Virus record (IMG/VR): IMGVR_UViG_2537562195_000010
Direction: 5' to 3' (one strand)
DNA length: 53,150 bases
Source of the DNA: a virus
Taxonomy: Duplodnaviria; Heunggongvirae; Uroviricota; Caudoviricetes
Shown here: one piece after another, positions 1 through 53,150 of the stretch
Position numbering within the stretch: position 1 is the stretch's first letter
Layout of the letters: each line of letters opens with the position of its first letter
Notes under the pieces: generated by a model
The model's database searches: none
The model's input: only the letters and a program-made list of their open reading frames with translations
What the model was told of the DNA's origin: nothing
Position numbers and translations under genes: made by a program

Positions 1-1131
1 TCAAATGACCAGTTTTTTCCACTCTTTACCGCGTACATCGTTGTAAATATCGGTCATTTTTTGATTCGAATGACCCAGCAAAATTTGGGTATCAATTCCC
101 TGCTCCCTGAACAATCGCTCTGATAAAGATCTCTGCTCATGGAAAGAGGGTGGAGTGCCATTAGCGCGCCAGTTGTAATCCACAGAATCCCGGGCTTTTT
201 TAAATGCAACTGTCAACGTTGCTGGCTTAACCATCCCGCCGCGCTTAGCTGTCCCTTTAGCATGATGGTGGTGCAATAACCACGGACTAAGAACGCAATC
301 GCGACAGGATGACACTACATCATCCAGGGTGAGATTTAATTTATCGCAACGCAGAGCCAGAGGGATGGCAATCCGGGTTCCTGTTTTTTGCTGTTCGACA
401 TGAAGATAACCATCCCTGATATCCGAAAATTTCATTTTGCAAATATCTGAAAGGCGCTGGCCTGTCATCAGCGCCAGCAGCATACCACGTTGTAAAAAGT
501 AACCATCCTTTTCCGCTGCATTATAAATCATCATCCACTCATCAAAGGTCAGTCGTTGCCGTGATATCCGTACCTGTGGTTTTTTTGCCGATTCTGCAGG
601 GTTAAAGCCTGGCGAGACATCGCCCGTTTGCTGGGCCTCCCGGAAAACATCAATCAGTACTTTCCTGAAAATTTGTCCCATTCTGTTATGTCCTTTTGCC
701 TTGTAATCTTCCAGCACCGATACCACATCTTTTACGGTTATGGCATCTAATGGTCTGGTACCAAAACGTTCATCAAATACCCTGAGAGGGGATGCTTTCT
801 GTTTCAGTGTGTTGAGTTTGATCTCTCCGTTTTCATATCTTTCCTGTTGAATTTTTCGGTAACTATTCAGAAAAACAGAAACGGTTGATGAACCACCGGT
901 ATCACGAATAATTTTCTCCTGCAGAGTGAGCATTTGTTCCATTTGTTGCCTGGCAAGACGGCTGTTCGCTTCTGCTGCAATAGCTTCTGCCTGTTTCTGG
1001 TCAATACTGCCGAGCCCGTGATTTTTTCCTGTTATGGGATGCCTGTAACGCCAGTAAACTTTGTTATTTCTTTTGTCAAAATACGGAGATAATCCCGGAA
1101 CTTCAGTTTTATATTTTCGTGGGCGCGCCAT
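1..1131 (-). CDS. int: Tyrosine-type site-specific integrase (phage integrase)
   Basis: 376 aa ORF; stop codon at window positions 1-3; C-terminal catalytic-domain motifs typical of lambda-family integrases (R...HxxR...Y region, 'LLGHSNQKMTDIY'); overlaps the excisionase start by 23 nt as in lambdoid int-xis operons. Confidence 0.9.
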   Translation of the reverse strand: MARPRKYKTEVPGLSPYFDKRNNKVYWRYRHPITGKNHGLGSIDQKQAEAIAAEANSRLARQQMEQMLTLQEKIIRDTGGSSTVSVFLNSYRKIQQERYENGEIKLNTLKQKASPLRVFDERFGTRPLDAITVKDVVSVLEDYKAKGHNRMGQIFRKVLIDVFREAQQTGDVSPGFNPAESAKKPQVRISRQRLTFDEWMMIYNAAEKDGYFLQRGMLLALMTGQRLSDICKMKFSDIRDGYLHVEQQKTGTRIAIPLALRCDKLNLTLDDVVSSCRDCVLSPWLLHHHHAKGTAKRGGMVKPATLTVAFKKARDSVDYNWRANGTPPSFHEQRSLSERLFREQGIDTQILLGHSNQKMTDIYNDVRGKEWKKLVI

Positions 1132-1357
1132 CTTCCAGTATCCTCTTCAAAGCAGGGTGATCTGTGGCGATCACTTCCGGCTTGTTTACCATTCCGACAA
1201 AGCGAGCTCGAGGATCCACTCGCCAGTGTCTTCCAACTTTTTTGGGGAGAGGAAATATCATTCCGGCTTTAGCGTATTTACTTAACGTGCCCGGAGTCGG
1301 GACCGGGTCACTGAATTCCTCTTTTGCCCACTCAGTGAGAAGAATAAGTCTTGCCAT
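1109..1357 (-). CDS. xis: Excisionase (Xis-like DNA-binding protein)
   Basis: 82 aa ORF immediately upstream of and overlapping int; small basic protein 'MARLILLTEWAKEEF...' of the prophage excisionase type. Confidence 0.75.
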   Translation of the reverse strand: MARLILLTEWAKEEFSDPVPTPGTLSKYAKAGMIFPLPKKVGRHWRVDPRARFVGMVNKPEVIATDHPALKRILEDGAPTKI

Positions 1358-1421
1358 GAGAGTTGTTCGCTAATCATGGTCGCCGCCACTATAGCTTGCG
1401 GGCGACGACCGGGGTTGAACA

Positions 1422-3893
1422 TTAAAAATCAGCCTGACTCGGGAGCAGTTTTTGCCAGATGGCTGAAACGTATTTTGCCTGGTAACGCGCATCGTGCAGC
1501 GCGTTATGGCGTTCACCTTCGAATGGAATAGTCGTTCTTGCGTCGAAATCCATCACCAGTCCCAGAGCAACCATCGTTCTTACATCGCGATCATTGGTGT
1601 AACGCCACGGGCAGGGGATCTCCTGCCGTTCATATGAACGGCGTAAAATCACGTTGTCGAAAGTTGCACCGTTACCCCAGACCTGAACAAAAAATTCACC
1701 GGAGTTTTCGTCGATAAATTCCCGGAATTGCAGCAGTGCATCATCCAACGGGATTTCATCGGTCAGAATGGCGGATTGTGCTTCGCGTGACTGTTTCAGC
1801 CACCACTTAATGGTGTCCCGATCGATGACCCCGCCTGCGGTTTCCAGATCGATAGTTTTGCTGAATTCTGGCCCCATCTCTCCGGTTGCCGGATCAAAAA
1901 ACTTACCGGCTATAGCGTTTATTGGCGCATCAGGATTTTTTCCCATTGTTTCAAGGTCAATCATCAGATGGTGCCACAACCTGCTGGTGGATGTGATTTC
2001 ATGATGACCGTTCACTTTAATTAAGGGATTTGCTGTTTCGCCAGTTTTATTATCGCTGGCGTGATACTGATCGCTGACAGTGTTCTCCTTGTGCAGATGT
2101 TCAGTGCCTTCCATTTCCTCCGGATCATTTTCCTGAGCTTCAGCCTGATTCTCTTCATCGAATGTTTCCTGGTAGGTTGCGTTCCCCATCACCGCACCAC
2201 AGTCAGGACAGTTGCCGCCACCGGTCTGACCGCATGCGGTGCAAACTTTTTCCAGTTCCTGTTGCACTGCTGGTTCTGGTTGTTGTTCTTCTGGCCCGTT
2301 TTGTTGCGTATCCGGGCTGTTTTGTTCCGCTTCTGGCTCATTTTGTTTCTCGTTGGGCTGATTCTGGTCCTCAGCGTCGCGACTCTGGATCCCTTTCACC
2401 CATTTCGGATCATCCGGGTCGCTAATCCCTTCAACAAATTCACCACGTGATGCAGCAAGCAATTTATCGGCGTCAGGCTGGCTGATATTGGCTGCCTGCA
2501 TAATTTTGTTTACTTCGTCAGCGGTAACTTTTACCGGCTCTGGTTGTTCTGAATCTTCTGCGGTATCTGTATTTTGCTGTAAGCCCGTATATGTGCCATT
2601 TTTTCGGGCAAAATATTCTTCTTTTGAGATTTCGGTACCACCGGCAGCCAGCGCCTTGTCCAGGCCAGAAAGTTTGTTTGCCCTGCCGTATTTTTCCCCG
2701 TCCTTATCGGTAAAGACGAAATAAAACGGTCCTTCACGCTCTACAGATGGTTCAGCTTCCACCAGGATTTCATTTTTTTGAGAATTGGATTCCGCCGTCT
2801 CCACTGGATCAGTTTGTGCTGCTGACGACAGGATAGCATCAGCAGAGCTCTGGTCTGTTTCTTCATGTTCAAACACGCCCTTTGTCGTCAGGTATTCGCT
2901 GATGTATTTGTTCAGTGCAACGGGATCTTTGTGAATGTCGATCGGGCGCTCACGAACAAGGCCGAAAATAGTCTGACGGTCATAGCGAAGCGCATCAGGC
3001 TGTTTGCGCATTGATGCTGAGATACGCTTCCAGTCTTCGCGATCCTTGTCGATAACCTCATTTTTAGCCCAGCGATGGATGGTACCGTCAATGTTTCCTG
3101 CATCCACATCCCCGGGCCAGAGGGCGCAGGCCAGTTCTTTATCCAGTGTTTTCCATGTCTGCCTGTATTCGCGACGAATGGCTGTAGTGACAGGGTTGAT
3201 TTTTGCTGCTGAGTTTTCGGTGAGGTGCTGGTTAACTCTGGTGCGTGCGAGATCAACAACAGACGTATATTTTCCGGTTTTCTTGCGTTCACCTTCGCGA
3301 CGTTTTTTCCAGATGCGCATCTCTGCCTGAATTTCTGGCCATTTGGCACCAGGCTTACATTTATGCTTAACCCACCCGATGGCATGCAGTTTAATCTCCG
3401 GATACATGGCGTTAACTTCTGGCATTTTCATCAACGCTTCAACGATATGTCCGTTGAAGGTTGCCATGTCTTCCTGCAACAATTCCTGTGCGCTAATCAC
3501 CATATCAACGGTGATGTTTTCACATGTGTCGAACTTAACCATGACAGCGTTCTGTACTTCAGGGGACAGCTTGTCAAAAGTGACATTCATCGGATCTGAT
3601 TCAGTCTCAACCGGGACAAAGGAAGCAGACTCCTCATCCCAGCGGTTTTCCAGCATATATTCAGCATCCCAGGAGTCGAGGGCTGGGCGGGGTGTACCGG
3701 GTTTATCCTCACAGACAAGAAATTTATAAGCGCAGTCCTGAGCAGCCGGATAATGTTCAAGGAATTGCCAGTGAAATTTTGCGCGGGCGCGACGTTCATC
3801 ACCGGCTTCAATGGCTGTGGCCACAGCAACAGCGCCCTCGTTTTTTATTGCCTGTTCGTCAGGAATGGCGGCGCAAATAAATATTTTACTCAT
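1422..3893 (-). CDS. Phage exonuclease, large form, with C-terminal DnaQ-like 3'-5' exonuclease (DEDDh) domain
   Basis: 823 aa ORF; C-terminal region has 'DLETMG', 'GNGATFD' and 'HNALHDARY' motifs consistent with a DEDDh exonuclease; central Q/E/P-rich acidic low-complexity linker; position equals the exo/recE slot of lambdoid early-left operons. Confidence 0.7.
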   Translation of the reverse strand: MSKIFICAAIPDEQAIKNEGAVAVATAIEAGDERRARAKFHWQFLEHYPAAQDCAYKFLVCEDKPGTPRPALDSWDAEYMLENRWDEESASFVPVETESDPMNVTFDKLSPEVQNAVMVKFDTCENITVDMVISAQELLQEDMATFNGHIVEALMKMPEVNAMYPEIKLHAIGWVKHKCKPGAKWPEIQAEMRIWKKRREGERKKTGKYTSVVDLARTRVNQHLTENSAAKINPVTTAIRREYRQTWKTLDKELACALWPGDVDAGNIDGTIHRWAKNEVIDKDREDWKRISASMRKQPDALRYDRQTIFGLVRERPIDIHKDPVALNKYISEYLTTKGVFEHEETDQSSADAILSSAAQTDPVETAESNSQKNEILVEAEPSVEREGPFYFVFTDKDGEKYGRANKLSGLDKALAAGGTEISKEEYFARKNGTYTGLQQNTDTAEDSEQPEPVKVTADEVNKIMQAANISQPDADKLLAASRGEFVEGISDPDDPKWVKGIQSRDAEDQNQPNEKQNEPEAEQNSPDTQQNGPEEQQPEPAVQQELEKVCTACGQTGGGNCPDCGAVMGNATYQETFDEENQAEAQENDPEEMEGTEHLHKENTVSDQYHASDNKTGETANPLIKVNGHHEITSTSRLWHHLMIDLETMGKNPDAPINAIAGKFFDPATGEMGPEFSKTIDLETAGGVIDRDTIKWWLKQSREAQSAILTDEIPLDDALLQFREFIDENSGEFFVQVWGNGATFDNVILRRSYERQEIPCPWRYTNDRDVRTMVALGLVMDFDARTTIPFEGERHNALHDARYQAKYVSAIWQKLLPSQADF

Positions 3894-3988
3894 TGTGTTT
3901 AAACCTCATTACAGATTTCAGGGTGAACGAATCCCTGCCATTGCTGGCATTTTTAATCCGTTGGTATGGCGTTAATATGGCTGGCGGG

Positions 3989-4177
3989 TTATCCTGCCGG
4001 TGTTTCGTTATTCAGGTACAGCGATACTTTGTTTAACGGGAGACATTCACCGGAAATTTTTTGCTCGTCTCTTGCCTGATGGCAGGATTCTTTACTGGCA
4101 TAAATTCCGGTAATCACATTCTGTGGCTCACCTGTTATAAGAAAAACCGTCATCATCAGTGCAAACGCTGAACTCAC
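3989..4177 (-). CDS. Small hypothetical protein with hydrophobic N-terminus
   Basis: 62 aa; GTG start preceded by GGAGG at 6 nt spacing on the minus strand; GTGA start/stop overlap with the upstream 62-aa ORF suggests translational coupling. Confidence 0.4.
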   Translation of the reverse strand: MSSAFALMMTVFLITGEPQNVITGIYASKESCHQARDEQKISGECLPLNKVSLYLNNETPAG

Positions 4178-4362
4178 TGCTGCCCTCCGAAAATGCCAAG
4201 TTCAAGAAGGGCAATTCTGGAGAGTATGGAATTATCATTGAGAAGATAAGGCTCATATTTTCTCATCCTGATGGCGTCCTCAGTAAACTCCCGGTTACTG
4301 AGCAGAATACCAATATTAAAACACCCTTCAGACGTATTAACGTTTGGTAGTGACGTTTCCAT
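4174..4362 (-). CDS. Small hypothetical protein
   Basis: 62 aa; ATG preceded by GAGGA at ~7 nt on the minus strand; coupled to the downstream small ORF. Confidence 0.35.
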   Translation of the reverse strand: METSLPNVNTSEGCFNIGILLSNREFTEDAIRMRKYEPYLLNDNSILSRIALLELGIFGGQQ

Positions 4363-4899
4363 TATCGCGTCCTCAACAATGAATTTTGTGATGTGGTGCC
4401 TGGTGCCTCCAGGTGACGTTAACCAGTTAACAATTAACGCCGGATTGTTAGTTGATGTCTGTTACGCCAGTAAAAGACCGCTTGTTTTAACTGTTCCGCG
4501 TGCGCTTAGCCGCATTCACCGCATCACAAAATACACTTTAAAAATGGCGGATATCCATTTCCGCCGAATCACCAGAAAAGTGATAACAGAGGTTGTTGTG
4601 GCGGTGTTGTCACTCAGGCGCATGGTCAACCTGACAACCCGGTACATTTTCTGGAGCAATGGAGGAAGCCCCAGCCATACTTACCGCCGCGCCATTTCGC
4701 GGATTGCCACAACCGGAAGCGCACGATCGAATTAAATTTAACGACAAGCCTTATATTCTCGCCGTGCGCTTTCGTGTTATGCCCTGACTTTTCAGGGATA
4801 TGTTCTTTCAGCAAACTGTCAGTGCCGGATTCTTATCCGTGTCCGGCGCACGACCACACGTGACAGCGTGTTGGTCTCCATCATTAACCCGGAACCTCT

Positions 4900-5085
4900 A
4901 TGGAGGATAATATGCAAGTTGATATTATTAGCCCTGTAACTGATCCATATGCTTGCGCACATCAGGCTCTTCTGGCACTAATCAACGCCGGAAAAATTGA
5001 AAATTCCGCTATGTGCTTTGAAGAGTTGAAACAACTTGTGCGCTTGTATGAATATATTAAAAAACAATCACAAGATACGGCGTAA
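4900..5085 (+). CDS. Small hypothetical protein
   Basis: 61 aa ORF with strong RBS (GGAGG, 6 nt spacing) on the plus strand, embedded in an otherwise leftward operon. Confidence 0.4.
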   Translation: MEDNMQVDIISPVTDPYACAHQALLALINAGKIENSAMCFEELKQLVRLYEYIKKQSQDTA

Positions 5086-5165
5086 TATTTAAAATACTTT
5101 CTGTTATATGTGCCTGCTATAATGCTGGCCCATATTTCTAACCCCTCTATAAGAAAAACATATTA

Positions 5166-5579
5166 TTATGGCAATTTCTTCGGTAGCTCTTCAGAAAGCT
5201 GAGTTGTTTTAATTATGGTTTTTAAATAATCATCGCTTTCACATTTGAGTGATTCTATGGCAATCCAGATGCGGGCTTCGGTGCCTGCATTTGGTTCCAG
5301 TTGTTGTAGACGTTTTGCATCTTCCAGTAGTAAGGCGATAACGTGTTTCAGCTTCTCATCATTCGCTTGATTCTTATTTTCAGGCGAATGTTGTCCGCCG
5401 AATGGCCACTTTTCTTCGTACAGCCCGATAAAGGTTCGACGCACGTTACCGGATATATTATCGACGGTTTCTTTTTCTACGGTACTCAGGTCAAGAGTCG
5501 CCAGTTGAGAGCGAACTATATTCGCTGCCATTTCCTGGAATGGTACTGGTAAATCTTTAAATTCCATCGTCAACCTCAT
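5166..5579 (-). CDS. Hypothetical early-left protein (first gene downstream of the putative PL)
   Basis: 137 aa ORF on the repressor strand, ~320 nt downstream of the putative OL/PL; not Arg-rich, so not an obvious N-type antiterminator; no family recognised. Confidence 0.5.
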   Translation of the reverse strand: MRLTMEFKDLPVPFQEMAANIVRSQLATLDLSTVEKETVDNISGNVRRTFIGLYEEKWPFGGQHSPENKNQANDEKLKHVIALLLEDAKRLQQLEPNAGTEARIWIAIESLKCESDDYLKTIIKTTQLSEELPKKLP

Positions 5580-5913
5580 CAGTCAGTGTTTCTGGCTAAC
5601 CAGCGACGCGCGCCAGCTTCAGTTTTAAACGTTTTGCTTCTGGTATACGTCATCGCGGTAAACGTGCCGTCCAGGTTGGGGAATACTCCGCATACCAGAG
5701 ATTCGTTGTTGCCAAGATTGAGCGTATCCATGTTGACCTCATTTCCCCTTAACGCCGGGTCGCGGAACTAAAAACCTGCTGCGCTGTTATACAAAGTGTT
5801 CCCGCCGTCATGTTCATACGCCTCGGGCTGGCTACTTAACCCCTGACCACTGCCGGGTAACTCTAAGTATTGCCCTGCGTTCTGTGGGGCGGGGTGGGTT
5901 GGTATGAAATGAA

Positions 5914-5954
5914 GAATACCTGCGGGTATTCAAAAAGTAAATACCCACGGGTAA
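5914..5954. promoter_or_regulatory. Putative OL operator pair (two 16-bp palindromes AATACC-N4-GGTATT / AATACC-N4-GGTAAG)
   Basis: Seen directly: 5914-5929 'AATACCTGCGGGTATT' and 5939-5954 'AATACCCACGGGTAAG', just downstream of the repressor gene end, where a leftward promoter would sit. Confidence 0.45.
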
Positions 5955-5996
5955 GTTTTTTGGTGTATCTTGACTGGTGCTAGGTTGTTTGGTGGG

Positions 5997-6416
5997 CTAT
6001 GATGTGTTTCGTGCTTTCTTTTTGCTGATTTCTTCGTAGATCATATTGTAATATTGTTTTTTCTCTTCAAGAGTTTTTAATAAGTTATCCGCTTCGCTTT
6101 CTGGCAGTTCGTCCAAGAGATCTAAAAAAATACGTTGTCGTGGTGTTAGAACCCTTGTTTCATAATTGGAGGTTGTGTTCGTTGATGATGAAACGATACC
6201 ATCCATCCATCCCCGGGGTAACCCAAAGGATTCTTCGATAATCTCCACCATATCATCAGCGATCCGTTTTTTCCCTTTTTTCCCCTCTGGGTACAACATT
6301 CTTGATACATAAGAAGGCTCGCGGCCGATTTTTCTGGCCACGTTAACCGCTTTACCATCGCATTTCTCATCACGAATTTTGATGAGTTGCTGTCGTCTAA
6401 ATTCATATTTGTCCAT
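5997..6416 (-). CDS. Prophage repressor (CI-like HTH protein lacking an S24 peptidase domain)
   Basis: 139 aa; HTH-like segment 'VARKIGREPSYVSRML'; divergent from a Cro-like gene and flanked on both sides by related palindromic operators; no Ala-Gly/Ser-Lys autocleavage module recognisable. Confidence 0.7.
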   Translation of the reverse strand: MDKYEFRRQQLIKIRDEKCDGKAVNVARKIGREPSYVSRMLYPEGKKGKKRIADDMVEIIEESFGLPRGWMDGIVSSSTNTTSNYETRVLTPRQRIFLDLLDELPESEADNLLKTLEEKKQYYNMIYEEISKKKARNTS

Positions 6417-6434
6417 AGGTAAATAATAGAGGCG

Positions 6435-6491
6435 ATTACCGCAAGGTAAACAACCCAGGGGTATTGACTTTTGTTTACCTGTGGGTATTCT
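6435..6491. promoter_or_regulatory. Putative OR operators and PR promoter for the Cro-like gene
   Basis: Operator-like palindromes 6435-6450 'ATTACCGCAAGGTAAA' and 6475-6490 'TTTACCTGTGGGTATT' with the same half-site family as OL; -35 'TTGACT' at 6465-6470 overlapping the operators; Cro-like start at 6518. Confidence 0.45.
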
Positions 6492-6517
6492 TTTGTTGTG
6501 TTTACTAAGGAGTAGTT

Positions 6518-6799
6518 ATGGAAGAATTAAGAATATTTCTCAATTCTCTTTCGTCAGATGAACAGCGTATGTTTGCATGTGAGTGTGGTACTAGCATCGG
6601 TTATCTAAGAAAAGCATTGAGTAAAGGTCAAGTGTTAGGGGCATCGTTATGTGTCCTTATTGAGCGAGCCAGTAATGGTGAAGTTACACGTCAGCAACTA
6701 CGGCCTTTTGATTGGATGAACATTTGGCCCGAGCTGGAAGATACCCAAACGTTAACACAACCACTTTCCTGGAGCTTGATTCATGAAAATCAAGCATGA
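6518..6799 (+). CDS. Cro-like transcriptional regulator (YdaS-family HTH)
   Basis: 93 aa; '...GTSIGYLRKALSKG...LCVLIERASNGEVTRQQLRPFDW' matches the YdaS/Cro-like pattern (C..IERAT.G.V....LRPD.W); divergent from the repressor. Confidence 0.7.
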   Translation: MEELRIFLNSLSSDEQRMFACECGTSIGYLRKALSKGQVLGASLCVLIERASNGEVTRQQLRPFDWMNIWPELEDTQTLTQPLSWSLIHENQA

Positions 6800-7220
6800 A
6801 CACATCCGCATGGCAATGAATGCGTGGCTGCTTTATCCGAAGGTAGGGCGCAAAAAAATCGCTGATGATATAGCGACAGCATATTTTGAGCTTGAAATGA
6901 CTTATCCACCAATGCATGACACCTCTACGACAGAGGGTATTGGATTGAACATACAAAATATTTTTCGCTGGCTTGAAAAGGATACGCCTGATGCTGTTGA
7001 AAAAATTCAGGCACTAATTCCGGCTATCCTGACTGTTCTTCCGCGTGAACTGCGTTATCACCTCAGTATTTTTGACACTGTTGAGCGCCGTGCATTACTG
7101 GCGGCGCAGGAAGCGTTGAGCACGGCAATTGATGCACATGATGATGCAGTCCAGGCCGTTTACCGGAAAGCGTATTTCAGCGACAGCGGGTCATCCGGCG
7201 AGTCTGTTGTGGTGCATTGA
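6783..7220 (+). CDS. YdaT-like protein (possible CII-type regulator analogue)
   Basis: 145 aa ORF directly after the YdaS-like gene, the racR-ydaS-ydaT arrangement of Rac-type immunity regions; assignment by synteny and general resemblance only. Confidence 0.5.
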   Translation: MKIKHEHIRMAMNAWLLYPKVGRKKIADDIATAYFELEMTYPPMHDTSTTEGIGLNIQNIFRWLEKDTPDAVEKIQALIPAILTVLPRELRYHLSIFDTVERRALLAAQEALSTAIDAHDDAVQAVYRKAYFSDSGSSGESVVVH

Positions 7221-7306
7221 TATTTATGCCAGACCCCTGCTGATTCTGTTGATTGGGGAATCACAGAATATCACCAGAGGATGGTTCGTCACAAGATGAG
7301 GCAATT

Positions 7307-8317
7307 ATGGCCGCATTACCATACATGCAACTGTACATAGCTGATTACCTGGCTGACACCATGCATTTGTCCGCAGAGGAGCACGGCGCGTATTTGTTGT
7401 TGATGTTCAATTACTGGCAAACAGGGAAACCAATACCTAAAAACAGGCTGGCAAAAATTTCCCGTCTGACTAACGAGCGATGGGCTGATGTGGAACCATC
7501 CTTGCGGGAGTTTTTTTGCGATAACGGCGATGAATGGGTGCATCTTCGGATTGAGGAAGATCTGGCATCAGTCAGGGAAAAATTAACCAAAAAATCAGCC
7601 GCCGGAAAAGCATCTGTTCAGGCCAGAAGAAGCAGAAAGGAAGCATATGTTCAAACAAAACAAGAGAGAGATTTAACAGGCGTTCAAACAAATGTTGGTG
7701 TTGTGTTTGAACATGACGCAAACACAAAAGCAACTAATAAAGATACAGATCTAAAAGAATTAAACCCCACACATAACGTGCATGAACGCGAGAGTATTCC
7801 GACCGGTGAGTCGCATGGTGCGCCGTTGCAGACAGCCGAACCTGAATACCTGGACGGCCTGAGCGAACCGATCGGGAAATTTTCGATGACTACTGTCTGG
7901 CAGCCGTCGCCGGATTTTCGACAACGGGCAGCAGTGTGGGGTATGGCTCTGCCTGAGCCGGAATTTACACCTGCTGAGCTTGCCGCATTCCGGGATTACT
8001 GGATGGCGGAGGGGAAGGTTTTCACGCAGGTTCAGTGGGAGCAGAAATTTGCCCGCCACGTGCAGCACGTCAGGGCACAGGTAAAACCAGTCAGCAAGGG
8101 GGTAAGCCATGCAGCATCAGGTGGCACGGCATCACGGGCAGTTCAGGAAATCCGGGCAGCACGCGAACAGTGGGAACGTGACAACGGATTTATCAGCAAC
8201 GGAAACGGCCTGGAAGCTGTGGGAGCTTATGGGGGAGGTGTATTCGAACCGCTGGACTCAGAAGAACGGGGCCGCACCTTCGAAGCTCTGGATTGCCCAG
8301 ATTGGTGCGATGACTGA
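7307..8317 (+). CDS. Replication initiation protein (DUF1376 N-terminal domain plus DnaT-like C-terminal domain)
   Basis: ORF 7253..8317; likely start is the ATG at 7307 ('MAALPYMQLYIADYLADT...', RBS GAGG upstream). N-terminal 'YLLLMFNYWQTG' region is DUF1376-like; C-terminal half is DnaT/primosome-like; stop overlaps the next gene's start (ATGACTGA). Confidence 0.65.
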   Translation: MAALPYMQLYIADYLADTMHLSAEEHGAYLLLMFNYWQTGKPIPKNRLAKISRLTNERWADVEPSLREFFCDNGDEWVHLRIEEDLASVREKLTKKSAAGKASVQARRSRKEAYVQTKQERDLTGVQTNVGVVFEHDANTKATNKDTDLKELNPTHNVHERESIPTGESHGAPLQTAEPEYLDGLSEPIGKFSMTTVWQPSPDFRQRAAVWGMALPEPEFTPAELAAFRDYWMAEGKVFTQVQWEQKFARHVQHVRAQVKPVSKGVSHAASGGTASRAVQEIRAAREQWERDNGFISNGNGLEAVGAYGGGVFEPLDSEERGRTFEALDCPDWCDD

Positions 8318-8771
8318 ACAGCAAATCCGTCTGGTCTGCCGTCAGTGCATGGACCGCTGCCGGGCGGGTGAAACGTGGCCCCCGGACCTGGCTGAGTTTG
8401 TTGCGCTGATTTCGGAGAGTGGGGCAAATCCATTTGGTCTTACGGTGGATGCAGTGATGGAAGAGTACCGGCGCTGGCGCAATGAATCCTGGCGATACGA
8501 CGGGAGTGATAAATACCCGTGGCCACAGCCTGTGCTGTACCACATCTGCCTCGAAATGCGTACCAGAGGGATTGAGCGCCAGATGACGCAGGGTGAGTTA
8601 AAACGACTTGCGGAACGGCAACTGACGAAATGGGCAAAGCATGTTGGTAACGGGATGAGTGTTCCGCCAGTGCGACGACAACTGGAAGGGGCGAAACACC
8701 CGCAAGGGCCAACGCCAATTGAACGGCTGAAACAGGAATACGAACGCCGGAAGGCAGCTGGTTTTATTTGA
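8310..8771 (+). CDS. Lambda P-like replication protein (DnaB helicase loader)
   Basis: C-terminal region aligns by eye to lambda P ('WPPDLAEFVALI', 'YPWPQPVLYHICLEM', 'GELKRLAERQLTKWAKHV'). Start uncertain: 8310 (ATG overlapping the upstream stop), 8229 or 8109 are all in frame. Confidence 0.6.
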   Translation: MTEQQIRLVCRQCMDRCRAGETWPPDLAEFVALISESGANPFGLTVDAVMEEYRRWRNESWRYDGSDKYPWPQPVLYHICLEMRTRGIERQMTQGELKRLAERQLTKWAKHVGNGMSVPPVRRQLEGAKHPQGPTPIERLKQEYERRKAAGFI

Positions 8772-8786
8772 ATCTGGGAAACGATT

Positions 8787-9521
8787 TTGTCGGAGGAAAT
8801 TTTAATGGAAACCGTATTTGACGCACTGAAAGCACTGAAAAGAGCCTCTTCACAGGTAGTGGCGGCCCGCCTTGGAATCAGCCGTGAAGATGCGGTCAAC
8901 GAACTGTGGAAACTGAAGCGCCGTGGTGAAGCGGATAACAAGGGGTCGATGTGGTGGCTGACTCAGGCAGGTGAAAGTGAACCAGTGTCACCGGTACCGA
9001 AAGTGACAGCGCAAATGCTGACTGAGGCGATTGAACAACATGGCCCACAAACGGCAGATGAGCTGGCACTGATGTTCGGGATTACCTCCCGCCGGGCGAA
9101 TTCATCACTGGCCATGGCAATCAGCAAAGGGCGTCTGATTCGCGTGAATCAGGGCGGTAAATTTCGTTACTGCATACCGGGCGCTGATTTACCGGCAGAG
9201 CCGGAAGCTGCATCCGTAGCGGAAACAGATGGTAAAGCCTTTCCTCAGCCAGCAGGTGTTGCGTTACCAGTCCGGGAAACGACGACACAGGAAGAAATGA
9301 AAACAGAAATCGTGGAAGACATTGTGAAGTTACAGCCATCGGTCACCGAAACGAAAGCAGATGACCTGATTCTACCATCGCTGCATGTGGCTAACCGCGA
9401 GCTGCGCCGGGCAAAAGGTCAGGTTCAGAAGTGGGAGCGTGTCTGCGCCGCGCTGCGGGAGCTGAACAAGTGCCGGGATATTCTCCGGGATATTACCGCC
9501 ACCAGAGAACAGCAGCGGTGA
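8787..9521 (+). CDS. Hypothetical protein
   Basis: 244 aa ORF with good coding character; GTGA overlap with the next gene; no family recognised. Confidence 0.5.
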
Positions 9522-9835
9522 GTGGGTGGACGACGTGGTGCCGGGCTGAAATTCTGATACTCCGGCAGTGCGCGGGAACAATGAAGGTAAAAAGCATTGG
9601 CGCACTTATCGGACGAACTGAAGCGGCAGTGAGAACGAAGGCACGGGAGCTGGGCATCAGTATGATGTTACGTGGTGATTTTCACCCGTCGGCAAAATAT
9701 TCTCAGCGTGATATTGAGCTGGCGCGGCAACTGCATCAGAGAGGCATGCAAAGAAGGGAAATTGCCAGAAAATTAGGCATGCCGCTGCACATAGTGAATA
9801 ACTACGTTTATTTCGACAGGAGGGTTCAGGCGTGA
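9518..9835 (+). CDS. GcrA-like HTH DNA-binding protein
   Basis: GTG at 9518 overlaps the upstream stop (GTGA); '[16 protein letters not shown]...[22 protein letters not shown]' resembles the GcrA-type N-terminal HTH (W..E.L.L...G.S...IA..LG.T.NAV..K..RLG). Confidence 0.5.
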
Positions 9836-10137
9836 GGGTGAGAATTTATATCGCCGGTCCAATGACGGGATATGAAAATTTCAACCGCGAGGCATTTCAC
9901 AGAGCGGAAGAAGCACTTAAACGGGAAGGGCATACCGTTTTAAACCCGGCAGTACTTCCGGACGGGCTGACTCAGCCGCAGTACATGGATATTTGCATGG
10001 CAATGATTCGTTGTGTGGATGCGGTTTATATGCTGAATGGCTGGCAGCGGTCAGCGGGCGCTAAGGCAGAACTGGCACTGGCGGAGAAACTGGGACATGC
10101 GGTTATTTTCCAGGAGGCAACAAGTGAGCGAAATTAA
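9832..10137 (+). CDS. DUF4406 family protein (nucleoside 2-deoxyribosyltransferase-like fold)
   Basis: 101 aa; 'RIYIAGPMTGYENFNREAFHRAEEAL' N-terminus is characteristic of DUF4406; GTG start overlaps the upstream stop. Confidence 0.55.
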   Translation: MRVRIYIAGPMTGYENFNREAFHRAEEALKREGHTVLNPAVLPDGLTQPQYMDICMAMIRCVDAVYMLNGWQRSAGAKAELALAEKLGHAVIFQEATSERN

Positions 10138-10435
10138 AGAAATGCAGGTAGAACGTGATGAATATGGCTGCTGGACACATCCGGAGTATGAAAAGTTTTG
10201 CGCAGGTCGTGAATATATTTCCACCGAGGAATTTGACGCCTGGATGAAGGTAAATAATCTTCAGTGGACTATTTGCAGTATGGATGAAGATGATTTTAAT
10301 TCAGATGCAGATGACTCCGGTATTTCCGCCTGGGAACCGGAACGACCAGAGGGAGAAGGCTGGTTTATTGGCTCCATTCATGATACTGAAGATGGCCCGG
10401 TTTGTGTCTGGTTGCGAAACAAGGTAATGGCGTAG
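10124..10435 (+). CDS. Hypothetical acidic protein
   Basis: In-frame GTG at 10124 preceded by AGGAGG (6 nt spacing); the ORF-track start at 10037 lies inside the upstream gene and is probably an artefact. Confidence 0.45.
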   Translation: MSEIKEMQVERDEYGCWTHPEYEKFCAGREYISTEEFDAWMKVNNLQWTICSMDEDDFNSDADDSGISAWEPERPEGEGWFIGSIHDTEDGPVCVWLRNKVMA

Positions 10436-10762
10436 ATGAAAATAGAAAAAGCGAAAGTACAGCTCAGGATAATGCTTGCTGGTCCGGCTGCGAGTTATAT
10501 GACACATTCGCCAGCCATAAAAAAGGTCCTTGATGAACTGGAGGCCAAAGACAAGCGCATTGCAGAACTGGAGGCAAGGGAAGTCCAGTTACCGGTTGGT
10601 TATGAACTTCGCTATGGACACCCGATAAATGCTGATGAGCGCCATATTATGATACCTAAGGAAAATGGCAGCTGGCTTTATCTGGCTGACTTAGAACATG
10701 CACTACGTGTTGCTGGCATTCGCATCAAAGGAGAGCGATGTGGAAATAAAACCAGAAGATGA
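10436..10762 (+). CDS. Hypothetical protein
   Basis: 108 aa; ATG immediately follows the upstream stop (TAGATG). Confidence 0.5.
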   Translation: MKIEKAKVQLRIMLAGPAASYMTHSPAIKKVLDELEAKDKRIAELEAREVQLPVGYELRYGHPINADERHIMIPKENGSWLYLADLEHALRVAGIRIKGERCGNKTRR

Positions 10763-11096
10763 GTTAAGTAATATTGTTTTATTTCCGGTAAAAGAGGATG
10801 ACCCACGTAATCAGGTTAATTTTCTTTATGAGCCATCGGAAAGACCATACTGCCATCACGCCTCTGTCCGGGTTGACGAAAAAGAGCGTCAGGTCCGCTG
10901 TAAAATCTGCGGTTCAGTTGTGGAGCCGTTTGACTGGATGCTCTCTGTGGCGAAAAGAGAAACCAGACTGGCAGATGATGTAAAGCTATTGCGCCAGGAG
11001 GAACAGGAAAGGCGAAAAAATATAGAAAAGTTAATTCAGATTGAGCGTAACGCGAAAGCGCGGATACGCAGGGCGTCAAAATCCAGAACTGAATAA
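10740..11096 (+). CDS. Hypothetical protein with possible Cys4 zinc-ribbon
   Basis: GTG at 10740 with AGGAGA RBS; 'CHHASVRVDEKERQVRCKICGSVVEPFDW' has C..H...C..C spacing. Confidence 0.45.
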   Translation: MEIKPEDELSNIVLFPVKEDDPRNQVNFLYEPSERPYCHHASVRVDEKERQVRCKICGSVVEPFDWMLSVAKRETRLADDVKLLRQEEQERRKNIEKLIQIERNAKARIRRASKSRTE

Positions 11097-11191
11097 TTAA
11101 ATTCAGCACTGTTAAAAATTTAATCCTTAACCGGAGGGATTCCTGCACCCTCAGAACATAAGGAGACCGCCTGAAAGGGTGGTAATGAAAA

Positions 11192-11563
11192 ATGACTGAA
11201 TTAACCAAAGAGCAATTAATCAAGGAAGCCAAATTAAAAATAGCGGTTGCGAACTGTTACCCTAATTCAGAGATGGCCAGGGTAGAGGGAGAGCTATTCA
11301 AAATTGCACTGGCATCGCTGGAAGCAGAACCGATAGCGTGGGAATGCGGTGAAAACATAATCCTGTTTAACCCTGACACAGTTGAAGCATACGCAAAACG
11401 TGCGGAAATATCACCTAAACCACTATTCTCCGCGCCGCCAGCGCTGGTAGTGCCTGATAAGTTGCCGCGTGAATACAGAAACGGTTGGCCTCTTGCGTAT
11501 AGTGATTATGCTGAAGGCTGGAACGACTGCCGCGAAGCCATGCTTCAGGGAGATAAATCATGA
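11192..11563 (+). CDS. Hypothetical protein
   Basis: 123 aa ORF; ATGA overlap with the next gene. Confidence 0.5.
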   Translation: MTELTKEQLIKEAKLKIAVANCYPNSEMARVEGELFKIALASLEAEPIAWECGENIILFNPDTVEAYAKRAEISPKPLFSAPPALVVPDKLPREYRNGWPLAYSDYAEGWNDCREAMLQGDKS

Positions 11564-11913
11564 TTAATCGTATCAAGCTGGAGCACATCCTCGAATATGC
11601 CAGGCAGCAGAGGCATATTGGTCAGCATTGTAAAATTCCACCAGGAGATATGGTTGAAATCATGGAGATTGCCATGCGCAAGGCTGGCAATTCTCCGGTA
11701 ACTCCGGATGGTTGGATAAGCTGTAGTGAGCGAATGCCGCCAGTTGGTGTTGATGTACAACTGTTTGTGTCCTGCACGGGTGAACAGTTTACAGGTTTTA
11801 ACCTGGATAATACGGGTGACTTCCAGTATGCGCAGTGTTTCGGTGCGCCCATCGTGTGTGAAGCCACACACTGGATGCCGCTACCAGAACCGCCGAAGGA
11901 GGTGCGCCAATGA
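11560..11913 (+). CDS. DUF551 family phage protein
   Basis: C-terminal 'GWISCSERMPP...HWMPLPEPPKE' matches the DUF551 signature (W...E.LP ... WMPLPEPP). Confidence 0.6.
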   Translation: MINRIKLEHILEYARQQRHIGQHCKIPPGDMVEIMEIAMRKAGNSPVTPDGWISCSERMPPVGVDVQLFVSCTGEQFTGFNLDNTGDFQYAQCFGAPIVCEATHWMPLPEPPKEVRQ

Positions 11914-11993
11914 GCTGGCCTGAAGCCTTCTCAAATGTTGGTATTGCAATGGCGGTGGCGCTGGTTGTGTATTCGATTTGCCGCTGGGGATAA
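11910..11993 (+). CDS. Small hydrophobic peptide (27 aa), translationally coupled
   Basis: 'MSWPEAFSNVGIAMAVALVVYSICRWG'; ATG overlaps the DUF551 stop (ATGA); AAGGAGG 7 nt upstream; followed by a terminator. Below the 60-aa ORF-track threshold. Confidence 0.3.
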   Translation: MSWPEAFSNVGIAMAVALVVYSICRWG

Positions 11994-12006
11994 ATTGCTG
12001 AAAAAA

Positions 12007-12042
12007 GATCCCGACACACACATGAGTCGGGATCTTTGATTT
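12007..12042 (+). terminator. Rho-independent terminator
   Basis: Hairpin 'GATCCCGAC-(loop)-GTCGGGATC' followed by 'TTTGATTT'. Confidence 0.6.
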
Positions 12043-12117
12043 ATATATCCTACGAATCCGCCAGTAAGAGAGGGGGCGGACGGTTTATTCTAATACTGGA
12101 ATTATGTGGGGAAAAGT

Positions 12118-12417
12118 TTATAAGAAATCGGTTTCATAACTTTGTCCGCCATGATAAATACCTGCGATAAAGACTTTATTGCCATCAACGGCAAAAGCAA
12201 TAATCGTTCTGTGGCGGAAGTGAGTTACCCGCATTCCCTGTCGAATATCATCGCGTTTATTGCCCCGATGCGGGAATGTGGAAAACCCATCAAGATAATC
12301 AAGAAGTGCATTGGCATAATTGTCAGCAATGACGCTCCCTGCTTTCTCCGTTATATATCTGTGCAGGTTGATTATCTGCTGTTCGGCCTCAGGAGTAATG
12401 ATGACTTCATATGTCAT
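12118..12417 (-). CDS. ParE/RelE-superfamily toxin (type II TA toxin)
   Basis: 99 aa from 'MTYEVIITPEAEQQI...'; size, sequence character and position directly after a ParD-like gene fit ParE-family toxins. Confidence 0.7.
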   Translation of the reverse strand: MTYEVIITPEAEQQIINLHRYITEKAGSVIADNYANALLDYLDGFSTFPHRGNKRDDIRQGMRVTHFRHRTIIAFAVDGNKVFIAGIYHGGQSYETDFL

Positions 12418-12422
12418 GCAGA

Positions 12423-12680
12423 TTACTTCCCGGCTCGAATCGCGGCGCGAACCTGTGCAATGGAGCGTCCGTTGTTTGGGTTTTCGCGGATAGAATCGAG
12501 AGATGGGGCGGCTGAATGCGTTAACCACGCTTCGATTGCTTTATCGCGCTCATTCAGTGCGCGAAGCCCTTCACGAATGACCTCACTTTCTGAAGCATAG
12601 GCACCGGAAGCCACACGGGCGCGCACCATGTCAGCCATCTCGTTAGTTAATGTAACGCTGAATTGTTGGGTTGTACGCAT
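12423..12680 (-). CDS. ParD-like RHH antitoxin
   Basis: 85 aa from 'MRTTQQFSVTLTNEMADMVRARVASGAYASESEVIREGLRAL'; ribbon-helix-helix antitoxin pattern; 5-nt gap to the toxin gene. Confidence 0.7.
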   Translation of the reverse strand: MRTTQQFSVTLTNEMADMVRARVASGAYASESEVIREGLRALNERDKAIEAWLTHSAAPSLDSIRENPNNGRSIAQVRAAIRAGK

Positions 12681-12761
12681 GGTAAACCTCACGGAGTAGG
12701 ATAGAACACTATTCGATGATAGCACGCTTCCTGTTGACGACAACAGAAATCAGAGACAATA

Positions 12762-13094
12762 TTGCCGCACGCCAGCCTGAACAACTGGCACCTGCTGCGC
12801 CAGCAGAGACAACCGATGGCGCACGATACCAAATTACACAATTCGGATAACTCCGCCGCCCCTGCCAGCAGGCACGGGCGGCGTTCTCATGCATTCAAAT
12901 CTGACTGGTTCCAGCATGACCCATGCACTGAAGAACAGGCCGAATGGCTGATCCAGTGCTACCGCAGACGTGGTTACGAGTTTCAGAAAGATCTCAGCTT
13001 CGATCGTCGTCACTGGATAATCTCCGTCAGGCTCCCTTATTCCGAACGCCCACCGCGTCCGTCCCGCACATTCCAGCAGCGCATCTGGAGGTAA
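12762..13094 (+). CDS. Hypothetical protein (weak call)
   Basis: 110 aa ORF between the TA pair and the DUF968 gene; start codon uncertain (TTG at 12762 or ATG at 12816). Confidence 0.3.
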   Translation: MPHASLNNWHLLRQQRQPMAHDTKLHNSDNSAAPASRHGRRSHAFKSDWFQHDPCTEEQAEWLIQCYRRRGYEFQKDLSFDRRHWIISVRLPYSERPPRPSRTFQQRIWR

Positions 13095-13095
13095 C

Positions 13096-14145
13096 GTGCG
13101 GGTATTACTTCGACCTGTTCTGGTACCGGAACTCGGGATGGTGCTCCTTAAGCCGGGCCATGAATCAATGTCAGCATTCCATAACGGCAGAATATTGGTG
13201 GAGCCGGAACCGAAAAACATGCGTGGTCTGCCGTCCGGAGTCGTTCCTGCCGTTCGCCAGCCGCTGGCAGAGGATAAAACATTACTGCCATTTTTCAGCG
13301 ATGAGCGGGTTATTCGTGCTGCAGGTGGTGCAGGTGCACTGTCTGACTGGTTATTACGTCACGTGAAATCCTGTCAGTGGCCACACGGCGATTATCATCA
13401 CAGCGAAACCGTCATTCACCGTTACGGTACCGGCGCGATGGTGTTGTGCTGGCACTGTGACAACCAGCTGCGCGACCAGACATCAGAATCACTCGATCAA
13501 CTTGCTCAGCAGAATCTGGTTGCCTGGATGATTGACGTCATCCGTCACGCAATAAGCGGTACGCAGGAGAGGGAGTTATCGCTGGCCGAATTATCCTGGT
13601 GGGCGGCCTGCAATCAGGTGGTGGATGCACTACCTGAGGCAGTAGCGCGTTGTTCGCTGGGATTACCAGCGGAAAAAATCCGCTCCGTATACCGTGAGAG
13701 TGACATCGTACCGGGAGAACAGACAGCCATCAGCATACTGAAGCAGCGCACAAAAAATATTGCGCTGCCACTTCACGTCCACCAGCAACAAAATCCACCA
13801 CAGAAAAAAACGGTTGTCAGTATCGCCGTTGATCCGGAGTCTCCTGAATCGTTCATGAGGCGGCCTAAACGTCGCCGTTGGGTTAATGAGAAATACACGC
13901 GCTGGGTAAAGACACAGCCGTGTGCGTGTTGTGGTAAGCCAGCTGACGATCCGCATCACCTGATTGGTCATGGTCAGGGGGGAGTGGGAACAAAGGCCCA
14001 CGATATTTTCACGCTACCGTTGTGCCGGGAGCACCACAACGAACTTCATGCAGACCCGCTGAAGTTTGAGAAAAAGTACGGCTCTCAGATTGAGTTAATT
14101 TTTCGTTTTCTTGATCACGCCTTTGCGACTGGCGTGCTCGGGTAA
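13096..14145 (+). CDS. DUF968 domain protein (YdfU-like)
   Basis: 349 aa; GTG start with GGAGG at 5 nt; C-terminal 'CACCGKPADDPHHLIGHGQGGVGTKAHDIFTLPLCREHHNELH' zinc/His-rich motif typical of DUF968 proteins. Confidence 0.7.
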   Translation: MRVLLRPVLVPELGMVLLKPGHESMSAFHNGRILVEPEPKNMRGLPSGVVPAVRQPLAEDKTLLPFFSDERVIRAAGGAGALSDWLLRHVKSCQWPHGDYHHSETVIHRYGTGAMVLCWHCDNQLRDQTSESLDQLAQQNLVAWMIDVIRHAISGTQERELSLAELSWWAACNQVVDALPEAVARCSLGLPAEKIRSVYRESDIVPGEQTAISILKQRTKNIALPLHVHQQQNPPQKKTVVSIAVDPESPESFMRRPKRRRWVNEKYTRWVKTQPCACCGKPADDPHHLIGHGQGGVGTKAHDIFTLPLCREHHNELHADPLKFEKKYGSQIELIFRFLDHAFATGVLG

Positions 14146-14157
14146 AAGAGGTGACTG

Positions 14158-14520
14158 ATGCTCATAGAGTTGGTTTTACCTTACCCGCCGACGGTGAACA
14201 CTTACTGGCGACGCCGTGGCAGCACATATTTTGTATCAAAAGCCGGGGAGCGTTATCGCCGGGCAGTGGCGCTTATTGTTCGCCAGCAGCGACTGAAATT
14301 AAGCCTGTCCGGACGGCTGGCAATAAAAATTATTGCAGAGCCACCGGATAAGCGCCGCCGTGACCTGGACAATATTCTGAAAGCACCGCTGGATGCGCTG
14401 ACGCACGCGGGGTTGTTAATGGACGATGAGCAGTTTGATGAAATCAATATTGTACGTGGCAAGCCAGTATCTGGTGGACGGCTGGAGATAAGAATTACAG
14501 AGGTGGGTGTGCATGAATAA
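14158..14520 (+). CDS. rusA: Crossover junction endodeoxyribonuclease RusA (Holliday junction resolvase)
   Basis: 120 aa; 'PDKRRRDLDNILKAPLDALTHAGLLMDDEQ...GGRLEIRITE' matches the RusA catalytic region. Confidence 0.9.
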   Translation: MLIELVLPYPPTVNTYWRRRGSTYFVSKAGERYRRAVALIVRQQRLKLSLSGRLAIKIIAEPPDKRRRDLDNILKAPLDALTHAGLLMDDEQFDEINIVRGKPVSGGRLEIRITEVGVHE

Positions 14521-15178
14521 CCAGTATTTACAGTTTGTTCGTGAGCAACTCATGATTGCCACTGCGGATCTTAGTGGGTCGACAAAAGGCCAGCTGGAAG
14601 TCTGGCAGGAAAATGCCCTGTTCGATACAGGGCGTTGCAGACGCAAAAAAATTCGTTACCGCGATGAGGTAACCGGAAAAATGATCACGCGGGATAATCC
14701 CCCGATCCCGGGTAAACAATCACTGGCGAAAGGCTCATCAATTGCCCTGGTCAGTCCGGTTGAGTTTTCGACATCATCATGGCGACGCGCCGTTCTGTCT
14801 CTTGAAGAACATCATAAAGCCTGGCTGCTGTGGTGTTACAGCGGTAGCATTTGCTGGGAGCATCAGATCGCGATAACGCAGTGGGCGTGGACTGAATTTA
14901 ATGCTCAATCCGGTACCAGAAAAATTGCAGGAAAAACTCTGGTGCGCCTGAAGACGTTGATCTGGTTGGCGGCGCAGGCGGTAAAAGCTGAGCTTTTTGG
15001 TGGGGAAGGTTACGAATACCAGGAACTGGCGTTACTGGTGGGAGTAACAACCAAAAACTGGTCCAAGACATTTACTGGTCACTGGGTTGCAATGAAACAC
15101 ATTTTTCATCGGCTGGATAGTGAAGCTTTATTGTTGGTGGAGGGAACACGTTCAAAACAAAAGGCGGCATTTTCATAG
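14513..15178 (+). CDS. Late-gene antitermination protein Q
   Basis: 221 aa; phage antiterminator Q family by sequence character and position (after rusA, before the late promoter/terminator); ATG 14513 with GAGGTG RBS, overlapping the rusA stop. Confidence 0.8.
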   Translation: MNNQYLQFVREQLMIATADLSGSTKGQLEVWQENALFDTGRCRRKKIRYRDEVTGKMITRDNPPIPGKQSLAKGSSIALVSPVEFSTSSWRRAVLSLEEHHKAWLLWCYSGSICWEHQIAITQWAWTEFNAQSGTRKIAGKTLVRLKTLIWLAAQAVKAELFGGEGYEYQELALLVGVTTKNWSKTFTGHWVAMKHIFHRLDSEALLLVEGTRSKQKAAFS

Positions 15179-15185
15179 CAAAGTA

Positions 15186-15214
15186 TTGCAAAAGTAGATA
15201 AAAAGGCATATATT
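15186..15214 (+). promoter_or_regulatory. Putative late promoter PR' (TTGCAA-17-TATATT)
   Basis: Seen directly: -35 TTGCAA (15186-15191), 17-bp spacer, -10 TATATT (15209-15214), directly downstream of Q. Confidence 0.5.
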
Positions 15215-15264
15215 TCGTGTAAATCTGATATTTTGCCGTTATTATACGTGATGGCAAAGCCACT

Positions 15265-15290
15265 AAAACCCGTGACCGAGCGGGTTTTTT
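15265..15290 (+). terminator. tR'-like rho-independent terminator
   Basis: Hairpin 'AAAACCCG-TGACCGAG-CGGGTTTT' followed by T-run, ~50 nt downstream of the putative PR'. Confidence 0.6.
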
Positions 15291-15431
15291 ACCCCCCAAA
15301 AAATGGCATAGACATTAAACGTGATGACGATTGTGCCAATACTTTCTCCATCAATGACGCCCCTTGACTGCATGGAATCCAATTTGTTATGTAATGTGTG
15401 TTGATATTTTTGAGTTGTTAATGGTGTTACT

Positions 15432-16145
15432 ATGGATGACAGTGCTCTGCTCAGAAACTCTTCACTTTTTGTTGCTTATATGGGCTGTCTCGGATGGGGG
15501 AGCGCTTATTTCTATGGATGGGGTACTTCATTTTACTATGGCTTTCCATGGTGGGTTGTCGGGGCTGGTGTCGATGATGTAGCACGAAGTTTGTTTTATG
15601 CTGTGACAGTTATTGTTATATTCCTTATTGGATGGGGAGTTGGTATTGTTTTCTTTTTGGGCATAAAACAAAAGCGCAATATACAAAATTTGAGTTTTAT
15701 CCGGCTTTTTCTCGCGATATTGCTGCTTTTTATTCCACCTGTTCTGGAGTTTTCTGTAATTCATCAGCATGTTGAGCCAGATGTACTGATTTTCTGTGTT
15801 CTTGCTGCCTTTGCAATCACGCTTTTTGTCAGGTCTGGAAGAAGACTTGTTTCAGTCAAATGTTTTTCGGAAATGTCTGTTATTCGCCATCACCGAATTG
15901 AGTTCATGATGGCTGGGTTTATGATTTATTTCTGGGCATTCTCTCTTATTGCCGGTTGGTACAAACCACAGTTTAAGAGGGAATATCAGACGGTCCACTA
16001 TGAGAATGTATGGTATTACATTATTGCGCGCTATGATGATCGTCTGGTGTTATCGAAATCATACAGGAGTGGGGGTAAGAAATTCGTTATATTTAATAGC
16101 GGAAATATTAATGATTTTGAAATTAATACTGTCAGAGTACGTTAA
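15432..16145 (+). CDS. Hypothetical multi-pass membrane protein (AT-rich moron)
   Basis: 237 aa; at least four hydrophobic helices (e.g. 'LFYAVTVIVIFLIGWGVGIVFFLGI') plus a C-terminal soluble ~70 aa; markedly AT-rich relative to flanking phage genes; no clear RBS. Confidence 0.5.
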   Translation: MDDSALLRNSSLFVAYMGCLGWGSAYFYGWGTSFYYGFPWWVVGAGVDDVARSLFYAVTVIVIFLIGWGVGIVFFLGIKQKRNIQNLSFIRLFLAILLLFIPPVLEFSVIHQHVEPDVLIFCVLAAFAITLFVRSGRRLVSVKCFSEMSVIRHHRIEFMMAGFMIYFWAFSLIAGWYKPQFKREYQTVHYENVWYYIIARYDDRLVLSKSYRSGGKKFVIFNSGNINDFEINTVRVR

Positions 16146-16318
16146 AATTTCCTGAGTAATAAAGATTTTACTGCCCGGCATTGAGCGGCTTTTTTATGCC
16201 AGAAAAATGGTGCAGTACATAAAATGTGCAGGTGGTTATTAATACCGGTCTTTCAGCTTGCTGGCTTTTTTGACAAGAGTTATTGGTGTGTCACGTTAAC
16301 CGGAAAAGGGAAAAAGAC

Positions 16319-16516
16319 ATGCTGAAACAGCAGGATATGACAGAAACCGCCAGAGCAGTTTTTAATGAATTAAGTGCCACCGAACCGGCGACAGTCGGGG
16401 AGATTGCACAGAATACGTACCTTTCACGCGAACGCTGCCAGCTAATACTGACCCAGCTTGTTATGGCGGGTCTGGCAGACTATCAGTTTGGTTGTTACAG
16501 ACGCCTTCAGTCCTGA
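16319..16516 (+). CDS. Small putative DNA-binding protein (HTH-like)
   Basis: 66 aa from 'MLKQQDMTETARAVFNELSATEPATVGEIAQNTYLSRERCQLILTQL'; ends inside a terminator hairpin. Confidence 0.45.
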   Translation: MLKQQDMTETARAVFNELSATEPATVGEIAQNTYLSRERCQLILTQLVMAGLADYQFGCYRRLQS

Positions 16517-16528
16517 AGGCTTTTTTAT
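16503..16528 (+). terminator. Rho-independent terminator
   Basis: 'GCCTTCAG-TC-CTGAAGGC' stem followed by TTTTTTATTT. Confidence 0.5.
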
Positions 16529-16667
16529 TTGTGGTAAATGGGCGGCTGGTGGGTGTTAGGGGCACTCACCAGCCATCTGCTCATGCGTTGGGGTCACAAG
16601 CAAACCTCAGGCCCATCTGCTTTGCGCAAAAGCGGTATGAGCCTATCAGAGACAGGCTTAATGATCC

Positions 16668-17726
16668 ATGTTTAATACTGTAAAAATATCCAGTTGTGAG
16701 TTAATCAACGCCGACTGCCTGGAATTTATCCGGTCGTTACCCGAAAATTCTGTTGACCTGATAGTCACGGACCCGCCGTACTTTAAAGTGAAGCCTGAGG
16801 GCTGGGATAACCAGTGGACGGGTGATGAGGATTACCTGAAATGGCTGGACCAGTGTCTGGCGCAGTTCTGGCGGGTGCTGAAACCTGCCGGAAGTCTTTA
16901 CCTGTTCCGTGGCCATCGCCTGGCGTCTGACATTGAAATCATGATGCGTGAACGCTTCAGTGTGCTGAACCATATTATCTGGGCGAAGCCGTCCGGACGC
17001 TGGAACGGGTGCAACAAGGAAAGCCTGAGGGCGTATTTCCCCGCCACAGAGCGCATTCTGTTCGCGGAACACTATCAGGGGCCGTATCGCCCGAAAGATG
17101 ATGGCTATGAGGCGAAGGGCAGGGCACTGAAACAGCATGTGATGGCTCCGCTGATTGCTTACTTTCGTGATGCGCGTGCTGCCCTGGGGATAACGGCAAA
17201 ACAGATAGTGGATGCCACAGGAAAGAAAAACATGGTGTCGCACTGGTTCAGTGCCAGTCAGTGGCAGCTACCGAACGAAAGCGATTATCTGAAATTACAG
17301 GCGCTGTTTGCCCGGGTGGCAGAAGAGAAGCATCAGCGGGGTGAACTGGAAAAGCCCCACCACCAGCTGCTGGAGACGTATACTTCACTGAACCGGCAGT
17401 ATGCGGAACTGCAGAGTGAATATAAGCATCTGCGGCGGTATTTTGGCGTGACGGCGCAGGTGCCGTACACGGATGTGTGGACGCATAAACCGGTGCAGTA
17501 CTATCCCGGGAAACATCCGTGCGAAAAACCGGCAGAAATGCTGCAGCAGATAATCAGTGCGAGCAGTCGTCCGGGTGACCTGGTTGCAGATTTCTTCATG
17601 GGGTCGGGTTCGACAGTCAAAGCCGCGATGGCGCTGGGGCGTCGTGCAACTGGCGTTGAGCTGGAGACTGAACGTTTTGAGCAGACGGTCAGGGAAGTAC
17701 AGGATTTAGTCAGTCAGAATGGATGA
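16668..17726 (+). CDS. DNA methyltransferase (beta-class N6-adenine/N4-cytosine, DPPY motif)
   Basis: 352 aa; motif IV 'DLIVTDPPY' near the N-terminus and motif I 'DFFMGSGST' near the C-terminus (beta-class order); no adjacent restriction endonuclease, so likely an orphan phage methylase. Confidence 0.85.
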   Translation: MFNTVKISSCELINADCLEFIRSLPENSVDLIVTDPPYFKVKPEGWDNQWTGDEDYLKWLDQCLAQFWRVLKPAGSLYLFRGHRLASDIEIMMRERFSVLNHIIWAKPSGRWNGCNKESLRAYFPATERILFAEHYQGPYRPKDDGYEAKGRALKQHVMAPLIAYFRDARAALGITAKQIVDATGKKNMVSHWFSASQWQLPNESDYLKLQALFARVAEEKHQRGELEKPHHQLLETYTSLNRQYAELQSEYKHLRRYFGVTAQVPYTDVWTHKPVQYYPGKHPCEKPAEMLQQIISASSRPGDLVADFFMGSGSTVKAAMALGRRATGVELETERFEQTVREVQDLVSQNG

Positions 17727-17766
17727 TATTGCAGGATTAGTTACGTACCGTTATTATCATGCGCCC

Positions 17767-17842
17767 GGCCCTTTAGCTCAGTGGTGAGAGCGAGCGACTC
17801 ATAATCGCCAGGTCGCTGGTTCAAATCCAGCAAGGGCCACCA
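17767..17842 (+). tRNA. tRNA with CAU anticodon (Met or lysidine-modified Ile2)
   Basis: Hand-folded cloverleaf: acceptor GGCCCTT/AAGGGCC, D-arm GCTC...GAGC, anticodon loop CTCATAA, T-arm GCTGG-TTCAAAT-CCAGC, encoded CCA. Confidence 0.85.
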
Positions 17843-17850
17843 TATCCATA

Positions 17851-17927
17851 CCGCCATTAGCTCATCGGGATAGAGCGCCAGCCTTCGAAGCTGGCTGCGC
17901 GGGGTTCGAGTCCTCGATGGCGGTCCA
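17851..17927 (+). tRNA. tRNA-Arg (anticodon UCG)
   Basis: Hand-folded cloverleaf: acceptor CCGCCAT/ATGGCGG, anticodon stem CCAGC/GCTGG with loop CTTCGAA, T-loop TTCGAGT, encoded CCA. Confidence 0.85.
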
Positions 17928-18205
17928 TTATCAGCATTATGCGTTGTTGGTTCTGATGAGTGAATCATTGTCTTTTGAGCAACAGGCTATCATATAAGAT
18001 AGCCTCAGACTTCCTTGTTTATTCTCGCCGGATGCTTCGTAGATATTTGCAGGCATCTGTATGCAGGGGTATTATTGCGGCATATATCATCCGGAAAAAT
18101 AAAAACTACATGCTGATCCGGAGATGATAGTTACAAGTCCTCCCGGATCCCGCATATTTACTATATTTTATAGATAATTGTTCTTGTTAATATGGAGATG
18201 GATAA

Positions 18206-18634
18206 ATGTATTGCCGTGCTGTACCGGTTCTTGTTTTGATATTAGCCAGTCTGACAACTGGCTGCACAAAAGATGTATCGACAAATAATTATGATGCTTC
18301 TCTGTATCACTCAGATAAATTAATAAAGTCACAAAATTTGAGCTCATCGGAACGTAGCCCTGATGCCAGTGAAGAAATCCGGCAGTATGCCATTCAGGTC
18401 AGGAAAGCCATAGAAGAACAGTTAAAGGATGCGAGTAAGTATTCAGGAAAAGAGTGTTCACTGAGAATGTATATGGCCCCGAATGGTCTTCTGCTACAGG
18501 TTAAAAGAGAAAGCGGTGATCCCGATTTATGTCGTGAAGCGATGAATGCAGTAAAGAATGCTGATATACCATCACCACCGTCTTCAGGAGTATATAAAGC
18601 ATTTAGAAATGGCGTGCTGGATTTTAAACTCTGA
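18206..18634 (+). CDS. Lipoprotein with TolA C-terminal (domain III)-like domain
   Basis: 142 aa; signal peptide with lipobox-like 'LTTGC'; C-terminal 'YAIQVRKAIEEQLKDASKYSGKECSLRMYMAPNGLLLQVKRESGDPDLCREAMNAVKNADIPSPPSSGVYKAFRNGVLDFKL' closely parallels the E. coli TolA C-terminus as I recall it (...GDPALC...KIPKPPSQAVYEVFKNAPLDFKP); AT-rich moron. Confidence 0.7.
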   Translation: MYCRAVPVLVLILASLTTGCTKDVSTNNYDASLYHSDKLIKSQNLSSSERSPDASEEIRQYAIQVRKAIEEQLKDASKYSGKECSLRMYMAPNGLLLQVKRESGDPDLCREAMNAVKNADIPSPPSSGVYKAFRNGVLDFKL

Positions 18635-18700
18635 CAGGGGGGAGAAGATTTTCTCCTGTCCTGATGATTTTGGGGCGCTGGAAAGATATTGTGCTGTGAA

Positions 18701-18950
18701 GTGTTAAATCCCTCACAATTCAGTAAGTTGACAGTTGCCTGTCAGACTGAGCATTTGTTAAAAAAATTTCGCATGGTGAATCCCCCTGTGCGGAGGGGCG
18801 ACTGGTGAACGGTATGATCTCTTTGATGATCGTAAGCGAGAATACGCGGGTTTGGTGTCACCGGGCTGAACTCACCGGGAGGCACCCGGCACCATGCTCA
18901 TGGTGATACAGAAATGCGGCTTCAGCCCCTCTCCGGAGGGGCTTTCTTAT
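18701..18950 (+). repeat. Structured repeat unit A (family of five; possible sRNA gene or promoter-terminator cassette)
   Basis: Contains the conserved blocks 'GTTAAATCCCTCACA', 'TTGTTAAAAAAA', hairpin 'GGTGAATCCCCCTGTGCGGAGGGGC', hairpin 'CACCGGGAGGCACCCGGCACC' and terminator 'GCCCCTC-TCCG-GAGGGGC-TTTCTT' (18925-18948). Confidence 0.7.
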
Positions 18951-19110
18951 GGACAAAAAAAGCCCGCGCTGGGAGACGCGGGCGGCAAGGAATAAACAAT
19001 AAAACGTGAAGTAATACTTCAACTGGCGAATAATACCCGACAGTAATCACTCTGCGCAATAGCGTGGCCTTTTTCGAATTGCGGGCTGTAGTCTCCCTTC
19101 TGCTGGGTGT

Positions 19111-19266
19111 CCTGGTTGCAGATTTCTTCATGGGGTAGGGTTCGGCAGTTAAAGCAGCGATGGCGCTGGGGCGTCGTGCAACTGGCGTTGAGCTGGATAC
19201 CGGGCGTTTTGAACAGACTGCGCAGGAAATCAGGGATGTATTTAGCGGGAGCGGTTTGCAGAAGTA
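19111..19266 (+). pseudogene. Remnant of a DNA methyltransferase 3' end (duplicate of the C-terminus of the 16668..17726 gene)
   Basis: Near-identical to 17578-17726 ('CCTGGTTGCAGATTTCTTCATGGGG...GGCGTCGTGCAACTGGCGTTGAGCTGGA...') but with an in-frame TAG ('FFMG*') and no upstream gene body. Confidence 0.6.
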
Positions 19267-19330
19267 ATCTCCCAAAATGCCATTTTTGGAATATACTGGT
19301 ATTAAGTCTTTTTGCTAAGGTTAATTCAAA

Positions 19331-20056
19331 ATGGATGTTGCCTGCTCTGTGGTCCTGATTCGCTATCCGATAGATATTTTTCTTGAAAAAGAAAAAGTTT
19401 CACTCGATGCCGGAAGTGTTATGCTTGTTGCCAGAAATATAAGAGGGCTTTTCTGTGCTTATGCCGACAGAGTGAAAATGGCAGATATAAGTAACAGCGT
19501 CGTCAATCAGTATCTGGAAAGGGAGTGTGAACTGACGGAGTATACACCGACAAAAATTCCTCTTTATTTGATGTCTGATATTTACAATACGGAACTGGCG
19601 GAGGCTTTAATAACCCAGCATAGTGAATCCAGTGATACTTTGAAGGATTTCTCTGTTATAACCGCATTTTCATGTATCTCCTTATTTGCAACAGACAGAC
19701 GTCTGCCATTATTTTTGTCCGGTGCTGTAAATAATATCAGCTGTAAAGTAAGGGCTATAATTCAGACCGACATATCGGCAGGCTGGATGCTTGGTGTGAT
19801 TGCATTACAATTGCATATGAGCGAAAGCTTGTTGAAGCGAAAACTTAAGGATGAAGGTTATAGCTTTAGTCGGTTGTTGCTGGAGGAGCGAATGCGTGTT
19901 GCTGTTAATCTTGTATGTTTCCAGCGAGAGTGTGGACAAGCGATAGCGGAAAAATGTGGTTACTCAAGTAAGTCCTACTTCATTTCTGTATTTCACCAGT
20001 ATTATGGTGCACCACCTGAGAGCTATGCATATTTGCAGAAAGCAGACGTTATCTGA
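19331..20056 (+). CDS. AraC/XylS-family transcriptional regulator (prophage-encoded)
   Basis: 241 aa; C-terminal double-HTH region '...LHMSESLLKRKLKDEGYSFSRLLLEERMRVAVNLV...IAEKCGYSSKSYFISVFHQYYGAPP' typical of AraC-type regulators; AT-rich island. Confidence 0.75.
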   Translation: MDVACSVVLIRYPIDIFLEKEKVSLDAGSVMLVARNIRGLFCAYADRVKMADISNSVVNQYLERECELTEYTPTKIPLYLMSDIYNTELAEALITQHSESSDTLKDFSVITAFSCISLFATDRRLPLFLSGAVNNISCKVRAIIQTDISAGWMLGVIALQLHMSESLLKRKLKDEGYSFSRLLLEERMRVAVNLVCFQRECGQAIAEKCGYSSKSYFISVFHQYYGAPPESYAYLQKADVI

Positions 20057-20144
20057 TGTTTTTCATCAGGCATATATTGATTGACTGTATTAGATATAGT
20101 CTGAATGTGTTCAGCATAAAAAGTTATAATCATTTGGTGTTTGC

Positions 20145-20423
20145 GTGAATATTGATGAGAAAATCAGATGTAGCCAACTGTTACAGCGTATTGAAGCCGT
20201 CAATGTGGAACGAACAAAGGTCTTCAGTCGTCTGACAGTTTTATTTTGTACCCCTGATCGACGTTCAGGTCAGGAGATGGTTCTTCTGGATGTAGATGCA
20301 CTTCGGAACGTCTGTGAGGAGTTCACCGCGGCTAATTCGGAGTTACTGAGTCTTGTTCAGGAGTACAACAGAATTGCAGGTAGTAACGGTTTTGATGAAA
20401 TCAAAATTATATCCCGTGGATAA
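20145..20423 (+). CDS. Hypothetical protein downstream of the AraC-family regulator
   Basis: 92 aa ORF with GTG start; AT-rich; no family recognised. Confidence 0.4.
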   Translation: MNIDEKIRCSQLLQRIEAVNVERTKVFSRLTVLFCTPDRRSGQEMVLLDVDALRNVCEEFTAANSELLSLVQEYNRIAGSNGFDEIKIISRG

Positions 20424-20671
20424 AACATATCCTGTATATTTATGTTGTTACATACAGGCGCTTTTAGTATCTGCCGCACGGCAGTTGTACTTCAGAATAA
20501 GATGCTTTTGTGACTGGTGGTGTTGTATCTGGGGTTAGCCAGGAGGCAGGTTCAGAGAGTCCGGTGGTAATTATGTGTATGCAGTGGTTGTTGCTGTACC
20601 GTGGGCAAGTTCTGGAACTGGCTTCGTCCATTGTAGATGATTGTTAGCTGGATATCAGTTACCTCATGGAA

Positions 20672-20907
20672 ATGTTAAATGACTCACAATTCGGTTGATG
20701 GGCTATTGTCTGATCGATGGAAGTCTTGTAAAAACGAGCCAGCATAGTGAATCCCCCTGTGCGGAGGGGCGTCTGACATGGTCTCCATAGCGATGGTCAC
20801 AATACGCAGATTCAGTAGTCAGGCTGAATCTACCGGGAGGCACCCGGCACTATGCTGCTTATGGTGTATACATAGCGATCGGCCCCTCTCCGGAGGGGCT
20901 TTTTTTG
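20672..20907 (+). repeat. Structured repeat unit B
   Basis: Same conserved blocks as unit A ('GTTAAATGACTCACA', 'AGTGAATCCCCCTGTGCGGAGGGGC', 'TACCGGGAGGCACCCGGCAC', terminator 'GGCCCCTCTCCGGAGGGGCTTTTTTT'). Confidence 0.7.
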
Positions 20908-20929
20908 TGCGGGAAAAGGCTGTGTTGTT

Positions 20930-21175
20930 AAGTGTTAAATTCCTCACAGTTCAGATGGTTGATGCTTGCCTGTCTGAGGGGGAGTTGTTAAAAAAGTTCT
21001 GCATGGTGAATCCCCCTGTGCGGAGGGGCGACTGGTATGATTTGCATCTTTTCTGTTGTAGGCAATGCAAACGCGGGTTCAGGGACACCAGACTGGACTC
21101 ACCGGGAGGCACCCGGCACCATGTTCATGATGATACAGATACGCAGTGTCAGCCCCTCTCCTGAGGGGCTTTTTT
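20930..21175 (+). repeat. Structured repeat unit C
   Basis: Same conserved blocks; terminator 'AGCCCCTCTCCTGAGGGGCTTTTTT' at 21151-21175; variable central segment. Confidence 0.7.
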
Positions 21176-21202
21176 ATGCAGGAAAAACGCTGTGTTGTGA
21201 AA

Positions 21203-21436
21203 TGTTAAATTCCTCACAGTTCAGATGGTTGATGCTTGCCTGTCTTACGGGGAGTTGTTAAAAAAGTTCTGCATGGTGAATCCCCCTGAGCGGAGGGGCA
21301 TATCAGCGCAGGTGTTTCTACTCTATCCTTTCTGTGCGGGTTCAGGTGCTGATACTGAACTCACCGGGAGGCACCCGGCATCATGCATATGGTTAACAGA
21401 CAAGTAGCGAAGCCCCTCTCCGGAGGGGCTTTTTTA
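21203..21436 (+). repeat. Structured repeat unit D
   Basis: Same conserved blocks; terminator at 21411-21436. Confidence 0.7.
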
Positions 21437-21462
21437 TGCAGGGAAAAGGCTGTGTTGTGAAA

Positions 21463-21690
21463 TGTTAAATTCCTCACAATTCATGAGGTTGATGATTGTC
21501 TGATTGATGAGGAGTTTGTTAAAAAAAACGGGCATGGTGAATCCCCCTGTGCGGAGGGGTGATATCGTATCATTTCCTGTGTGGCCGACTGATATCACGG
21601 ACATTTGTTCACCGGGAGGCACCCGGCACCATGCAGTATACAGAGATTAGGCATACATCCAGGCTCCTCATCGCAGGAGCCTTTTTACAT
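21463..21690 (+). repeat. Structured repeat unit E
   Basis: Same conserved 5' blocks; central segment forms its own inverted repeat ('GTGATATCG...CGACTGATATCAC'); different terminator hairpin 'GGCTCCT-CATCGC-AGGAGCC-TTTTTA'. Confidence 0.65.
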
Positions 21691-21918
21691 GTAAAAAAAA
21701 CCGCTCCTGGGAAGAGCGGTTGGCAAGGAAGCAAGGAATAAATAACAAAACGTGAAGTAATTTATTCAGCACCCTAATAATACCTTAGAGTAATCACCTT
21801 GCGCAACTGTAAGGGCGTATTTCTTTTTTGCGGGCTGTTTTTCTGTGTGACTTTTGTGTTTCCGGAGGTCAGCCCGTGCCTTCTCTGACTCAGAACATTA
21901 TCCCGGCCGGGAGGATTC

Positions 21919-23883
21919 ATGGCATTTAAACACTACGATGTGGTCAGGGCGGCATCGCCGTCAGACCTTGCTGAACGACTGACACAAAAACTGAAGGAGG
22001 GCTGGCAGCCATTTGGCAGTCCGGTGGCCATCACGCCTTATACCCTGATGCAGGCCATTGCGGCGGAAGGTGATGTCACCACACCAGTGGCGGTGACCGG
22101 TAATGAGGGTAAGGCGGTGGCTGTCAGTGCCACCAGCGACCCGGAGTATTACTTTGTTGTGGTTCTGGCAGGGCAGTCAAATGGCATGTCGTATGGTGAA
22201 GGTCTTCCGCTGCCGGAGACATATGACCGTCCGGAGCCGCGCATTAAGCAGCTGGCGCGCCGCAGTACGGTGACACCGGGCGGTGCAGCATGCAAATATA
22301 ACGACATCATTCCGGCGGACCATTGTCTGCATGATGTGCAGGACATGAGCCGCCTTAACCATCCGAAAGCGGACCTGTCAAAGGGGCAGTACGGAACCGT
22401 GGGGCAGGGGCTGCATATTGCCAAAAAATTGCTGCCGTTTATACCGGCGAATGCGGGCATTCTGCTGGTTCCGTGCTGTCGTGGTGGTTCAGCGTTCACC
22501 ACCGGAGCTGATGGCACATACAGTGACGCGAGTGGTGCCTCGGAGAATTCAACCCGCTGGGGTGTTGACAAGCCGCTGTACAAGGACCTTATCGGTCGAA
22601 CAAAAGCAGCACTGAAGAAGAACCCGAAAAATGTGCTGTTTGCCGTGGTGTGGATGCAGGGGGAATTTGATTTTGGCGGTACGCCGGTAAATCACGCAGC
22701 ACAGTTTGGTGCGCTGGTTGATAAATTCCGTGCAGACCTGACGGATATGGCCGGTCAGTGCGTTGGTGGCTCTGCTGGCGGTGTTCCCTGGATATGTGGA
22801 GATACGACGTATTTCTGGAAGCAGAAGAACGAATCCACGTACCAGACGGTGTACGGCAGCTATAAAAACAAAACGGAAAAGAATATCCATTTCGTACCGT
22901 TCATGACGGATGAGAACGGGGTGAATGTGCCGACGAACAAACCGGAAGAAGACCCGGACATTCCGGGTATCGGGTATTACGGTTCGAAATGGCGTGACAG
23001 CTCAGCCACCTGGACGTCACAGGACAGGGCGAGCCATTTCAGCACCTGGGCACGCCGGGGGATTATTTCCGACCGTCTGGCAACGGCGATTCTGGTGCAC
23101 GCCGGGAGAACCGCTGAATTCATTACCGGAAAACAGCCTGATATGGTGAGGCCCACCGTACCTTCCGGTGAAGGTCCGGAGAGAGAGGCGGAAGCCCCGG
23201 CCAGTAAGCGTACCCTGATGAGTCTGCTGGCATCCGGCGAAGACCTGGCATCACAGGGCTGGCGCTATTATCACAAACCGGCGGGCGGAGACAGTGTTAA
23301 CAAAAACATTGCTGAAGCGGTGGTCAGTGATGCGGGGGCTACGGGAGGTAAGGCTCTGCAACTGAACAAACCGGAAAACCACATCTGGTTTCTGGAGCAT
23401 GATGCAGCCGGACAGGGGGCGGAGTTACTGAAGAAGGGCGGACGTGTGAGCGTACGGTTTAAGTTGCCGGGTTCACTGGTGCCGAATCAGTTTGCCCTGG
23501 GCATTTACTGGCAGTTGTCGTCCCTGCCGGAGGGGGTGACGCTGTCAGGAGAAGGTAACGATATGCTGATGTCCTTCTTTCTGCAGACGGATACGACGAA
23601 CCTGAACGCGATGCATCACAGGAAGCCGAATGCGAAGCTGGATACATTCGGGGTCTTTGATAACGGATGGCACACGCTGGCTTTTGAGTTTGCCGGAAAC
23701 AACAGCATTCAGGTGACACCAGTACTGGATGAGAAACGGGGAGCGGCGTTCACACTGGTGAAGTCACCGGCATCGGGGGTGGCGGACAAACTGCAACTGA
23801 CCGATATATCAAAATCGGCGACGTATACGCTGCTGATTGACAGCATTGCGGTGGAAGTGAACAGCACAGACACTGCGGCATGA
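21919..23883 (+). CDS. nanS: NanS-p-like sialate O-acetylesterase (DUF1737 N-terminus plus SASA/DUF303 esterase domain)
   Basis: 654 aa; N-terminal 'MAFKHYDVVRAASPSDLAERLTQKLKEGW' and esterase region 'VVVLAGQSNGMSYGEG...AVVWMQGEFD' match the NanS-p family encoded downstream of stx in Shiga-toxin phages. Confidence 0.8.
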   Translation: MAFKHYDVVRAASPSDLAERLTQKLKEGWQPFGSPVAITPYTLMQAIAAEGDVTTPVAVTGNEGKAVAVSATSDPEYYFVVVLAGQSNGMSYGEGLPLPETYDRPEPRIKQLARRSTVTPGGAACKYNDIIPADHCLHDVQDMSRLNHPKADLSKGQYGTVGQGLHIAKKLLPFIPANAGILLVPCCRGGSAFTTGADGTYSDASGASENSTRWGVDKPLYKDLIGRTKAALKKNPKNVLFAVVWMQGEFDFGGTPVNHAAQFGALVDKFRADLTDMAGQCVGGSAGGVPWICGDTTYFWKQKNESTYQTVYGSYKNKTEKNIHFVPFMTDENGVNVPTNKPEEDPDIPGIGYYGSKWRDSSATWTSQDRASHFSTWARRGIISDRLATAILVHAGRTAEFITGKQPDMVRPTVPSGEGPEREAEAPASKRTLMSLLASGEDLASQGWRYYHKPAGGDSVNKNIAEAVVSDAGATGGKALQLNKPENHIWFLEHDAAGQGAELLKKGGRVSVRFKLPGSLVPNQFALGIYWQLSSLPEGVTLSGEGNDMLMSFFLQTDTTNLNAMHHRKPNAKLDTFGVFDNGWHTLAFEFAGNNSIQVTPVLDEKRGAAFTLVKSPASGVADKLQLTDISKSATYTLLIDSIAVEVNSTDTAA

Positions 23884-24017
23884 TAAAAAAAGCCGCCAGC
23901 TACCGGAATGGACTGGCGGTGGTAATACCCATGGAGAAATATAAAGGAACGATACTTTCGTGCTCTGTTTTTTTAAATGAAAACAGTTCTTATTGTCAAC
24001 AATAACGGAAAGAAATT

Positions 24018-24197
24018 ATGACATTTCTGAACCAGTTAATGCTGTACTTCTGTACGGTGGTCTGTGTGCTGTATCTCCTTTCGGGTGGATACCGGGCCAT
24101 GCGTGACTTCTGGCGCAGACAGATTGACAAAAGGGCCGCTGAGAAAATCAGCGCCAGTCAGTCAGCCGGAAGCAAACCCGAAGAGCCGCTCGTTTAG
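24018..24197 (+). CDS. Small putative membrane protein (59 aa)
   Basis: 'MTFLNQLMLYFCTVVCVLYLLSGGYRAMRDFWRRQ...'; one TM helix then a basic tail; weak RBS; below the ORF-track size threshold. Confidence 0.3.
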   Translation: MTFLNQLMLYFCTVVCVLYLLSGGYRAMRDFWRRQIDKRAAEKISASQSAGSKPEEPLV

Positions 24198-24237
24198 CGG
24201 CAACTTTCTTAATCACACCTTTCGACGAGAAAATCCC

Positions 24238-24483
24238 ATGTCAGAAATTACATCCCTGGTCACTGCTGAAGCAGTGAAGGACGTCCTGCGCTCTGAAGAA
24301 GTCCTGAGCGCACTGAAACAGAAACTTCGCCATAACCTGGAAGCGCGTCTTGATGCAGAAGTGGATGCCATTCTGGATGAACTGCTGGGCGCACCGGCAG
24401 CTCCGGAGCCGGAAGGCATCGCGGGAGAGGGGAGTGCTTCAGATAGCGGTGACCCCACACCTGACAGCGACATGATGATGTAA
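24238..24483 (+). CDS. Hypothetical acidic protein
   Basis: 81 aa from '[16 protein letters not shown]...'; the ORF-track start at 24064 is probably too far upstream. Confidence 0.4.
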
Positions 24484-24560
24484 GCATGCGTCAGGGACCA
24501 TCGGTGTGTGCCGGTGGTCTTTTTTATTGTTGTGAGCTTCCGGATTGCGGGAGGCGGGGT

Positions 24561-24776
24561 ATGTACCAGATGGAAAAAATCACAACAGGTGTGTCATACA
24601 CCACGTCAGCGGTGGGAACGGGCTACTGGTTCCTGCAGTTGCTGGACAAAGTCTCCCCGTCTCAGTGGGCGGCAATAGGCGTGCTGGGGAGTCTGCTGTT
24701 TGGGCTGCTGACATATCTGACGAACCTGTATTTCAAAATTAAAGAAGACCGGCGTAAGGCGGCGCGGGGAGAGTAG
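24561..24776 (+). CDS. Pinholin (phage 21 S-type class II holin, dual start)
   Basis: 71 aa '[71 protein letters not shown]'; two TM helices and a Met1/Met4 dual-start motif characteristic of S21. Confidence 0.85.
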
Positions 24777-24779
24777 ACG

Positions 24780-25571
24780 ATGAATAAACAATACGAACTG
24801 GTTGTTAAAGGGATAAATATTTACCCGGATAAGATTACTGTTACTGTGGCGCTGGAAACTGGTGGGTATACGTCACTGTTGTTGCCAAATGTGGTGATTG
24901 ATCTTGATCGTGTTGAAGGTGCCCCGCTGGAGTTTTACGAAGCTGAGGCGAAAAAGAAGGCGAAGCAGTTTTTCATGGATATTGCTGCCGGGTTATGTGA
25001 AGGGAACGAACCGTTGCCGGAAAAGCGCCTCTGTTCAGAAGAGCGGTATACCATACAAATTAACAATGCATATAACACGATACAGTCAGAAAAAGATGAT
25101 ATCGAATCACGCATTGAAAAACTGGAGAACAGCGTCGTTGAACTGAATAAAAAACTGTCGGTGCAGATCCCTTCCGAAGGTGAAAAAAAACGCCGTGATG
25201 AGCAGTTCGCGGCGTTTTACGATTATTGCCGGAAAGTGATGAGCAGAAATCTCGCAGAGTGTTTCCGTATTCAAAAAAACAGAGAGCGCTCTGCAAATAG
25301 TGAGATTCTGGATAATTTTTTAAAGGGGACGCATCTCGCCAGTGATTGTTTCATTGCTCATTCTTTTGGTGGCTTTCATGAGGCCATCAAACATGATGTT
25401 GAGAGAAGTCCAGGTATCCTCTGTTCCATTCCCGTAAGCATCGAAATAGACACAAATACGATAACCGGTGAACTCGTTACCGCCGGAGTCGGTATATTCC
25501 GTCATGAGGGGAACGATGCCAAAGGTTCCTTTACAAAAATCGGGCCGTTCTTTCTGAAGGTAGAGCGATAG
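24780..25571 (+). CDS. Hypothetical protein inserted between holin and endolysin (coiled-coil centre)
   Basis: 263 aa ORF starting 3 nt after the pinholin stop with a GGGGAGAG RBS; central predicted coiled coil; last ~250 nt overlap a convergent minus-strand ORF in the complementary register, so the true 3' end is uncertain. Confidence 0.45.
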   Translation: MNKQYELVVKGINIYPDKITVTVALETGGYTSLLLPNVVIDLDRVEGAPLEFYEAEAKKKAKQFFMDIAAGLCEGNEPLPEKRLCSEERYTIQINNAYNTIQSEKDDIESRIEKLENSVVELNKKLSVQIPSEGEKKRRDEQFAAFYDYCRKVMSRNLAECFRIQKNRERSANSEILDNFLKGTHLASDCFIAHSFGGFHEAIKHDVERSPGILCSIPVSIEIDTNTITGELVTAGVGIFRHEGNDAKGSFTKIGPFFLKVER

Positions 25572-25952
25572 TTTGTTAAGTACCCATCCGACAGCTCGCT
25601 CATTTTGGTTTATTTTCGTATCGCGAAACAAAAATTCGAAGCGGCCAGATGACGCATGGGTGCAACCAAATACCGGGGCGTATTCATCAACCTTTGGTGT
25701 TCCTGAAAACATGCAGTCCGTGCTCTCGAATGCAGATGAATTGCTGTTGATCCACTTAACAAAAGAAAAAAAGGTCTGAATCGCTTGTCTGTCTGAATAT
25801 TCAACAAAATCCTCAAGGTGTGTCTCGATCAGTTCCGGGTGTTTACGAAAGTCATAATATTGACCGGGACGATATTTATGAGTGGTTGTTTTATCCCATG
25901 GTTGTGCTCTGCGTCCCTGTAAACGGAGGTCTGCCGCTGGATAGATAAGCAT
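25320..25952 (-). CDS. Hypothetical protein, antisense to late transcription
   Basis: 211 aa from 'MLIYPAADLRL...'; AGGAGA RBS 6 nt upstream of the ATG on the minus strand; E. coli-like codon choice; no family recognised. Confidence 0.5.
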   Translation of the reverse strand: MLIYPAADLRLQGRRAQPWDKTTTHKYRPGQYYDFRKHPELIETHLEDFVEYSDRQAIQTFFSFVKWINSNSSAFESTDCMFSGTPKVDEYAPVFGCTHASSGRFEFLFRDTKINQNERAVGWVLNKLSLYLQKERPDFCKGTFGIVPLMTEYTDSGGNEFTGYRICVYFDAYGNGTEDTWTSLNIMFDGLMKATKRMSNETITGEMRPL

Positions 25953-26082
25953 AAGTAATCTCCTGGTGGAATGTAATCCACGATCATCCGGGGAAATTAA
26001 GAACCCGCCAGTGCCCACCACTGGTGGGGTGAAGGCTTAACATATCCAGGGATTCGGAACCGATAAATCCTGATAAATATCC

Positions 26083-26616
26083 ATGAACACCAAAATCAAA
26101 TACGGCCTGTCGGCTGCCGTTCTGGCGCTGATTGCCGCAGGGGCGCCTGCGCCTGATATTCTCGACCAGTTTCTGGATGAAAAAGAAGGTAACCACACCA
26201 CGGCATACCGTGATGGTGCGGGTATCTGGACCATTTGTCGTGGTGCCACCAGGGTGGATGGCAAACCTGTCGTCCCGGGCATGAAGTTGTCGAAGAAAAA
26301 ATGCGACCAGGTTAACGCCATTGAGCGTGATAAGGCGCTGGCATGGGTGGAGAAAAACATCAAAGTGCCACTGACTGAACCCCAGAAAGCGGGTATTGCG
26401 TCATTCTGTCCTTACAACATTGGCCCCGGTAAGTGTTTCAGCTCAACGTTTTACCGGAAACTGAACGCCGGAGACCGTAAAGGCGCATGTGCTGAAATTC
26501 GTCGCTGGATATATGACGGTGGTCAGGACTGCCGTATTCGTTCAAACAACTGTTACGGTCAGGTATCCCGTCGTGACCAGGAGAGCGCGCTGGCGTGCTG
26601 GGGAATCGACAGATAA
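26083..26616 (+). CDS. SAR endolysin (phage lysozyme, R21-like)
   Basis: 177 aa; G/A-rich weakly hydrophobic N-terminal SAR segment 'GLSAAVLALIAAGAPAP'; lysozyme catalytic region 'DEKEGNHTTAYRDGAGIWTICRGAT'; pairs with the pinholin. Confidence 0.85.
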   Translation: MNTKIKYGLSAAVLALIAAGAPAPDILDQFLDEKEGNHTTAYRDGAGIWTICRGATRVDGKPVVPGMKLSKKKCDQVNAIERDKALAWVEKNIKVPLTEPQKAGIASFCPYNIGPGKCFSSTFYRKLNAGDRKGACAEIRRWIYDGGQDCRIRSNNCYGQVSRRDQESALACWGIDR

Positions 26617-26889
26617 GCAGAATATTTTGCTGAAAAATGATGTTGGCCAACGCGGGCGGATAACACGAAATCCTGCGAACTGGCAAAACCTAAGTGAATA
26701 AAGTCAGGAACATTGTTTCACGCAGAGGCACCGTAATGGTGCCTTTGTCATTTCTGCGCTTCGCACAAGCGTAAATAAACCAAAGAACCTTTCAGGATGA
26801 GCCCTGGTGGATAACCGGCAGTGGTCTGGTTAACCCTCTTTGGGCTGGTTATTCCTGTGCGCAGGGTTCATTACTAAAAGGAATCAACC

Positions 26890-27585
26890 ATGAAAGAGAT
26901 GATTTCTGTCGATCATGAAATATCCATGAGTAGTCTGGATTTTCTGAATAACATTATTAATCCAGCCCGGGCAGAAGCCGGAGAAGTCCCTCATGAACCG
27001 CGTAAGTTTCTTGCAAAAATTGAGGATGAACTTGAGCTTGATGGAACCGGAAAAAAATTCCGGTTAAACAATAACCAGACAAGAACGGCATACTATGATC
27101 TGGATTTTGACCAGATGATGCTCGTTGGCATGAGGGAGTCAAAGGCCGTTCGTCGTTCTGTGCTGGCAAGACTCAAAGCGATGCATGGTATTCAGATCCC
27201 CCGGACTTTACCTGAGGCGTTGCGATTTGCGGCAAAACTGGCAGAACAGAAAGCAGTGCTGGAAAATCAACTGGCAATAGCAGCGCCGAAGGCTGAATTT
27301 GTTGATAACTATGTTGAAGCATCTGGTCTGATGGGATTCCGGGAAGTTGCTAAGTTACTCGGTATCAAAGAAACCGATTTCCGGCTGTTTTTGTTGGAGA
27401 ACGGAATAATGTATCGCCTCGCTGGAAAAATGACGCCTTACTCGCATCACCTGGATGCGGGGCGGTTTAGCGTGAAAACGGGCGAGGCGGGCAATGGTCA
27501 TGCTTTTACGCAGGTTAAATTCACCCCAAAAGGTGTTCAGTGGATTGCTGGTCTGCTTGCTGCATGGAGAGCTACCGCAGCATGA
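26890..27585 (+). CDS. Antirepressor (KilA-C domain protein)
   Basis: 231 aa; C-terminal region '...FVDNYVEASGLMGFREVAKLLGIKETDFRLFLLENGIMYR...' is the KilA-C/Ant pattern; located in the lysis cassette as in Shiga-toxin phages. Confidence 0.7.
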   Translation: MKEMISVDHEISMSSLDFLNNIINPARAEAGEVPHEPRKFLAKIEDELELDGTGKKFRLNNNQTRTAYYDLDFDQMMLVGMRESKAVRRSVLARLKAMHGIQIPRTLPEALRFAAKLAEQKAVLENQLAIAAPKAEFVDNYVEASGLMGFREVAKLLGIKETDFRLFLLENGIMYRLAGKMTPYSHHLDAGRFSVKTGEAGNGHAFTQVKFTPKGVQWIAGLLAAWRATAA

Positions 27586-27679
27586 AGATGATAAAAATGG
27601 ACTGGAAATTTTTGCTGGTCTGGCTGATTCCGTTTTTATGGGTGGTTGCCCGGTTAATTACTGCTATTAAGGGGTAAAG

Positions 27680-27811
27680 ATGTCAGACAAACTCATAACG
27701 CTGGCGAAGGGCCTTTGTGTAATCGTCGGTATTTCATTTTCACTAATGCTGGTTGTTCTTTTTCTTTCCATAACCTGGATGGCGTTGACTTCGGCAGGGC
27801 TGGTGGGGTGA
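27680..27811 (+). CDS. Small hydrophobic peptide (43 aa)
   Basis: '[43 protein letters not shown]'; AAGGGG RBS; stop overlaps the candidate GTG start of Rz. Confidence 0.3.
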
Positions 27812-27822
27812 GCATAAACCGA

Positions 27823-28281
27823 ATGCTTTCCGCGTTTACCGTTATTCTGCTGGTGGTCTGTGGTGCGCTTAGTCTGGGGCTGAATCATTACCGCGATAAC
27901 GCCATCACCTACAAAGCGCAGCGCGATAAAAAAGCCAGAGAGCTGGAGCTGGCAAACGCAACCATTACTGATATGCAGGTGCGCCAGCGCGATGTTGCTG
28001 CGCTCGATGCAAAATACTCGAGGGAATTAGCCGATGCGAGAGCTGAAAATGAAACTCTGCGTGCTGATGTTGCCGCTGGTCGTAAGCGCCTGCGGATCAA
28101 CGCCACCTGCTCCGGTACCGTGCGTGAAGCCACCGGCACCTCCGGCGTGGGCAATGATGCCGCCGTCGAGCTCTCTCCGGTTGCTGGACGAAACGTTCTC
28201 GGTATCAGAGACGGAATCATCAGCGACCAGGCTGCATTGAGAATGCTTCAGGAATATATCCGCACTCAGTGTATTAACTAG
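27823..28281 (+). CDS. Rz i-spanin
   Basis: 152 aa from '[36 protein letters not shown]...'; N-terminal TM anchor plus coiled-coil periplasmic domain; alternative GTG start at 27808. Confidence 0.8.
28034..28240 (+). CDS. Rz1 o-spanin (lipoprotein embedded in the +1 frame of Rz)
   Basis: '[39 protein letters not shown]...': lipobox VSAC and Pro-rich mature part; fully nested in Rz. Confidence 0.7.
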
Positions 28282-28304
28282 TATTTTTGTTATCCGGAGA
28301 ATGC

Positions 28305-28529
28305 ATGAAGAAATTACTGGTAACCGTAAAGCCTTTTCAGGGAACAATTCCGTTCCGTATTTTGCAGCGTGGTCGTGTTCTTGTTGAAGGTTCGTTCAGT
28401 GGTAAATGTACGCAATTACACTCCCGGACCTTTCAGGTGAATGCCACGAATGAAGAGCTAACCGTTGAGTGTACGATGAATGCCGCTAAATGCCGTATGG
28501 TATCGGCTGCATTACAGCCAGTGTGTTGA
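28305..28529 (+). CDS. Hypothetical protein
   Basis: 74 aa from 'MKKLLVTVKPFQG...'; GGAGA RBS at 6 nt. Confidence 0.4.
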   Translation: MKKLLVTVKPFQGTIPFRILQRGRVLVEGSFSGKCTQLHSRTFQVNATNEELTVECTMNAAKCRMVSAALQPVC

Positions 28530-28867
28530 GCGACCTTATTATCCATGCGCGGTATTGTCGCCGTATTCCCGTATTAACAGAGACCGCAGCCCGACAGGGA
28601 GACTCCTCTGCGCGAGTGTGCGGGGATAATCAAAAACGATACACACCGGGGTTTACCGCGTTAACGGAGCGCGGCGTTGTCCCCTCATGGTCGCTGGTCC
28701 GGTGCGATGGTGGAAGAAACCGGACGATGTGTTACCTCGCAAGACCTGTTATGTCATGTGTCTGATTTGTGATTTAAGTCGGATAATTGTCGTTGCCATT
28801 AAGCAGAGGATTGATGGCCGACAGGGTGGCATTGTTAGAATAAGACTTATTCTTATCTGTGCCGGGA

Positions 28868-29200
28868 ATGAAAATGAAAAGAAATCTTCCGTTAATTATT
28901 TTGTTGTCTTCTCTGGTTATGGGCTGTACGCAACATAAAACAGATATGCCCCGACAGTTGGTTAAGGCATTACCACAATATCCGGCCTATGCAGCGGCAA
29001 ATTATATAAAGGGACGGGTTGATGTGAAGTTTGATATTGGTGCTGATGGTACTGTCACCCGAATTGAGTTTATCCGTTCAGAGCCGCACCATCTGTTTGA
29101 TGAGCAGGTTGTAAAGGCGATGGCAAAATGGCGATTTGAGAAGGACAGGCCGCGTAAAGGCGTGAAGAAAACGTTTATCTTTAGTCCTTCTGCACCCTGA
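28868..29200 (+). CDS. Lipoprotein with TonB C-terminal domain
   Basis: 'MKMKRNLPLIILLSSLVMGC' lipoprotein signal (lipobox LVMGC) followed by 'LPQYPAYAAANYIKGRVDVKFDIGADGTVTRIEFIRSEPHHLFDEQVVKAMAKWRFE', the TonB_C signature (YP..A......G.V.V.F.I..DG.V....I..S.....FD..A..A...WRF); start could also be GTG 28859 or ATG 28874. Confidence 0.7.
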   Translation: MKMKRNLPLIILLSSLVMGCTQHKTDMPRQLVKALPQYPAYAAANYIKGRVDVKFDIGADGTVTRIEFIRSEPHHLFDEQVVKAMAKWRFEKDRPRKGVKKTFIFSPSAP

Positions 29201-29331
29201 TTATTTCATCAGAAATTAATTATCACTCTGTTGTTATTCTGTACATCCCGGCTGGGTAAGTCTTGTTCCGCCGGGTATGAAGATGAAATATTGTTGGAGG
29301 ACAGTGGGTACCTGCTCCTGTAACCGAACGT

Positions 29332-29532
29332 TCATTTCTCGTTATTTGTCATGCTGGCCGGACGCAGATGCGTTGCATCTGTTGCCAGCCTTCTCCTGCA
29401 GGCTTCAATAACCCACGCTGAAAAGTTACCGGACCCTTTATGCTCAAGGGCGATGTTGATCTGTTCAATCATGTGATTGGGGAAACGGATATTGCGGGTT
29501 GTGGTTCTGCGGGTCCGGTTTTTCGATGACAT
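29332..29532 (-). CDS. Ribbon-helix-helix-like small DNA-binding protein
   Basis: 66 aa from 'MSSKNRTRRTTTRNIRFPNHMIEQINIALEHKGSGNFSAWVIEACRRRL'; beta-strand plus two helices pattern; AAGGAAA RBS on the minus strand. Confidence 0.45.
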   Translation of the reverse strand: MSSKNRTRRTTTRNIRFPNHMIEQINIALEHKGSGNFSAWVIEACRRRLATDATHLRPASMTNNEK

Positions 29533-29573
29533 ATTTATTTCCTTTACTGATTGCCATATGACGGGGATTTTAC

Positions 29574-29939
29574 ATGGCTCAGCTTCGTACACTCCAGAGC
29601 AGAATCAAAACACTGAATACCCGACGGGTGAATATTCTGAAGGGTGAACAGCGTCGTGTCAGTGGCAGTGCACGTGTTTCCCTCAAGCGTCATATCTGGC
29701 TCAGGGACGCCGGGCAGTGCTGTCTCTGTGGTCGTGTGGTTGACCTCTGTGACAGTGAACTCGATCACCGAATTGCACTTCAGTTCGGTGGTGGTAATGA
29801 GGAGACGAATCTCTGGACGCTCTGTACCGAATGCCATCGACAAAAGTCTGCTCGTGAAGCGGCGGGTGGTATGCCGGACCCGACGCTGCCGGAGGTGTCC
29901 GGAGGTAGTGACAGAGCGGACGACATCATCGGACTGTAA
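29574..29939 (+). CDS. HNH endonuclease (terminase-associated)
   Basis: 121 aa; 'CCLCGRVVDLCDSELDHRIALQFGGGNEETNLWTLCTECHRQK' HNH/zinc-finger motif; directly upstream of the terminase genes. Confidence 0.8.
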   Translation: MAQLRTLQSRIKTLNTRRVNILKGEQRRVSGSARVSLKRHIWLRDAGQCCLCGRVVDLCDSELDHRIALQFGGGNEETNLWTLCTECHRQKSAREAAGGMPDPTLPEVSGGSDRADDIIGL

Positions 29940-30030
29940 CCCGACCCGGGGGGGTATCATCCGGCGTAAAAAACGATCGCTTTGGACACCGCGCCCCCTC
30001 TCACGCAGAGAAAAAATTCCCGTTTCAGGG

Positions 30031-30155
30031 CAGTTAACATGTTAACTGGCTGTCCGGGCATTTTTGCGGTTTTTATCTTTATTATTCAGTTTGTTGCGTG
30101 GAAAAAATGTTAACAGGCTTTTTCAGCAAATGTTAACCAGGCAGCAGTTAACATT
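30031..30155. promoter_or_regulatory. Cluster of GTTAAC-centred inverted repeats (candidate terminase recognition sites or operator)
   Basis: Seen directly: 18-bp perfect palindrome 'CAGTTAACATGTTAACTG' (30031-30048), 'AATGTTAACAGG' (~30106-30117) and 'CAAATGTTAACC...GTTAACATTTG' inverted pair (30128-30156), ending 6 nt before the terS ORF. Confidence 0.4.
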
Positions 30156-30161
30156 TGCGGC

Positions 30162-30791
30162 ATGAGACGCCGGGAAAAATGGCTGAACCATACCCGGCTG
30201 AGTGCGTTCTGGACCCGGGAGGAGGCTGTGCTGACAACGCAAAAACGAAAATTTGCGCTGGCGCTCATGTCCGGGAAAAACAAAACAGCGTCAGCCATTG
30301 CCGCCGGTTATTCGGCGAAGACAGCCAGGGTTAAAGGCTCGCAGCTGGCAAAAGATCCGGAGGTGCTTGCGTTTATAGCCCGTAAACAGTGCGAGACGGT
30401 GGAGGTGGATGAGGTTCCTGTTTACCGGCAGAAAAAATCAGAGCAGGAGGATAAACCCCGTCGCCGTGAGGCGGCTGCAATACCACAGCCGGACGAAACA
30501 AATCCGGAGATGCCACCGCCCGTGGTGATATCTCCTGGTATTGAGTATATGGAGGACGGTCTTCCCGATCCGGTGAAAGCGATGGGGCGTCTTCTGGTGG
30601 AGAACATTAATACCGACCCCAGGCTGGCGCTGGATGCGGCTTATAAGCTGGCGCAGTTCACGCACCACAAAAAAGGGGATGCCGGTAAAAAATCGGCAAA
30701 AGGTGACGCGGCGAAAAAAGCGGCTAACCGTTTTGCGGTGCCACCACCACCCCGACTGGTGGTGAATAATGATAATGAGGGCAACGGATGA
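30162..30791 (+). CDS. Terminase small subunit
   Basis: 209 aa; N-terminal HTH-like 'LTTQKRKFALALMSGKNKTASAIAAGYSAKTARVKGSQLAKDPEV'; directly upstream of and overlapping terL; alternative GTG start at 30228 with GGGAGGAGG RBS. Confidence 0.75.
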   Translation: MRRREKWLNHTRLSAFWTREEAVLTTQKRKFALALMSGKNKTASAIAAGYSAKTARVKGSQLAKDPEVLAFIARKQCETVEVDEVPVYRQKKSEQEDKPRRREAAAIPQPDETNPEMPPPVVISPGIEYMEDGLPDPVKAMGRLLVENINTDPRLALDAAYKLAQFTHHKKGDAGKKSAKGDAAKKAANRFAVPPPPRLVVNNDNEGNG

Positions 30792-32449
30792 TACCAGTGT
30801 GGAGCACGGCCTGCCCGGACTGGGCAGAGCGCCTGAAAAAGGGGCTGTCGATTATTCCGGCCCCGATTTATTCGGATCAGGCTGCACATGCACTGGCGAT
30901 TTTTAAACAACTGCGGATTGTGGATGCACCGGGCAGCCCGACGTTCGGGGAGTCCTGCGCACAGTGGGTGTTTGACCTGGTGGCGGCCCTGTTTGGCTCC
31001 TACGATGCGCAGACCGGTGTACGCCATATCAAGGAAGTTTTTATCCTTATCCCCAAGAAAAACAGCAAGTCCACGCTGGCTGCCGGGATCATGATGACGG
31101 CGCTGTTACTGAACTGGCGGCAGGCGGCGGGCTACACCATTCTGGCCCCGACCGTGGAGGTGGCGGCTAACGCCTTTAATCCTGCGCGGGATATGGTACG
31201 ACGGGACGATGATCTGGATGACCTCTGCCAGGTGCAGACACATATCCGGACCATCACCCACAGGGTGACGGACACCACCCTTAAGGTGGTGGCTGCCGAT
31301 CCGAATACGGTATCCGGTATCAAGTCCGTGGGGACGCTGATTGATGAACTGTGGTTATTTGGCAAGCAGTACAAAGCGGAGGACATGTTACGTGAAGCCA
31401 TAGGCGGCCTTGCCTCCCGCCCGGAAGGGTTTGTGGTGTATACGACCACCCAGTCGAATGAGCCGCCAGCCGGGGTGTTCAGACAGAAACTGCAGTACGC
31501 CCGGGATGTCCGTGACGGCAAAATTCATGATCCGCACTTTCTGCCGGTGATATTTGAGCATCCGCCGGAGATGGTGGAGCGCGGTGAGCACCTGCTGATG
31601 GAAAACCTCGCCATGGTCAATCCGAATCTCGGTTATTCGGTGGATGAGGCTTTTCTGTACCGGGAGTACCGTAAAGCCCGGGAGGCTGGTGAGGAAGCAT
31701 TTCGTGGCTTCATGTCAAAACATGCCAATGTGGAAATTGGTCTTGCCCTGCGTTCTGACCGCTGGACGGGTGCGGATTTCTGGGAGCAGCAGGGCAGGCG
31801 CGTCAGCCTGGACGATATCCTGCAGCGCGCTGATGTGGTGACGGTGGGGATTGACGGCGGGGGCCTGGATGATCTGCTGGGAATGTACGTGATTGGCCGT
31901 GACAGGGAAACCCGCGAATGGCTGGGCTGGGGCCATGCCTGGGCGCATGAAACCGCGGTGGTCAGACGGAAGAGTGAGGCATCCCGGTTTCAGGATTTTG
32001 TGGCCTGTGGAGATATGACGATTGTCCGTCGGGTCGGGGATGACACGGCGGAAGTGGCGGAGTATGTGCGTCGTATTCATGAGGCTGAGTTACTGGAGCA
32101 TATCGGTATTGACCCGTCAGGTGTGGGGCAGATTCTGGATTCACTGGCGGAAGCCGGGATCCCCGACGGAATTGTTGTGGGGATAAGCCAGGGCTGGAAG
32201 CTGGGCGGGGCCATAAAAACCACCGAGCGCAAACTGGCTGAGGGAGTGCTGGTGCATGGTGGTCAGCCACTGATGGCCTGGTGCGTTGGCAATGCCCGGG
32301 TGGAGCCGAAAGGTAACGCCATCCTTATTACCAAACAGGCCAGCGGACGGGGGAAAATTGACCCGCTGATGGCGCTCTTCAATGCGGTATCCCTGATGTC
32401 CCTGAATCCGGAGCCGAAAAAGAAAGAATATGCGGTTTTTTTCATATAA
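30788..32449 (+). CDS. Terminase large subunit
   Basis: 553 aa; ATPase region and C-terminal nuclease-like region (e.g. 'VTVGIDGGGLDDLLGMYVIGRD') typical of HK97-type large terminases. Confidence 0.9.
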   Translation: MIPVWSTACPDWAERLKKGLSIIPAPIYSDQAAHALAIFKQLRIVDAPGSPTFGESCAQWVFDLVAALFGSYDAQTGVRHIKEVFILIPKKNSKSTLAAGIMMTALLLNWRQAAGYTILAPTVEVAANAFNPARDMVRRDDDLDDLCQVQTHIRTITHRVTDTTLKVVAADPNTVSGIKSVGTLIDELWLFGKQYKAEDMLREAIGGLASRPEGFVVYTTTQSNEPPAGVFRQKLQYARDVRDGKIHDPHFLPVIFEHPPEMVERGEHLLMENLAMVNPNLGYSVDEAFLYREYRKAREAGEEAFRGFMSKHANVEIGLALRSDRWTGADFWEQQGRRVSLDDILQRADVVTVGIDGGGLDDLLGMYVIGRDRETREWLGWGHAWAHETAVVRRKSEASRFQDFVACGDMTIVRRVGDDTAEVAEYVRRIHEAELLEHIGIDPSGVGQILDSLAEAGIPDGIVVGISQGWKLGGAIKTTERKLAEGVLVHGGQPLMAWCVGNARVEPKGNAILITKQASGRGKIDPLMALFNAVSLMSLNPEPKKKEYAVFFI

Positions 32450-32512
32450 CCCTGTTCACCCTGTAACCATCATGGACCGCTGCGGCGGTTTTTTTATTTT
32501 CAGGAGGCTGAT

Positions 32513-34450
32513 GTGACTCTTAAACGGGCCTGCTCCCTGCTGACGGTGAAATCCTTCAGTGAGGATGAGCGGGTGATCACCGGGATTGCGTCAACGCCTT
32601 CTCCGGATCGGGATGGTGACATCCTGGAGCCGGAGGGCGCGGAGTTTGGCAGTGCGATCCCGTTTCTCTGGCAGCATGACCATTCCCGCCCGGTGGGGCA
32701 GTGTACGGTGCGCCGCGTCAGCGAAGGGCTGGAAATCACGGCAACACTGGCGAAGCCCGTGCCGGATATGCCATCGCAACTGGCTGCCAGGCTGGATGAG
32801 GCCTGGGCGGCCATTAAGACCGGGCTGGTCAGGGGGCTGTCCGTGGGCTTCCGTCCTCATGAATACACCTTTCTGGACGGAGGCGGACTGCATTTTCTGC
32901 GCTGGGAGCTGATGGAGGTGTCTGCCGTCACCGTGCCCGCGAATGCGGAATGCACCATCCGGACCATTAAATCTTACGACCGCCAGTTTTCTGCCGCGTC
33001 CGGCAACCGGAAACCGGTGGTGAAAATCGCATCTTCTGCCGGCGCTGCGGCACAGTCAACAACCGTTTTTCATAAGGAAAAGACCATAATGAATATTGGC
33101 GAACAGATTAAAAGTTTTGAAAACAAGCGTGCAGCACTGGCAGCCTCCCTTGAGGAGGTCATGACCAAAGCCGCAGAGGAAGGGCGAACGCTGGATGTGG
33201 AGGAGGAAGAGCATTACGACAACACCGCAGCGGAAATACGTCAGGTGGATGCGCACCTGAAGCGCCTGCGTGAACTGGAAGCCGGTAAGGCCGCCACGGC
33301 GCAGCCGGTGAAACAGGCCGGTAACGGGAATGTGGCCGCGGTGGCTTCTGCGCCGGTGATCCGTGTGGAGCAGAAACTGGATAAGGGGATTGGTTTCGCA
33401 CGTTTTGCCAAATCGCTGGCTGCGGCTAAAGGTGTCCGCTCTGAAGCCCTGGAAGTGGCCCGTCGTCAGTATCCGGATGACAGTCGTCTGCATCATGTCC
33501 TGAAATCGGCAGTGGGCGCGGGGACCACCACGGATCCGCAGTGGGCAGGCAGCCTGTCTGAATATCAGGAATACGCACAGGACTTTATTGATTACCTGCG
33601 TCCTCAGACCATTATCGGGCGATTTGGTCAGGGCGGGATCCCTGCACTTCGTCAGGTGCCGTTCAATATCCGTGTGCACGCCCAGGTGTCGGGCGGTGCT
33701 GCCGGCTGGGTGGGGGAGGGTAAGGCAAAACCCCTGACGAAGTTTGATTTTGAATCCATCACCTTCAGTCATGCGAAGGTGTCGGCCATTGCGGTACTGA
33801 CGGAAGAATTGATCCGTTTTTCCAGTCCGGCTGCTGATGCACTGGTCCGTAATGCGCTGGCGGAAGCGGTGGTGGCGCGTCTGGATACAGACTTTGTGGA
33901 CCCGAAAAAAGCGGCGGTGGCAGATGTCTCCCCGGCGTCCATCACCCATGATGTGAAGGGCACGGCCTCAAGCGGTAACCCGGATGCGGATGCAGAGGCG
34001 GCGTTTGGACAGTTTGTTGCAGCAAACCTGCAGCCCACCGGTGCGGTCTGGCTGATGTCCAGCACCAATGCTCTGGCGCTGTCCATGCGTAAAAATGCGC
34101 TGGGTCAGAAAGAATACCCGGACATGACCCTGCTGGGTGGCTCCTTCCAGGGGCTGCCGGTGATTGTCTCCCAGTACGTGGGTGACCAACTGGTGCTGGT
34201 GAATGCCCCGGATATTTATCTGGCGGATGACGGCGGCGTGGCAGTGGATATGTCCCGCGAGGCATCACTGGAAATGCAGTCTGAGCCGACCGGCGACAGT
34301 ACCACGCCGTCGCCGGTGGAGCTGGTTTCCATGTTCCAGACAGGCAGCGTGGCCATCCGTGCGGAGCGCTGGATCAACTGGCGTCGTCGCCGTACCGCGG
34401 CGGTGGCGGTGATCACCGGAGTGAACTATGGCAGTGCGTCCGGCGGCTGA
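32513..34450 (+). CDS. Prohead protease fused to HK97-fold major capsid protein
   Basis: 645 aa; GTG start with AGGAGG RBS; N-terminal ~170 aa HK97 prohead-protease-like, central coiled-coil delta/scaffold-like segment, C-terminal HK97-type capsid region. Confidence 0.85.
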   Translation: MTLKRACSLLTVKSFSEDERVITGIASTPSPDRDGDILEPEGAEFGSAIPFLWQHDHSRPVGQCTVRRVSEGLEITATLAKPVPDMPSQLAARLDEAWAAIKTGLVRGLSVGFRPHEYTFLDGGGLHFLRWELMEVSAVTVPANAECTIRTIKSYDRQFSAASGNRKPVVKIASSAGAAAQSTTVFHKEKTIMNIGEQIKSFENKRAALAASLEEVMTKAAEEGRTLDVEEEEHYDNTAAEIRQVDAHLKRLRELEAGKAATAQPVKQAGNGNVAAVASAPVIRVEQKLDKGIGFARFAKSLAAAKGVRSEALEVARRQYPDDSRLHHVLKSAVGAGTTTDPQWAGSLSEYQEYAQDFIDYLRPQTIIGRFGQGGIPALRQVPFNIRVHAQVSGGAAGWVGEGKAKPLTKFDFESITFSHAKVSAIAVLTEELIRFSSPAADALVRNALAEAVVARLDTDFVDPKKAAVADVSPASITHDVKGTASSGNPDADAEAAFGQFVAANLQPTGAVWLMSSTNALALSMRKNALGQKEYPDMTLLGGSFQGLPVIVSQYVGDQLVLVNAPDIYLADDGGVAVDMSREASLEMQSEPTGDSTTPSPVELVSMFQTGSVAIRAERWINWRRRRTAAVAVITGVNYGSASGG

Positions 34451-34494
34451 GTCTGATAAGGAGGACGGGAGGCGTGTGCCTCCCGTAACAGGTT

Positions 34495-34716
34495 ATGGCA
34501 AAGATCCGATATCTGCAGGGCACGCATGATGCCCGGGCCGGGGATATCCGTGATGTGGCACAGCCGTGTGCGGAGGTGCTGGTTCGCCTGGGAAAGGCGG
34601 AGTACATCACGGTGCGACGTCCGGCAGGTCAGAAAAAGAAACGTGATGCGGAGCATGGCGAATGTGGAACCTTTTACGGCGAACCCGAAAAAACCAGAAA
34701 TCAGGACGTGACGTAA
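34495..34716 (+). CDS. Small hypothetical protein (weak call)
   Basis: 73 aa ORF 'MAKIRYLQGTHDARAGDIRDVAQPCAEVLVRLGKAEYITVRR...' between capsid and portal; weak RBS. Confidence 0.3.
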   Translation: MAKIRYLQGTHDARAGDIRDVAQPCAEVLVRLGKAEYITVRRPAGQKKKRDAEHGECGTFYGEPEKTRNQDVT

Positions 34717-45191: not shown

Positions 45192-45215
45192 GGGGCGCGG
45201 TTGCGCCCCTTTTTT
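45192..45215 (+). terminator. Rho-independent terminator after the porin moron
   Basis: 'GGGGCGC-GGTT-GCGCCCC' followed by TTTTTT, 12 nt upstream of the L start. Confidence 0.6.
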
Positions 45216-45227
45216 ATGGGCGGATAT

Positions 45228-45926
45228 ATGCAGGATATTCACGAAGAAAGCCTGAACGAGTCGGTTAAGTCAGAGCAGTCACCGCGGGTGGTGCTCTGGG
45301 AAATCGACCTGACGGTGCAGGGCGGTGAGCGGTATTTTTTCTGCAATGAGCTGAATGAAAAAGGGGGGCCGGTGACCTGGCAGGGGCGTGAATATCAGGC
45401 GTACCCGATTGAGGGCAGCGGCTTTGAGATGAACGGAAAGGGCAGCAGTGCCCGCCCGTCGCTGACGGTGTCCAATCTGTTTGGCCTTGTCACCGGGATG
45501 GCGGAGGATTTGCAGAGCCTGGTGGGTGCCACGGTGGTCCGCCGCCGGGTGTATGCGCGTTTTCTGGATGCGGTGAACTTTGTGGCAGGCAATCCTGAGG
45601 CAGACCCGGAGCAGGAGCTGACGGACCGCTGGGTGGTGGAGCAGATGTCAGCGCTGACGACCATGACGGCCTCGTTTGTGCTGGCGACACCGACGGAGAC
45701 GGACGGTGCGCTGTTTCCCGGTCGCATCATGCTGGCGAACACCTGTATGTGGGATTACCGGGGCGATGAATGCGGGTATAACGGTCCGGCAGTGGCGGAT
45801 GAGTTCGACAACCCCACCACGGATATCCGGAAGGACAGATGCAGTAAATGCATGCGCGGGTGTGAGATGCGCGGCATGGTGGCTAATTTCGGCGGTTTCC
45901 TTTCCATTAATAAACTTTCGCAGTAA
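45228..45926 (+). CDS. Minor tail protein L
   Basis: 232 aa from 'MQDIHEESLNESVKSEQSPRVVLWEIDLT...GGFLSINKLSQ', matching lambda gpL by eye; the ORF-track start at 45186 lies inside the terminator. Confidence 0.9.
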   Translation: MQDIHEESLNESVKSEQSPRVVLWEIDLTVQGGERYFFCNELNEKGGPVTWQGREYQAYPIEGSGFEMNGKGSSARPSLTVSNLFGLVTGMAEDLQSLVGATVVRRRVYARFLDAVNFVAGNPEADPEQELTDRWVVEQMSALTTMTASFVLATPTETDGALFPGRIMLANTCMWDYRGDECGYNGPAVADEFDNPTTDIRKDRCSKCMRGCEMRGMVANFGGFLSINKLSQ

Positions 45927-45936
45927 ATCCCGTTTT

Positions 45937-46682
45937 ATGACACAGACTGAATCAGCGATTCTGGCGCATGCCCGGCGGTGTGCGCCAGCGGAGTCGTGCG
46001 GCTTCGTGATAAGCACCCCGGAGGGCGAACGGTACCAGCCCTGCGTGAATATCTCTGCAGAGCCGGAGGCGTATTTTCGTATTGCACCGGAAGACTGGCT
46101 GCAGGCACAGATGCAGGGGGAGGAGTTGTGGCGCTGGTCCACAGTCATCCCGGTGGTCTGCCCTGGCTGAGCGAGGCGGACCGGCGGCTGCAGATAAAGA
46201 GTGCCCTGCCCTGGTGGCTGGTCTGTCGGGGTGAAATTCACCGGTTCCGCTGTGTGCCGCACCTGACCGGACGGCGCTTTGAACACGGTGTGACGGACTG
46301 TTACACCCTGTTCCGGGATGCATACCATCTGGCGGGGATAACGCTGCCGGATTTTCATCGCGAGGATGACTGGTGGCGCAACGGCCAGAACCTGTACCTG
46401 GACAATATGGAGGCCACTGGCTTTTGCCGGGTGTCCCTGTCCTCTGCACAGGCAGGCGATATCCTGCTGTGCTGCTTTGGTTCATCGGTGCCGAATCATG
46501 CCGCCATTTACTGTGGCAACGGTGAGCTGCTTCACCATATACCTGAACAACTGAGTAAACGGGAGAGGTATTCTGAAAAATGGCAACGACGAACGCATTC
46601 TGTCTGGCGTCACCGCCACTGGTCCGCATCTGCCTTCACGGGGATTTACAACGATTTGGTCGCCGCATCAGTCTGTATGTGA
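45937..46682 (+). pseudogene. Tail assembly protein K (JAB/MPN plus NlpC/P60), apparently frameshifted
   Basis: N-terminal part 'MTQTESAILAHARRCAPAESCGFVISTPEGERY...' is in one frame and stops at 46170; the JAMM motif 'VALVHSHPGGLPWLSEAD' and NlpC/P60 part continue in another frame to 46682; the switch maps to a G5 run at 46116-46120. Confidence 0.65.
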
Positions 46683-47224
46683 ACACGGCAGCGGAGGCCA
46701 TCCGTGCCCTGTCGCAGCAGGTGCCGGGATTCCGCTGTCAGATGAACGAAGGCTGGTACCAGATACGTATTGCCGGTGAGGATACCGCGCCGGACCAGAT
46801 ATCGCCCCGACTGCATGAGCCACTGAACCCGGGGGATGTCATTCATCTGGTTCCCCGGGCAGAAGGTGCCAAAAGTGGCGGAGTGTTTCAGGCCGTGCTT
46901 GGCGTTGCGCTGGTTGCGGCAGCTATCTGGATGCCGGGTATCGGTATTGCAGCCAGCAACATCATGTTTTCCATGGGCTCTGCAATGGCACTGGGTGGTG
47001 TGGCCCAGATGCTGGCCCCGAAGGCAAAGACGCCGGAGTACAAAAGCACGGATAACGGCAGACAGAACACGTATTTTTCGTCACTGGACAACATGATTGC
47101 TCAGGGGAATCCGGTGCCGGTGCCTTACGGTGAAATGCTGGTTGGTTCACGACGGATATCCCAGGACATCAGCACCCGTGATGAGGGCGGTGACGGGAAA
47201 GTGGTGGTTATCGGGCGGGGATGA
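46580..47224 (+). CDS. Tail assembly protein I
   Basis: 214 aa; 'ARICLHGDLQRFGRRISLYVNTAAEAIRALSQQVPGFR...KNTYFSSLDNMIAQGNPVPVPYGEM' matches lambda gpI by eye; overlaps the K 3' end as in lambda. Confidence 0.85.
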   Translation: MATTNAFCLASPPLVRICLHGDLQRFGRRISLYVNTAAEAIRALSQQVPGFRCQMNEGWYQIRIAGEDTAPDQISPRLHEPLNPGDVIHLVPRAEGAKSGGVFQAVLGVALVAAAIWMPGIGIAASNIMFSMGSAMALGGVAQMLAPKAKTPEYKSTDNGRQNTYFSSLDNMIAQGNPVPVPYGEMLVGSRRISQDISTRDEGGDGKVVVIGRG

Positions 47225-48060
47225 AAAAAAATCCCGCAGTGTTCGGCGCCTGCGGGAAGAGATACGAAGATTAACTTTAAGGAATTTTTCATTATTCTGG
47301 CAGATGAACTGTAACGCAGCGTGATTATGAGCACTACAGTCAGTGTGCGGAAATGTGAATAAACTCAGAATTTTTATTCACCGGAAGAGGATTGCCGGAT
47401 ATCGGTGGCAGAGGACAGAAGGCATCATGCCGGGTTCAGGGGATAAAAAAATCCCGCAGAACTCCGTGCTGCGGGAAGAGAACGATGTTGACTAACCTGT
47501 TGGCGTTTTATTTTTATTGACCCGCAGAAACTGTAACCTGCCGGAATGCACTCTGCCACGGAGAATGACGGAAAATGTGAAGAAAATCAGAGTTTTTATT
47601 TATCCCGTGCATTCGTCTCTGGCGACAGAGTGGCGTCAGTAATGTCCGTGATACTGAGGGGGGAATTAAAAAATCTCCCGTAATACACCTGGATATTGAC
47701 GGGAGAAACGAATAGTCACCTTAAGGAGTAGTTTTGATTATTGCCTGTAATCAGCGGGCGAATTGTAACGTATGGTGATTATGAGTGCCACAGGTAATTT
47801 GCAGAAATGTGAATAAATTCAGAATTTTTATTCACAGGAAGGGGCTGCGGGATATTGGTGGCAGAGGACAGAAAATATCAGGCCGGGTTTAAGGGATAAA
47901 AAAATCCCGCAGAGTTAGCGGAGCTGCGGGAAATAAACGATGAAGATTAACGTTATGGAGTTATTTTTCAGGCATCAAAAAAGTAACGCAGCGTCATTAT
48001 TGCGGCTACAGGCAATTTGCAGAAATGTGAAGAATTTCAGAAATTTTATTCCGTCATGAC
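47224..48060. repeat. Four tandem ~225-bp repeat units in the I-J intergenic region
   Basis: Each unit has an A-run plus GC hairpin ('AAAAAAATCCCGCAG-N8-10-CTGCGGGAA', a minus-strand terminator-like structure; 47224-47256, 47444-47477, 47664-47705, 47898-47932), a conserved 'GTAACGCAGCGT(G/C)ATTAT' block and an AT-rich inverted repeat 'GTGAATAAA-N9-TTTATTCAC'. Confidence 0.75.
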
Positions 48061-48061
48061 A

Positions 48062-48091
48062 CAGGCACCCTCCGGGGTGCCTGTTGTTTTT
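48062..48091 (+). terminator. Rho-independent terminator just upstream of J
   Basis: 'CAGGCACCC-TCCG-GGGTGCCTG' followed by TTGTTTTT. Confidence 0.5.
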
Positions 48092-48134
48092 GGGCATAAA
48101 CAGATTCAGACATCAGACAGGAGAGGGGGACAGA

Positions 48135-51100
48135 GTGGGTAAAGGGGGCGGCAAGGGGCACACACCGCGTGAGGCGAAGGACAATCTCAAATCCACGCAG
48201 ATGATGAGCGTGATTGATGCCATCGGTGAGGGACCGGTGGAAGGCCCGGTGAAGGGACTGCAGAGTATTCTGGTGAACAAAACCCCGCTGACGGACACGG
48301 ACGGTAATCCCGTGATACACGGTGTGACCGCCGTCTGGCGTGCCGGGGAGCAGGAGCAGACACCGCCGGAAGGCTTTGAGTCCTCCGGGGCGGAAACCGC
48401 ACTGGGTGTGGAGGTGACGAAGGCAAAGCCGGTGACGCGCACCATCACGTCAGCGAACATTGACCGTCTGCGGGTCACCTTCGGGGTGCAGTCACTGGTG
48501 GAGACCAGCTCAAAGGGTGACCGTAATCCCTCTTCTGTCCGGCTGCTGATTCAGCTTGAGCGTAACGGTAACTGGGGGACGGAGAAGGATGTCACCATTA
48601 ACGGCAAGACCACCTCGCAGTACCTGACGTCGGTGATTCTGAATAATCTCCCTGAGCGCCCCTTTAACATCCGGATGGTCAGGGTGACGGCGGACAGTAC
48701 CACGGACCAGCTGCAGAACAGAACGCTGTGGTCGTCATACACCGAAATCATCGATGTGAAACAGTGCTACCCGAACACGGCCATTGTGGGGCTGCAGGTG
48801 GATGCGGAGCAGTTCGGTGGCCAGCAGATGGTGGTGAACTACCATATCCGCGGCCGCATCATTTAGGTGCCGTCAAACTATGACCCGGAAAAACGCACCT
48901 ACAGCGGTATCTGGGACGGGAGTCTGAAACCGGCATACAGCAATAACCCGGCCTGGTGCCTGTGGGACATGCTGACCCACCCGCGCTACGGCATGGGAAA
49001 ACGCCTGGGGGCGGCGGATGTGGACAAGTGGGCACTGTATGCCATCGGGCAGTACTGTGACCAGACGGTCCCGGATGGTTTCGGGGGCACAGAGCCGCGG
49101 ATGACTTTCAATGCGTACCTGTCACAGCAGCGTAAGGTCTGGGATGTCCTGGGGGATTTCTGCTCGGCGATGCGCTGTATGCCGGTATGGAACGGCCAGA
49201 CGCTGACGTTCGTTCAGGACCGTCCGTCGGATGTGGTGTGGCCGTACACCAACAGCGATGTGGTGGTGGATGATAACGGCGTGGGGTTCCGCTACAGCTT
49301 CAGTGCCCTGAAGGACCGGCACACGGCGGTGGAGGTGAATTACACCGACCCGCAGAACGGCTGGCAGACTTCCACGGAACTGGTGGAAGACCCGGACGCC
49401 ATCCTGCGCTACGGGCGCAACCTGCTGAAGATGGACGCGTTCGGCTGTACCAGCCGCGGTCAGGCTCACCGTGCCGGACTGTGGGTGATAAAGACCGAAC
49501 TGCTGGAAACGCAGACGGTGGATTTCACGCTCGGGTCTCAGGGGCTGCGGCACACGCCCGGTGACATCATTGAAATCTGTGATAACGACTATGCCGGGAC
49601 CCTGACCGGCGGACGCATCCTGTCCATCGATGCCGCCAGCCGCACACTGACGCTGGACCGTGAGGTGACACTGCCGGAGACAGGTACATCGACGGTGAAC
49701 CTGATTAACGGCAGCGGTAAGCCGGTGCGCGTGGACATCACTGCACACCCCGCCCCTGACCGGATACAGGTCAGCATTCTGCCTGATGGCGTGGCGACAT
49801 ACGGTGTGTGGGGACTCTCCCTGCCGTCACTGCGTCGTCGCCTGTTCCGCTGTGTTTCCATCCGGGAAAACACGGACGGCACCTTTGCCATCACGGCGGT
49901 GCAGCATGTGCCGGAAAAAGAAGCCATTGTGGATAACGGGGCCCGCTTTGAGCCGATGTCCGGCTCACTGAACAGCGTCATCCCGCCGGCAGTGCAGCAC
50001 CTCACGGTGGAGGTGAGTGCCTCAGACGGCCAGTATCTGGCGCTGGCGAAATGGGACACGCCGCGGGTGGTGAAGGGCGTGCGCTTCAGTCTGCGCCTGA
50101 CCAGTGGCAGTGGTGAGAACAGTCGCCTGGTGACCAGCGCCATCACGGCGGACACGGAGTACCGTTTCAGTGGCCTGCCGCTCGGGGAATACACCCTGAC
50201 GGTCAGGGCGATAAACAGCTACGGCCAGCGGGGCGAACCTGCCACCACCACATTCCGGATTAATGCACCGGCGGCACCGGCCAGCATTGAACTGACGCCG
50301 GGCTATTTTCAGATAACGGCAGTACCGGTGCTGGCAGTGTATGACCCGACGGTACAGTATGAATTCTGGTTCTCAGAAAAACGCATCACGGACACGGCAC
50401 AGGTGGAAACCTCTGCCCGTTATCTGGGTACCGGCAGCCAGTGGAGCGTCTCCGGCCCGCACATTAAGCCGGGGAAGGATTTCTGGTTTTATGTGCGCAG
50501 CGTCAACCTGGTGGGGAAATCTGCGTTTGTGGAGGCCAGCGGGCAGGCCAGCAATGATGGTGAAGGGTATCTGGAAATTTTCCGTGGGCTGATAGATGAG
50601 GCGCTGCTGGGGAAGGCACTGAAAGAGCGTATTGATGCGTCAGCCCTGCGTACTGAGGTCACGCAACTGGAAGAAGACATCCGCCAGCGACTGGAGACGG
50701 ATGTTGCGGAAGTGACCCGAAAAATCGGGGAGGCGGAAAACAGCCTCACGCAGCTGGTTGCGAAAAAGAATGAGGACCAGACGCTGGCCATCGCGCAGGT
50801 GAGTCAGCAGGTGGACCGGGTGAGCAGTGAAATCACACAGACCGTCAGCCAGAGCACGGAGGAAAACGCCAGGCAGATAGCGCAGGTCCGCCAGTACGTG
50901 GATGACAAAGGGAGTGAAATCACCTCGACCACGGATAAAAAGCTGGAAGACCAGAGCGCCACCATACAGCAGATACAGCGGGTGCAGACAGACACAAATA
51001 ACGACCTGGCTGCACTGTACATGCTGAAGGTGCAGAAAACAAAAAACGGCATTCCGTATGTTGCCGGTATTGGTGCGGGGATTGAGGATGCTGATGGCCA

Positions 51101-51821
51101 GCCCCTGAGCAATATACTGCTGCAGGCGGACCGTATCGCGATGATTAACCCGGAGAACGGCAACACCACGCCGCTGTTTGTGGCGCAGGGGAATCAGCTG
51201 TTTATGAACGACGTGTTCCTGAAGCGACTGTTTGCAGTGAGCATCACCTCGTCCGGCAATCCCCCGACGTTCTCCCTGACGCCGGAGGGCAGGCTGACGG
51301 CCCGCAATGCGGACATCAGCGGACATATCAGTGCGAACTCGGGCACGCTGAATAATGTCGTGATAGCGGAGAACTGCACGATAAATGGCACGCTGAAAGC
51401 GGAGAACATTATTGGTGATCTTGTGAAATGTGCCGGGGTGGCTTTTCCGGTGGATGGTAGTTACCTTGCGAACGGTACACGAACGCTGACGGTGTATGAC
51501 GATCACAGCTTTGACCGGCAGATTATAATCCCGCCGATAATCTATGTCGGGTCAAAACAGGAATCCCGCACCAGTAATGACATCTGGACAGAGTGCTTCC
51601 TGCATGTTGATCAGAATGGACGCCGGATTTATTCAGGCAGGTCAGTGGAAGAGCCGGGAATTTTCAGCGGGATCATCGATATGCCAGCTGGCGGTGGTCA
51701 TATCACCCTGAGTTTTACCGTGAGCTCACGGCGTCAGAATAACAGTTGGGGCAGTTCACGAATCAGTAACCTTCAGGCGATAGTGGTGAAGAAAAACAGC
51801 GCGGGGATCAGCATCCGCTGA
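48135..51821 (+). pseudogene. Tail tip / host-specificity protein J with an in-frame amber (TAG) codon
   Basis: GTG start at 48135 ('VGKGGGKGHTPREAKDNLKSTQ...'); single reading frame from 48135 to 51821 interrupted only by TAG at 48864-48866 ('RGRII*VPSNYDP'; lambda J has Gln at the equivalent position as I recall); C-terminal receptor-binding region intact. Confidence 0.8.
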
Positions 51822-52019
51822 ACATCGCGCCCCGGGATTGCCGGAAGGAGACAAAAACCGTACAGTATGCGCGGGTGCCTTTGGCTGATGGCCGGAGGGA
51901 ACACCTGAAGGCCGGATGTGAAAAGGCCCCGGACAAAACATTCATGTTTAACCCGAGGCCTGACCATTCATCCTAAGCAAGTGAAAGGTTAGCGCCTCTC
52001 CGTAAAAGGAGCAAGCGTT

Positions 52020-52160
52020 ATGTCGCAAAAACCGTTAAAAACCACCGTGATTTGTATCACGGTAGTGCTCATTATCTGGATCACCCACAGTTCACTGTGC
52101 GAGTTCCGGTTCCGGATAGCGGGCGCGGAGATTGCGGCGTTCTTACAGTGTAAGCGGTAA
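52020..52160 (+). CDS. hok: Hok/Gef-family type I toxin
   Basis: 46 aa 'MSQKPLKTTVICITVVLIIWITHSSLCEFRFRIAGAEIAAFLQCKR'; TM helix plus 'SLCE(I/F)R.R....E(I/V)AAF' Hok signature; AAGGAG RBS; structured GC-rich 5' and 3' flanks as in hok/sok loci. Not in the ORF track (<60 aa). Confidence 0.7.
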   Translation: MSQKPLKTTVICITVVLIIWITHSSLCEFRFRIAGAEIAAFLQCKR

Positions 52161-52260
52161 GAAACCGTGGCGGGGGAGTGTACCTTCCCCGCCGACCGGT
52201 TGCTGAGGGTGATCAGCCGGATGGCACCTTTTTAACATCAATAAATCACAAATTTTACCG

Positions 52261-52290
52261 CAGGCCGGGAAACCGGTCCTGCGGTTTTTT
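52261..52290 (+). terminator. Rho-independent terminator after the hok-like gene
   Basis: 'CCGCAGGCCGGG-AAA-CCGGTCCTGCGG' followed by TTTTTTT. Confidence 0.5.
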
Positions 52291-52304
52291 TATGGAGGAA
52301 ATCC

Positions 52305-53150
52305 ATGGCAGTCAGAATATCGGGTGTGCTGAAGGACGGGGCCGGTAAGCCGGTACCGGGATGCACGATAGAGCTGAAAGCGCGCCGCACAACGGAGACG
52401 GTGATTGTCACCACGGTGGCGTATGGTCAGCCGGGGGAAACCGGCAGTTACAGTATGGATGTTGAGCCGGGGTTGTACCGGGTGACGCTGAACACGGAAG
52501 GGTACGCGCCGTCATATGTGGGTGACATTCTGGTGAAGGCTGACTCAGCACCGGGAACGCTGAATAAATTTCTGATGGACCTGGAGGACGCACAGTATTA
52601 CCCGAAAGCCCTTGCAGAGCTGGAAGCGGTGGCCGCGGAAATCCTGAAACGTGCGGAAGCGTCAGCGGCGAGTGCAGAGGAAGCGAAGAAACGGGCAGAG
52701 AATGCGCGGGGACCGAAGGGGGATAAGGGAGACACGGGGCCACAGGGTATTCCCGGGCCAAAAGGCGATACCGGCGAGCGGGGGCCAAAGGGTGAGCGTG
52801 GTGAGGCAGGCCCACAGGGGGTACAGGGGCCGCGGGGTGAAAACGGCCCCGTGGGACCGCAAGGAGTGCCGGGTATTCAGGGGCCTGCTGGTCCTGCGGG
52901 CCCGCGAGGTGAAACCGGAGCCAGAGGCGAAAAAGGAGAGCCGGGAGATCCCGGAGGACCTCCGGGACCAAAAGGTGACACTGGCCCCAGAGGGGAGCCG
53001 GGGCCTCAGGGCCCGGCAGGTCCGAGGGGACCTGCCGGAGAGAGAGGGCCGCAAGGATTGCAGGGTGTGGCAGGGGAGAGAGGCGATACAGGTCCGGCTG
53101 GTCCACAGGGTATACCTGGACCTCCGGGACCAACAGGTAGCGTCGGTCCT
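52305..53150 (+). CDS. Side tail fibre protein (Stf-like) with collagen-like Gly-X-Y repeats; 3' end outside window
   Basis: ATG at 52305 with GGAGG RBS; '[28 protein letters not shown]...' parallels the lambda Stf N-terminus; from ~52720 a long (G-X-Y)n run '[37 protein letters not shown]...'; open to the window end, which is why it is absent from the ORF track. Confidence 0.8.

What the first reader, a model, noticed from the sequence alone, without database searches (positions are those of the whole stretch)
5900..6520. Immunity region with a peptidase-less repressor, AATACC-N4-GGTATT operators on both sides, and a distal antirepressor
The repressor (139 aa) has no recognisable LexA-type autocleavage domain. 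Related 16-bp palindromes occur twice downstream of the repressor gene (putative OL) and twice in the divergent intergenic region overlapping a TTGACT -35 element (putative OR/PR). A KilA-C antirepressor gene is encoded ~20 kb away in the lysis cassette. This suggests induction through antirepressor rather than RecA-mediated cleavage, with a YdaS/YdaT-type Cro/CII analogue pair.
Basis: partly seen in the sequence, partly recalled or inferred. Interest (0 to 1): 0.5.

Follow-up and report, generated by a model that had tools for sequence, protein, structure and literature searches.

The report
Prophage immunity switch, non-cleavable repressor
This is the lysis/lysogeny switch of an E. coli lambda-like prophage whose repressor has swapped the usual self-cleaving domain for a short DicA/Gifsy-type tail, a known kind of switch, and the distant antirepressor gene is probably not its trigger.

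Summary
The 139-aa repressor (5997-6416, minus strand) has no S24 peptidase domain. TACC-N4-GGTA palindromes occur only around its gene: two downstream (OL) and three, not two, in the divergent region (OR). A KilA-C Ant gene lies between the lysozyme and Rz genes.

The repressor is a chimera. Residues 1-72 are 76% identical to the DNA-binding domain of phage mEp043 cI, and most relatives of this domain carry an S24 peptidase. Residues 89-136 are the short helical tail of DicA (Qin) and GtgR (Gifsy-2), two repressors known to be inactivated by small antirepressors rather than by cleavage. The three-site OR layout is conserved in six loci from five genera. YdaT is genuine, and its published operator sits at the ydaS/ydaT junction.

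The weak step is Ant. It has no LexA box or promoter-like site upstream and sits among late lysis genes. It is missing from three of four prophages that carry this repressor. A near-identical copy (99.5% over residues 1-219) sits in a phage with a cleavable cI. No Rem, GftA or DinI homologue is present. Non-cleavable repression is well supported, but the inducer is unidentified.

Verdict: an ordinary, new member of a known kind.

The parts
5997..6416 (-). Repressor gene (cI analogue), 139 aa. DNA-binding domain is aa 1-72 (nt 6201-6416), the disordered linker about aa 76-87, and the DicA/GtgR-type helical C-terminal module aa 89-139 (nt 6000-6152).
   Evidence: No Pfam hit; PHROG 5736 'transcriptional regulator', E 2.7e-68. 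Residues 1-72 are 76% identical to mEp043 cI. Residues 89-136 are 33% identical to the DicA C-terminus, E 3e-8, and align to GtgR at 27%, E 0.002. AF2 model pLDDT 85.
5915..5930 (.). OL1: perfect palindrome AATACCTGCGGGTATT. It covers the spacer and -10 of the inferred PL.
   Evidence: Paralogous to the OR1/PR arrangement (sequence).
5940..5955 (.). OL2: AATACCCACGGGTAAG, centred 25 bp from OL1.
   Evidence: The same 25-26 bp site pairs occur downstream of cI in mEp043 and in Serratia, Salmonella and Pantoea loci.
5913..5941 (-). Inferred PL: -35 TTTACT (5941-5936), 17-nt spacer, -10 TATTCT (5918-5913). It would drive the DUF1391 gene (5579-5731) and the leftward operon.
   Evidence: Read from the sequence. 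It matches only 8 of 12 consensus positions, so the scan did not list it. It aligns with PR almost base for base. Inference.
6435..6450 (.). OR3: ATTACCGCAAGGTAAA. It overlaps the -35 and spacer of PRM.
   Evidence: Conserved position in six loci.
6450..6465 (.). OR2: ACAACCCAGGGGTATT, with one strong and one weak half-site. It overlaps the PR -35 and is centred about -41.5 relative to the PRM start.
   Evidence: The same strong-half/weak-half pattern is seen in all homologous loci.
6474..6489 (.). OR1: TTTACCTGTGGGTATT. It lies between the PR -35 and -10 and overlaps the -10.
6423..6450 (-). PRM-like promoter: TTTACC (6450-6445), 16 nt, TATTAT (6428-6423). The -10 ends 7 nt before the ATG and there is no Shine-Dalgarno sequence, so the repressor mRNA would be leaderless.
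   Evidence: and the sequence. Leaderless mRNA is an inference.
6464..6491 (+). PR-like promoter: TTGACT, 16 nt, TATTCT.
6518..6799 (+). YdaS-like Cro analogue, 93 aa, preceded by AAGGAG.
   Evidence: PF15943 at 25.9 bits, below the cutoff of 30. phrog_35 'transcriptional repressor', E 8e-22. Weak similarity to K-12 YdaS.
6783..7220 (+). YdaT, the CII analogue, 145 aa.
   Evidence: PF06254 at 42 bits, above the cutoff of 21. 57% identical to K-12 YdaT. phrog_163 'CII-like activator'.
6776..6793 (.). YdaT operator: TTGATTCATGAAAATCAA, a perfect TTGATT-N6-AATCAA at the ydaS/ydaT junction.
   Evidence: The only perfect match in the window. Same motif and same position as the footprinted OM site of CP-933P YdaT (PMC9986795).
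26890..27585 (+). KilA-C Ant gene between R and Rz. It is listed because the finding names it; the evidence does not tie it to this repressor.
   Evidence: PF03374. No promoter or LexA box upstream. Absent from 3 of 4 prophages with this repressor. Identical or 99.5% identical over aa 1-219 in other phages, including one with an S24 cI.

Best explanation
This is the immunity (lysis/lysogeny) switch of a complete-looking Rac/Qin/Stx-phage-like lambdoid prophage integrated next to ompW.

The 139-aa repressor probably binds as a dimer to WWTACC-N4-GGTAWW operators. OR1 and OR2 occlude PR. OR2, centred near -42 of PRM, is placed to activate repressor synthesis, and OR3 is placed to shut it off. 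OL1 and OL2 occlude PL. Rightward, PR expresses a YdaS-type Cro analogue and YdaT, the CII analogue, which has its own operator at the ydaS/ydaT junction.

The repressor cannot autocleave. Its DNA-binding domain comes from a family that normally carries an S24 peptidase. Here that peptidase is replaced by the roughly 50-aa helical C-terminal module found in DicA and Gifsy GtgR.

Derepression is therefore most likely non-covalent, through a protein antagonist as for DicA/Rem and GtgR/GftA, or through spontaneous switching. The cognate antagonist is not recognisable in this window. The KilA-C Ant in the lysis cassette is a freely assorting late-region gene. At most it reinforces commitment or acts on other prophages after the switch has already flipped.

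Shown here: the anatomy, the domain composition, operator enrichment and conservation, and the lack of a Gifsy-type LexA/antirepressor module. Inferred: DNA binding, dimerisation, PRM activation, leaderless mRNA, and the mode of inactivation.
For: - No S24 domain. Most relatives of the DNA-binding domain are 221-242 aa with PF00717.
- The C-terminal module is homologous to DicA (E 3e-8), Tritos CI (68% identity) and GtgR (E 0.002).
- The module alone finds 41 representative proteins, nearly all 125-185 aa with the module at the C-terminus. Of 33 scanned, 26 have HTH_3 and none has S24.
- DicA is derepressed by Rem, and GtgR is released from DNA by GftA without cleavage.
- All four TACC-N4-GGTA sites in the window flank the gene. 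The same three-site OR, with spacings of about 25 and 15 bp, and paired OL sites occur in mEp043, Yersinia, Serratia, Salmonella and Pantoea loci, with short or long repressors.
- Promoter-like PR and PRM hexamers overlap the sites.
- The AF2 model shows a helical HTH domain, a disordered linker and a helical hairpin. The best PDB match is the antirepressor-controlled Rep of phage SPC32H.
- The YdaT operator matches published footprinting.
- Ant is unlinked to this repressor and has no LexA box or promoter upstream.
Against: - No binding, dimerisation or induction data exist for this protein.
- No antirepressor of the Rem/GftA family, no DinI and no LexA box next to a small ORF was found in the window. 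The antagonist part therefore rests on analogy only.
- Similarity to the GtgR C-terminus is weak (27%, pairwise E 0.002).
- It is not known which domain of DicA or GtgR the antirepressors contact, so sharing the C-terminal module does not prove shared regulation.
- P22-type Ant proteins have broad specificity, so Ant could still bind this repressor.
- The PL assignment is below the scan threshold.
Confidence: 0.6

Rival explanations
1. The KilA-C Ant in the lysis cassette is the cognate inducer: DNA damage leads to Ant synthesis, Ant binds the repressor, and the prophage is induced.
For: Ant carries a bona fide PF03374 domain and matches the PHROG 'anti-repressor Ant' family. P22 Ant inactivates several heterologous repressors (Lemire et al. 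discussion). The repressor's DNA-binding domain most resembles SPC32H Rep, which is controlled by an antirepressor. The window carries both genes, as does EH53.
Against: The 273 bp upstream of ant contain no LexA box; the best window site is at 16676 and nothing lies near ant. No sigma-70-like promoter is found there. The gene lies between R and Rz among the late lysis genes, so on the lambdoid model it would be transcribed only after derepression. Three of four prophages with this repressor lack it. Copies identical or 99.5% identical over aa 1-219 occur in Stx1a phages and in PhiR5_1, whose cI has an S24 domain. Ant occurs in 126 of 279 Stx phages of mixed repressor type (PMC8136144). Ant shows no sequence match to the Ant chain of 5D50.
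Confidence: 0.12
2. No dedicated antagonist exists. The prophage has no SOS input in cis and switches only stochastically or under other stresses, through YdaS/Cro takeover, dilution or host proteolysis of the repressor. Spontaneous derepression of this kind was reported for DicA-controlled dicBp.
For: No Rem, GftA or DinI homologue and no LexA-box/small-ORF module is present here. None is seen in the sampled stretches of five other prophages with this repressor or this C-terminal module, although the same matrix recovers the Gifsy-2 dinI box at 24.4 bits. Neighbouring genes differ between loci that carry an identical repressor. Spontaneous, antirepressor-independent derepression of dicBp is documented.
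Against: Small antirepressors diverge fast and are easily missed. They can be supplied in trans by co-resident prophages. The conserved C-terminal module with an invariant LP..E motif suggests a protein-protein interface beyond simple dimerisation.
Confidence: 0.22
3. The two palindromes downstream of the repressor gene are only its transcription terminator, not a left operator.
For: The scan lists two terminator-like hairpins on the minus strand at 5948-5922 and 5931-5914.
Against: They have the same half-sites as the OR sites. They lie 25 bp apart, like OR1 and OR2. They overlap a PR-like -35/-10 arrangement, and equivalent pairs occur up to 1.4 kb from cI in other loci. The T-tracts are poor. 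A dual role is possible.
Confidence: 0.04
4. The short repressor is a decayed, truncated remnant of an S24 repressor in a defective prophage.
For: Most relatives of the DNA-binding domain are long S24 forms. Frameshifted variants of this gene exist in databases.
Against: The C-terminal 50 residues form a distinct, conserved module shared with DicA, GtgR, the CI annotated in the Tritos phage genome and 41 representative clusters. It is not out-of-frame S24 sequence. It is modelled as confident helices. The cluster holding the 96%-identical protein has 543 members.
Confidence: 0.02

Closest known systems
DicA (Qin prophage, E. coli K-12) with its antirepressor Rem
   Same: About 135-139 aa. N-terminal HTH, linker, and a homologous C-terminal helical module with an L-(S/T)-P...LPESE motif (33% identity over 48 aa). 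Divergent cro-like gene. DUF1391 is the first leftward gene and dicB lies further left. No cleavage motif.
   Different: The DNA-binding domain is unrelated at sequence level: DicA is HTH_3, while this one has no Pfam hit. Qin uses DicC, not YdaS/YdaT. No Rem (PF27490/phrog_340) homologue is present in the window.
Gifsy-1/-2/-3 repressors (GfoR, GtgR/GftR, GfhR) with LexA-controlled antirepressors GfoA/GftA/GfhA (Lemire et al. 2011)
   Same: A short, non-cleaved repressor with the same type of C-terminal module (GtgR). The antirepressor concept lies outside the immunity region.
   Different: Gifsy phages have a terminator, LexA box, dinI and antirepressor module about 1.3 kb past the replication genes. 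The LexA matrix recovers it in Gifsy-2 at 24.4 bits. The window has no such module and no GftA or DinI homologue.
Phage mEp043 cI and the related 'LexA family' prophage repressors
   Same: The DNA-binding domain is 76% identical with an identical recognition-helix stretch, EPSYVSRMLYPEGK. The operator half-site (WWTACC), three-site OR layout and likely leaderless PRM are the same.
   Different: mEp043 cI is 228 aa with Peptidase_S24 and Ala-Gly dipeptides. It is paired with conventional Cro and CII.
RacR-YdaS-YdaT of Rac and the CP-933P immunity region
   Same: YdaT is 57% identical to K-12 YdaT. The TTGATT-N6-AATCAA operator is at the ydaS/ydaT junction. DUF1376 replication gene and a ParE-family toxin-antitoxin pair lie nearby.
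   Different: The repressor shows no detectable similarity to RacR.
P22 immI Ant, and SPC32H Rep/Ant
   Same: A KilA-C Ant domain protein is present. The repressor's DNA-binding domain model superposes on SPC32H Rep (72 columns, 1.3 A, 26% identity).
   Different: No Mnt/Arc-type regulators or Pant-like promoter lie next to ant. The window Ant has no sequence match to any PDB chain, including the Ant of 5D50. The fold match is modest (E about 1e-3) for a very common HTH fold.

Membership tests
LexA/lambda-CI-type autocleavable repressor | C-terminal Peptidase_S24 domain with a Ser/Lys dyad | tested here: not met
   No Pfam hit at E<=1. Only about 50 structured residues follow the linker, modelled as two helices. 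Positive controls mEp043 cI and PhiR5_1 cI score 64-67 bits for PF00717.
LexA/lambda-CI-type autocleavable repressor | Ala-Gly (or Cys-Gly) cleavage site in the linker | tested here: not met
   No AG or CG dipeptide anywhere in the 139 aa (sequence).
DicA/GtgR-type short non-cleavable prophage repressor | About 130-150 aa, with an N-terminal HTH DNA-binding domain | tested here: met
   139 aa. The AF2 model has helices at 3-18, 23-30, 34-40 and 54-63, and its top fold matches are HTH repressors.
DicA/GtgR-type short non-cleavable prophage repressor | Homologous C-terminal helical module (LP-E-E motif) | tested here: met
   DicA E 3e-8, GtgR E 0.002, Tritos CI 68% identity. Family alignment.
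DicA/GtgR-type short non-cleavable prophage repressor | Inactivated by binding of a small antirepressor (Rem/GfoA/GftA family) | not testable with these tools
   Needs a protein interaction or reporter assay. No family member is encoded in the window.
Gifsy-type SOS module | LexA box upstream of a dinI-antirepressor operon in the nin region | tested here: not met
   The LexA matrix finds one strong site only, at 16676 inside a methylase gene. The CTGT-N8-ACAG at 12731-12746 belongs to the ParDE promoter region and is not conserved in Tritos or 2013C-3033.
RacR family | Sequence homology to RacR | tested here: not met
   BLASTP gives no meaningful alignment, E 5.3.
YdaT (CII analogue) family | PF06254 above the gathering score | tested here: met
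   42 bits against a cutoff of 21. 57% identity to K-12 YdaT.
YdaT (CII analogue) family | TTGATT-N6-AATCAA operator at the end of ydaS | tested here: met
   Perfect site at 6776-6793, matching the CP-933P footprint.
YdaS (Cro analogue) family | PF15943 above the gathering score | tested here: inconclusive
   25.9 bits against a cutoff of 30. Position and phrog_35 support a Cro-like role.
P22-type Ant/immI system | Ant with a KilA-C domain | tested here: met
   PF03374 at 98.9 bits.
P22-type Ant/immI system | Dedicated promoter with Mnt/Arc-type control, or LexA control, of ant | tested here: not met
   No promoter-like site, no LexA box, and no adjacent small regulator ORF of 60 aa or more.
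Cognate repressor-antirepressor pair (this repressor plus this Ant) | Co-inheritance of the two genes | tested here: not met
   Ant is present in the window and EH53, and absent in EH41, 2013C-3033 and STEC299. The same Ant accompanies an S24 cI in PhiR5_1.

The most novel reading that the evidence does not exclude
One DNA-binding domain and operator set (WWTACC-N4-GGTAWW) circulates with at least three alternative C-terminal tails: an S24 peptidase, the DicA/GtgR module, and a third short tail.

If the short form is homoimmune with mEp043-type phages, this prophage would confer SOS-proof immunity. It could even hold a co-resident homoimmune, SOS-inducible phage repressed after DNA damage. Its own induction would then depend entirely on antagonists supplied in trans by other prophages, including late-expressed Ant proteins, which would make a hierarchical induction network in polylysogenic STEC.
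Probability: 0.15. Interest if true: 0.55.

Novelty: new member of a known kind. Interest (0 to 1): 0.3.

Why it matters
Short non-cleavable repressors are very common in E. coli and Salmonella prophages, including relatives of Stx phages. For most of them the inducing signal is unknown.

This case gives a clean operator prediction supported by comparison across genera. It also shows that the cleavable and non-cleavable induction modes are exchanged as C-terminal cassettes on one DNA-binding specificity.

It further shows that an annotated 'antirepressor' elsewhere in a prophage should not be assumed to be the cognate inducer. None of this overturns current understanding.

Tried and rejected
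1. RacR homology for the repressor: none found.
2. A Rem/GftA/DinI-type antirepressor module in the window. tblastn, a PHROG scan of nine nin-region, PL-operon and other small ORFs, and a local Rem HMM against all six-frame ORFs all found nothing.
3. The CTGT-N8-ACAG palindrome at 12731-12746 as an SOS box for the 92-aa ORF upstream of DUF968. It is rejected because the box is absent upstream of the same ORF in Tritos, 2013C-3033 and K-12 Qin, it scores below 7 bits, outside the top 12 sites of the LexA matrix, and it overlaps the ParDE promoter.
4. The 92-aa ORF (phrog_1212) as a Rem equivalent: no similarity. It accompanies DUF968 next to at least three different repressors: DicA in Qin, Tritos CI and this one.
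5. A sequence link between the window Ant and the SPC32H Ant, or any solved structure: none. The repressor profile finds no PDB relative by sequence.
6. The hairpin upstream of ant (26722-26748, -23.5 kcal/mol, z -3.1). It is stable but not a canonical terminator, and the scan did not list it.
7. A conserved cis-linked Ant or Bro-N gene near short-form repressors in other genera. One Yersinia locus has a weak Bro-N protein in the PL operon, but a second locus with the identical repressor does not.
8. Literature on mEp043 operators: none found in the held library.
Full report
WHERE THE WINDOW COMES FROM. The 1.8 kb around the finding is 99.9% identical to a prophage in E. coli strains EH41 and EH53. 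In EH41 the element lies next to ompW and starts with integrase, excisionase, a RecE-like exonuclease and dicB. The rest of the window carries replication genes, a ParD/ParE pair, DUF968, RusA and Q. It continues with a DNA methylase, tRNAs, a lysis cassette, and head and tail genes. It therefore looks like a complete lambdoid prophage of the Rac/Qin/Stx-phage type. RefSeq calls the repressor a 'hypothetical protein'.

CHECK OF THE OBSERVATION. ORF 5997-6416 (minus strand) encodes 139 aa with no Pfam match at all at E<=1. It has no Ala-Gly or Cys-Gly dipeptide. It belongs to PHROG 5736, 'transcriptional regulator'.
- The pattern AATACC-N4-GGTATT with up to 3 mismatches gives 30 hits in the window against 16.5 +/- 3.8 expected.
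- Five of these cluster at 5915, 5940, 6435, 6450 and 6474.
- The strict core TACC-N4-GGTA occurs four times in 53 kb, all four at these places.
- Five ACC-N4-GGT sites within 575 bp was never reached in 300 Markov simulations.

The divergent region therefore holds three sites, not two. Promoter-like hexamers fit the sites. PR is TTGACT (6464-6469), 16 nt, TATTCT. OR2 overlaps its -35 and OR1 overlaps its -10. PRM, on the other strand, is TTTACC (6450-6445), 16 nt, TATTAT (6428-6423), and OR3 lies over its -35.

The PRM -10 ends 7 nt before the ATG and there is no ribosome-binding site. The repressor mRNA would therefore be leaderless, as for lambda cI; this is an inference. OR2 is centred about 41.5 bp upstream of that start, the position from which lambda repressor activates PRM (established knowledge, inferred here).

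Downstream of the gene, the sequence around OL2 and OL1 aligns almost base for base with the OR2 / -35 / OR1 / -10 arrangement of PR. This gives a PL of TTTACT, 17 nt, TATTCT on the minus strand. That promoter is below the scan's threshold, so it is an inference.

THE REPRESSOR IS A CHIMERA. tblastn against phage genomes splits the protein in two.
- Residues 1-72 are 76% identical to cI of phage mEp043.
- Residues 90-139 are 68% identical to the 139-aa CI of phage Tritos.

mEp043 cI is 228 aa with a Peptidase_S24 domain and several Ala-Gly dipeptides. In the large protein database, most relatives of the DNA-binding domain are 221-242 aa S24 proteins from Salmonella, Edwardsiella, Yersinia, Pantoea and Klebsiella. 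The short form is a minority, found in E. coli, Salmonella, Serratia and Yersinia. A third kind of short tail is also found on the same domain, in P0117 and P0096.

The C-terminal 50 residues align with the C-terminus of DicA (33% over 48 aa, E 3e-8). They align more weakly with that of Gifsy-2 GtgR (27% over 51 aa, E 0.002). Searched alone against 1.84 billion representatives, this module finds 41 proteins, nearly all 125-185 aa with the module at the very C-terminus. Of 33 scanned, 26 carry HTH_3 and none carries S24. There is no similarity to RacR.

The AlphaFold model (pLDDT 85) shows a four-helix HTH domain (helices 3-18, 23-30, 34-40, 54-63). It is followed by a disordered linker (76-87) and a helical hairpin (92-103, 106-137). 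The best PDB match by fold is Rep of Salmonella phage SPC32H from the Rep-Ant complex 5D50 (72 columns, 1.3 A, 26% identity). The E-values are only about 1e-3, and many generic HTH proteins follow in the list. Sequence searches of the PDB find nothing.

THE OPERATORS ARE CONSERVED WITH THE DNA-BINDING DOMAIN. The mEp043 cro-cI region has the same layout. TTTACCTGTAGGTAAA lies next to cro. AATACCCATAGGTTAT lies 25 bp away, and TTTACCGGCAGGTAAT a further 15 bp away, sharing one base with the middle site. The half-sites are conserved while the central four bases vary.

The same three sites, at the same positions relative to the repressor start codon, occur in loci from Yersinia and Serratia (short repressors). 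They also occur in loci from Salmonella and Pantoea (S24 repressors). Pairs of sites 25-26 bp apart occur downstream at OL-like positions in mEp043 and in the Serratia, Salmonella and Pantoea loci. In all of them the middle site has one strong and one weak half, as here. This footprint across genera is the strongest evidence that the palindromes are the operators of this domain family, whichever C-terminal tail is attached.

YdaS AND YdaT. YdaT passes the Pfam threshold and is 57% identical to K-12 YdaT. The window contains one perfect TTGATT-N6-AATCAA, at 6776-6793 across the end of ydaS and the start of ydaT. This is the motif and the position footprinted for YdaT of CP-933P, where YdaT activates a PRE-like promoter (PMC9986795). 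The YdaS-like protein is below the Pfam threshold but sits in the Cro position behind a good ribosome-binding site.

HOW IS THE REPRESSOR INACTIVATED? The precedents for this C-terminal module are clear.
- Gifsy repressors are not cleaved. They are removed from DNA by small antirepressors expressed from a LexA-controlled dinI operon (PMC3121763).
- DicA is derepressed by Rem (PMC10448788).

I looked for the equivalent in the window. A LexA matrix built from 20 E. coli LexA-box sequences written from memory, not checked against a database, recovers the Gifsy-2 dinI box at 24.4 bits. In the window it gives one strong site only, TACTGTAAAAATATCCAGTT at 16676-16695, inside the first codons of a DNA methylase gene. 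Nothing lies near ant or the immunity region. Rem, GftA and DinI have no homologue by tblastn, PHROG scan or a local profile against all six-frame ORFs. A CTGT-N8-ACAG palindrome at 12731-12746 belongs to the ParDE promoter region and is not conserved upstream of the neighbouring ORF in related phages.

THE ANT GENE. ORF 26890-27585 has a KilA-C domain and lies between the lysozyme and Rz genes. Five points argue against it being the trigger.
- Its 273-bp upstream region has no promoter-like or terminator-like site and no LexA box. It contains only a stable hairpin.
- Its position among the late lysis genes implies, on the lambdoid model, transcription only after the repressor has already been lost.
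- It is not co-inherited with the repressor. EH53 has it. EH41 (99.9% identical immunity region), 2013C-3033 (99.2%) and STEC299 (95%, different head genes) have small unrelated ORFs at that place instead.
- Copies identical over residues 1-219 are found in Stx1a phages and Lys8385Vzw, and a 99.5%-identical copy in PhiR5_1. PhiR5_1 cI is HTH_3 + Peptidase_S24.
- A published survey found Ant in 126 of 279 Stx phages with mixed repressor types (PMC8136144).

Neighbourhoods of short-form repressors in Yersinia and Salmonella show no conserved Ant-like gene either. The phage genome Tritos, whose annotated CI has the same C-terminal module, has no Ant at all. Ant is therefore best read as a freely assorting late-region gene. 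It may act in trans on other prophages or reinforce commitment, as discussed for P22 Ant and Fels-1 FsoA. It is not shown to be the inducer of this prophage.

VERDICT. The anatomy is confirmed and refined, and non-cleavable repression is well supported. The inducing factor is unidentified. It could be an unrecognised gene, an antagonist from another prophage, or there may be no dedicated antagonist at all; spontaneous derepression is documented for dicBp. This is a new member of a known kind of switch. The domain swap on a conserved operator specificity is the most interesting detail, and it suggests testable cross-immunity with mEp043-type phages.

Noticed in passing
window 16676-16695: The only strong LexA-box-like site in the window, TACTGTAAAAATATCCAGTT (24.5 bits; training-site median 21). 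It lies inside codons 3-9 of the DNA methylase gene (16668-17726), about 150 bp after a terminator-like hairpin. The 281-bp stretch is 100% identical in at least ten Stx2-converting phages, where the methylase sits upstream of stx2. The box is also present in the 2013C-3033 prophage. This suggests possible SOS control of the methylase or of downstream genes.
   Followed up: partly
window 12118-12680 and 12731-12746: A ParE/RelE toxin and ParD antitoxin pair on the minus strand. A perfect CTGT-N8-ACAG palindrome (CTGTTGACGACAACAG) overlaps its likely -35. It resembles a LexA box in outline but scores poorly, and it is probably the antitoxin operator.
   Followed up: partly
window 12816-13094; L006 about 4340-4585 (K-12 Qin, minus strand): A 92-aa ORF (phrog_1212, no Pfam hit) always lies directly upstream of the DUF968 (YdfU) gene in this window, Tritos, EH41, 2013C-3033 and STEC299. 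An unannotated homologue lies between rem and ydfU in K-12 Qin.
   Followed up: partly
proteins P0117 and P0096: The same DNA-binding domain is also fused to a third, unrelated short C-terminal tail (EW.KIVWLWEHAD...). The domain therefore circulates with at least three alternative C-terminal cassettes.
   Followed up: no
window 6146-6406 (-) and proteins P0011, P0014, P0016, P0018, P0021, P0006: Several database entries of this repressor begin in an alternative reading frame (MNLDD.NSSKFVM...) and rejoin the normal frame. This indicates frameshifted alleles or mis-called starts in some genomes.
   Followed up: no
window 17766-20056: After the methylase and the tRNA genes (Ile and Arg, annotated in the near-identical EH41 stretch), at the place where Stx phages carry stx, the window has a lipoprotein-like ORF annotated 'TolA' (18206-18634). 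It also has an AraC-family regulator (19331-20056, HTH_18/HTH_AraC).
   Followed up: no
window 27547-27585 (end of ant): The Ant protein is 100% identical to that of Stx1a phages over residues 1-219 only. The last 12 residues do not align, which suggests a recombination junction or frameshift at the 3' end next to Rz.
   Followed up: no
L008 36945-38090 (phage Tritos): Tritos, whose annotated CI shares the C-terminal module, carries an ImmA/IrrE-type metallopeptidase gene with an HTH domain just upstream of the orf92-DUF968-Q block. This could be a different, proteolytic way of removing a short repressor. The RefSeq annotation of the near-identical EH41 prophage lists no such gene; the window itself was not scanned for it.
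   Followed up: no
window 43854-45017: A 387-aa ORF lies within the tail gene region. In the corresponding EH41 stretch it is annotated as porin OmpC, a cargo gene inside the tail operon.
   Followed up: no

Follow-up and report, generated by a model that had tools for sequence, protein, structure and literature searches.

A ParD/ParE-type toxin-antitoxin module antisense to the early-right operon of a lambda-like Escherichia coli prophage

Classical ParDE systems have been described from RK2, Caulobacter (ParDE1; 3KXE), Mesorhizobium (ParDE3; 5CEG and 6X0A), M. tuberculosis (ParDE1; 8C24), Vibrio (ParDE2; 7R5A) and P. aeruginosa (6XRW), and in these systems the gene for a ribbon-helix-helix (RHH) antitoxin is followed by that for a ParE-fold toxin. 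A ParE-fold toxin is also encoded by a lambdoid prophage of E. coli, the cryptic prophage CP-933P of O157:H7, as part of PaaR2-PaaA2-ParE2 (5CW7/5CZF), a three-component system in which a short antitoxin without a DNA-binding domain is accompanied by a separate regulator. The named pair that is closest to the one described here is KluA/KluB of the IncP-1beta plasmid R751 (NC_001735.4, 8601-9181), for which no functional study was found in the literature searched. Gyrase inhibition is documented for the ParE toxins of RK2, Vibrio and M. tuberculosis, while a Yersinia ParE causes DNA compaction with an SOS response (summarized in PMC10203498). Among toxins encoded by prophages, ParESO/CopASO of the Shewanella prophage CP4So and PfiT/PfiA of the Pseudomonas prophage Pf4 function in the maintenance or production of their prophages (PMC8706911; PMC13048266), the CP4So system being a ParE-type toxin-antitoxin (TA) system that maintains its prophage (PMC8706911).

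The window, which is the whole stretch of DNA that was analyzed (53,150 nucleotides), contains a pair of genes for which a ParD/ParE-type assignment at 12118-12680 had been proposed in a first-pass annotation. This span proved exact to the base, its ends being the stop codon of parE (12118) and the ATG of parD (12680), and the pair consists of the following features.

12423-12680, minus strand: parD, antitoxin of 85 amino acids (open reading frame and translation; RefSeq WP_001260982.1)
ParD residues 1-51: RHH DNA-binding domain, on the basis of profile matches
ParD residues 52-85: presumed toxin-binding tail
12118-12417, minus strand: parE, ParE-class toxin of the RelE/ParE fold, 99 amino acids (RefSeq WP_000220602.1)

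The two genes are codirectional, with parD upstream and parE downstream and a gap of 5 nt (TCTGC) between them. Neither the open reading frames nor the RefSeq annotation of the locus revealed a third codirectional gene in the unit. The flanking genes lie on the plus strand in the order DUF551 gene, [parDE], hypothetical gene, DUF968, RusA and Q, which bears out the earlier placement of the pair on the opposite strand, next to the DUF968 gene and within a nin-like region. The prophage is a lambda-like one of E. coli, in which the pair is antisense to the early-right operon and occupies a position between the genes for replication and Q.

KluA is 53% identical to ParD over its full length and KluB is 47% identical to ParE; the order is again antitoxin followed by toxin, the sizes are similar (89 and 104 amino acids for KluA and KluB versus 85 and 99 for ParD and ParE) and the RefSeq family names are identical. 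The two pairs differ in that the KluAB genes overlap by 4 nt, instead of being separated by 5 nt, and are plasmid borne, whereas the lineage of the window was found only in lambdoid prophages. The best profile and fold matches for both proteins are with the classical ParDE systems, and hence the expected mechanism is one of autorepression, C-terminal neutralization and gyrase poisoning. However, ParE of the window is only 13 to 24% identical to the biochemically characterized ParE toxins and, unlike the classical systems, the pair is part of an integrated lambdoid prophage, where it runs antisense to the early-right genes. The ParE2 toxin of CP-933P has a similar fold (TMq of about 0.8) but an identity of only 17 to 18%, and a three-component Paa-type system was rejected because ParD has its own RHH domain and the unit has no third gene. 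PfiT is among the top fold matches (16% identity) and, like ParESO, is a ParE-type toxin encoded by a prophage, as here; the antitoxins of these two systems differ from ParD, one being of the CopA type and the other, PfiA, having a different DNA-binding domain, and the CP4So and Pf4 phage types are distinct from the lambdoid prophage of the window.

Family assignment and conservation of the pair

The N terminus of ParD, which the first-pass annotation had described as an RHH antitoxin, is of the ParD ribbon-helix-helix type by curated cutoffs. Matches to residues 6 to 51 were obtained with both PF03693 (E = 1.6e-7; 32 bits, with a cutoff of 21) and TIGR02606 (E = 8.9e-15; 54.5 bits, with a cutoff of 46.2), and the protein was also matched by PHROG 6494 ("antitoxin"; E = 8e-56). 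The relatives of ParD in the PDB sequence set are the ParD antitoxins of ParDE complexes (3kxe_C, 7ycv, 6x0a_a, 7b22 and 8c24_C). The dN/dS ratio of the N-terminal half is 0 to 0.15, and not above 0.04 between alleles with enough synonymous divergence, while that of the C-terminal half is 0.2 to 0.5 between intact cassettes.

ParE matched the full profile of PF05016 (ParE_toxin; E = 5.8e-10; 40 bits, with a cutoff of 23) and also PHROG 5232 ("toxin"; E = 1e-42). E values as low as those of the two PHROG matches are well outside chance expectation. TA profile searches, named beforehand as a check on the pair, were therefore passed by both proteins with Pfam and the PHROGs and by ParD with TIGR02606. 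In NCBIfam, no specific or equivalog model was passed by ParE and no RelE model was matched. As Pfam and RefSeq lump RelE with ParE, the class of the toxin was tested directly. The AlphaFold2 model, for which 24 members of the family were used, had a mean pLDDT of 88.7 and consisted of a long N-terminal hairpin of two helices (residues 9 to 26 and 28 to 46) and three long antiparallel strands, with the last seven residues of the C terminus at low confidence. In a Foldseek search of the PDB, the best 22 matches were all of the ParE class (TMq of 0.74 to 0.83) and included Mesorhizobium ParE3, M. tuberculosis ParE1, PfiT, PrpT, Caulobacter ParE1, Vibrio ParE2, P. aeruginosa ParE and O157 ParE2. 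RelE, YoeB, HigB and YafQ ranked below all of the ParE-class structures, with TMq values of no more than 0.66. Similarly, a search of the PDB sequence set with a profile of the toxin family detected ParE-class chains only, even at E values of up to 10. The RelE/ParE fold that had been proposed for the toxin is consequently upheld by the model, the Foldseek ranking and PF05016, and the fold ranking and profile search led us to assign the protein to the ParE class and not to that of RelE, YoeB or HigB. Membership of the family suggests that gyrase would be the target.

The TA interpretation of these genes is already public, since RefSeq, the PHROGs and a GenBank record for a Stx2a phage carry the same reading. 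The 1-kb region around the pair is 100% identical to E. coli EH41 (NZ_CP045213), where it is located in a lambdoid prophage adjoining ompW and where the RefSeq names are "type II toxin-antitoxin system ParD family antitoxin" and "RelE/ParE family toxin." The record for Stx2a phage ArgO145 contains the cassette at 94.8% identity and annotates putative toxin and antitoxin components. The pair has thus been correctly interpreted and annotated before and is not new, and no experimental work on it was found in the literature searched (by RefSeq accession, by ParDE, prophage and Stx, and by KluA/KluB). The toxin gene was detected in 328 of 5,426 complete E. coli genomes (∼6%), always in the chromosome, and every match covered at least 80% of the gene; among the toxin gene matches listed, 30 of 30 were annotated as a toxin coding sequence. 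In the same survey the antitoxin gene was present in 365 genomes. When the alleles of the window and ArgO145 were compared, the toxin had a dN/dS ratio of 0.09 and the antitoxin one of 0.19. Purifying selection acts on both genes, strongly so on the toxin, and the core toxin motif is invariant across homologues from E. coli, Salmonella, Yersinia, Enterobacter, Erwinia and Desulfovibrio.

Two other views of what the pair encodes have to be set against these results. If the toxin were a ribosome-dependent mRNA endonuclease of the RelE/YoeB/HigB type, it would arrest translation in the manner of Qin relBE; both PF05016 and the RefSeq name span the whole RelE/ParE superfamily, the invariant residues R51, R55, R59, R63, H66, R68, H69, R70 and H89 together with a C-terminal Tyr have a superficially RNase-like appearance, and M. 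tuberculosis RelE structures occupy ranks 23 and 24 of the fold search. These structures nevertheless follow an unbroken series of 22 ParE-class matches, the family profile found no other class of PDB chain, and the partner is a ParD-type RHH antitoxin (TIGR02606) that matches the ParD chains of ParDE complexes. The RelE-type RNase reading was rejected because the fold ranking and the profile search both favor the ParE class, and we regard it as very unlikely. Still less likely, to the extent that we give it hardly any weight, is that the pair is an inactive or decaying remnant without effect on the host. Many chromosomal TA toxins are weakly toxic or nontoxic, and the toxin has no NCBIfam equivalog model, but purifying selection on the toxin is evidence against a decaying remnant, as are its near-full-length state in all 328 carrier genomes, the uniform annotation of the listed matches as toxin coding sequences and the invariance of the core motif across the homologues. 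Furthermore, where the toxin has been lost, there has been a clean removal instead of decay.

Control elements of the unit

Candidate control elements were found on both sides of the gene pair.

12716-12743, minus strand: candidate sigma-70 promoter of parDE, with −35 element TTGTCG (12743-12738), a 16-nt spacer and extended −10 element TGcTATCAT (12724-12716)
12690-12687, minus strand: Shine-Dalgarno sequence GAGG of parD, 6 nt 5′ of the ATG
12728-12749: candidate ParD operator 1, an imperfect palindrome (TTCCTGTTG-acga-CAACAGAAA) that overlaps the −35 element, from an inverted-repeat search
12699-12714, minus strand: candidate operator 2 or leader element GAATAGTGTTCTATCC, between the −10 element and the Shine-Dalgarno sequence
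12004-12037: candidate bidirectional hairpin terminator between parE and a convergent small open reading frame on the plus strand, with 15-nt arms that are 93% complementary

The promoter was listed by a consensus scan in which the number of sites in the region was not above the scan's own shuffle expectation. Evidence for its function comes from conservation, as the −10 element (TGCTAT or TGCTAA) and an upstream GTCGTCAA block are kept in E. coli, Salmonella and Yersinia cassettes even though the coding DNA of these has diverged, to ∼70% protein identity. This cross-genus conservation suggests that the site is the parDE promoter. The core of the palindrome, GTTGTCGTCAAC, exhibited no more than one substitution across seven aligned cassette alleles, and the leader element GAATAGTGTTCTATCC was almost invariant in the cassettes of the three genera and better conserved than the coding sequence. 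Binding of ParD to the palindrome would be expected from the known autoregulation of RHH antitoxins, and the candidacy of the palindrome and leader as ParD operators is in keeping with how extremely well the RHH half of the protein is conserved. In the region 12728-12763, the palindrome contains −35-like hexamers not only for the minus-strand parDE promoter but also for a promoter-like site on the plus strand (12734-12763). The latter site is directed toward DUF968-RusA-Q, with the elements TTGACG and AATATT separated by an 18-nt spacer. Control of rightward transcription by ParD through this site is not claimed, the scan count being at the chance level.

The hairpin downstream of parE was detected by the inverted-repeat search and was not listed by a simple terminator scan. 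Reading on the minus strand, the hairpin is followed by UUUUUU, and the minus-strand RNA has a predicted folding energy of −23.4 kcal/mol (z = −3.5 relative to shuffled sequences). The hairpin is kept in ArgO145 and in one further locus (L006). As it sits between parE and the convergent small open reading frame, it probably terminates transcription in both directions. An Rfam search detected no known RNA in or adjoining the cassette.

Positions of the cassette in lambdoid prophages

The block that is common to the window and ArgO145 extends over positions 11910-12763 of the window (854 bp) at 93% identity, and in ArgO145 this block is located near the integrase and antirepressor genes, outside the nin-like region. 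Homologues in Salmonella (72 to 74% identity) are found just downstream of Q in lambdoid prophages, while those of Yersinia (70% identity) occupy the early-left region of lambdoid prophages; the Salmonella and Yersinia cassettes have an 85-amino-acid ParD and a 5-nt gap throughout. At every locus examined, the flanking phage genes and parDE were on opposite strands. The lineage is thus mobile between prophage positions as a self-contained unit and, in the collections searched, it was confined to lambdoid prophages of the Enterobacterales. A tblastn search of PLSDB detected plasmid relatives at no more than 53% identity, with the exception of one record. A plasmid origin was rejected, as this sole closer match, an E. 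coli record of 1.4 Mb, is evidently from a chromosome.

The first-pass annotation had stated that Qin-type prophages carry relBE and hok in this neighborhood, and this was correct, since relB-relE-hokD-rem are directly upstream of ydfU in Qin of K-12 and YdfU is 85% identical to the DUF968 protein of the window. Matches to the flanks of the slot were found in 4,841 E. coli genomes, and a prophage of O157:H7 strain TR01 with the same DUF551 and DUF968 flanks has hokD in the slot. The relBE-hokD genes of Qin and the hokD genes of O157 prophages therefore share the neighborhood of parDE, upstream of the DUF968-Q module, but belong to families that are unrelated to ParDE and have different mechanisms, RelE being an mRNase and Hok a type I membrane toxin. 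In addition, Qin relBE is codirectional with ydfU, whereas parDE of the window is antisense. The region upstream of DUF968-RusA-Q is thus a recurrent slot for TA cargo of unrelated families (parDE, hokD and relBE-hokD). The small gene between parD and DUF968 was considered as a homologue of Rem, but no similarity to Rem was found and this candidate was rejected.

Several other observations were made in these prophages. Cargo of an exclusion or defense type is present near parDE in Salmonella and Yersinia prophages (locus L010, 2871-3395; locus L012, 9091-10119; locus L011, 7969-8463) and comprises a SocA/Panacea-domain protein, a eukaryotic-type protein kinase adjoining the repressor, SieB and Ail/Lom. 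An unannotated small open reading frame on the plus strand (11910-11993) forms the left end of the block common to the window and ArgO145. It encodes a hydrophobic product of 27 amino acids (MSWPEAFSNVGIAMAVALVVYSICRWG), and its start codon overlaps the DUF551 stop codon (ATGA). At the protein level, homologues of this product (55 to 89% identity) were found in 90 phage records, mostly of lambdoid and Stx phages. The differences between alleles are mainly synonymous or conservative, and this open reading frame is therefore probably a real gene for a small membrane protein.

On the other side of the pair, a GC-rich hairpin with 13-bp arms (CGCCGCCCCTGCC and GGCACGGGCGGCG; 12854-12883) lies inside the gene for a "hypothetical protein" at 12816-13094. 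PHROG 1212 covers only residues 27 to 92 of the product, so the true start of this gene may be further downstream. More distantly, five copies of the Rfam sRNA family STnc100 (119 to 172 bits) were detected on the plus strand at 18742-18954 and 20713-21692; four of these are in tandem, in a 1.8-kb stretch without RefSeq annotation. The copies are downstream of Q, a DNA methylase gene and two tRNA genes (17767-17924), which we take to be the position at which Stx phages carry stx.

Role of the module and the orphan antitoxin of O157 Stx2a phages

We estimate a probability of about 0.8 that the pair is a canonical two-component type II ParD/ParE module carried as an autonomous, lysogen-expressed unit of prophage cargo (a "moron"). 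By analogy with the family, a ParD dimer would bind the conserved palindrome and leader through its RHH domain and repress its own promoter, while the C-terminal tail would wrap and neutralize ParE. ParD would be turned over by host proteases, such that arrest of ParD synthesis would leave free ParE, and the free toxin would poison DNA gyrase, resulting in DNA damage, an SOS response and growth arrest or death. The module would then select against loss or deletion of the prophage segment, an addiction effect like that of ParESO/CopASO of CP4So. The likeliest role, judging from these related systems, would be this selection against loss of the segment, and the module may have an effect on phage-phage competition as well. 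It is less evident what an integrated prophage, as opposed to a plasmid, would gain from stabilization by a TA system. Since parDE and the early-right operon are on opposite strands, a collision between antiterminated lytic transcription and the expression of parDE is to be expected, and on this basis one could speculate that release of the toxin is linked to induction.

An alternative is that the main role is one of antiphage defense or interphage competition, with an infecting phage shutting off host transcription or triggering decay of ParD such that ParE aborts the infection. The cassette is always prophage borne and the variable slot holds other TA genes in related prophages (hokD in O157 TR01 and relBE-hokD in Qin), some Salmonella and Yersinia cassettes have SieB, Ail/Lom, protein kinase and Panacea-domain genes nearby as lysogenic conversion or exclusion cargo, and an orphan cognate antitoxin in O157 Stx2a phages is what counterdefense would be expected to look like. 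Orphan antitoxins acting in counterdefense are documented for DarTG1 (PMC11825919). However, a scan with PADLOC-DB v2 yielded no match for ParE and only a chance-level match of ParD to LmuB (E = 0.053), and a catalogued defense system was rejected because no model matched either protein; no report of phage defense mediated by ParDE was found in the literature searched; and the orphan parD may be a mere remnant that now drives a downstream lipoprotein gene. Abortive infection or phage competition is the weaker explanation, and we consider it unlikely as the main role, in comparison with selection against prophage loss.

The orphan antitoxin is a more interesting side observation than the TA pair itself. 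In 45 Stx2a phage records and in 37 genomes of E. coli (O157), parD has been retained together with its promoter (∼87% identity), and the genome counts (365 with parD minus 328 with parE) imply that these 37 genomes are without a copy of parE. In the record examined (LC727840.1, 2194-2860; locus L002), in which the orphan parD is at 2520-2777, parE breaks off after codon 5, such that MAYEVPH* remains, and has been replaced by a 93-amino-acid lipoprotein-like open reading frame and a HigA-like HTH open reading frame. The C-terminal half of the orphan ParD has a dN/dS ratio of 0.24 to 0.31, which is no higher than the 0.2 to 0.5 detected between intact cassettes. This ratio does not discriminate for or against relaxed selection on the orphan. 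Orphan ParD and HigA antitoxins have been reported in Stx phages phi346 and phi349, with their role left open (PMC12502783). The cognate system from which this orphan derives is present intact in the window. The orphan may be a counterdefense or antiaddiction factor or just a retained regulator of the new cargo.

These observations can be combined in a broader proposal, to which we attach a rather low probability. There would be an exchangeable TA slot at DUF968-Q and at other lambdoid positions, the prophage-restricted ParDE would participate in phage-phage conflict, and the orphan ParD would provide antiaddiction or counterdefense on entry into hosts with a parDE prophage. With parDE always on the strand opposite to that of the lytic operons, ParD would run short upon lytic read-through or superinfection, and ParE would be released.

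As a TA pair, parDE is ordinary in kind and adds little, since the family has been studied very well and this member of it was already annotated correctly. There is modest value in the finding that a ParDE lineage moves between lambdoid prophage positions as a self-contained unit and in the demonstration that the region upstream of DUF968-Q is a recurrent TA cargo slot. As ParE toxins are DNA damaging and SOS inducing, a prophage-borne ParE in STEC backgrounds could bear on prophage induction. No classical type II antitoxin is yet known to act in phage counterdefense (PMC12502783), and a counterdefense function of the orphan ParD, if true, would be the first such case. Identification of the intact cognate system makes the counterdefense or antiaddiction hypothesis for the orphan directly testable.

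Follow-up and report, generated by a model that had tools for sequence, protein, structure and literature searches.

Positions 14507 to 23883 of the window (the whole stretch of DNA analysed, 53,150 nucleotides) make up the region that controls the late genes in an ordinary Escherichia coli lambdoid prophage, located at the site next to ompW. The reading favored here, to which a probability of about 0.8 is given, is that of a non-Stx lambdoid prophage at ompW, with a Q-controlled late leader and an accessory-gene ("moron") slot that became hybrid by one crossover. The prophage adjoins ompW and retains integrase, lysis and morphogenesis (head and tail) genes, and the region runs in the order Q, PR′-like promoter, tR′ hairpin, DPPY methyltransferase, tRNA-Ile(CAU), tRNA-Arg(UCG), variable slot (17928-21918) and nanS-p. 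The original prediction had recognized this order of Q, promoter, terminator, methyltransferase, tRNAs and nanS-p, and each listed element was found where it had been placed. Every annotated cargo ORF is carried by the + strand, as are the features described below unless otherwise indicated.

Q and the late leader

The Q gene (14507-15178) encodes an antiterminator of the phage 82 family (PF06323, E = 2.5e-89; this Pfam family is the Q82 family, PMC9388147), with 77% amino acid identity to the Q protein of phage 82 (record X92588) and 91% to that of a PPompW prophage. It sits just 5′ of position 15179, at which the region was originally considered to start, yet it belongs to the same unit. At the DNA level, the unit composed of Q, PR′, leader and tR′ is 87% identical to that of PPompW prophages, and this homology stops at 15290. 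A Q gene of the phage 82/PPompW type was present in no Stx phage record of the collection, except for composites that also include a PPompW prophage.

The PR′-like late promoter (TTGCAA-17-TATATT, 15186-15214) was located by a consensus scan that returned 11 matches in the region versus 13.2 expected, a frequency at which a single match is no better than chance. The promoter call is therefore based on its position, 8 nt past the Q stop codon, and on its conservation in PPompW prophages, since the –35 and –10 hexamers and the initial transcribed sequence are conserved relative to the PPompW prophage of O121. The late leader RNA (15221-15294) is predicted to fold into two hairpins (MFE –24.1 kcal/mol, z = –4.45 versus shuffled sequences), the first at 15231-15259 and the second, at approximately 15265-15288 and followed by a run of six U residues, corresponding to a tR′-like intrinsic terminator. 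In comparison with the PPompW leader, the stems are kept while the loops are variable.

The PPompW prophages, non-Stx lambdoid prophages of STEC O121 (e.g., LC567822), occupy the same site beside ompW. The O121 prophage has three tRNAs plus an IS after Q, and its annotation shows neither a methylase nor a nanS or lysis gene from Q to the terminase genes, whereas the window harbors a full Stx-phage-like late region instead. Directly 3′ of tR′ lies an extra moron (15432-16145, GC content 0.395) that encodes a 237-aa membrane protein (PF27470/phrog_1521, 2e-85 for phrog_1521). All homologues of this protein carry PF27470; the gene has no DNA match in Stx2a_WGPS2, and none of the PF27470 type is annotated in PPompW_132418.

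Homology to Stx phages

Among the 376 phage records matching the region, the majority corresponded to Stx-converting phages. The Stx-phage DNA homology begins only at about 16183, 3′ of the Q/PR′/tR′ unit, and the proposal of a Stx-phage-like late region needs correction in that this unit is of the phage 82 type. Downstream, gene order and flanking DNA agree with the Stx2a phages, as had been claimed: 16183-17948 shares 95.0% DNA identity with the O157 Stx2a phage Stx2a_WGPS2 (NC_049941), and 21919-23094, the first 1.2 kb of nanS-p, shares 98.0%. The order shared with Stx2a phages (Stx2a_WGPS2; 933W, NC_000924) comprises, on the 5′ side, Q, PR′, tR′, the winged-helix ORF, the DPPY methylase, ileZ and argN and, on the 3′ side, the slot, STnc100, nanS-p, DUF1378, DUF826, holin and lysozyme. 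Of these references, 933W differs from the window in that the methylase is missing between Q and the tRNAs.

The small winged-helix ORF (16283-16516; 16319-16516 and 65 aa in the annotation of relatives; phrog_331, 1e-37; weak TrmB/HTH_24 matches) is also found 5′ of the methylase in Stx2a phages, and an intrinsic terminator was detected at its 3′ side (16503-16520). The DPPY N6/N4 DNA methyltransferase (16668-17726; PF01555, 1.4e-42; PADLOC MTase_II, 3.6e-161), whose motif lies within LIVTDPPYF, is 97.2% identical in amino acids to the methylase of Stx2a_WGPS2, and no cognate endonuclease is annotated beside it. The ileZ-type tRNA with anticodon CAU (17767-17842; tRNA-Ile by PGAP, Met by ARAGORN) is identical to the Stx2a_WGPS2 copy and precedes an argN-type tRNA-Arg(UCG) (17851-17927). 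The third Stx-phage tRNA, argO, is absent, and a short stretch after argN aligns weakly with the argO start. On the other side of the slot, the pre-nanS leader (21693-21918, with a – strand terminator at 21721-21699) precedes the gene for a 654-aa sialate O-acetylesterase of the NanS-p type (21919-23883; DUF1737, SASA, DUF6645), whose amino acid identity is 95.4% to the protein of locus L012, discussed below, 80.6% to that of Stx2a_WGPS2 and 74.6% to that of 933W.

Stx phages carry stxAB in the slot, with a single STnc100 sRNA behind it. The locus described here differs from the Stx2a phages in lacking stxAB and argO, in its Q82-family antiterminator, in the extra PF27470 membrane-protein gene after tR′, in its five STnc100 copies instead of one, and in a slot occupied by a TolA-III lipoprotein, an AraC regulator and a 92-aa protein. 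The predicted absence of stx was confirmed over the whole window, in which tblastn with Stx2A and Stx2B returned a best E value of 0.17.

Gene content of the slot

The original prediction assigned to the stx position a TolA-like lipoprotein, a methylase fragment, an AraC-family regulator, a 92-aa ORF and five structured repeats, and exactly those items are present between the tRNAs and nanS-p. They are distributed in two modules. Module A, which extends to 19103, is composed of the lipoprotein gene and one STnc100 sRNA, and UPEC EC2 carries it without module B. Module B begins at 19105 and contains a methylase end, the AraC regulator, the 92-aa protein and four tandem STnc100 units, and was found without module A, and with an intact methylase, in a Stx2a-phage-like backbone in the goat strain SMBL.

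The lipoprotein (18206-18634, 142 aa; TolA-C, PF06519, 3.9e-23) combines a signal peptide bearing a lipobox (LTTGC) with a linker of about 30 aa and a TolA domain III copy. Its C-terminal 88 aa share 51% identity with domain III of the E. coli TolA protein of the Tol-Pal system (PDB 1S62, 3QDP, 1TOL; the identity refers to 1S62/3QDP), including both cysteines. In contrast to TolA, the phage protein has neither the inner-membrane anchor (domain I) nor the long helical domain II, and in their place has a short linker behind a lipoprotein signal peptide. Its name in RefSeq, "cell envelope integrity protein TolA", is therefore misleading. The protein probably acts as an outer-membrane-tethered decoy for TolA ligands.

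The five repeats all match the full Rfam model STnc100 (RF02076) with 119-172 bits, versus a gathering score of 47. The first copy (18742-18954, 172.4 bits) ends in an intrinsic terminator (18924-18943), and the other four (20713-20908, 20972-21181, 21243-21439 and 21503-21692) form a tandem array (20713-21692; 119-141 bits; repeat families D1, D2 and D4) with a period of 260-270 nt, in which each unit has its own terminator and the central segments differ between units. Compensatory changes were observed in 10 of the 33 consensus pairs, and the array varies in length, relatives having 2, 3 or 4 units; the other loci examined usually hold one STnc100 per slot, in contrast to the one plus tandem four found here. 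STnc100 corresponds to EcOnc27/sRNA103 and is related to PasD. It overlaps the Hfq-binding sRNA EcOnc27, encoded 3′ of stx2B and found Hfq-bound in O157 (PMC12711010), and in Stx2 phages it lies in the same place as here, just 5′ of nanS-p (Zhu et al. bioRxiv 2026). The copies are probably Hfq-dependent sRNAs, and the earlier view of the five repeats as replacement cargo does not hold, given that they belong to an sRNA family also located 3′ of stx2B.

In module B, the AraC-family regulator (19331-20056, 241 aa; PF12833, PF00165; phrog_1450, 4e-92) is YdeO/GadX-like and matches the YdeO model NF007407 over its full length (1.4e-34), with a score of 119.8 that is far under the equivalog cutoff of 348. 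It shares 59% amino acid identity with an AraC protein found in two copies per genome in O157:H7 prophages, which would be PsrA or PsrB. The AraC proteins PsrA, PsrB and PatE are encoded by prophages and regulate gadE and hdeA (PMC10877973). The regulator described here shares with these EHEC O157:H7 proteins a YdeO/GadX-like AraC type, a length of about 240 aa and a late-region location in a lambdoid prophage, although its sequence is diverged. By analogy with them, host acid-resistance regulons are its probable targets. In O157 and in the Stx2k phage, the AraC gene stands where the methylase would be, 5′ of the tRNAs, whereas here it is found within the slot, 3′ of a methylase remnant. The 92-aa protein (20145-20423; phrog_2873, 1e-46) is a cytoplasmic helical hairpin, with two long helices in the AF2 model (pLDDT 82), and a fold search with this model gave no significant match; an intact homologue with 60% identity lies 3′ of the tRNAs in EPEC E2348/69.

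Origin of the slot

The junction between the modules is also the point at which two separate loci meet. Homology to the A-only locus L010 (94.2% identity) ends exactly at 19103, and homology to the B-only locus L012 (97.9% identity), in which the methylase is intact, begins exactly at 19105. The pre-nanS leader is duplicated, with a second copy directly 3′ of the first STnc100: this remnant, at the end of module A (18955-19103), aligns with 21693-21840 in long identical runs, including a 31-nt core at 94%, and has a – strand terminator (18983-18962). Immediately after it, a pseudogene remnant (19105-19267, with an internal stop) preserves the 53 codons at the 3′ end of a second methylase, of type B; it is 84% identical to 17573-17713, and its translated sequence agrees with the C-terminus of the methylase that is intact in L012. 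As read from present-day sequences, which also suggest its direction, a single illegitimate crossover at 19103/19105 would have joined the late regions of a type A and a type B phage, both without stx. The methylase, tRNA-Ile, tRNA-Arg, TolA-domain-III lipoprotein, STnc100 and pre-nanS leader would derive from type A, and the methylase 3′ end, Psr-like AraC, 92-aa protein, STnc100 array and nanS-p from type B. Both parents still exist separately. Alternatively, the B segment could possibly have been put into an A phage through two exchanges.

The same content could be attributed to a former Stx phage in which stxAB (and argO) were recently deleted in place and the present cargo was gained. The flanks 95-98% identical to Stx2a_WGPS2, the Stx2a-phage-like backbone of L012 (Q, methylase and nanS, 94-98%), the missing argO with its weak alignment after argN, and the many carrier strains labeled STEC are in line with such an origin. 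It is nevertheless improbable, considering that no stx remnant reached an E value below that given above, that the Q/PR′/tR′ unit is of a type absent from Stx records other than the composites, that flank identity never exceeds 98%, and that two existing stx-less parents account fully for the content. Moreover, many non-Stx prophages fill the same slot, which runs from the methylase 3′ end or the tRNAs to the nanS-p ATG, with other genes. The claim that stx was replaced by other cargo is not sustained, as no direction of such a change is apparent.

The slot bounded by the phage tRNAs and nanS-p is a hypervariable moron slot, which holds other cargo in non-Stx prophages of O157:H7, EPEC E2348/69 and UPEC, as well as in a Rac-like prophage and the Stx2k phage. 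That its content here is only non-functional recombination scrap in a cryptic prophage is very improbable. The methylase pseudogene with its internal stop, the duplicated leader fragment, a lysis-cassette DUF1327 gene annotated as partial, frameshifted TolA-like variants and insertions of IS421, ISVsa5 and IS2 in some relatives are in line with such a reading, and the IS insertions do indicate some decay. However, the ORFs for AraC, the TolA-like protein and the 92-aa protein are all intact. About 80 genomes share the AraC module at 99-100% identity, and about 120 share the TolA-like segment at 95% or more. In addition, the G-C-T lipobox and both disulfide cysteines are kept across a family diverging down to 57% identity, compensatory changes maintain the STnc100 structure, and the prophage still has its integrase, Q, lysis and head/tail genes. 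The hybrid moron slot of a non-Stx prophage is not a peculiar arrangement, but one of a known kind with some uncharacterised cargo.

Expression of the cargo

It is known that stx lies in the late region, 3′ of Q, under PR′ control (PMC6266700). All the cargo described here is co-oriented with PR′ and 3′ of tR′, in the position of stx, and its Q-dependent expression is plausible. Expression restricted to induction, with the slot genes silent in the lysogen as for stx2, is unlikely, even considering that the promoter-like sites, the only cargo promoters identified, are weak consensus matches not above chance frequency. Terminator-like sites are enriched in the region (20 versus 8.3 ± 2.7 expected), with seven intrinsic terminators on the + strand between PR′ and nanS-p, and each module ends in a terminator of its own. 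A promoter-like site (TTTGCA-18-TATTAT, 18046-18075; from the consensus scan, and not significant alone) is followed by a good RBS 5′ of the TolA-like gene. PsrA, PsrB and PatE act in lysogens, with phenotypes observed in uninduced cultures (PMC10877973), and the Hfq-bound state of STnc100/EcOnc27 in O157 (PMC12711010) also argues against silence before induction.

It is more likely that the cargo is expressed in the lysogen too, and not only on induction, as suggested by the seven + strand terminators, the promoter-like site and the behavior of PsrA, PsrB and PatE. In the lysogen, PR′ transcripts would end at tR′ and the cargo would be read from its own weak promoters, while the STnc100 terminators at the module ends would insulate the modules from each other. 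On induction, the Q82-type antiterminator would load at PR′ and RNA polymerase would pass all seven + strand terminators, and this read-through would boost every co-oriented cargo gene ahead of nanS-p and the lysis genes. Lysogenic conversion would be a more fitting role for a regulator, a lipoprotein and sRNAs than one limited to the last minutes before lysis.

The late control unit of the prophage

The window is an E. coli lambdoid prophage carrying an integrase, an excisionase, a CI/Cro-like pair, replication genes, RusA, Q, a lysis cassette, terminase and head and tail genes, and in an annotated copy the prophage directly adjoins ompW. The interval 15179-23883 is 99.9% identical to chromosomal DNA of several strains, such as 'strain 4' (ground beef), O91 RM7190 and O104:H21 94-3024, and at least 80% of this locus was present in 71 of 5426 complete E. 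coli genomes. Upstream of the DUF968/RusA/Q block, at about 10500-12400 (annotation of locus L001, offset -822), nin-region-type accessory genes were observed, namely hokD/sok, a split RelE/ParE toxin with an HTH antitoxin and an ORF6N-domain gene.

The original prediction placed Q, a PR'-like promoter, tR', a methylase, tRNAs and nanS-p in this order, and all of these elements were found where it located them. The Q gene (14507-15178; PF06323, 2.5e-89) belongs to the Q82 family (PMC9388147), and its product is 77% identical to Q of phage 82 (record X92588, which ends at Q). The promoter, TTGCAA-17-TATATT, lies at 15186-15214, only 8 nt past the Q stop codon, although as a consensus match alone such a site is no better than chance (11 sites versus 13.2 expected). 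Terminator-like sites, in turn, were enriched (20 versus 8.3 +/- 2.7 expected), and the 80 nt after the promoter contain two hairpins (fold z = -4.45 versus shuffles), the second of which, followed by U6, constitutes the tR'-like terminator at 15265-15294. The arrangement of a promoter directly 3' of Q followed by an intrinsic terminator is that of a Q82-type unit, and both elements are conserved together with the Q gene in the PPompW prophages, the non-Stx lambdoid prophages found at ompW in STEC O121. With these prophages the stretch running from Q to the terminator (14507-15290) shares 87% DNA identity, and the homology ends there; the -35 and -10 elements, the initial transcribed sequence and both stems are kept, while the loops vary. 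Among the Stx phage records of the collection this Q type was not found, except in composite records that also include a PPompW prophage. A TGATATTTT motif located about 8-16 nt past the presumed start could be a candidate Q binding or sigma-dependent pause signal. A search for a solved structure of a Q homologue returned none, which is the expected outcome for the Q82 family.

Homology with Stx phages and absence of stx

The first gene past tR' (15432-16145; GC 0.395) lies between the terminator and the Stx-like DNA and encodes a 237-aa membrane protein (PF27470/phrog_1521) with a conserved Gly/aromatic-rich N-terminus, three to four TM helices and a small C-terminal beta domain. Its homologues occur in Citrobacter, Salmonella, Klebsiella and Yersinia, and its AF2 model, built with 25 homologues, reached a pLDDT of 60, too poor for a fold search. 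Downstream, a DPPY methyltransferase (16668-17726; PF01555, DPPY motif), which was the sole match among the cargo in a PADLOC defence-system scan, is followed by tRNA(CAU) and tRNA-Arg(UCG), both identified by ARAGORN and Rfam. PGAP labels the former tRNA-Ile, corresponding to the ileZ type of Stx phages. The argO gene is absent from the window; a recognisable degraded argO 3' of argN was considered and rejected, since what remains is a weak alignment with no Rfam match. The nanS-p gene (21919-23883) encodes the DUF1737, SASA and C-terminal DUF6645 domains that characterise a NanS-p esterase and, as in that type, lies upstream of the holin gene.

The synteny with Stx-phage late regions that had been proposed corresponds to real DNA homology, with flanks at 95-98% identity, but it starts only downstream of the Q unit; moreover, 933W, one of the references named for it, lacks a methylase between its Q and tRNAs. 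In comparison with the O157 Stx2a phage reference Stx2a_WGPS2, the segment 16183-17948, which includes a wHTH ORF, the methylase and the two tRNAs, is 95.0% identical and the first 1.2 kb of nanS-p is 98.0% identical, with a left breakpoint just past argN, at about 17935, and a right breakpoint at the nanS-p ATG. A megablast search against phage records retrieved 376 matches, mostly Stx-converting phages, with query coverage of 48% at most, since the slot, that is, the accessory-gene stretch between the tRNAs and nanS-p at 17928-21918, differs. The Stx-type order of Q, PR', tR', (methylase), tRNAs, nanS-p and lysis genes is present with DNA homology; the late region is homologous to that of Stx phages and has its accessory genes in the same slot.

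The absence of stx was likewise borne out, since tblastn with Stx2A and Stx2B against the whole window gave a best E-value of 0.17. No stx remnant of any kind was found by tblastn across the window, and the slot ORFs had no match to the RIP or SLT_beta Pfam domains. The window prophage is therefore no Stx phage: the defining feature, stxA and stxB located between the tRNAs and nanS-p, was looked for and is not there. Non-Stx prophages of O157:H7 share the same architecture but carry TerB and DUF3927, an EPEC prophage carries the homologue of the 92-aa slot protein, DUF3927 and IraM, and UPEC and Rac-like elements carry other cargo. Therefore, a version of this late region devoid of stx is expected rather than surprising.

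Probable hybrid origin of the slot

The slot contents fall into two modules that meet at one junction. The first copy of an sRNA element, STnc100, is followed by about 150 nt that align with the nanS-p leader, and from 19105 on the sequence is instead that of the 3'-terminal 53 codons of another methylase gene, interrupted by an internal stop. Each side of this junction was found separately elsewhere. In the UPEC strain EC2, the slot contains only the TolA-like gene and STnc100, placed between methylase/tRNA-Ile/tRNA-Arg and nanS-p, and this locus matches the window at 94.2% identity from 16185 up to position 19103 exactly. In the goat strain SMBL, an intact methylase is directly followed by an AraC-family gene, a 92-aa gene, two STnc100 units and a 654-aa nanS-p, with no tRNAs and no stx, and the identity to the window is 97.9% from exactly 19105. 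Since both parents and the exact junction were found, a single illegitimate crossover between late regions of types A and B explains the whole slot. The SMBL backbone is, as judged from nucleotide identity, Stx2a-phage-like, matching Stx2a_WGPS2 at 94% in the Q region, 96.8% in the methylase and 97.9% in the 5' part of nanS-p. The AraC module was detected in 89 genomes, and the methylase remnant accompanies it in all but SMBL among the matches listed.

In E. coli RM10410, which carries the same composite locus, IS421 lies within the resident methylase and ISVsa5, with its RNA-OUT, directly 3' of the AraC gene, and IS2 was observed in one further relative (hits H47/H48); in some lineages IS elements target the region. 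Additionally, in the holin-lysozyme interval, a DUF1327 gene is present as a 263-aa ORF (24780-25571). Its C-terminal two thirds have no counterpart in Pfam, and RefSeq calls DUF1327 here a truncated pseudogene. The ORF is overlapped in a low-GC stretch by a minus-strand 233-aa ORF (25320-26021), also with no Pfam match, and 24780-26021 looks like another moron inserted within the lysis cassette.

STnc100 sRNA copies

Five STnc100 copies (Rfam RF02076) were identified, each over model positions 1-206 and scoring 119.5-172.4 bits against a gathering score of 47. One lies 3' of the TolA-like gene and the other four form a tandem array before nanS-p. A single copy is found 75 nt past stxB in Stx2a_WGPS2, and one copy is also present in the slot of O157, EPEC, Stx2k and UPEC loci. 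The Stx2-phage copy is the Hfq-binding sRNA EcOnc27/sRNA103, the only one for which Hfq-bound expression is known (PMC12711010), and the family is related to PasD (Zhu et al., bioRxiv 2026). In an alignment of 10 sequences, compensatory changes were observed in 10 of the 33 consensus pairs, with a variable central segment.

The array (20640-21760) is composed of units of 260-270 nt, whose number is polymorphic among otherwise near-identical loci (L012, the SMBL locus; L004; L011, the RM10410 locus): two in SMBL, three in strain 05-3629 and four in both the window and RM10410. Arrays covering at least 80% of that of the window occur in only 83 genomes. The units differ mainly in the central variable segment, which suggests that these segments are diversified target-pairing regions. 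A TGTTAAAT...CACAATTCAG motif is conserved 5' of the units, and TGTTAAAT(N)CCTCACAATTCAG...GTTGA lies ahead of the Rfam model start in each of the five copies (about 18700-18740 for one copy, the equivalent 40 nt elsewhere) as well as before the STnc100 copies of other loci, although it is less well conserved in those of O157 and Rac-like loci. The true 5' end of the RNA may lie upstream of where the Rfam model begins, or the motif may be a shared promoter or processing signal; in a search for a sigma-70 promoter before each unit, no convincing -35/-10 pair with legal spacing was found.

Two paralogous minus-strand elements (18955-19020 and 21693-21765) converge on STnc100 copies 1 and 5, sharing a 31-nt core at 94% and ending in strong intrinsic terminators (18983-18962 and 21721-21699). 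In the UPEC EC2 locus, an Rfam AsxR match is found on the minus strand in the equivalent place, at 6028-6080 of that locus. The assignment of the window elements to AsxR or AgvB was rejected, as Rfam at E <= 1 finds neither in the window, where the elements have no match to any Rfam family, and the elements do not align to the UPEC AsxR match either. They may represent an antisense RNA or anti-sRNA that has so far escaped description.

AraC regulator and 92-aa protein

The 241-aa AraC regulator contains HTH_18 and HTH_AraC domains and aligns over its full length with the YdeO model at 119.8 bits (cutoff 348), with 92.7 bits against the GadX model (cutoff 500); it is thus a relative of YdeO/GadX and not an equivalog. 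It is 59% identical to a prophage AraC protein present twice in O157:H7 genomes, and these two-copy proteins, whose source records carry generic names, fit the description of PsrA/PsrB (PMC10877973). By analogy with PsrA, PsrB and PatE, a group defined by activation of gadE/hdeA and repression of the LEE, the regulator would probably act on acid-resistance regulons. Its position differs in the O157:H7 locus and in phage phiSTEC1575-Stx2k, where the AraC gene occupies the methylase position, directly 5' of the tRNAs. In the Stx2k phage this puts the Psr-like gene immediately 5' of stx2k, which means that one late leader can be common to an AraC regulator and stx.

The 92-aa protein (phrog_2873) is modelled by AF2 as a helical hairpin (pLDDT 82), and an intact homologue is found 3' of the tRNAs in EPEC E2348/69. 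A fold search of the model against the PDB gave no informative match, and since the hairpin is generic and the best E-value was 0.44, no function was drawn for it. A resemblance to the TraM anti-activator was considered and dismissed as too weak.

A TolA domain-III lipoprotein

The gene at 18206-18634 encodes a 142-aa lipoprotein (WP_228400206.1) formed by a signal peptide with a lipobox, a linker of ~30 aa and a C-terminal TolA domain III, which is 51% identical to that of E. coli TolA, both cysteines included. The match to the TolA model is restricted to domain III (residues 50-142 versus positions 294-386 of 387), and the TM anchor, helical domain II and domain III that make up TolA are not found together in this protein. 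Because domains I and II are missing, it is not TolA, and the PGAP name carried in hundreds of genomes, 'tolA: cell envelope integrity protein TolA', over-annotates it on the strength of the domain-III match. A homologue is present in about 895 of 5426 complete E. coli genomes, and the G-C-T lipobox is kept in a family diverging to 57% identity. At every one of four loci inspected the gene lies in a prophage late region, and in a Rac-like prophage it is located between a Q-like gene and the holin; two such genes, one of them partial, were observed in tandem there. No description of a prophage TolA-like lipoprotein was found in the searchable literature.

With Thr at position +2, the protein should be destined for the outer membrane. 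It is possible, though we hold it rather unlikely, that it is a phage-captured TolA domain III anchored in the outer membrane on its inner face and serving as a decoy for TolA ligands. It could sequester the translocation (T) domains of group A colicins as well as the g3p protein of filamentous phages, and perhaps also the TolB N-terminus. Periplasmic overproduction of TolA domain III reportedly rendered E. coli colicin-tolerant and leaky in work by Levengood-Freyermuth and colleagues in 1993, which makes the decoy idea testable, not proven. If this reading were true, the lysogen would be tolerant to colicins or Tol-dependent phages, or its outer-membrane vesiculation would be altered.

Proposed expression of the cargo

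All cargo ORFs are co-oriented with PR', and seven plus-strand intrinsic terminators lie between PR' and nanS-p: tR', one past the wHTH ORF and one per STnc100 copy. In the lysogen, PR' transcripts would end at tR' and the cargo would be read from its own promoters, for which one candidate was found, at 18046-18075, the TolA-like gene behind it having a good RBS; each module would be insulated by its STnc100 terminator. Upon induction, Q82-type antitermination would take the polymerase through all of the slot, as for stx, for which late antitermination read-through is established (PMC6266700).

Significance

What is new here is the cargo set, its exactly reconstructed recombinant origin, the STnc100 array size and an undescribed TolA-domain lipoprotein family; the current understanding of Stx phages is unchanged by these results. 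The practical interest resides in an uncharacterised Psr-like regulator whose carriers include serogroups O91, O104:H21 and O22:H8, in a copy-number-variable array of the sRNA family found downstream of stx2, sequence variants of which have been linked to clinical outcome in O157, and in a widespread TolA-domain lipoprotein that may affect colicin or phage sensitivity. The locus represents a clean, datable example of reshuffling of the Q-to-nanS-p slot, in which both parents and the exact junction are identifiable, and one parent has a Stx2a-phage-like backbone in which an AraC regulator takes the place of the tRNAs and stx2. This shows that stx and the other accessory genes occupy one slot as interchangeable alleles, which circulate among strains, many of them labelled STEC.

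Follow-up and report, generated by a model that had tools for sequence, protein, structure and literature searches.

An STM1630-family membrane-protein gene in the slot behind the late terminator in an E. coli prophage of Shiga-toxin type

In a Shiga-toxin-type E. coli prophage, an AT-rich gene for a multi-pass membrane protein sits just 3' of the late terminator and is followed by a small gene with a winged-helix-like product. The arrangement raises the question of whether the two genes form a unit, to what family the membrane protein belongs, and whether it serves the phage itself, the exclusion of other phages or the life of the lysogen in its host. The window in which we addressed this is the whole stretch of 53,150 nucleotides of the viral record IMGVR_UViG_2537562195_000010, and the features on which the argument depends are collected in Table 1.

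Table 1. Features of the late leader and its accessory gene, with their positions in the window
Feature	Position	Strand	Basis and remarks
Late antiterminator Q, 223 aa	14507..15178	+	PF06323 Phage_antiter_Q, E 2.5e-89
pR'-like late promoter, TTGCAA-17-TATATT	15186..15214	+	Consensus scan, 9/12 matches; predicted function
tR'-like intrinsic terminator: 9-bp stem (15265-15288), 6-nt loop, T6	15265..15294	+	RNA fold
Left diverged direct-repeat copy: tR' plus ~35 nt downstream	15269..15324	+	Repeat search
Promoter-like block of the cassette: TTGACT (15364-15369), 18-nt spacer ending TGT, TATGTA (15388-15393)	15360..15395	+	Conservation; predicted activity
STM1630-family (PF27470 / PHROG 1521) inner-membrane protein, 237 aa	15432..16145	+	Five TM helices and C-terminal beta domain
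Internal 24-nt tandem duplication encoding GWGSAYFY / GWGTSFYY	15492..15539	+	Repeat search, alignments
Right repeat copy: decayed second tR'	16174..16229	+	Aligned with Stx2a phage EH2201 and phage 1720a-02
Winged-helix protein, 65 aa (PHROG 331); late-leader backbone	16319..16516	+	Profile matches, comparative context
Intrinsic terminator overlapping the stop of the small gene	16503..16530	+	7-bp stem 16503-16520, 4 GC, T run; fold; inverted repeat
Conserved hairpin between small gene and methylase	16538..16584	+	20 predicted pairs, consensus -29.6 kcal/mol
Orphan N6/N4 DNA methyltransferase, usually partnered with the small gene	16668..17726	+	PF01555, E 1.4e-42

The late leader and the accessory gene within it

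The promoter-like sequence just 3' of Q is the predicted pR' of this phage because it lies about 50 nt 5' of a terminator, in the pR'/tR' layout of lambdoid phages; in the records that match 15200-16600 at 99.9%, Q is annotated as 'bacteriophage antitermination protein Q'. The 46-nt stretch that holds the tR'-like terminator folds at -15.4 kcal/mol (z -3.3), and none of 200 shuffles was equally stable. An Rfam search of 14500-18500 returned two tRNAs and nothing else. The same prophage also encodes lipoprotein-like ORFs with TolA- and TonB-C-terminal domains.

Across 15150-16350 the GC content of 300-nt windows is 0.37-0.42, with flanks of 0.48-0.57 on both sides, and the membrane-protein ORF itself stands at 39.5% GC against about 50-56% nearby, so that the low GC remarked on in an earlier, sequence-only reading is confirmed. 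The dN/dS values of the ORF against seven homologues (0.09-0.20) mark it as a real gene under purifying selection, and its internal tandem duplication falls in what per-segment conservation indicates to be the most conserved part of the protein. The cassette that contains it extends from about 75 nt upstream of the ORF to about 20 nt past the stop codon, the point at which similarity between different genomic contexts ceases. When the contexts in the phage, on the ETEC plasmid and in E. albertii are compared, the promoter-like block, TTGACT-18-TATGTA with an upstream TG, is the best-conserved upstream sequence, and it is here that similarity to the ETEC plasmid starts; a consensus promoter scan did not call this block, whose -10 element reads TATGTA. 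No terminator belongs to the cassette itself: the next hairpin is the decayed tR' of the recipient, and the first strong terminator comes after the small gene.

What lies at the two edges of the cassette may be informative about how it arrived. The tR' and the sequence just beyond it recur in diverged form on the far side of the gene, and the two copies align with a local score of 22, where 2000 shuffles gave a mean of 7.6 and a maximum of 15. The right copy shares homology with the tR' that is intact in Stx2a phages, with similarity to Stx phages beginning at about 16183-16185, and it folds weakly (-6.7 kcal/mol, z -0.33), no better than shuffles. By alignment, then, two diverged copies of tR' bracket the cassette, and the downstream copy is now without a hairpin. 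The locus illustrates the entry of cargo into the slot directly 3' of tR', with a fossil second tR' copy remaining.

Comparison with related phages places the gene in a slot that is occupied in some and vacant in others. In SfV and the Stx2a phages the slot is empty and tR' leads directly to the small gene; mEp460 has a 138-aa ORF there and phiP27 a GIY-YIG nuclease. A moron is an accessory gene unit in a phage genome, in the sense of Hendrix and colleagues, and the earlier proposal of an AT-rich moron in read-through position after tR' holds, with relatives at the same site having or lacking the gene. The cassette shares with the classical lambdoid morons between Q and the lysis genes (stx; the variable ORFs of phiP27 and mEp460) their presence or absence at one site, their deviant base composition and a slot that allows both read-through from pR' and independent expression, but it differs from them in that its promoter is a predicted one, it has no terminator of its own, and its product is a membrane protein and not a secreted toxin. 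On balance we lean, by a little more than an even chance, towards a joint reading in which 15360-16165 makes up a self-contained cassette for an accessory gene (a moron) in the variable slot just 3' of the tR' of a Stx-phage-like lambdoid prophage and its product has the role in lysogenic conversion considered below.

A catalogued family and the architecture of its product

The membrane protein had been thought to belong to no recognised family, and this does not stand. At the position of this ORF RefSeq annotates WP_000342737.1 under the name 'STM1630 family protein'; the product of the ORF matches PHROG 1521 with an E-value of 2.1e-85 (residues 17-237 on positions 1-221 of a 222-position profile), and the precomputed Pfam assignment PF27470.1, which bears the label 'TfpB', is found on all of its close homologues (up to 96% identity), proteins 94-96% identical to it among them. 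The protein itself found no matching model in local copies of Pfam and NCBIfam, and a Pfam scan of all 58 family members gave scattered chance matches only. By sequence the ORF is a member of the STM1630 family (PF27470, PHROG 1521), which is already catalogued and uncharacterised.

Four strong hydrophobic segments and a weaker, aromatic/Gly-rich N-terminal one appear in the hydropathy profile, and an AlphaFold2 model built from the 58-sequence alignment (mean pLDDT 80.4, pTM 0.75) has five long transmembrane (TM) helices and, at the C-terminus, a small five-stranded beta domain; an earlier run on a shallow 36-sequence alignment reached a pLDDT of 61 and was discarded, the rise to 80.4 following the addition of distant members. 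The 237-aa multi-pass ORF that had been read from the letters after a tR'-like terminator is borne out on both counts, by hydropathy and by the fold of the terminator, and the topology prediction that had been proposed as a check yields a five-helix model. The architecture is that of the family, with an aromatic/Gly-rich N-terminal TM pair, three more TM helices and, at the C-terminal end, a beta domain of about 55 aa, and alignments to family members are collinear over the full length even at 13-30% identity. In a positive-inside analysis of 58 homologues, an excess of lysine and arginine marks the N-terminus, loop 2 and loop 4, and from this rule together with the model we infer that the N-terminus is cytoplasmic and the C-terminal domain periplasmic. 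Conservation peaks in the predicted periplasm-proximal segments, and with such a topology the most conserved surface, composed of TM1-loop1-TM2 and of TM5, the linker and the beta domain, would lie at the periplasmic face. A sequence search of solved structures with the family profile returned none at E <= 10, and Foldseek with the model gave no significant match, the top ones being MscS-type channels at E > 0.7; of the profile and structure searches suggested earlier, the former found the family in PHROG 1521 and the latter no fold match.

The family gene has a GC content of 31-40% in every context examined, and the contexts are diverse. It lies directly 3' of three different types of Q antiterminator, examples being phage 434, O157:H7 FRIK944, UPEC957C and M11957; in the last of these, a Stx2d prophage, it is upstream of stx2d, between the late promoter and the toxin gene. 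On ETEC plasmids it is divergent from and back to back with eltAB, the genes for the heat-labile toxin (LT), the Shigella virulence (invasion) plasmid pINV carries a copy, and another is found where a P2-like prophage ends. The family's distant members, from Neisseriaceae and Pasteurellaceae, stand as orphan genes with housekeeping genes on either side. A search for related loci from the alignment of close homologues yielded 5 loci. Among E. coli genomes, about 2,200 match the query in part, for the most part in its small-gene portion, with the whole arrangement present in 179; roughly 1,200 carry the membrane-protein gene. The nearness to toxin and effector loci may reflect merely a shared residence on mobile DNA.

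Two of these relatives deserve closer comparison. CPT_434_68 of phage 434 and WP_001302581.1 of an O157:H7 prophage, annotated merely as 'putative membrane protein', belong to the same family (55.7% identity by tblastn) and likewise stand directly after Q and a terminator and before the lysis genes, but their Q is Q82-like, unlike the type found here, and the next gene encodes a DUF3927/TciB small membrane protein in place of the winged-helix gene and methylase. STM1630 of S. Typhimurium (SL1344_1560; P0069 in our analysis) is a full-length homologue of 238 aa against 237, with 47% identity at 100% coverage and the same arrangement of TM helices and C-terminal domain; it too is an AT-rich single gene without an operon partner, on horizontally acquired DNA beside the virulence genes sseJ and steB, its neighbour being a Sif plus Lipase_GDSL protein that is SseJ. 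Unlike the cassette in its prophage late leader, STM1630 occupies a chromosomal islet, and the region to which its promoter has been mapped shows no homology to the upstream block that the E. coli copies conserve.

It is on STM1630 that the literature has something to say, and the only experimental data in the family, which concern this gene, point to host-associated expression. As given in Text S1 of PMC6785131, the gene lies between steB and sseJ, is bound by H-NS and is expressed in SPI-2-inducing medium and in macrophages; its signature-tagged mutants were attenuated in calves and chicks, and its deletion raised intramacrophage replication in strain 4/74 and had no effect in D23580. It is also listed, with SPI-2 genes, in a study that profiled transcription in avirulent mutants of regulators (PMC2639726). 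The STM1630 phenotypes are weak or inconsistent. Hypermotility, seen in a screen (PMC4219756), was considered as a clue to function and dropped because clean deletions did not reproduce the screen: it is absent from the altered phenotypes described for them in the abstract of PMC4534456. Searches of the literature for locus-tag synonyms and for phage 434 found nothing relevant.

The small winged-helix gene and the competing explanations

The downstream gene had been read as encoding a 66-aa HTH-like protein with its own terminator and acting as a dedicated regulator of the membrane protein. Its winged-helix-like character and the terminator at 16503-16530 stand up; the length does not, being 65 aa if counted from its ATG and 77 aa if counted from a TTG upstream of it. 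All Pfam matches are below the gathering score (TrmB, E 6e-4, 20.0 bits with a cut-off of 25.6; HTH_24, 17.8 with 21.9; MarR_2, 17.4 with 27), and the phiP27 orthologue is a 'TrmB family transcriptional regulator' in RefSeq; the protein resembles TrmB and MarR regulators in its winged-helix-like sequence but at 65 aa is shorter than is typical of them. Comparison by sequence with solved structures gave a chance match only, and that with PADLOC-DB only weak matches to parts of larger proteins. Wherever it occurs, the small gene is the conserved gene after Q and tR', usually with a methylase next: it lies just upstream of a DNA methyltransferase gene in five of six sampled phage types, and this order is kept in SfV, mEp460, phiP27 and the Stx2a phages. 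Such a position recalls the C proteins of restriction-modification systems; those, however, are Xre-type HTH proteins found together with a restriction enzyme, and here the methylase has no annotated restriction-enzyme gene beside it. The hairpin between the small gene and the methylase found no match in Rfam, and its pair-preserving changes among seven phages are one-sided only.

It would be easy to take this gene for the regulator of the cargo, and a two-gene system of that kind, with the winged-helix protein dedicated to a membrane effector, finds encouragement in the adjacency and common orientation of the genes, in the 179 E. coli genomes with the whole arrangement, and in the decay of the terminator copy between them, which makes co-transcription as far as 16503-16530 plausible in this phage. 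Yet each gene occurs without the other: the small gene in the Stx2a phages, SfV, phiP27 and mEp460, the membrane gene in phage 434, O157:H7, UPEC957C, the ETEC plasmids, Shigella pINV and Salmonella, with the small gene in 55 phage records and the membrane gene in 3, and the conserved cassette ends well short of the small gene. The comparative data largely refute the regulator model, which we consider very improbable, and by the same sequence comparisons the small gene is part of the late-leader backbone, neither specific to the cassette nor its regulator, which corrects a tempting mis-annotation. In the identity of the membrane protein, the anatomy of the locus and this reassignment, taken together, we have high confidence. 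A phage late function of the membrane protein, in lysis timing, membrane energetics or the release of virions or toxin, and with expression essentially only by Q-dependent read-through, is also improbable. In phages with three types of Q the first ORF after pR'/tR' is this one, which in M11957 lies upstream of stx2d, and the MscS-type channels at the top of the Foldseek list similarly combine TM helices with a beta domain; but those matches are not significant, the gene is missing from most related phages that retain the rest of the late leader, and it is present on plasmids and in chromosomal islets without phage genes.

The Pfam label 'TfpB' might be taken to point to a type IV pilus accessory protein of TfpY/FimB type, a suggestion that we find scarcely credible. 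Neisseriaceae and Pasteurellaceae, in which the distant members occur, make type IV pili, and a tfpB ORF presumably lies beside the pilin genes of Moraxella bovis. The design is also similar, since TfpY has a short cytoplasmic N-terminus, TM helices and a periplasmic C-terminal globular domain (PMC11841053), as is predicted here. However, proteins like TfpY carry three TM helices at the N-terminus and a mixed beta-sheet/beta-alpha-beta periplasmic domain (PMC11841053), in contrast to the five helices and all-beta, five-stranded domain of the model, and no pilin or pilus gene adjoins the family gene at any locus inspected. In the literature found, 'TfpB' refers to type IVb pili, to an unrelated PilB-like ATPase of Acinetobacter and to chemistry acronyms, none of which explains the Pfam name. 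A more substantial competitor, fairly unlikely in our estimation, is superinfection exclusion or immunity, in which the protein, at the periplasmic face of the inner membrane, would block DNA injection by other phages or neutralise bacteriocins that target membranes. Exclusion proteins are commonly polytopic inner-membrane proteins, as in P22 SieA, T4 Imm and HK97 gp15. A prophage moron for a protein of this form, spread over prophages and plasmids and with its conserved surface predicted to face the periplasm, would suit such a role, and the lipoprotein-like ORFs of the same prophage with TolA- and TonB-type domains could also hinder import. Against this, the protein matches none of 5,027 PADLOC models (E <= 1), so that the defence predictor gave no backing to the exclusion or abortive-infection determinant first suggested; PHROG 1521 is annotated as 'unknown function'; and the likeness to P22 SieA/SieB, T4 Imm and HK97 gp15, that of small polytopic inner-membrane proteins from prophage accessory genes, is not accompanied by sequence or profile similarity in PADLOC or PHROGs or by any fold match to known proteins. 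Nor does exclusion sit easily with a Salmonella homologue whose regulation goes with that of the intracellular virulence programme and which has effects in infection models, or with a family that is also stably chromosomal in non-phage contexts, as orphan copies between housekeeping genes and not in defence islands.

A possible part in lysogenic conversion

The reading that we prefer, a moron concerned with lysogenic conversion, would have the protein act at the periplasmic face of the inner membrane. In the lysogen the gene would be driven by its own sigma-70-type promoter and, being AT-rich, would probably be silenced by H-NS and switched on by cues from the host, as has been reported for STM1630 of Salmonella; transcripts may then pass the decayed copy of tR' into the small gene and stop at its terminator. 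During lytic growth, polymerase modified by Q and coming from pR' would presumably transcribe the gene as well. The most speculative step is the last, that, in the animal host, the product alters the lysogen's envelope physiology, and that it takes no part in virion production. This physiological role we put forward tentatively, at rather less than an even chance.

It is tempting to speculate further that the STM1630/PF27470 cassette represents an unrecognised class of lysogenic-conversion or virulence-accessory factor: a single gene, promoter-bearing and H-NS-silenced, that pathogens would have acquired time and again next to secreted toxins and effectors (Stx2d, LT, SseJ/SteB, the Shigella invasion plasmid), with a five-helix inner-membrane product, equipped with a periplasmic beta domain, that would act in the host to remodel the envelope. 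We regard this broader proposal as quite unlikely; if true, the remodelling might, for instance, concern the release of vesicles or toxin, the homeostasis of membranes or resistance to the membrane stress that the host imposes. The family has no assigned function, yet it sits beside stx2d, the LT genes and two SPI-2 effector genes, on the Shigella invasion plasmid and in phage 434, and the last of these, together with K-12, offers an easy experimental entry. Once defined, whether directed at the host or at other phages, its role would annotate thousands of pathogen genomes.

Family and predicted topology of the membrane protein

Every feature that the sequence-only reading described is there. 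The 237-aa membrane ORF that follows the tR'-like terminator has a GC content of 39.5%, and sliding-window values there fall to 0.37-0.42 as against 0.48-0.57 on either side. Comparison with seven homologues from other contexts gives dN/dS values of 0.09-0.20 and, judged from its sequence, this is a real gene; all of its copies are AT-rich (31-40% GC). Whereas the sequence-only reading recognised no family, the protein matches PHROG 1521 (annotated function unknown; E 2e-85), the newer Pfam family PF27470 is found on all of its close homologues, and the RefSeq coding sequence at its position (WP_000342737.1) is named 'STM1630 family protein'. All three membership features tested were found, and its place in the STM1630/PF27470/PHROG 1521 family is well supported. 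Searches of the local copies of Pfam, NCBIfam and PADLOC returned no match to it. It falls outside the described defence families and is no pilin accessory protein of the TfpY/FimB type.

This is a narrow family, with 75 proteins recovered at E <= 0.001 when 1.84 billion representatives were searched exhaustively by profile, and five loci from one genome per species. The hosts are Escherichia, Shigella, Salmonella, Citrobacter, Klebsiella, Enterobacter, Cronobacter and Yersinia, with distant members (20-30% identity) in Neisseriaceae and Pasteurellaceae, and the architecture is collinear across all members aligned. Hydropathy, which bears out the multi-pass character first proposed, shows four strong hydrophobic segments and a weaker, aromatic/Gly-rich one at the N-terminus; an AlphaFold2 model (58-sequence alignment; mean pLDDT 80.4, pTM 0.75) has five long helices and a C-terminal beta domain. 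Since Lys and Arg are in excess family-wide in the N-terminus, loop 2 and loop 4, these are predicted to be cytoplasmic and the beta domain periplasmic. Conservation peaks in two stretches, one running from TM1 through loop 1 into the beginning of TM2 and the other from the end of TM5 through the linker to the middle of the beta domain; these best-conserved segments are the ones predicted to lie near the periplasm, and the cytoplasmic loops are conserved least. A tandem 8-residue duplication (GWGSAYFY/GWGTSFYY) falls within the aromatic/glycine-rich, best-conserved stretch.

The cassette and its late-region setting

The window opens on the integrase end of a lambdoid prophage, one that adjoins ompW in E. 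coli RM10042, and the match of 15200-16600 to E. coli O43, O104:H21, O22:H8 and other strains is 99.9%. The promoter-like site and hairpin that follow Q have the lambdoid pR'/tR' layout; the hairpin (-15.4 kcal/mol over 46 nt) was equalled in stability by none of 200 shuffles.

Positions of features in the window and in the membrane protein
Feature	Position (strand)	Remarks
DUF968	13096-14145	
RusA	14158-14520	
Q antiterminator	14507-15178	PF06323
Promoter-like site	15186-15214	TTGCAA-17-TATATT, 3' of Q
tR'-like hairpin	15265-15294	Strong fold, then six T
tR' plus about 35 nt, left copy	15269-15324 (+)	
Locus studied	about 15300-16530	
Candidate cassette promoter	15364-15393	TTGACT, 18-nt spacer, TATGTA
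Membrane ORF	15432-16145	237 aa
24-nt tandem DNA repeat	15492-15539 (+)	Inside membrane ORF; encodes GWGSAYFY/GWGTSFYY
tR' plus about 35 nt, right copy	16174-16229 (+)	Fossil; homologous to intact Stx2a-phage tR'
Small gene	16319-16516	65 aa
Small gene's terminator	16503-16520	7-bp stem, then T run; contains the stop codon
Conserved hairpin	16538-16584 (+)	
Orphan N6/N4 DNA methylase	16668-17726	
Two tRNAs	17767-17927	
TolA-domain ORF	18206-18634 (+)	PF06519, E 3.9e-23
AraC-family regulator ORF	19331-20056 (+)	HTH_18, E 2.7e-12
TonB-domain ORF	28874-29200 (+)	PF03544, E 5e-15
Helices (AlphaFold2)	residues 10-36, 47-78, 89-111, 116-138, 155-181	
Short helices (AlphaFold2)	residues 142-153	
Beta domain (AlphaFold2)	residues 184-235	C-terminal, five-stranded

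In Stx2a phages Q and tR' are followed directly by a small winged-helix gene, and similarity to these phages begins at about 16183-16185. The cargo is the segment between two copies of tR', which align at a score of 22 (maximum 15 in 2000 shuffles). The right copy folds no better than shuffled sequence, and its stem is disrupted in the window, in E. coli M11957 and in OkiPb01695, likely because insertion of the cassette parted it from pR'. Similarity to the ETEC plasmid, E. albertii and UPEC957C copies starts about 75 nt 5' of the start codon, at CCCCTTGAC, and similarity to copies in unrelated contexts stops about 20 nt past the stop codon. Upstream, conservation is best in the blocks TTGAC(T/G) and TTTGTTATG(T/A)A; those of the window, with TG-N at the end of the spacer, make a plausible candidate extended -10 promoter, at which a strict consensus promoter scan made no call. 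From these boundaries and blocks, the mobile unit would consist of a putative promoter and the ORF. The cassette has the presence/absence polymorphism and deviant composition of the moron originally proposed and lacks a terminator of its own; transcripts from its putative promoter would probably pass the decayed tR' copy, enter the small gene and end at 16503-16530.

The small HTH-like gene with its own terminator is present as described (sub-threshold winged-helix matches to TrmB, HTH_24, DprA_WH and MarR_2), but its role as a dedicated regulator did not hold up. It is PHROG 331, occurring in 55 phage records as against three for the membrane gene, and it is the conserved gene 3' of Q/tR' in SfV, mEp460, phiP27, Stx2a phages and the window, in all of which a DNA methylase lies about 150 nt beyond it (a different HTH gene takes the methylase's place in M11957). 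The slot between tR' and this gene is empty in SfV and Stx2a phages and is occupied elsewhere by a 138-aa ORF (mEp460), a GIY-YIG nuclease (phiP27) or the STM1630-family cassette (the window); the small gene is therefore backbone rather than the cassette's regulator. Between its terminator and the methylase start lies a conserved hairpin (20 predicted pairs, consensus energy -29.6 kcal/mol, no T run, no Rfam match), whose left arm is invariant in seven phages, among them mEp460, with a small protein of only 54% identity, and M11957, with its replaced methylase. Its changes are exclusively one-sided and pair-preserving (G-U), and it may act as an RNA element or as a palindrome to which a protein binds.

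Elsewhere in the prophage, an ORF 3' of the tRNAs, with a signal peptide, a lipobox-like motif and a TolA C-terminal domain, occupies the exact stxAB position of Stx-converting relatives and may serve to decoy filamentous phages or Tol-dependent colicins. Immediately 3' of the lysis genes sits another small lipoprotein-like ORF (MKMKRNLPLIILLSSLVMGC...), this one ending in a TonB C-terminal domain, so that the C-terminal domain of each envelope energy transducer has a copy in the prophage. An AraC-family regulator ORF lies in the late region 3' of the TolA-like ORF. The early region (4916-12813) is mosaic relative to the RM10042 prophage, elsewhere 97-99% identical; as short patches alone match, the annotated hokD/relBE segment of RM10042 is possibly absent from the window.

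Recurrence of the membrane gene

Among 5,426 complete E. coli genomes, 460 carry at least 80% of the membrane gene and 1,197 carry part of it. It lies 3' of a 223-aa PF06323 Q in the window and M11957, of a 273-aa antiterminator in UPEC957C and OkiPb01695, and of a Q82-like Q in phage 434 and O157:H7 FRIK944, where a DUF3927 protein follows. The order in M11957 is Q, membrane gene, small gene, HTH gene, tRNAs, stx2d; its cassette copy, 98% identical, lies between Q/tR' and stx2d (L031, 2501-3214 and 4810 onward) and so belongs to the transcription unit responsible for Shiga toxin 2d. On several ETEC plasmids that have STb as well, an allele of 76% identity (4001-4714 in loci L005-L009) is found at a distance of about 870 bp from eltA and in divergent orientation to eltAB (1987-3134); the protein cluster is recorded on 908 contigs. 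A 56%-identical allele lies amid IS elements on 106 Shigella invasion plasmids, STM1630 itself adjoins sseJ in Salmonella, a distant member lies beside umuDC at the end of a P2-like prophage, and those of Neisseria and Avibacterium are orphan genes flanked by housekeeping genes.

The 434/O157 lineage (L022, phage 434, 1666-2625 and 3974-4961; L024, FRIK944) has envelope-related cargo on both sides of Q, with the lipid A deacylase LpxR 5' and the STM1630-family protein and a DUF3927/TciB small membrane protein 3'.

Possible functions

The experimental literature on the family concerns Salmonella STM1630 alone. According to Text S1 of PMC6785131, H-NS binds STM1630, whose expression is seen in SPI-2-inducing medium and within macrophages; in ST313 strains two SNPs in the -10 box leave the gene silent. 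Its signature-tagged mutants are reportedly attenuated in calves and chicks, and deleting it increases intramacrophage replication in strain 4/74 but leaves it unaffected in D23580. STM1630 is listed alongside SPI-2 genes in transcription profiling of avirulent regulator mutants (PMC2639726). Hypermotility was reported from a screen (PMC4219756) and is missing from STM1630's altered phenotypes in a clean-deletion retest (PMC4534456, abstract).

The favoured reading, weakly supported as to physiological role, is that the membrane gene may be a lysogenic-conversion gene. It draws on the cassette being AT-rich with a putative promoter, on its repeated capture by virulence-associated mobile DNA, on its confinement to animal-associated hosts and on a conserved surface predicted to face the periplasm. 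The identity and anatomy on which this reading builds are well supported. The product would act on the periplasmic side of the inner membrane, changing the lysogen's envelope physiology inside the host, with expression coming from the cassette's own silenced promoter plus Q-dependent read-through. The main rival, that the protein confers superinfection exclusion or protects against agents that target the membrane, agrees with the gene's form and mobile contexts, but homology and regulatory evidence give it no support and we consider it less likely. That a gene met both behind Q and on plasmids serves a purely lytic function is unlikely. So is an accessory role in type IV pili: nothing was found tying the family, whose Pfam label is 'TfpB', to pili, and no locus inspected has a conserved partner gene or pilin gene. 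Equally unlikely is the two-gene model of the sequence-only reading, in which the small backbone gene would regulate a membrane effector.

The family was already known, as functionally uncharacterised, and the protein here is a further member of it. What is new are the limits of the cassette, the fossil second tR', the recurrence after three Q types, including 5' of stx2d and in phage 434, and the recognition that the small gene is part of the phage backbone. The importance of these findings would rise sharply if the membrane gene were shown to act in toxin release, envelope remodelling or exclusion.

Follow-up and report, generated by a model that had tools for sequence, protein, structure and literature searches.

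A CAU/UCG tRNA pair in a stx-negative lambdoid prophage as a probable minority form of the ileZ-argN-argO operon of Stx phages

The tRNA cluster ileZ-argN(-argO) is already known and belongs to the textbook content of Stx-phage genomics. In the Stx2a phage F765 (AP012534), the annotated order is ileZ (tRNA-Ile), argN (tRNA-Arg), argO (tRNA-Arg), stx2A and stx2B, and a 'pS tRNA promoter' upstream of the tRNA-Ile was mentioned for the O157 Stx2 phages (PMC2858043). In a published comparison, the lambdoid phages with these tRNAs were neither better nor worse in their codon adaptation than those without them (PMC4631060), and an evasion of tRNA-targeting defences by phage tRNAs was demonstrated or suggested for other systems (PMC10264068, PMC11555353). 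In a recent sRNA survey, tRNA matches near the Pas/STnc100 sRNAs were taken for integration-site remnants.

Here, a tRNA pair is described in a stretch of 53,150 nucleotides (the window, i.e., the whole of the DNA that was analysed), which is a lambdoid prophage. The pair is very probably ileZ and argN of the known ileZ-argN-argO operon of the Stx-type lambdoid prophages of E. coli, in a minority form, and this high confidence covers the best explanation as a whole, i.e., the operon identity, the proposed mechanism, the codon supply and the rearrangement. The left end of the window matches the prophage beside ompW in the STEC strain RM10042, while the early region is mosaic in relation to that prophage, with the homology absent at about 5770-9120 and 9700-12800; the genes in such non-homologous stretches were taken from the long ORFs. 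The gene J carries an in-frame stop, and the prophage looks defective. The local order is Q, two small ORFs, the methylase, ileZ, argN, a 142-aa ORF, the STnc100-type sRNA copies, an AraC-type ORF, the nanS-p-like esterase and the lysis genes, with the tRNA pair directly upstream of the stx/moron slot on the late-gene strand. The features on which the following comparison relies are these:

14513-15178, late-gene strand: Q
16668-17726, plus strand: N6/N4 DNA methylase of 352 aa (PF01555, E 1.4e-42; DNA-methyltransferase in RefSeq)
17729-17757, plus strand: candidate sigma-70 promoter of the tRNA operon (-35 TTGCAG at 17729-17734, 17-nt spacer, -10 TATTAT at 17752-17757)
17767-17842, plus strand: ileZ, predicted tRNA-Ile2, anticodon CAU, encoded CCA (ARAGORN, Rfam, identity to F765 ileZ)
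17851-17927, plus strand: argN, tRNA-Arg, anticodon UCG, encoded CCA, C1-G72, U73 (ARAGORN, Rfam)
17941-17983, plus strand: 43-nt relic of argO, tRNA-Arg(UCU) (alignment; the Stx2-phage BLAST homology ends at 17982)
17983-18004, plus strand: perfect 8-bp hairpin AGGCTATC-ATATAA-GATAGCCT at the junction (sequence, folding)
18206-18634, plus strand: lipoprotein of 142 aa with a TolA C-terminal domain, a moron in the stx slot (PF06519, E 3.9e-23; lipobox LTTGC)
18742: STnc100, downstream of the tRNAs
21919-23883: nanS-p-like esterase, 5' of the lysis genes

Exactly two tRNA genes were found by ARAGORN in the 53-kb window, both on the plus strand, with the anticodons placed as cat at position 34 (17767-17842) and tcg at position 35 (17851-17927). 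In the search of the whole window, the Rfam model RF00005, with the gathering score of 29 bits, gave 72.5 bits for ileZ (E 5e-14) and 55.1 bits for argN (E 3e-9). The initial annotation, which had placed two tRNAs with these anticodons at 17767-17927, is thus borne out by both programs, including the check by tRNA predictors that it had proposed. The encoded CCA claimed for both genes is read in the sequence (ACCA in ileZ, UCCA in argN), the spacer between the genes is 8 nt, and the methyltransferase said to precede them is the PF01555 ORF, the stop codon of which lies 41 nt upstream of the pair. The claim of canonical cloverleaves agrees with the scores above the gathering threshold; MFE folding gave the cloverleaf for the UCG tRNA and none for the CAU tRNA, which was treated as uninformative, the covariance model being the relevant test. 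Both tRNA genes are confirmed as genuine, with the features far beyond chance. A minus-strand ORF at 17741-17968 and a minus-strand Rfam match to Plastid-ycf2 (36 bits, below the cut-off of 65.7 bits) were rejected as antisense artefacts of the tRNAs.

The CAU gene matches the ileZ annotated in F765 at 100% identity, and its identity to the K-12 genes is 92.1% for ileY, 89.5% for ileX, 67.5% for metT/U and 59.7% for the initiator genes metZ/V. The identity elements of IleRS include A73, U12:A23, C29:G41, A37 and A38, all of which ileZ has. The features of the initiator are missing in it, as G1-C72 is present and the anticodon stem (AGCGA) is devoid of the run of three G-C pairs. The acceptor stem GGCCCUU...AAGGGCC contains C4:G69 and C5:G68, as in ileX and ileY, at the pairs where metT has U4:A69 and A5:U68, and it is C4:G69 and C5:G68 that serve EcTilS as the determinants separating tRNA-Ile2 from tRNA-Met (PMC11947777). 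RefSeq labels the identical gene as tRNA-Ile, and tRNAscan-SE 2 possesses the dedicated models parting Ile2 from Met (PMC8450103). The pair 27:43 of ileZ is an A.C mismatch in place of G.U in ileX/ileY, the other four of the five anticodon-stem pairs being identical; EcTilS can be impaired by changes in the anticodon stem (PMC11947777). Since the gene is closer to ileY than to metT and keeps both TilS pairs, its product is assigned from the sequence as a lysidine-type tRNA-Ile2 reading AUA, which would be modified by TilS and charged by IleRS. What the initial annotation had offered as a possibility, namely a lysidine-type Ile2, has accordingly gained support from the identities, the TilS pairs and the RefSeq label.

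The UCG gene differs from the annotated argN of F765 by one nucleotide, a D-loop base. The identity nucleotides of the E. coli ArgRS are A20, C35 and G/U36, and argN carries A20 (in the D-loop AUCGGGAUA), C35 and G36, which, together with the Arg anticodon, upholds the earlier naming of the gene as tRNA-Arg. With U34, the tRNA is expected to read CGA and CGG, as predicted, in a range dependent on the U34 modification. The K-12 Arg tRNA genes retrieved have the anticodons ACG, CCG, UCU and CCU only, with UCG absent, and argN is only 49-68% identical to them. Moreover, it has C1-G72, U73 and U15/G48 against G1-C72, A/G73 and G15-C48 in the host, and, where the host Arg tRNAs have a purine discriminator (A73/G73), the window copy and each of the 25 argN variants considered below have U73. 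Given these features, argN may be a poor substrate of ArgRS or RNase P; U73 touches a minor determinant and, therefore, lowers the expected efficiency of charging and leaves the Arg identity standing. The donor lineage of argN was not found with the exact 21-nt anticodon arm, which had 10 matches in one genome per species of 185,579 species. Six of these matches were run through ARAGORN, and five of them (Acetobacteraceae and similar, Thioalkalivibrio) showed no tRNA gene, while the sixth lies on a MAG contig of 2.9 kb that bears this same cluster of three tRNAs.

A 291-bp stretch around the pair has matches at 95-99% identity in 284 phage records, nearly all from Stx-converting phages, and was also found in 3058 of the 5426 complete E. 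coli genomes, in up to 12 places per genome. In the host genomes where a copy of the tRNA locus is identical, two to five places match that stretch. A pattern scan of IMG/VR yielded 120 loci, containing 116 CAU-UCG clusters, with argO in 99 of the clusters and no third tRNA in 13. The three-gene order CAU, UCG, UCU is reduced in the window to the first two intact genes. A stx2A-like gene within 2.5 kb was absent from 71 of the 87 three-tRNA clusters with sufficient flank, which indicates that the operon is general to the prophage type and not restricted to the toxin phages.

The variation among these clusters is unequal. An ileZ identical to the window copy occurs in 95 of the 116 clusters, while argN has 25 distinct full-length variants, the window variant being found in 12 loci. 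The nucleotide diversity in the same loci is 0.0035 for ileZ, 0.047 for argN and 0.021 for argO, i.e., argN is about 13-fold more polymorphic than ileZ at a distance of 8 nt, a puzzling contrast. C1-G72, U73 and U15 are kept in all 25 variants of argN, and 99.2% of the stem cells in them are paired. The commoner argN polymorphisms are loop changes or exchanges of GC and GU, with the exception of a C11.A25 mismatch in the D-stem of one variant (10 loci). No double compensatory changes were seen among the 25 argN variants, and their covariation was not above that of shuffles, which fits the fold without proving it. True compensatory changes were found in argO (51:65, C-G to G-C) and in one ileZ variant (31:39, A-U to G-C).

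The control elements of the operon were also compared across the clusters. Between the -10 hexamer and the mature 5' end of ileZ lie the GC-rich 9 nt CATGCGCCC. In 30 distinct upstream contexts from the IMG/VR clusters, the -10 never changes and the -35 always retains its TTG, whereas the spacer sequence and the flanks differ, and the contexts include some without the methylase gene and some with a terminator hairpin directly upstream. Such conserved hexamers amid the varying flanks are, as far as comparison of sequences can tell, the signature of a real promoter, in keeping with the pS tRNA promoter of the O157 Stx2 phages (PMC2858043); the generic promoter scan missed it because the -35 matches in only three of six positions. 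Most loci with intact argO have the conserved hairpin GGCTCGCTTTTGCGGGCC followed by a T-run, and the normal unit would thus consist of the promoter, three tRNAs and the terminator. Extra read-through after induction is suggested by a promoter-like site immediately behind Q (15186-15214) and by the location of the tRNAs on the late-gene strand. In terms of annotation, ileZ and argN appear as phage cargo with a promoter of their own and not as integration-site remnants. The initial annotation had overlooked the known ileZ-argN-argO operon with its truncated argO, its own promoter and its place before the stx/moron slot.

The third gene survives in the window as a relic. Nucleotides 1-8 of argO are preserved, the D-arm is scrambled, and the anticodon arm is identical in 14 of 16 positions, with TTT in place of the anticodon TCT; nothing is left of the T-arm, the 3' acceptor strand or the operon terminator. 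Only argO gives the colinear match of the anticodon arm (shuffle p 0.009), other tRNAs having none, and no tRNA model detected the relic, even at E<=10. The terminator GGCTCGCTTTTGCGGGCC with its T-run was absent from the window by both the terminator scan and the alignment, and the hairpin at 17983-18004, which has no T-run directly after it, was not called by that scan. The homology to the Stx2 phages is strong up to nt 8 of argO, weaker after it, ends at about 17982 (argO nt ~43) and restarts at 18713, within the STnc100 element that directly follows stxB in those phages. From this gap, it follows that the 3' half of argO, the terminator and stxAB were replaced by about 730 bp with the TolA-domain gene. 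The window-type junction was found in 123 of the 5426 complete E. coli genomes. Among the 13 two-tRNA clusters of IMG/VR, eight have the window-type relic, and all seven of those with enough flank carry the TolA-like gene, while four represent an independent clean deletion, also from argO nt ~42, with stx removed. The prophage is a stx-negative relative of the Stx phages, marked by the truncated argO and the TolA-domain gene, and such relatives matter for the interpretation of STEC genomes.

The codon usage was compared between 59 curated prophage genes (13,905 codons) and 38 annotated K-12 genes (13,790 codons), with the following results per 1000 codons:

AUA: prophage 10.1, K-12 sample 2.5, OR 4.1, p 2e-16
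CGG: prophage 13.8, K-12 sample 3.2, OR 4.4, p 3e-23
CGA: prophage 5.0, K-12 sample 2.3, OR 2.2, p 2e-4
AGA: prophage 6.7, K-12 sample 1.4, OR 4.9, p 6e-13
AGG: prophage 6.1, K-12 sample 0.7, OR 9.4, p 1e-16

The K-12 reference set comprises only 38 genes, and the genome-wide K-12 values are about 4.4 for AUA, 5.5 for CGG, 3.6 for CGA, 2.1 for AGA and 1.2 for AGG per 1000; being higher than those of the sample, they would shrink the ratios and reverse none of them. The rarity of CGA and CGG in E. coli, on which the initial annotation had relied, is seen in the sample (2.3 and 3.2 per 1000). The excess of the rare codons spans the whole prophage and not the morons alone. AUA is densest in the accessory genes from Q to lysis (15.4 per 1000; in comparison with the remaining prophage genes, OR 1.66, p 0.026), with 8 AUA in the 241 codons of the AraC-type ORF and 4 in the 142 codons of the TolA-like ORF, where they make up four of the six Ile codons; stx2A, the usual neighbour of the operon, has 15 AUA in 319 codons. 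CGG, the main codon that argN would serve, reaches its maximum of 18.1 per 1000 in the head and tail genes, which are GC-rich (OR 1.8, p 8e-5), and its minimum of 7.7 per 1000 in those accessory genes (OR 0.52). The view that the tRNAs support the AT-rich morons holds, therefore, for ileZ and AUA, but fails for argN, as CGG is densest in the structural genes. Such a difference of the codon match between the two tRNAs, with AUA in the AT-rich accessory genes and CGG in the structural ones, is useful for annotation. AGA and AGG remain frequent though argO is lost, which means that the codon match is not obligatory; the equal codon adaptation of lambdoid phages with and without these tRNAs (PMC4631060) points the same way.

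The proposed mechanism may be outlined as follows. The sigma-70 promoter ending about 9 nt before ileZ would transcribe the pair in the lysogens, with a further contribution to be expected, after induction, from the read-through that starts at PR' and is modified by Q. The host RNases would free the two tRNAs; the host TilS would turn C34 of ileZ into lysidine, with the charging by IleRS and the reading of AUA to be expected from the identity elements, while ArgRS would charge argN, the U34 of which would read CGA and CGG. The extra supply of tRNA would fit the codons used two- to four-fold more by the whole prophage than by the core E. coli genes. The 3' half of argO, the terminator and the stx region were lost by a rearrangement, which put the TolA-domain lipoprotein gene there. 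The near-invariant ileZ, the kept promoter and terminator and the pair-preserving changes point, at the level of sequence comparison, to purifying selection on the expressed and folded tRNAs.

Other explanations of the pair were weighed against this one. That the CAU gene encodes an elongator or initiator tRNA-Met, merely adding to the AUG-decoding capacity, is hardly credible: ARAGORN labels it tRNA-Met, as do many phage GenBank records of the identical gene and PMC7946995, but such labels take the anticodon literally, and the closeness to ileY (92%) and ileX (89.5%) rather than to metT/U (67.5%) and metZ/V (59.7%), the C4:G69 and C5:G68 pairs by which EcTilS distinguishes Ile2 from Met, the G1-C72 pair, the anticodon stem without the triple G-C pairs of the initiator and the RefSeq name all speak against them. 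In practice, the identity elements exclude a plain tRNA-Met, and the gene should be annotated as tRNA-Ile2 and not as tRNA-Met, as in many phage records. It is highly improbable that the tRNAs, and chiefly argN, act in counter-defence, replacing or outlasting the host tRNAs cut by the anticodon nucleases (colicin D, retron- or PARIS-type effectors), rather than in codon compensation. Colicin D targets tRNA-Arg, and argN has an anticodon not present in the host, only 60-68% identity to the host Arg tRNAs, the unusual conserved C1-G72, U73 and U15/G48 and a 13-fold higher polymorphism than ileZ, which could reflect an arms race. However, the anticodon loop of ileZ is that of the host ileX/Y and, therefore, shows no escape mutations, and all 25 variants of argN share one anticodon stem-loop, save for C-G to U.G in the outermost pair (column 28), with the other polymorphisms in the D, variable and T regions, away from the sites of the anticodon nucleases. 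The strong codon-usage match also opposes it, no nuclease known for these isoacceptors is linked to the locus, and, beyond the unusual features of argN, nothing at the locus points to counter-defence.

A role of little weight in translation, with the tRNAs as hitch-hiking remnants of a mosaic module that serve evolution mainly as a conserved site of recombination where the exchangeable stx/moron cassette begins on its left, is distinctly unlikely. In its favour, argO was truncated twice independently, each time at nt ~42-43 and with the loss of stx, the Stx2-phage homology breaks inside argO and restarts right after the position of stxB, the downstream cargo varies (as in the 71 of 87 three-tRNA clusters without a stx2A-like gene nearby), and the loss of argO is tolerated despite the frequent AGA and AGG. 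Besides, the prophage with its stop in J looks defective, and the two to five places per host genome make any single copy redundant. Against it, ileZ is almost invariant across the diverse prophages, while the flanks and the spacer vary, the promoter hexamers and the terminator are conserved, and the changes in the stems keep the pairing; the junction role and the translation role are not mutually exclusive. A joint reading of the locus, which is rather unlikely, combines three parts: the argO/tRNA operon may be a recurrent recombination junction forming the left edge of the stx/moron cassette; the loss of the terminator, taken away with the truncation of argO, could let the constitutive tRNA promoter read through ileZ-argN into the TolA-domain gene as an expression platform for lysogenic conversion; and argN, with its 13-fold higher polymorphism than ileZ and its invariant U73 and C1-G72, could be under diversifying selection, e.g., by tRNA-Arg-targeting nucleases, and not a plain codon supplier.

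Returning to the operon explanation, the closest known system is the Stx-phage operon (F765, PA2, 933W-type), with which the window shares the gene order and strand, ileZ at 100%, argN with one nucleotide off, a short ileZ-argN spacer (8 nt against 9 nt in F765), the promoter hexamers and the position after Q or the methylase and before the stx slot and the STnc100/nanS-p region. The differences from that operon are that argO in the window is a non-functional 5' relic with the terminator gone and that stxAB is missing, the TolA-domain lipoprotein gene being in its place. With the K-12 genes ileX and ileY, ileZ has in common the anticodon loop CUCAUAA, C4:G69, C5:G68, A73, U12:A23, C29:G41, the length of 76 nt and the encoded CCA. 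Unlike them, it is phage-borne, with its own promoter, and it differs from ileY by six substitutions (among them A27.C43 for G27.U43, and changes in the D-loop, position 26, the variable loop and the T-loop). The host Arg tRNAs argQ/V/Y/Z (ACG), argX (CCG), argU (UCU) and argW (CCU) resemble argN in the 77-nt cloverleaf, A20, C35, the purine at position 37 and the 5-nt variable loop, and are distinguished from it by its UCG anticodon, C1-G72, U73, U15/G48 and the identity of 49-68%. Finally, the tRNA-Ile(CAU) genes of the T4-like and other virulent coliphages, usually annotated as tRNA-Met, have about 80% full-length identity to ileZ and are likewise phage-borne AUA decoders, by prediction in the case of ileZ, but are located in large tRNA arrays, while ileZ belongs to an operon of two or three genes in a temperate lambdoid prophage.

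The two intact tRNA genes of the prophage, ileZ (tRNA-Ile2, CAU) and argN (tRNA-Arg, UCG), are only 8 nt apart, while the nucleotide diversity over the 107 ileZ-argN clusters sampled from IMG/VR (loci L035-L154) was 0.047 for argN vs 0.0035 for ileZ, i.e., about 13-fold higher, and 0.021 for argO, the usual third tRNA gene (tRNA-Arg UCU) of the Stx-phage operon. All argN variants retained C1-G72, U73 and U15/G48, which are found in no Arg tRNA of K-12. At least two independent truncations of argO were observed (17941-17983 in the window; IMG/VR loci L058, L068, L104 and L118), each breaking at about nt 42-43, on the 3' side of the anticodon stem, and each accompanied by the loss of stx. One event left a degenerate relic, as in the window, and the other was a clean deletion. 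A recombination hot spot may lie here, where the stx cassette has its left edge.

The region following the argO relic contains the following features:

18206-18634, plus strand, 142-aa lipoprotein with a TolA C-terminal domain (lipobox LTTGC; PF06519, E 4e-23; PHROG 5772, function unknown)
19105-19218, plus strand, second methylase 3' fragment (91% identity to 17573-17686)
19331-20056, plus strand, AT-rich ORF of an AraC-type regulator (PF12833; 8 AUA in 241 codons)

The lipoprotein gene occupies the exact position of stxAB in the Stx phages, and the junction at the argO relic was found in 123 of the 5426 complete E. coli genomes. The RefSeq name "cell envelope integrity protein TolA" is a mislabel. 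The lipoprotein could be a candidate periplasmic decoy against Tol-dependent colicins or filamentous phages. The succession of the methylase fragment copy and the AraC-type ORF suggests a "methylase-moron-sRNA" module, either duplicated or mosaic.

Upstream of the methylase gene, the signals past gene Q and the ORF between them were as follows, the first being a candidate PR':

15186-15214, plus strand, promoter-like site TTGCAA-17-TATATT, 8 nt past the Q stop codon
15432-16145, AT-rich 237-aa ORF of unknown function (GC 0.39)
16503-16520, plus strand, strong terminator-like hairpin with a T-run, 1.3 kb downstream of the promoter-like site

Other cargo, lysis-region and tail genes were also annotated:

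4174-4362, minus strand, dicB, cargo gene of the early left region
24780-25571, plus strand, extra ORF in the lysis region, product of 263 aa, function unknown (PHROG 2091)
26890-27585, plus strand, extra ORF in the lysis region, 231-aa Ant-like anti-repressor (PHROG 63, E 3e-58)
43854-45017, plus strand, cargo gene for an OmpC-type porin (GC 0.45), an insertion separating the tail genes M and L
48135-51821, plus strand, tail-tip gene J with an in-frame TAG at codon 244 (48864-48866)
52020-52160, plus strand, cargo gene for a Hok/Gef toxin, close to the genes of the tail fibre

Because of the stop codon in J, the prophage is probably adsorption-defective. The frame of the neighbouring K ORF (C40 peptidase) also differs from the copy in RM10042, a STEC strain with a partly matching prophage.

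Five copies of the sRNA STnc100 (RF02076; 119-172 bits) were found on the plus strand:

18742-18954, copy 1
20713-20908, copy 2
20972-21181, copy 3
21243-21439, copy 4
21503-21692, copy 5

Copies 2-5 (20713-21692) form a tandem array with a unit of about 260 bp, just upstream of a nanS-p-like esterase gene. The presence of five copies within 3 kb is notable; the family itself is an already known prophage sRNA family, kin of the PasD sRNAs (bioRxiv 10.64898/2026.05.13.724894).

Follow-up and report, generated by a model that had tools for sequence, protein, structure and literature searches.

A lipoprotein bearing TolA domain III in the stx position of a lambdoid prophage: a candidate decoy against Tol-dependent import

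The stretch of viral DNA analysed here (53,150 nucleotides, IMG/VR record IMGVR_UViG_2537562195_000010, Caudoviricetes; hereafter the window) carries, at the locus corresponding to that of stx, a gene for a small protein, probably an outer-membrane lipoprotein, whose C-terminal part has the fold of TolA domain III (TolA-III) and which lacks the parts by which TolA is coupled to its energy source. TolA-III and the C-terminal domain of TonB (TonB-CTD) are the periplasmic hubs engaged for entry by group A and group B bacteriocins, microcins and filamentous and T1/phi80-type phages; colicins A, N, K and E1 bind TolA directly, colicins E2–E9 and cloacin via the N-terminus of TolB. The best explanation of the gene, the chances of which we put at about even, is that its product would act as an outer-membrane-tethered periplasmic decoy against TolA-binding invaders (group A colicins, g3p of filamentous phage). 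The idea is considerably strengthened by a TonB-CTD companion gene in the same window, by fusions of the two domains, by the adjacency of the genes for the two on bacteriocin plasmids and by the conservation of both edges on which TolA ligands dock.

The features discussed are collected in Table 1. The N-terminus of the product, described in the initial annotation as a phage lipoprotein, bears out this description, since its LTTG-C at Cys20, with Thr at +2, satisfies a strict PROSITE-like lipobox pattern of the PS51257 type, applied as a regular expression, namely [LIVMFWSTAG]2-[LIVMFYSTAGCQ]-[AGS]-C, the preceding six residues being uncharged. As the +2 residue is Thr and not Asp, sorting to the outer membrane is expected, and both lipidation and outer-membrane location of the product are predicted. 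About 32–33 residues separate Cys20 from TolA-III; the AlphaFold2 (AF2) pLDDT is <50 over residues 13–50, so that residues 1–50 consist of signal peptide and disordered linker, and dN/dS is higher in the linker (0.41) than in the TolA-III domain (0.28). No further domain or motif was found in the 142-residue protein by profile searches (Pfam, NCBIfam).

Table 1. Coordinates of the TolA-III lipoprotein gene, its parts and its surroundings in the window
Feature	Position	Strand	Remarks
Antiterminator Q	14513..15178	+	Heads the late operon containing the cassette; PGAP on 99.9%-identical locus and ORF list
Two phage tRNA genes	17767..17927	+	Anticodon CAT (ARAGORN Met, PGAP Ile) and Arg-TCG
764-bp cassette	17949..18712	+	In place of tRNA-Arg #3 and stx2A-stx2B; blastn breakpoints vs LC567842
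Ribosome-binding site GGAG	18194..18197	+	8 nt 5' of ATG; sequence reading
TolA-III lipoprotein gene, complete ORF	18206..18634	+	ATG start; 142 aa and stop; ORF list; Pfam/NCBIfam/PDB matches
Lipoprotein signal peptide (predicted), lipobox LTTG-C	18206..18265	+	Cys20 codon 18263-18265; +2 = Thr; strict regex
Linker, Ser/Asn/Asp-rich, predicted disordered	18266..18361	+	Mature residues 21-52; AF2 pLDDT; poor conservation
TolA domain III	18362..18631	+	Residues 53-142; C84 and C109; beta2 L96-R101; beta3 L138-K141
STnc100 sRNA-family copy, first of five	18742..18954	+	Directly 3' of the ORF; Rfam RF02076, 172 bits
Companion TonB C-terminal-domain lipoprotein gene	28874..29200	+	108 aa; LVMG-C, +2 Thr; just 3' of Rz/Rz1

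The likeness of the C-terminal part to TolA-III, noticed initially from the sequence alone, is upheld by profile, pairwise and structural comparisons. Residues 50–140 match positions 5–96 of the 96-position Pfam profile PF06519 (E=3.9e-23; 81.9 bits, with a cut-off of 25), and the E. coli TolA-III entries 1s62, 3qdp, 2x9a and 1tol are matched at E ~1e-25 by phmmer against the PDB. The two proteins had been said to run nearly position by position in parallel and, indeed, residues 54–142 align without gaps to TolA 333–421, 45 of the 89 positions (51%) being identical to the E. coli sequence; the motif GDP.LC reads GDPDLC in the ORF and GDPALC in TolA, and the motif IP.PPS..VY..F.N..LDFK reads IPSPPSSGVYKAFRNGVLDFK in the ORF and IPKPPSQAVYEVFKNAPLDFK in TolA. 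The AF2 model, for which the input was a family alignment of 25 sequences, has a pLDDT of ~90 over residues 51–142 and is superposed by Foldseek on the TolA-III structures 2x9a_B and 1tol with an rmsd of 0.8 Å over 87–88 columns, TM(target) being 0.94 for the 2x9a_B crystal structure. Cysteines 84 and 109 align with C363 and C388 of TolA and are both invariant across the family; a disulfide-bonded TolA-III fold would be expected in the phage protein from these conserved residues.

On the other hand, neither domain I of TolA, the transmembrane anchor that couples it to TolQ–TolR, nor domain II, the long Ala/Lys-rich helix that spans the periplasm, is present in the phage protein, which has a lipoprotein signal peptide instead; furthermore, the tolQ-tolR-tolA-tolB-pal operon context is absent at the phage gene, whose neighbours in the lambdoid prophage are tRNAs and lysis genes. 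With domains I and II missing, energisation by TolQ–TolR and transmission of the proton-motive force would be impossible and the 142-residue protein, judged from its sequence, is unable to do the work of TolA. The NCBIfam TolA models are matched over their last ~95 positions only (266–361 and 294–386): PRK09510 gives a score of 103, under its cut-off of 213, and TIGR02794 a score of 75.9, above its cut-off of 59.45, from domain III alone. The latter is evidently what leads PGAP to the name “cell envelope integrity protein TolA”, which is an over-annotation; copies 100% identical to the ORF carry the annotation “tolA” in E. coli genomes.

The gene had been placed at the stx-equivalent locus, downstream of Q and of the tRNA genes, and this placement holds. 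Homology to the Stx2a phage LC567842 amounts to 97% through the methylase and the two tRNAs up to position 17,948, where it breaks, to restart at 18,713 right after the stop codon of stx2B (blastn); Q lies upstream and the tRNAs just upstream of the gene. A 99.9%-identical locus is found in E. coli 2014C-4587, in a lambdoid prophage integrated beside ompW, where the PGAP order is Q, a 237-residue membrane protein, a small ORF, a DNA methyltransferase, two tRNAs and the TolA-III gene, followed on its 3' side by an AraC-type regulator, a NanS-p-type esterase, holin, lysozyme, Rz/Rz1 and terminase. An STnc100 element is found likewise 3' of stx2B in Stx2a phages (blastn).

The site had also been called a “highly expressed moron site”, and only part of this characterisation stands. 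A moron feature is present, inasmuch as a discrete 764-bp segment is exchangeable with tRNA-Arg and stx2AB between matching flanks; the high expression, instead, was deduced from the position of the cassette, and no promoter of its own stands out from chance. Within 17,700–19,400 promoter-like sites are no commoner than in shuffled sequence (three in the region, with 2.9 expected, including one weak sigma-70-like site at 18,046–18,075), and the same scan detected no canonical terminator 3' of the ORF, the only hairpin being devoid of a U-tract. The best Fur-box-like matches (12/19 positions 5' of the TolA-III gene and 13/19 at 35 nt 5' of the TonB-like gene) are both within chance for the size of the region, and no LexA box was seen nearby in the scan. 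The TolA-III gene has the same orientation as the Q-dependent late operon; its product may be synthesised only after induction, when protection of the cell matters less, and this counts against the decoy. The CP-933O gene EDL933_2012 was set aside as a source of expression evidence, as the text of PMC11125564 ties a 32-fold ciprofloxacin induction to “TolA” and the supplement assigns it to a tail fibre protein.

The partners of TolA-III dock by beta-strand addition, g3p-N1, colicin N and the N-terminus of TolB on beta3 (A415–K420), and either D418P or K420P, singly, abolishes the binding of all three and produces a full tol phenotype (PMC4339652). Colicin A docks on the opposite edge, on beta2 (L375–P380), with additional cation-pi contacts to K368, K379 and K396 (PMC3365938). 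In the alignment, beta3 of the phage protein is L138-D139-F140-K141 (L417–K420 of TolA), with no proline at the equivalents of D418 and K420, and beta2 is L96-L97-Q98-V99-K100-R101; two of the three cation-pi lysines are kept (K379 as K100, K396 as K117), and the third, K368, is replaced by Tyr, which counts against the decoy. Both docking edges thus appear conserved, and from this we infer that the phage TolA-III would bind TolA ligands. Since the affinities of these ligands for TolA are modest (~1 µM for colicin N and g3p, ~40 µM for TolB; PMC4339652), a decoy would need a substantial copy number.

The TolA-III gene is accompanied in the window by a second gene of analogous design (Table 1), whose product matches Pfam PF03544 at E=5e-15 and TonB-CTD structures in the PDB at E ~3e-16 with 42% identity. 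The label of its PHROGs family, “Rz-like spanin”, was rejected, as Rz/Rz1 are separately encoded and the domain is TonB_C. The two domains also occur fused in single phage lipoproteins, in two diverged forms, one (P0109/P0121/P0128) encoded on a phage contig between a DNA methylase and holins, the other (P0179) in the nin region of a lambdoid prophage. The pairing is not constant: phage mEp460 has a TolA-III gene without a TonB-CTD gene, and this, too, counts against the decoy.

A further case of coupling is offered by pGSU10-3-4, a 10-kb Klebsiella ColRNAI plasmid with a colicin-E3/cloacin-type bacteriocin, an immunity gene and a lysis gene, on which the gene for a TolA-III lipoprotein overlaps by 4 bases that for a signal-peptide-bearing TonB C-terminal domain; this TolA-III allele occurs in ~374 plasmid records. 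TolA-III lipoproteins are also encoded on an Enterobacter pore-forming colicin plasmid, on a Klebsiella plasmid with a lysozyme-like bacteriocin and, beside a thioredoxin-fold protein, on IncFIB(K) plasmids, and a more distant one (Pfam E=5e-14) is found on F-like plasmids including pO157, in the leading region after psiB-psiA-hok. The pili of F-like plasmids attract the TolA-dependent Ff phages.

Of 5426 complete E. coli genomes, 897 have the gene by blastn; the copy is at least 99% identical in 88 of these, and in 772 it is an allele of the mEp460 type, 80% identical. In mEp460, too, the gene comes after Q and before the lysis genes. Comparison of the window and mEp460-type alleles gives a dN/dS of 0.35 over the whole gene and of 0.28 over the domain, at a dS of ~0.45–0.6; the family is under purifying selection. 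Stand-alone relatives of ~125–160 residues with the same architecture were found by profile searches in Salmonella prophages (there, too, between Q and holin), Serratia chromosomes and many other lineages, and the family comprises dozens of 50%-identity clusters. The strict lipobox pattern is passed by all 11 branch representatives and by 36 of 43 short cluster representatives, and Asp at +2 occurs in none of the branch and cluster representatives examined. Some chromosomal members have no obvious phage context, lying beside icd in Serratia and beside katG and a two-partner-secretion locus in Salmonella. Copies in cryptic prophages are often frameshifted or truncated (P0019–P0029, P0037), a circumstance that counts against the decoy.

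Identity to E. coli TolA-III is 31–67% for the mobile-element copies and 87–93% for the host orthologues of different genera; both cysteines and the fold are kept down to 31% identity, and the elements best conserved in the prophage, Serratia and most plasmid branches are the beta3 LDF(K/R) edge and the disulfide. On sequence grounds the mobile-element TolA-III is an old, fast-evolving accessory lineage and not a recent fragment of a host gene. A recent capture from host tolA had been considered and was discarded, as chromosomal tolA is not matched by the gene at the DNA level (only the 897 of 5426 genomes match by blastn) and the identity of the protein to enterobacterial TolA-III is 51–58%.

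If the phage protein cannot transmit energy, of what use could a TolA-III be to its carrier? According to the decoy reading, the lipoprotein would, after export, receive its lipid at Cys20 and end up in the inner leaflet of the outer membrane, from where the flexible tether of ~32 residues would hold out the folded TolA-III copy into the periplasm. Its exposed beta-sheet edges, the same two as in TolA, would catch TolA-binding epitopes coming through the outer membrane, and the N-terminus of TolB, the route of nuclease colicins to TolA, could also be trapped; the ligands caught would be stuck in a dead-end complex that cannot be energised, and the lysogen would be tolerant or the invader excluded. 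The TonB-CTD lipoprotein would act likewise on the Ton route, against group B colicins, microcins and T1/phi80-type phages. Some interference with the Tol–Pal cycle of the host is an expected side effect, and this disturbance should represent a cost and counts against the decoy. Periplasmic TolA-III or TonB C-terminal fragments are said to give rise to tol or ton phenotypes (reportedly in the work of Levengood-Freyermuth et al., J Bacteriol 1993, and Bouveret et al., Biochimie 2002). In an experiment that is the reciprocal of the proposed decoy, insofar as there the ligand titrates TolA, periplasmic g3p-N1 sequesters TolA and brings about colicin A tolerance and a 4-log fall in phage uptake (PMC10424213).

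The decoy reading draws its support from the TolA-III fold (0.8 Å rmsd) with its docking edges kept and the energy-coupling parts absent, from the lipobox without +2 Asp across the branches of the family, from the coupling of TolA-III to TonB-CTD in independent settings (prophage, fusions, pGSU10-3-4), from the stand-alone TolA-III lipoproteins on bacteriocin plasmids and in F-like leading regions, from the selection and spread of the family (dN/dS 0.28, 897 of 5426 genomes, dozens of clusters) and from the sequestration experiments as a precedent. The addition of an export or lipidation signal to each domain, the repeated fusion or adjacency and the residence on plasmids that encode bacteriocins or the Ff receptor point to interference with import, and other causes for this combination are hard to see.

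The strongest rival to the decoy, although in our estimate an unlikely one, is an envelope-weakening factor, i.e., a tethered TolA-III acting as a dominant-negative inhibitor of Tol–Pal by titrating the N-terminus of TolB or Pal, so that a product of the late operon would loosen the outer membrane in favor of lysis and virion release, or of increased vesiculation and periplasmic leakage and, in the case of the plasmids, of bacteriocin release. The position of the gene agrees with this, since four diverged phages (mEp460, L006, the Salmonella prophage and that of the window) have it in the late operon right before the lysis cassette and plasmid copies lie near colicin lysis genes; the P0179 fusion, however, belongs to the early nin region, distant from lysis genes, and the copies of F-like plasmids reside in the leading region, also away from them. 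Cells in which TolA–TolB binding is blocked do show the complete tol phenotype and leak protein (PMC4339652), and tol mutants hypervesiculate (review PMC12415872), but TolB is the weakest of the known TolA-III ligands (~40 µM), the phage is already equipped with holin, endolysin and Rz/Rz1, and the repeated coupling to TonB-CTD would be left unexplained, as loss of TonB does not weaken the envelope.

A low probability is also given by us to a re-purposed domain whose ligand would be unrelated to the partners of TolA (another envelope protein, peptidoglycan or a factor of the host animal), the gene being a fitness or virulence moron and its product acting neither as a decoy for import nor on Tol–Pal. 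Its surfaces have drifted much by comparison with those of the host orthologues, the site is one at which toxin genes and further genes of lysogenic conversion are carried, and the chromosomal members beside icd and katG are in keeping with such a role; nevertheless, it is precisely the beta3 edge and the disulfide that are best conserved in most branches, the link to bacteriocin plasmids and TonB-CTD speaks for a role in import, and the profile searches revealed no additional domain or motif. Very improbable, finally, is a functionless hitch-hiker, a captured tolA fragment kept merely by a lambdoid recombination hot spot: the frequent frameshifted and truncated alleles of E. coli prophages and the lack of a demonstrated promoter in 17,700–19,400 would fit, whereas purifying selection (dN/dS 0.28–0.35), a secretion and lipidation signal gained and retained in all branches, the persistence of both cysteines and of the fold in the most diverged copies and the recurrence of the same architecture on phages, three kinds of plasmids and chromosomes speak against it.

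Compared with known systems, a decoy of this kind would have precedents as well as traits of its own. With TolA itself (421 residues in E. coli; structures 1tol, 2x9a, 3qdp/3qdr and 1s62) the phage protein shares the disulfide Cys pair, the beta2 and beta3 edges and the C-terminal LDFK, but it is lipid-anchored, probably at the outer membrane, whereas TolA is held by an inner-membrane helix. In its proposed working mode it would resemble the periplasmic TolA-III, TonB-CTD and g3p-N1 fragments of the laboratory, in which a soluble copy of a partner blocks colicin or phage import; unlike these engineered and overproduced fragments, it is a natural, mobile construct, predicted to be lipid-tethered, that has diverged from its host counterpart and is subject to selection. 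Small lipoproteins of mobile elements that disable envelope uptake and thereby protect the carrier are exemplified by Cor (phi80, N15 and mEp phages), Llp (T5) and TraT (F), which are encoded in accessory (moron) positions, have an outer-membrane receptor (FhuA, OmpA) as their target and copy no host protein. The phage TolA-III, by contrast, mimics a periplasmic energy-transducing hub and would bind the invader or the partners of the hub; no sequence relationship to Cor, Llp or TraT appears among the profile-search matches. Colicin immunity proteins neutralise one cognate cytotoxic domain at or after delivery; like them, and on the same plasmids (L009, L010, L013), the TolA-III lipoprotein would protect from bacteriocins, but it would act at translocation and across many toxins, and the two have no homology. 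The TolA-III gene would thus extend two known kinds of device, the entry-blocking lipoproteins of mobile elements and the titration of Tol and Ton components in the periplasm.

The resemblance to TolA is already contained in automatic annotation (PGAP, RAST and Pfam all give TolA, and PHROGs lists phrog_5772 as “unknown function”), and the function appears unexplored. The open full-text literature, to which the search extended (subscription journals being outside it), yielded no functional study of prophage or plasmid TolA-III lipoproteins, the sole mention being a passing remark on a cloacin plasmid with “TolA” and “TolB family” genes (PMC10269471). The PADLOC defence models gave no match for the TolA-III, TonB-CTD, AraC-like or 237-residue membrane proteins, a result that, for the first two, counts against the decoy.

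Taken beyond the single gene, the decoy reading leads to a more tentative proposal, to which we attach somewhat less than an even chance, namely that the TolA-III and TonB-CTD copies on the mobile elements of Enterobacterales make up a layer of “translocation-level immunity” that is general and has so far gone unrecognised. Its carriers would be lambdoid prophages, small bacteriocin plasmids, IncF(K) plasmids and F-like leading regions, the copies being either lipid-tethered or secreted, and its outcome would be broad tolerance of group A and group B bacteriocins and exclusion of filamentous and TonB-dependent phages; the gene of the window would be one member of this layer, lodged in the stx slot of a Stx-type phage.

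The diverged TolA-III and TonB-CTD variants offer a ready set for dissecting the specificity of beta-strand addition, and thousands of phage and plasmid annotations as “TolA” and “TonB family protein” are misleading. If the decoy is real, it would represent a natural, horizontally transferred counter-measure to Tol and Ton import, the logic of which would be unlike that of immunity proteins or of receptor loss, since it would act before the toxin reaches its target and would not be toxin-specific. It would bear on the survival of STEC and Klebsiella in the colicin and klebicin warfare of the gut, with relevance to biocontrol by colicins and other bacteriocins, on the way in which F-like plasmids tolerate the liability to filamentous phages that comes with their pili, and on the question of which cargo alternates with Shiga toxin at one and the same phage locus.

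DNA homology between the TolA-III allele of this prophage and that of mEp460 (locus L001) does not begin until ORF nucleotide 55, at the lipobox Cys codon, and therefore the signal peptides and upstream regions of the two alleles are unrelated; a mosaic joint is located inside the TolA-III gene. The third tRNA (Arg) of the Stx2a phage is not found in this prophage because the cassette swap took it out. The PGAP call for the tRNA having a CAT anticodon presumably reflects a lysidine-modified, ileX/ileZ type reading. The 237-aa membrane protein encoded further upstream had no match in the Pfam copy searched; a neighbour of identical length in L011, another E. coli prophage, is assigned to PF27470 "TfpB" in a precomputed table.

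The interval that separates the TolA-III gene from the NanS-p esterase gene contains five copies of the STnc100 sRNA family (119–172 bits). The first begins ~100 nt after the TolA-III stop codon, and this same element is also found after stx2B in Stx2a phages. A second cassette, consisting of an AraC-family regulator and a 92-aa ORF, is bordered by a repeat of the 3′-terminal stretch of the DNA methyltransferase gene. The order seen here is reversed in L011/L012, where the AraC-type gene comes first and the TolA-III gene is downstream of it, so that the two genes are recurrent neighbours whose order varies.

Features in and around the TolA-III loci (window unless another locus is named)
Feature	Location	Strand	Remarks
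Membrane protein, 237 aa, multi-pass	15432-16145	+	directly downstream of Q; phrog_1521
tRNA, anticodon CAT	17767-17842		ARAGORN Met; PGAP Ile
5′ ORF segments compared	18206-18265 vs L001 6001-6060
STnc100 copy 1	18742-18954	+	Rfam RF02076
Methyltransferase 3′-end duplicate, 114 bp	19105-19218	+	copy of 17573-17686
AraC-family regulator, 241 aa	19331-20056	+
92-aa ORF	20145-20423	+	phrog_2873
STnc100 copy 2	20713-20908	+	RF02076
STnc100 copy 3	20972-21181	+	RF02076
STnc100 copy 4	21243-21439	+	RF02076
STnc100 copy 5	21503-21692	+	RF02076
Rz/Rz1	27715-28281 and 28034-28240
TonB-CTD lipoprotein, 108 aa	28874-29200	+	LVMG-C; Pfam E=5e-15
TonB_C + TolA-III fusion (P0109/P0121/P0128)	L006 1323-2024		methylase-to-holin
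TonB_C + TolA-III fusion (P0179)	L017 6001-6630		nin region, between P and NinG
TolA-III lipoprotein/secreted TonB-CTD pair, overlapping	L009 (NZ_AP018675) 3526-3897 and 3894-4259
TolA-III lipoprotein	L010 5983-6405
Lipoprotein, 134 aa	L013 6515-6919		just upstream of TolA-III gene
TolA-III lipoprotein	L013 7001-7438
Distant TolA-III lipoprotein	L016 (pO157, NZ_CP120945) 4842-5273		FVAG-C; Pfam E=5e-14

Besides TolA-III, this prophage has copied another host domain: the 108-aa lipoprotein, once mature, consists of a TonB C-terminal domain (42% identity to TonB-CTD). Its gene occurs in phage 21, in Stx1a phages and in 415 of 5426 E. coli genomes, and its PHROGs family, phrog_1267, is labelled "Rz-like spanin", a label that looks wrong since Rz/Rz1 are encoded separately.

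The two domains are also joined in single lipoproteins, found at two distinct phage positions (a phage contig, L006, and a lambdoid prophage, L017). TolA-III lipoprotein genes occur, furthermore, on small Klebsiella and Enterobacter bacteriocin plasmids (L009, L010, L013), and on the cloacin/colicin-E3-type plasmid (L009) an ATGA overlap joins such a gene to that of a secreted TonB-CTD. A more distant TolA-III lipoprotein is encoded by F-like plasmids including pO157, in the leading region after psiB-psiA-hok; in the pO157 ORF a better start follows the first 12 annotated codons. Pilus-specific filamentous phages require TolA, and the presence of this lipoprotein in the leading region of F-like plasmids is suggestive of protection from such phages.
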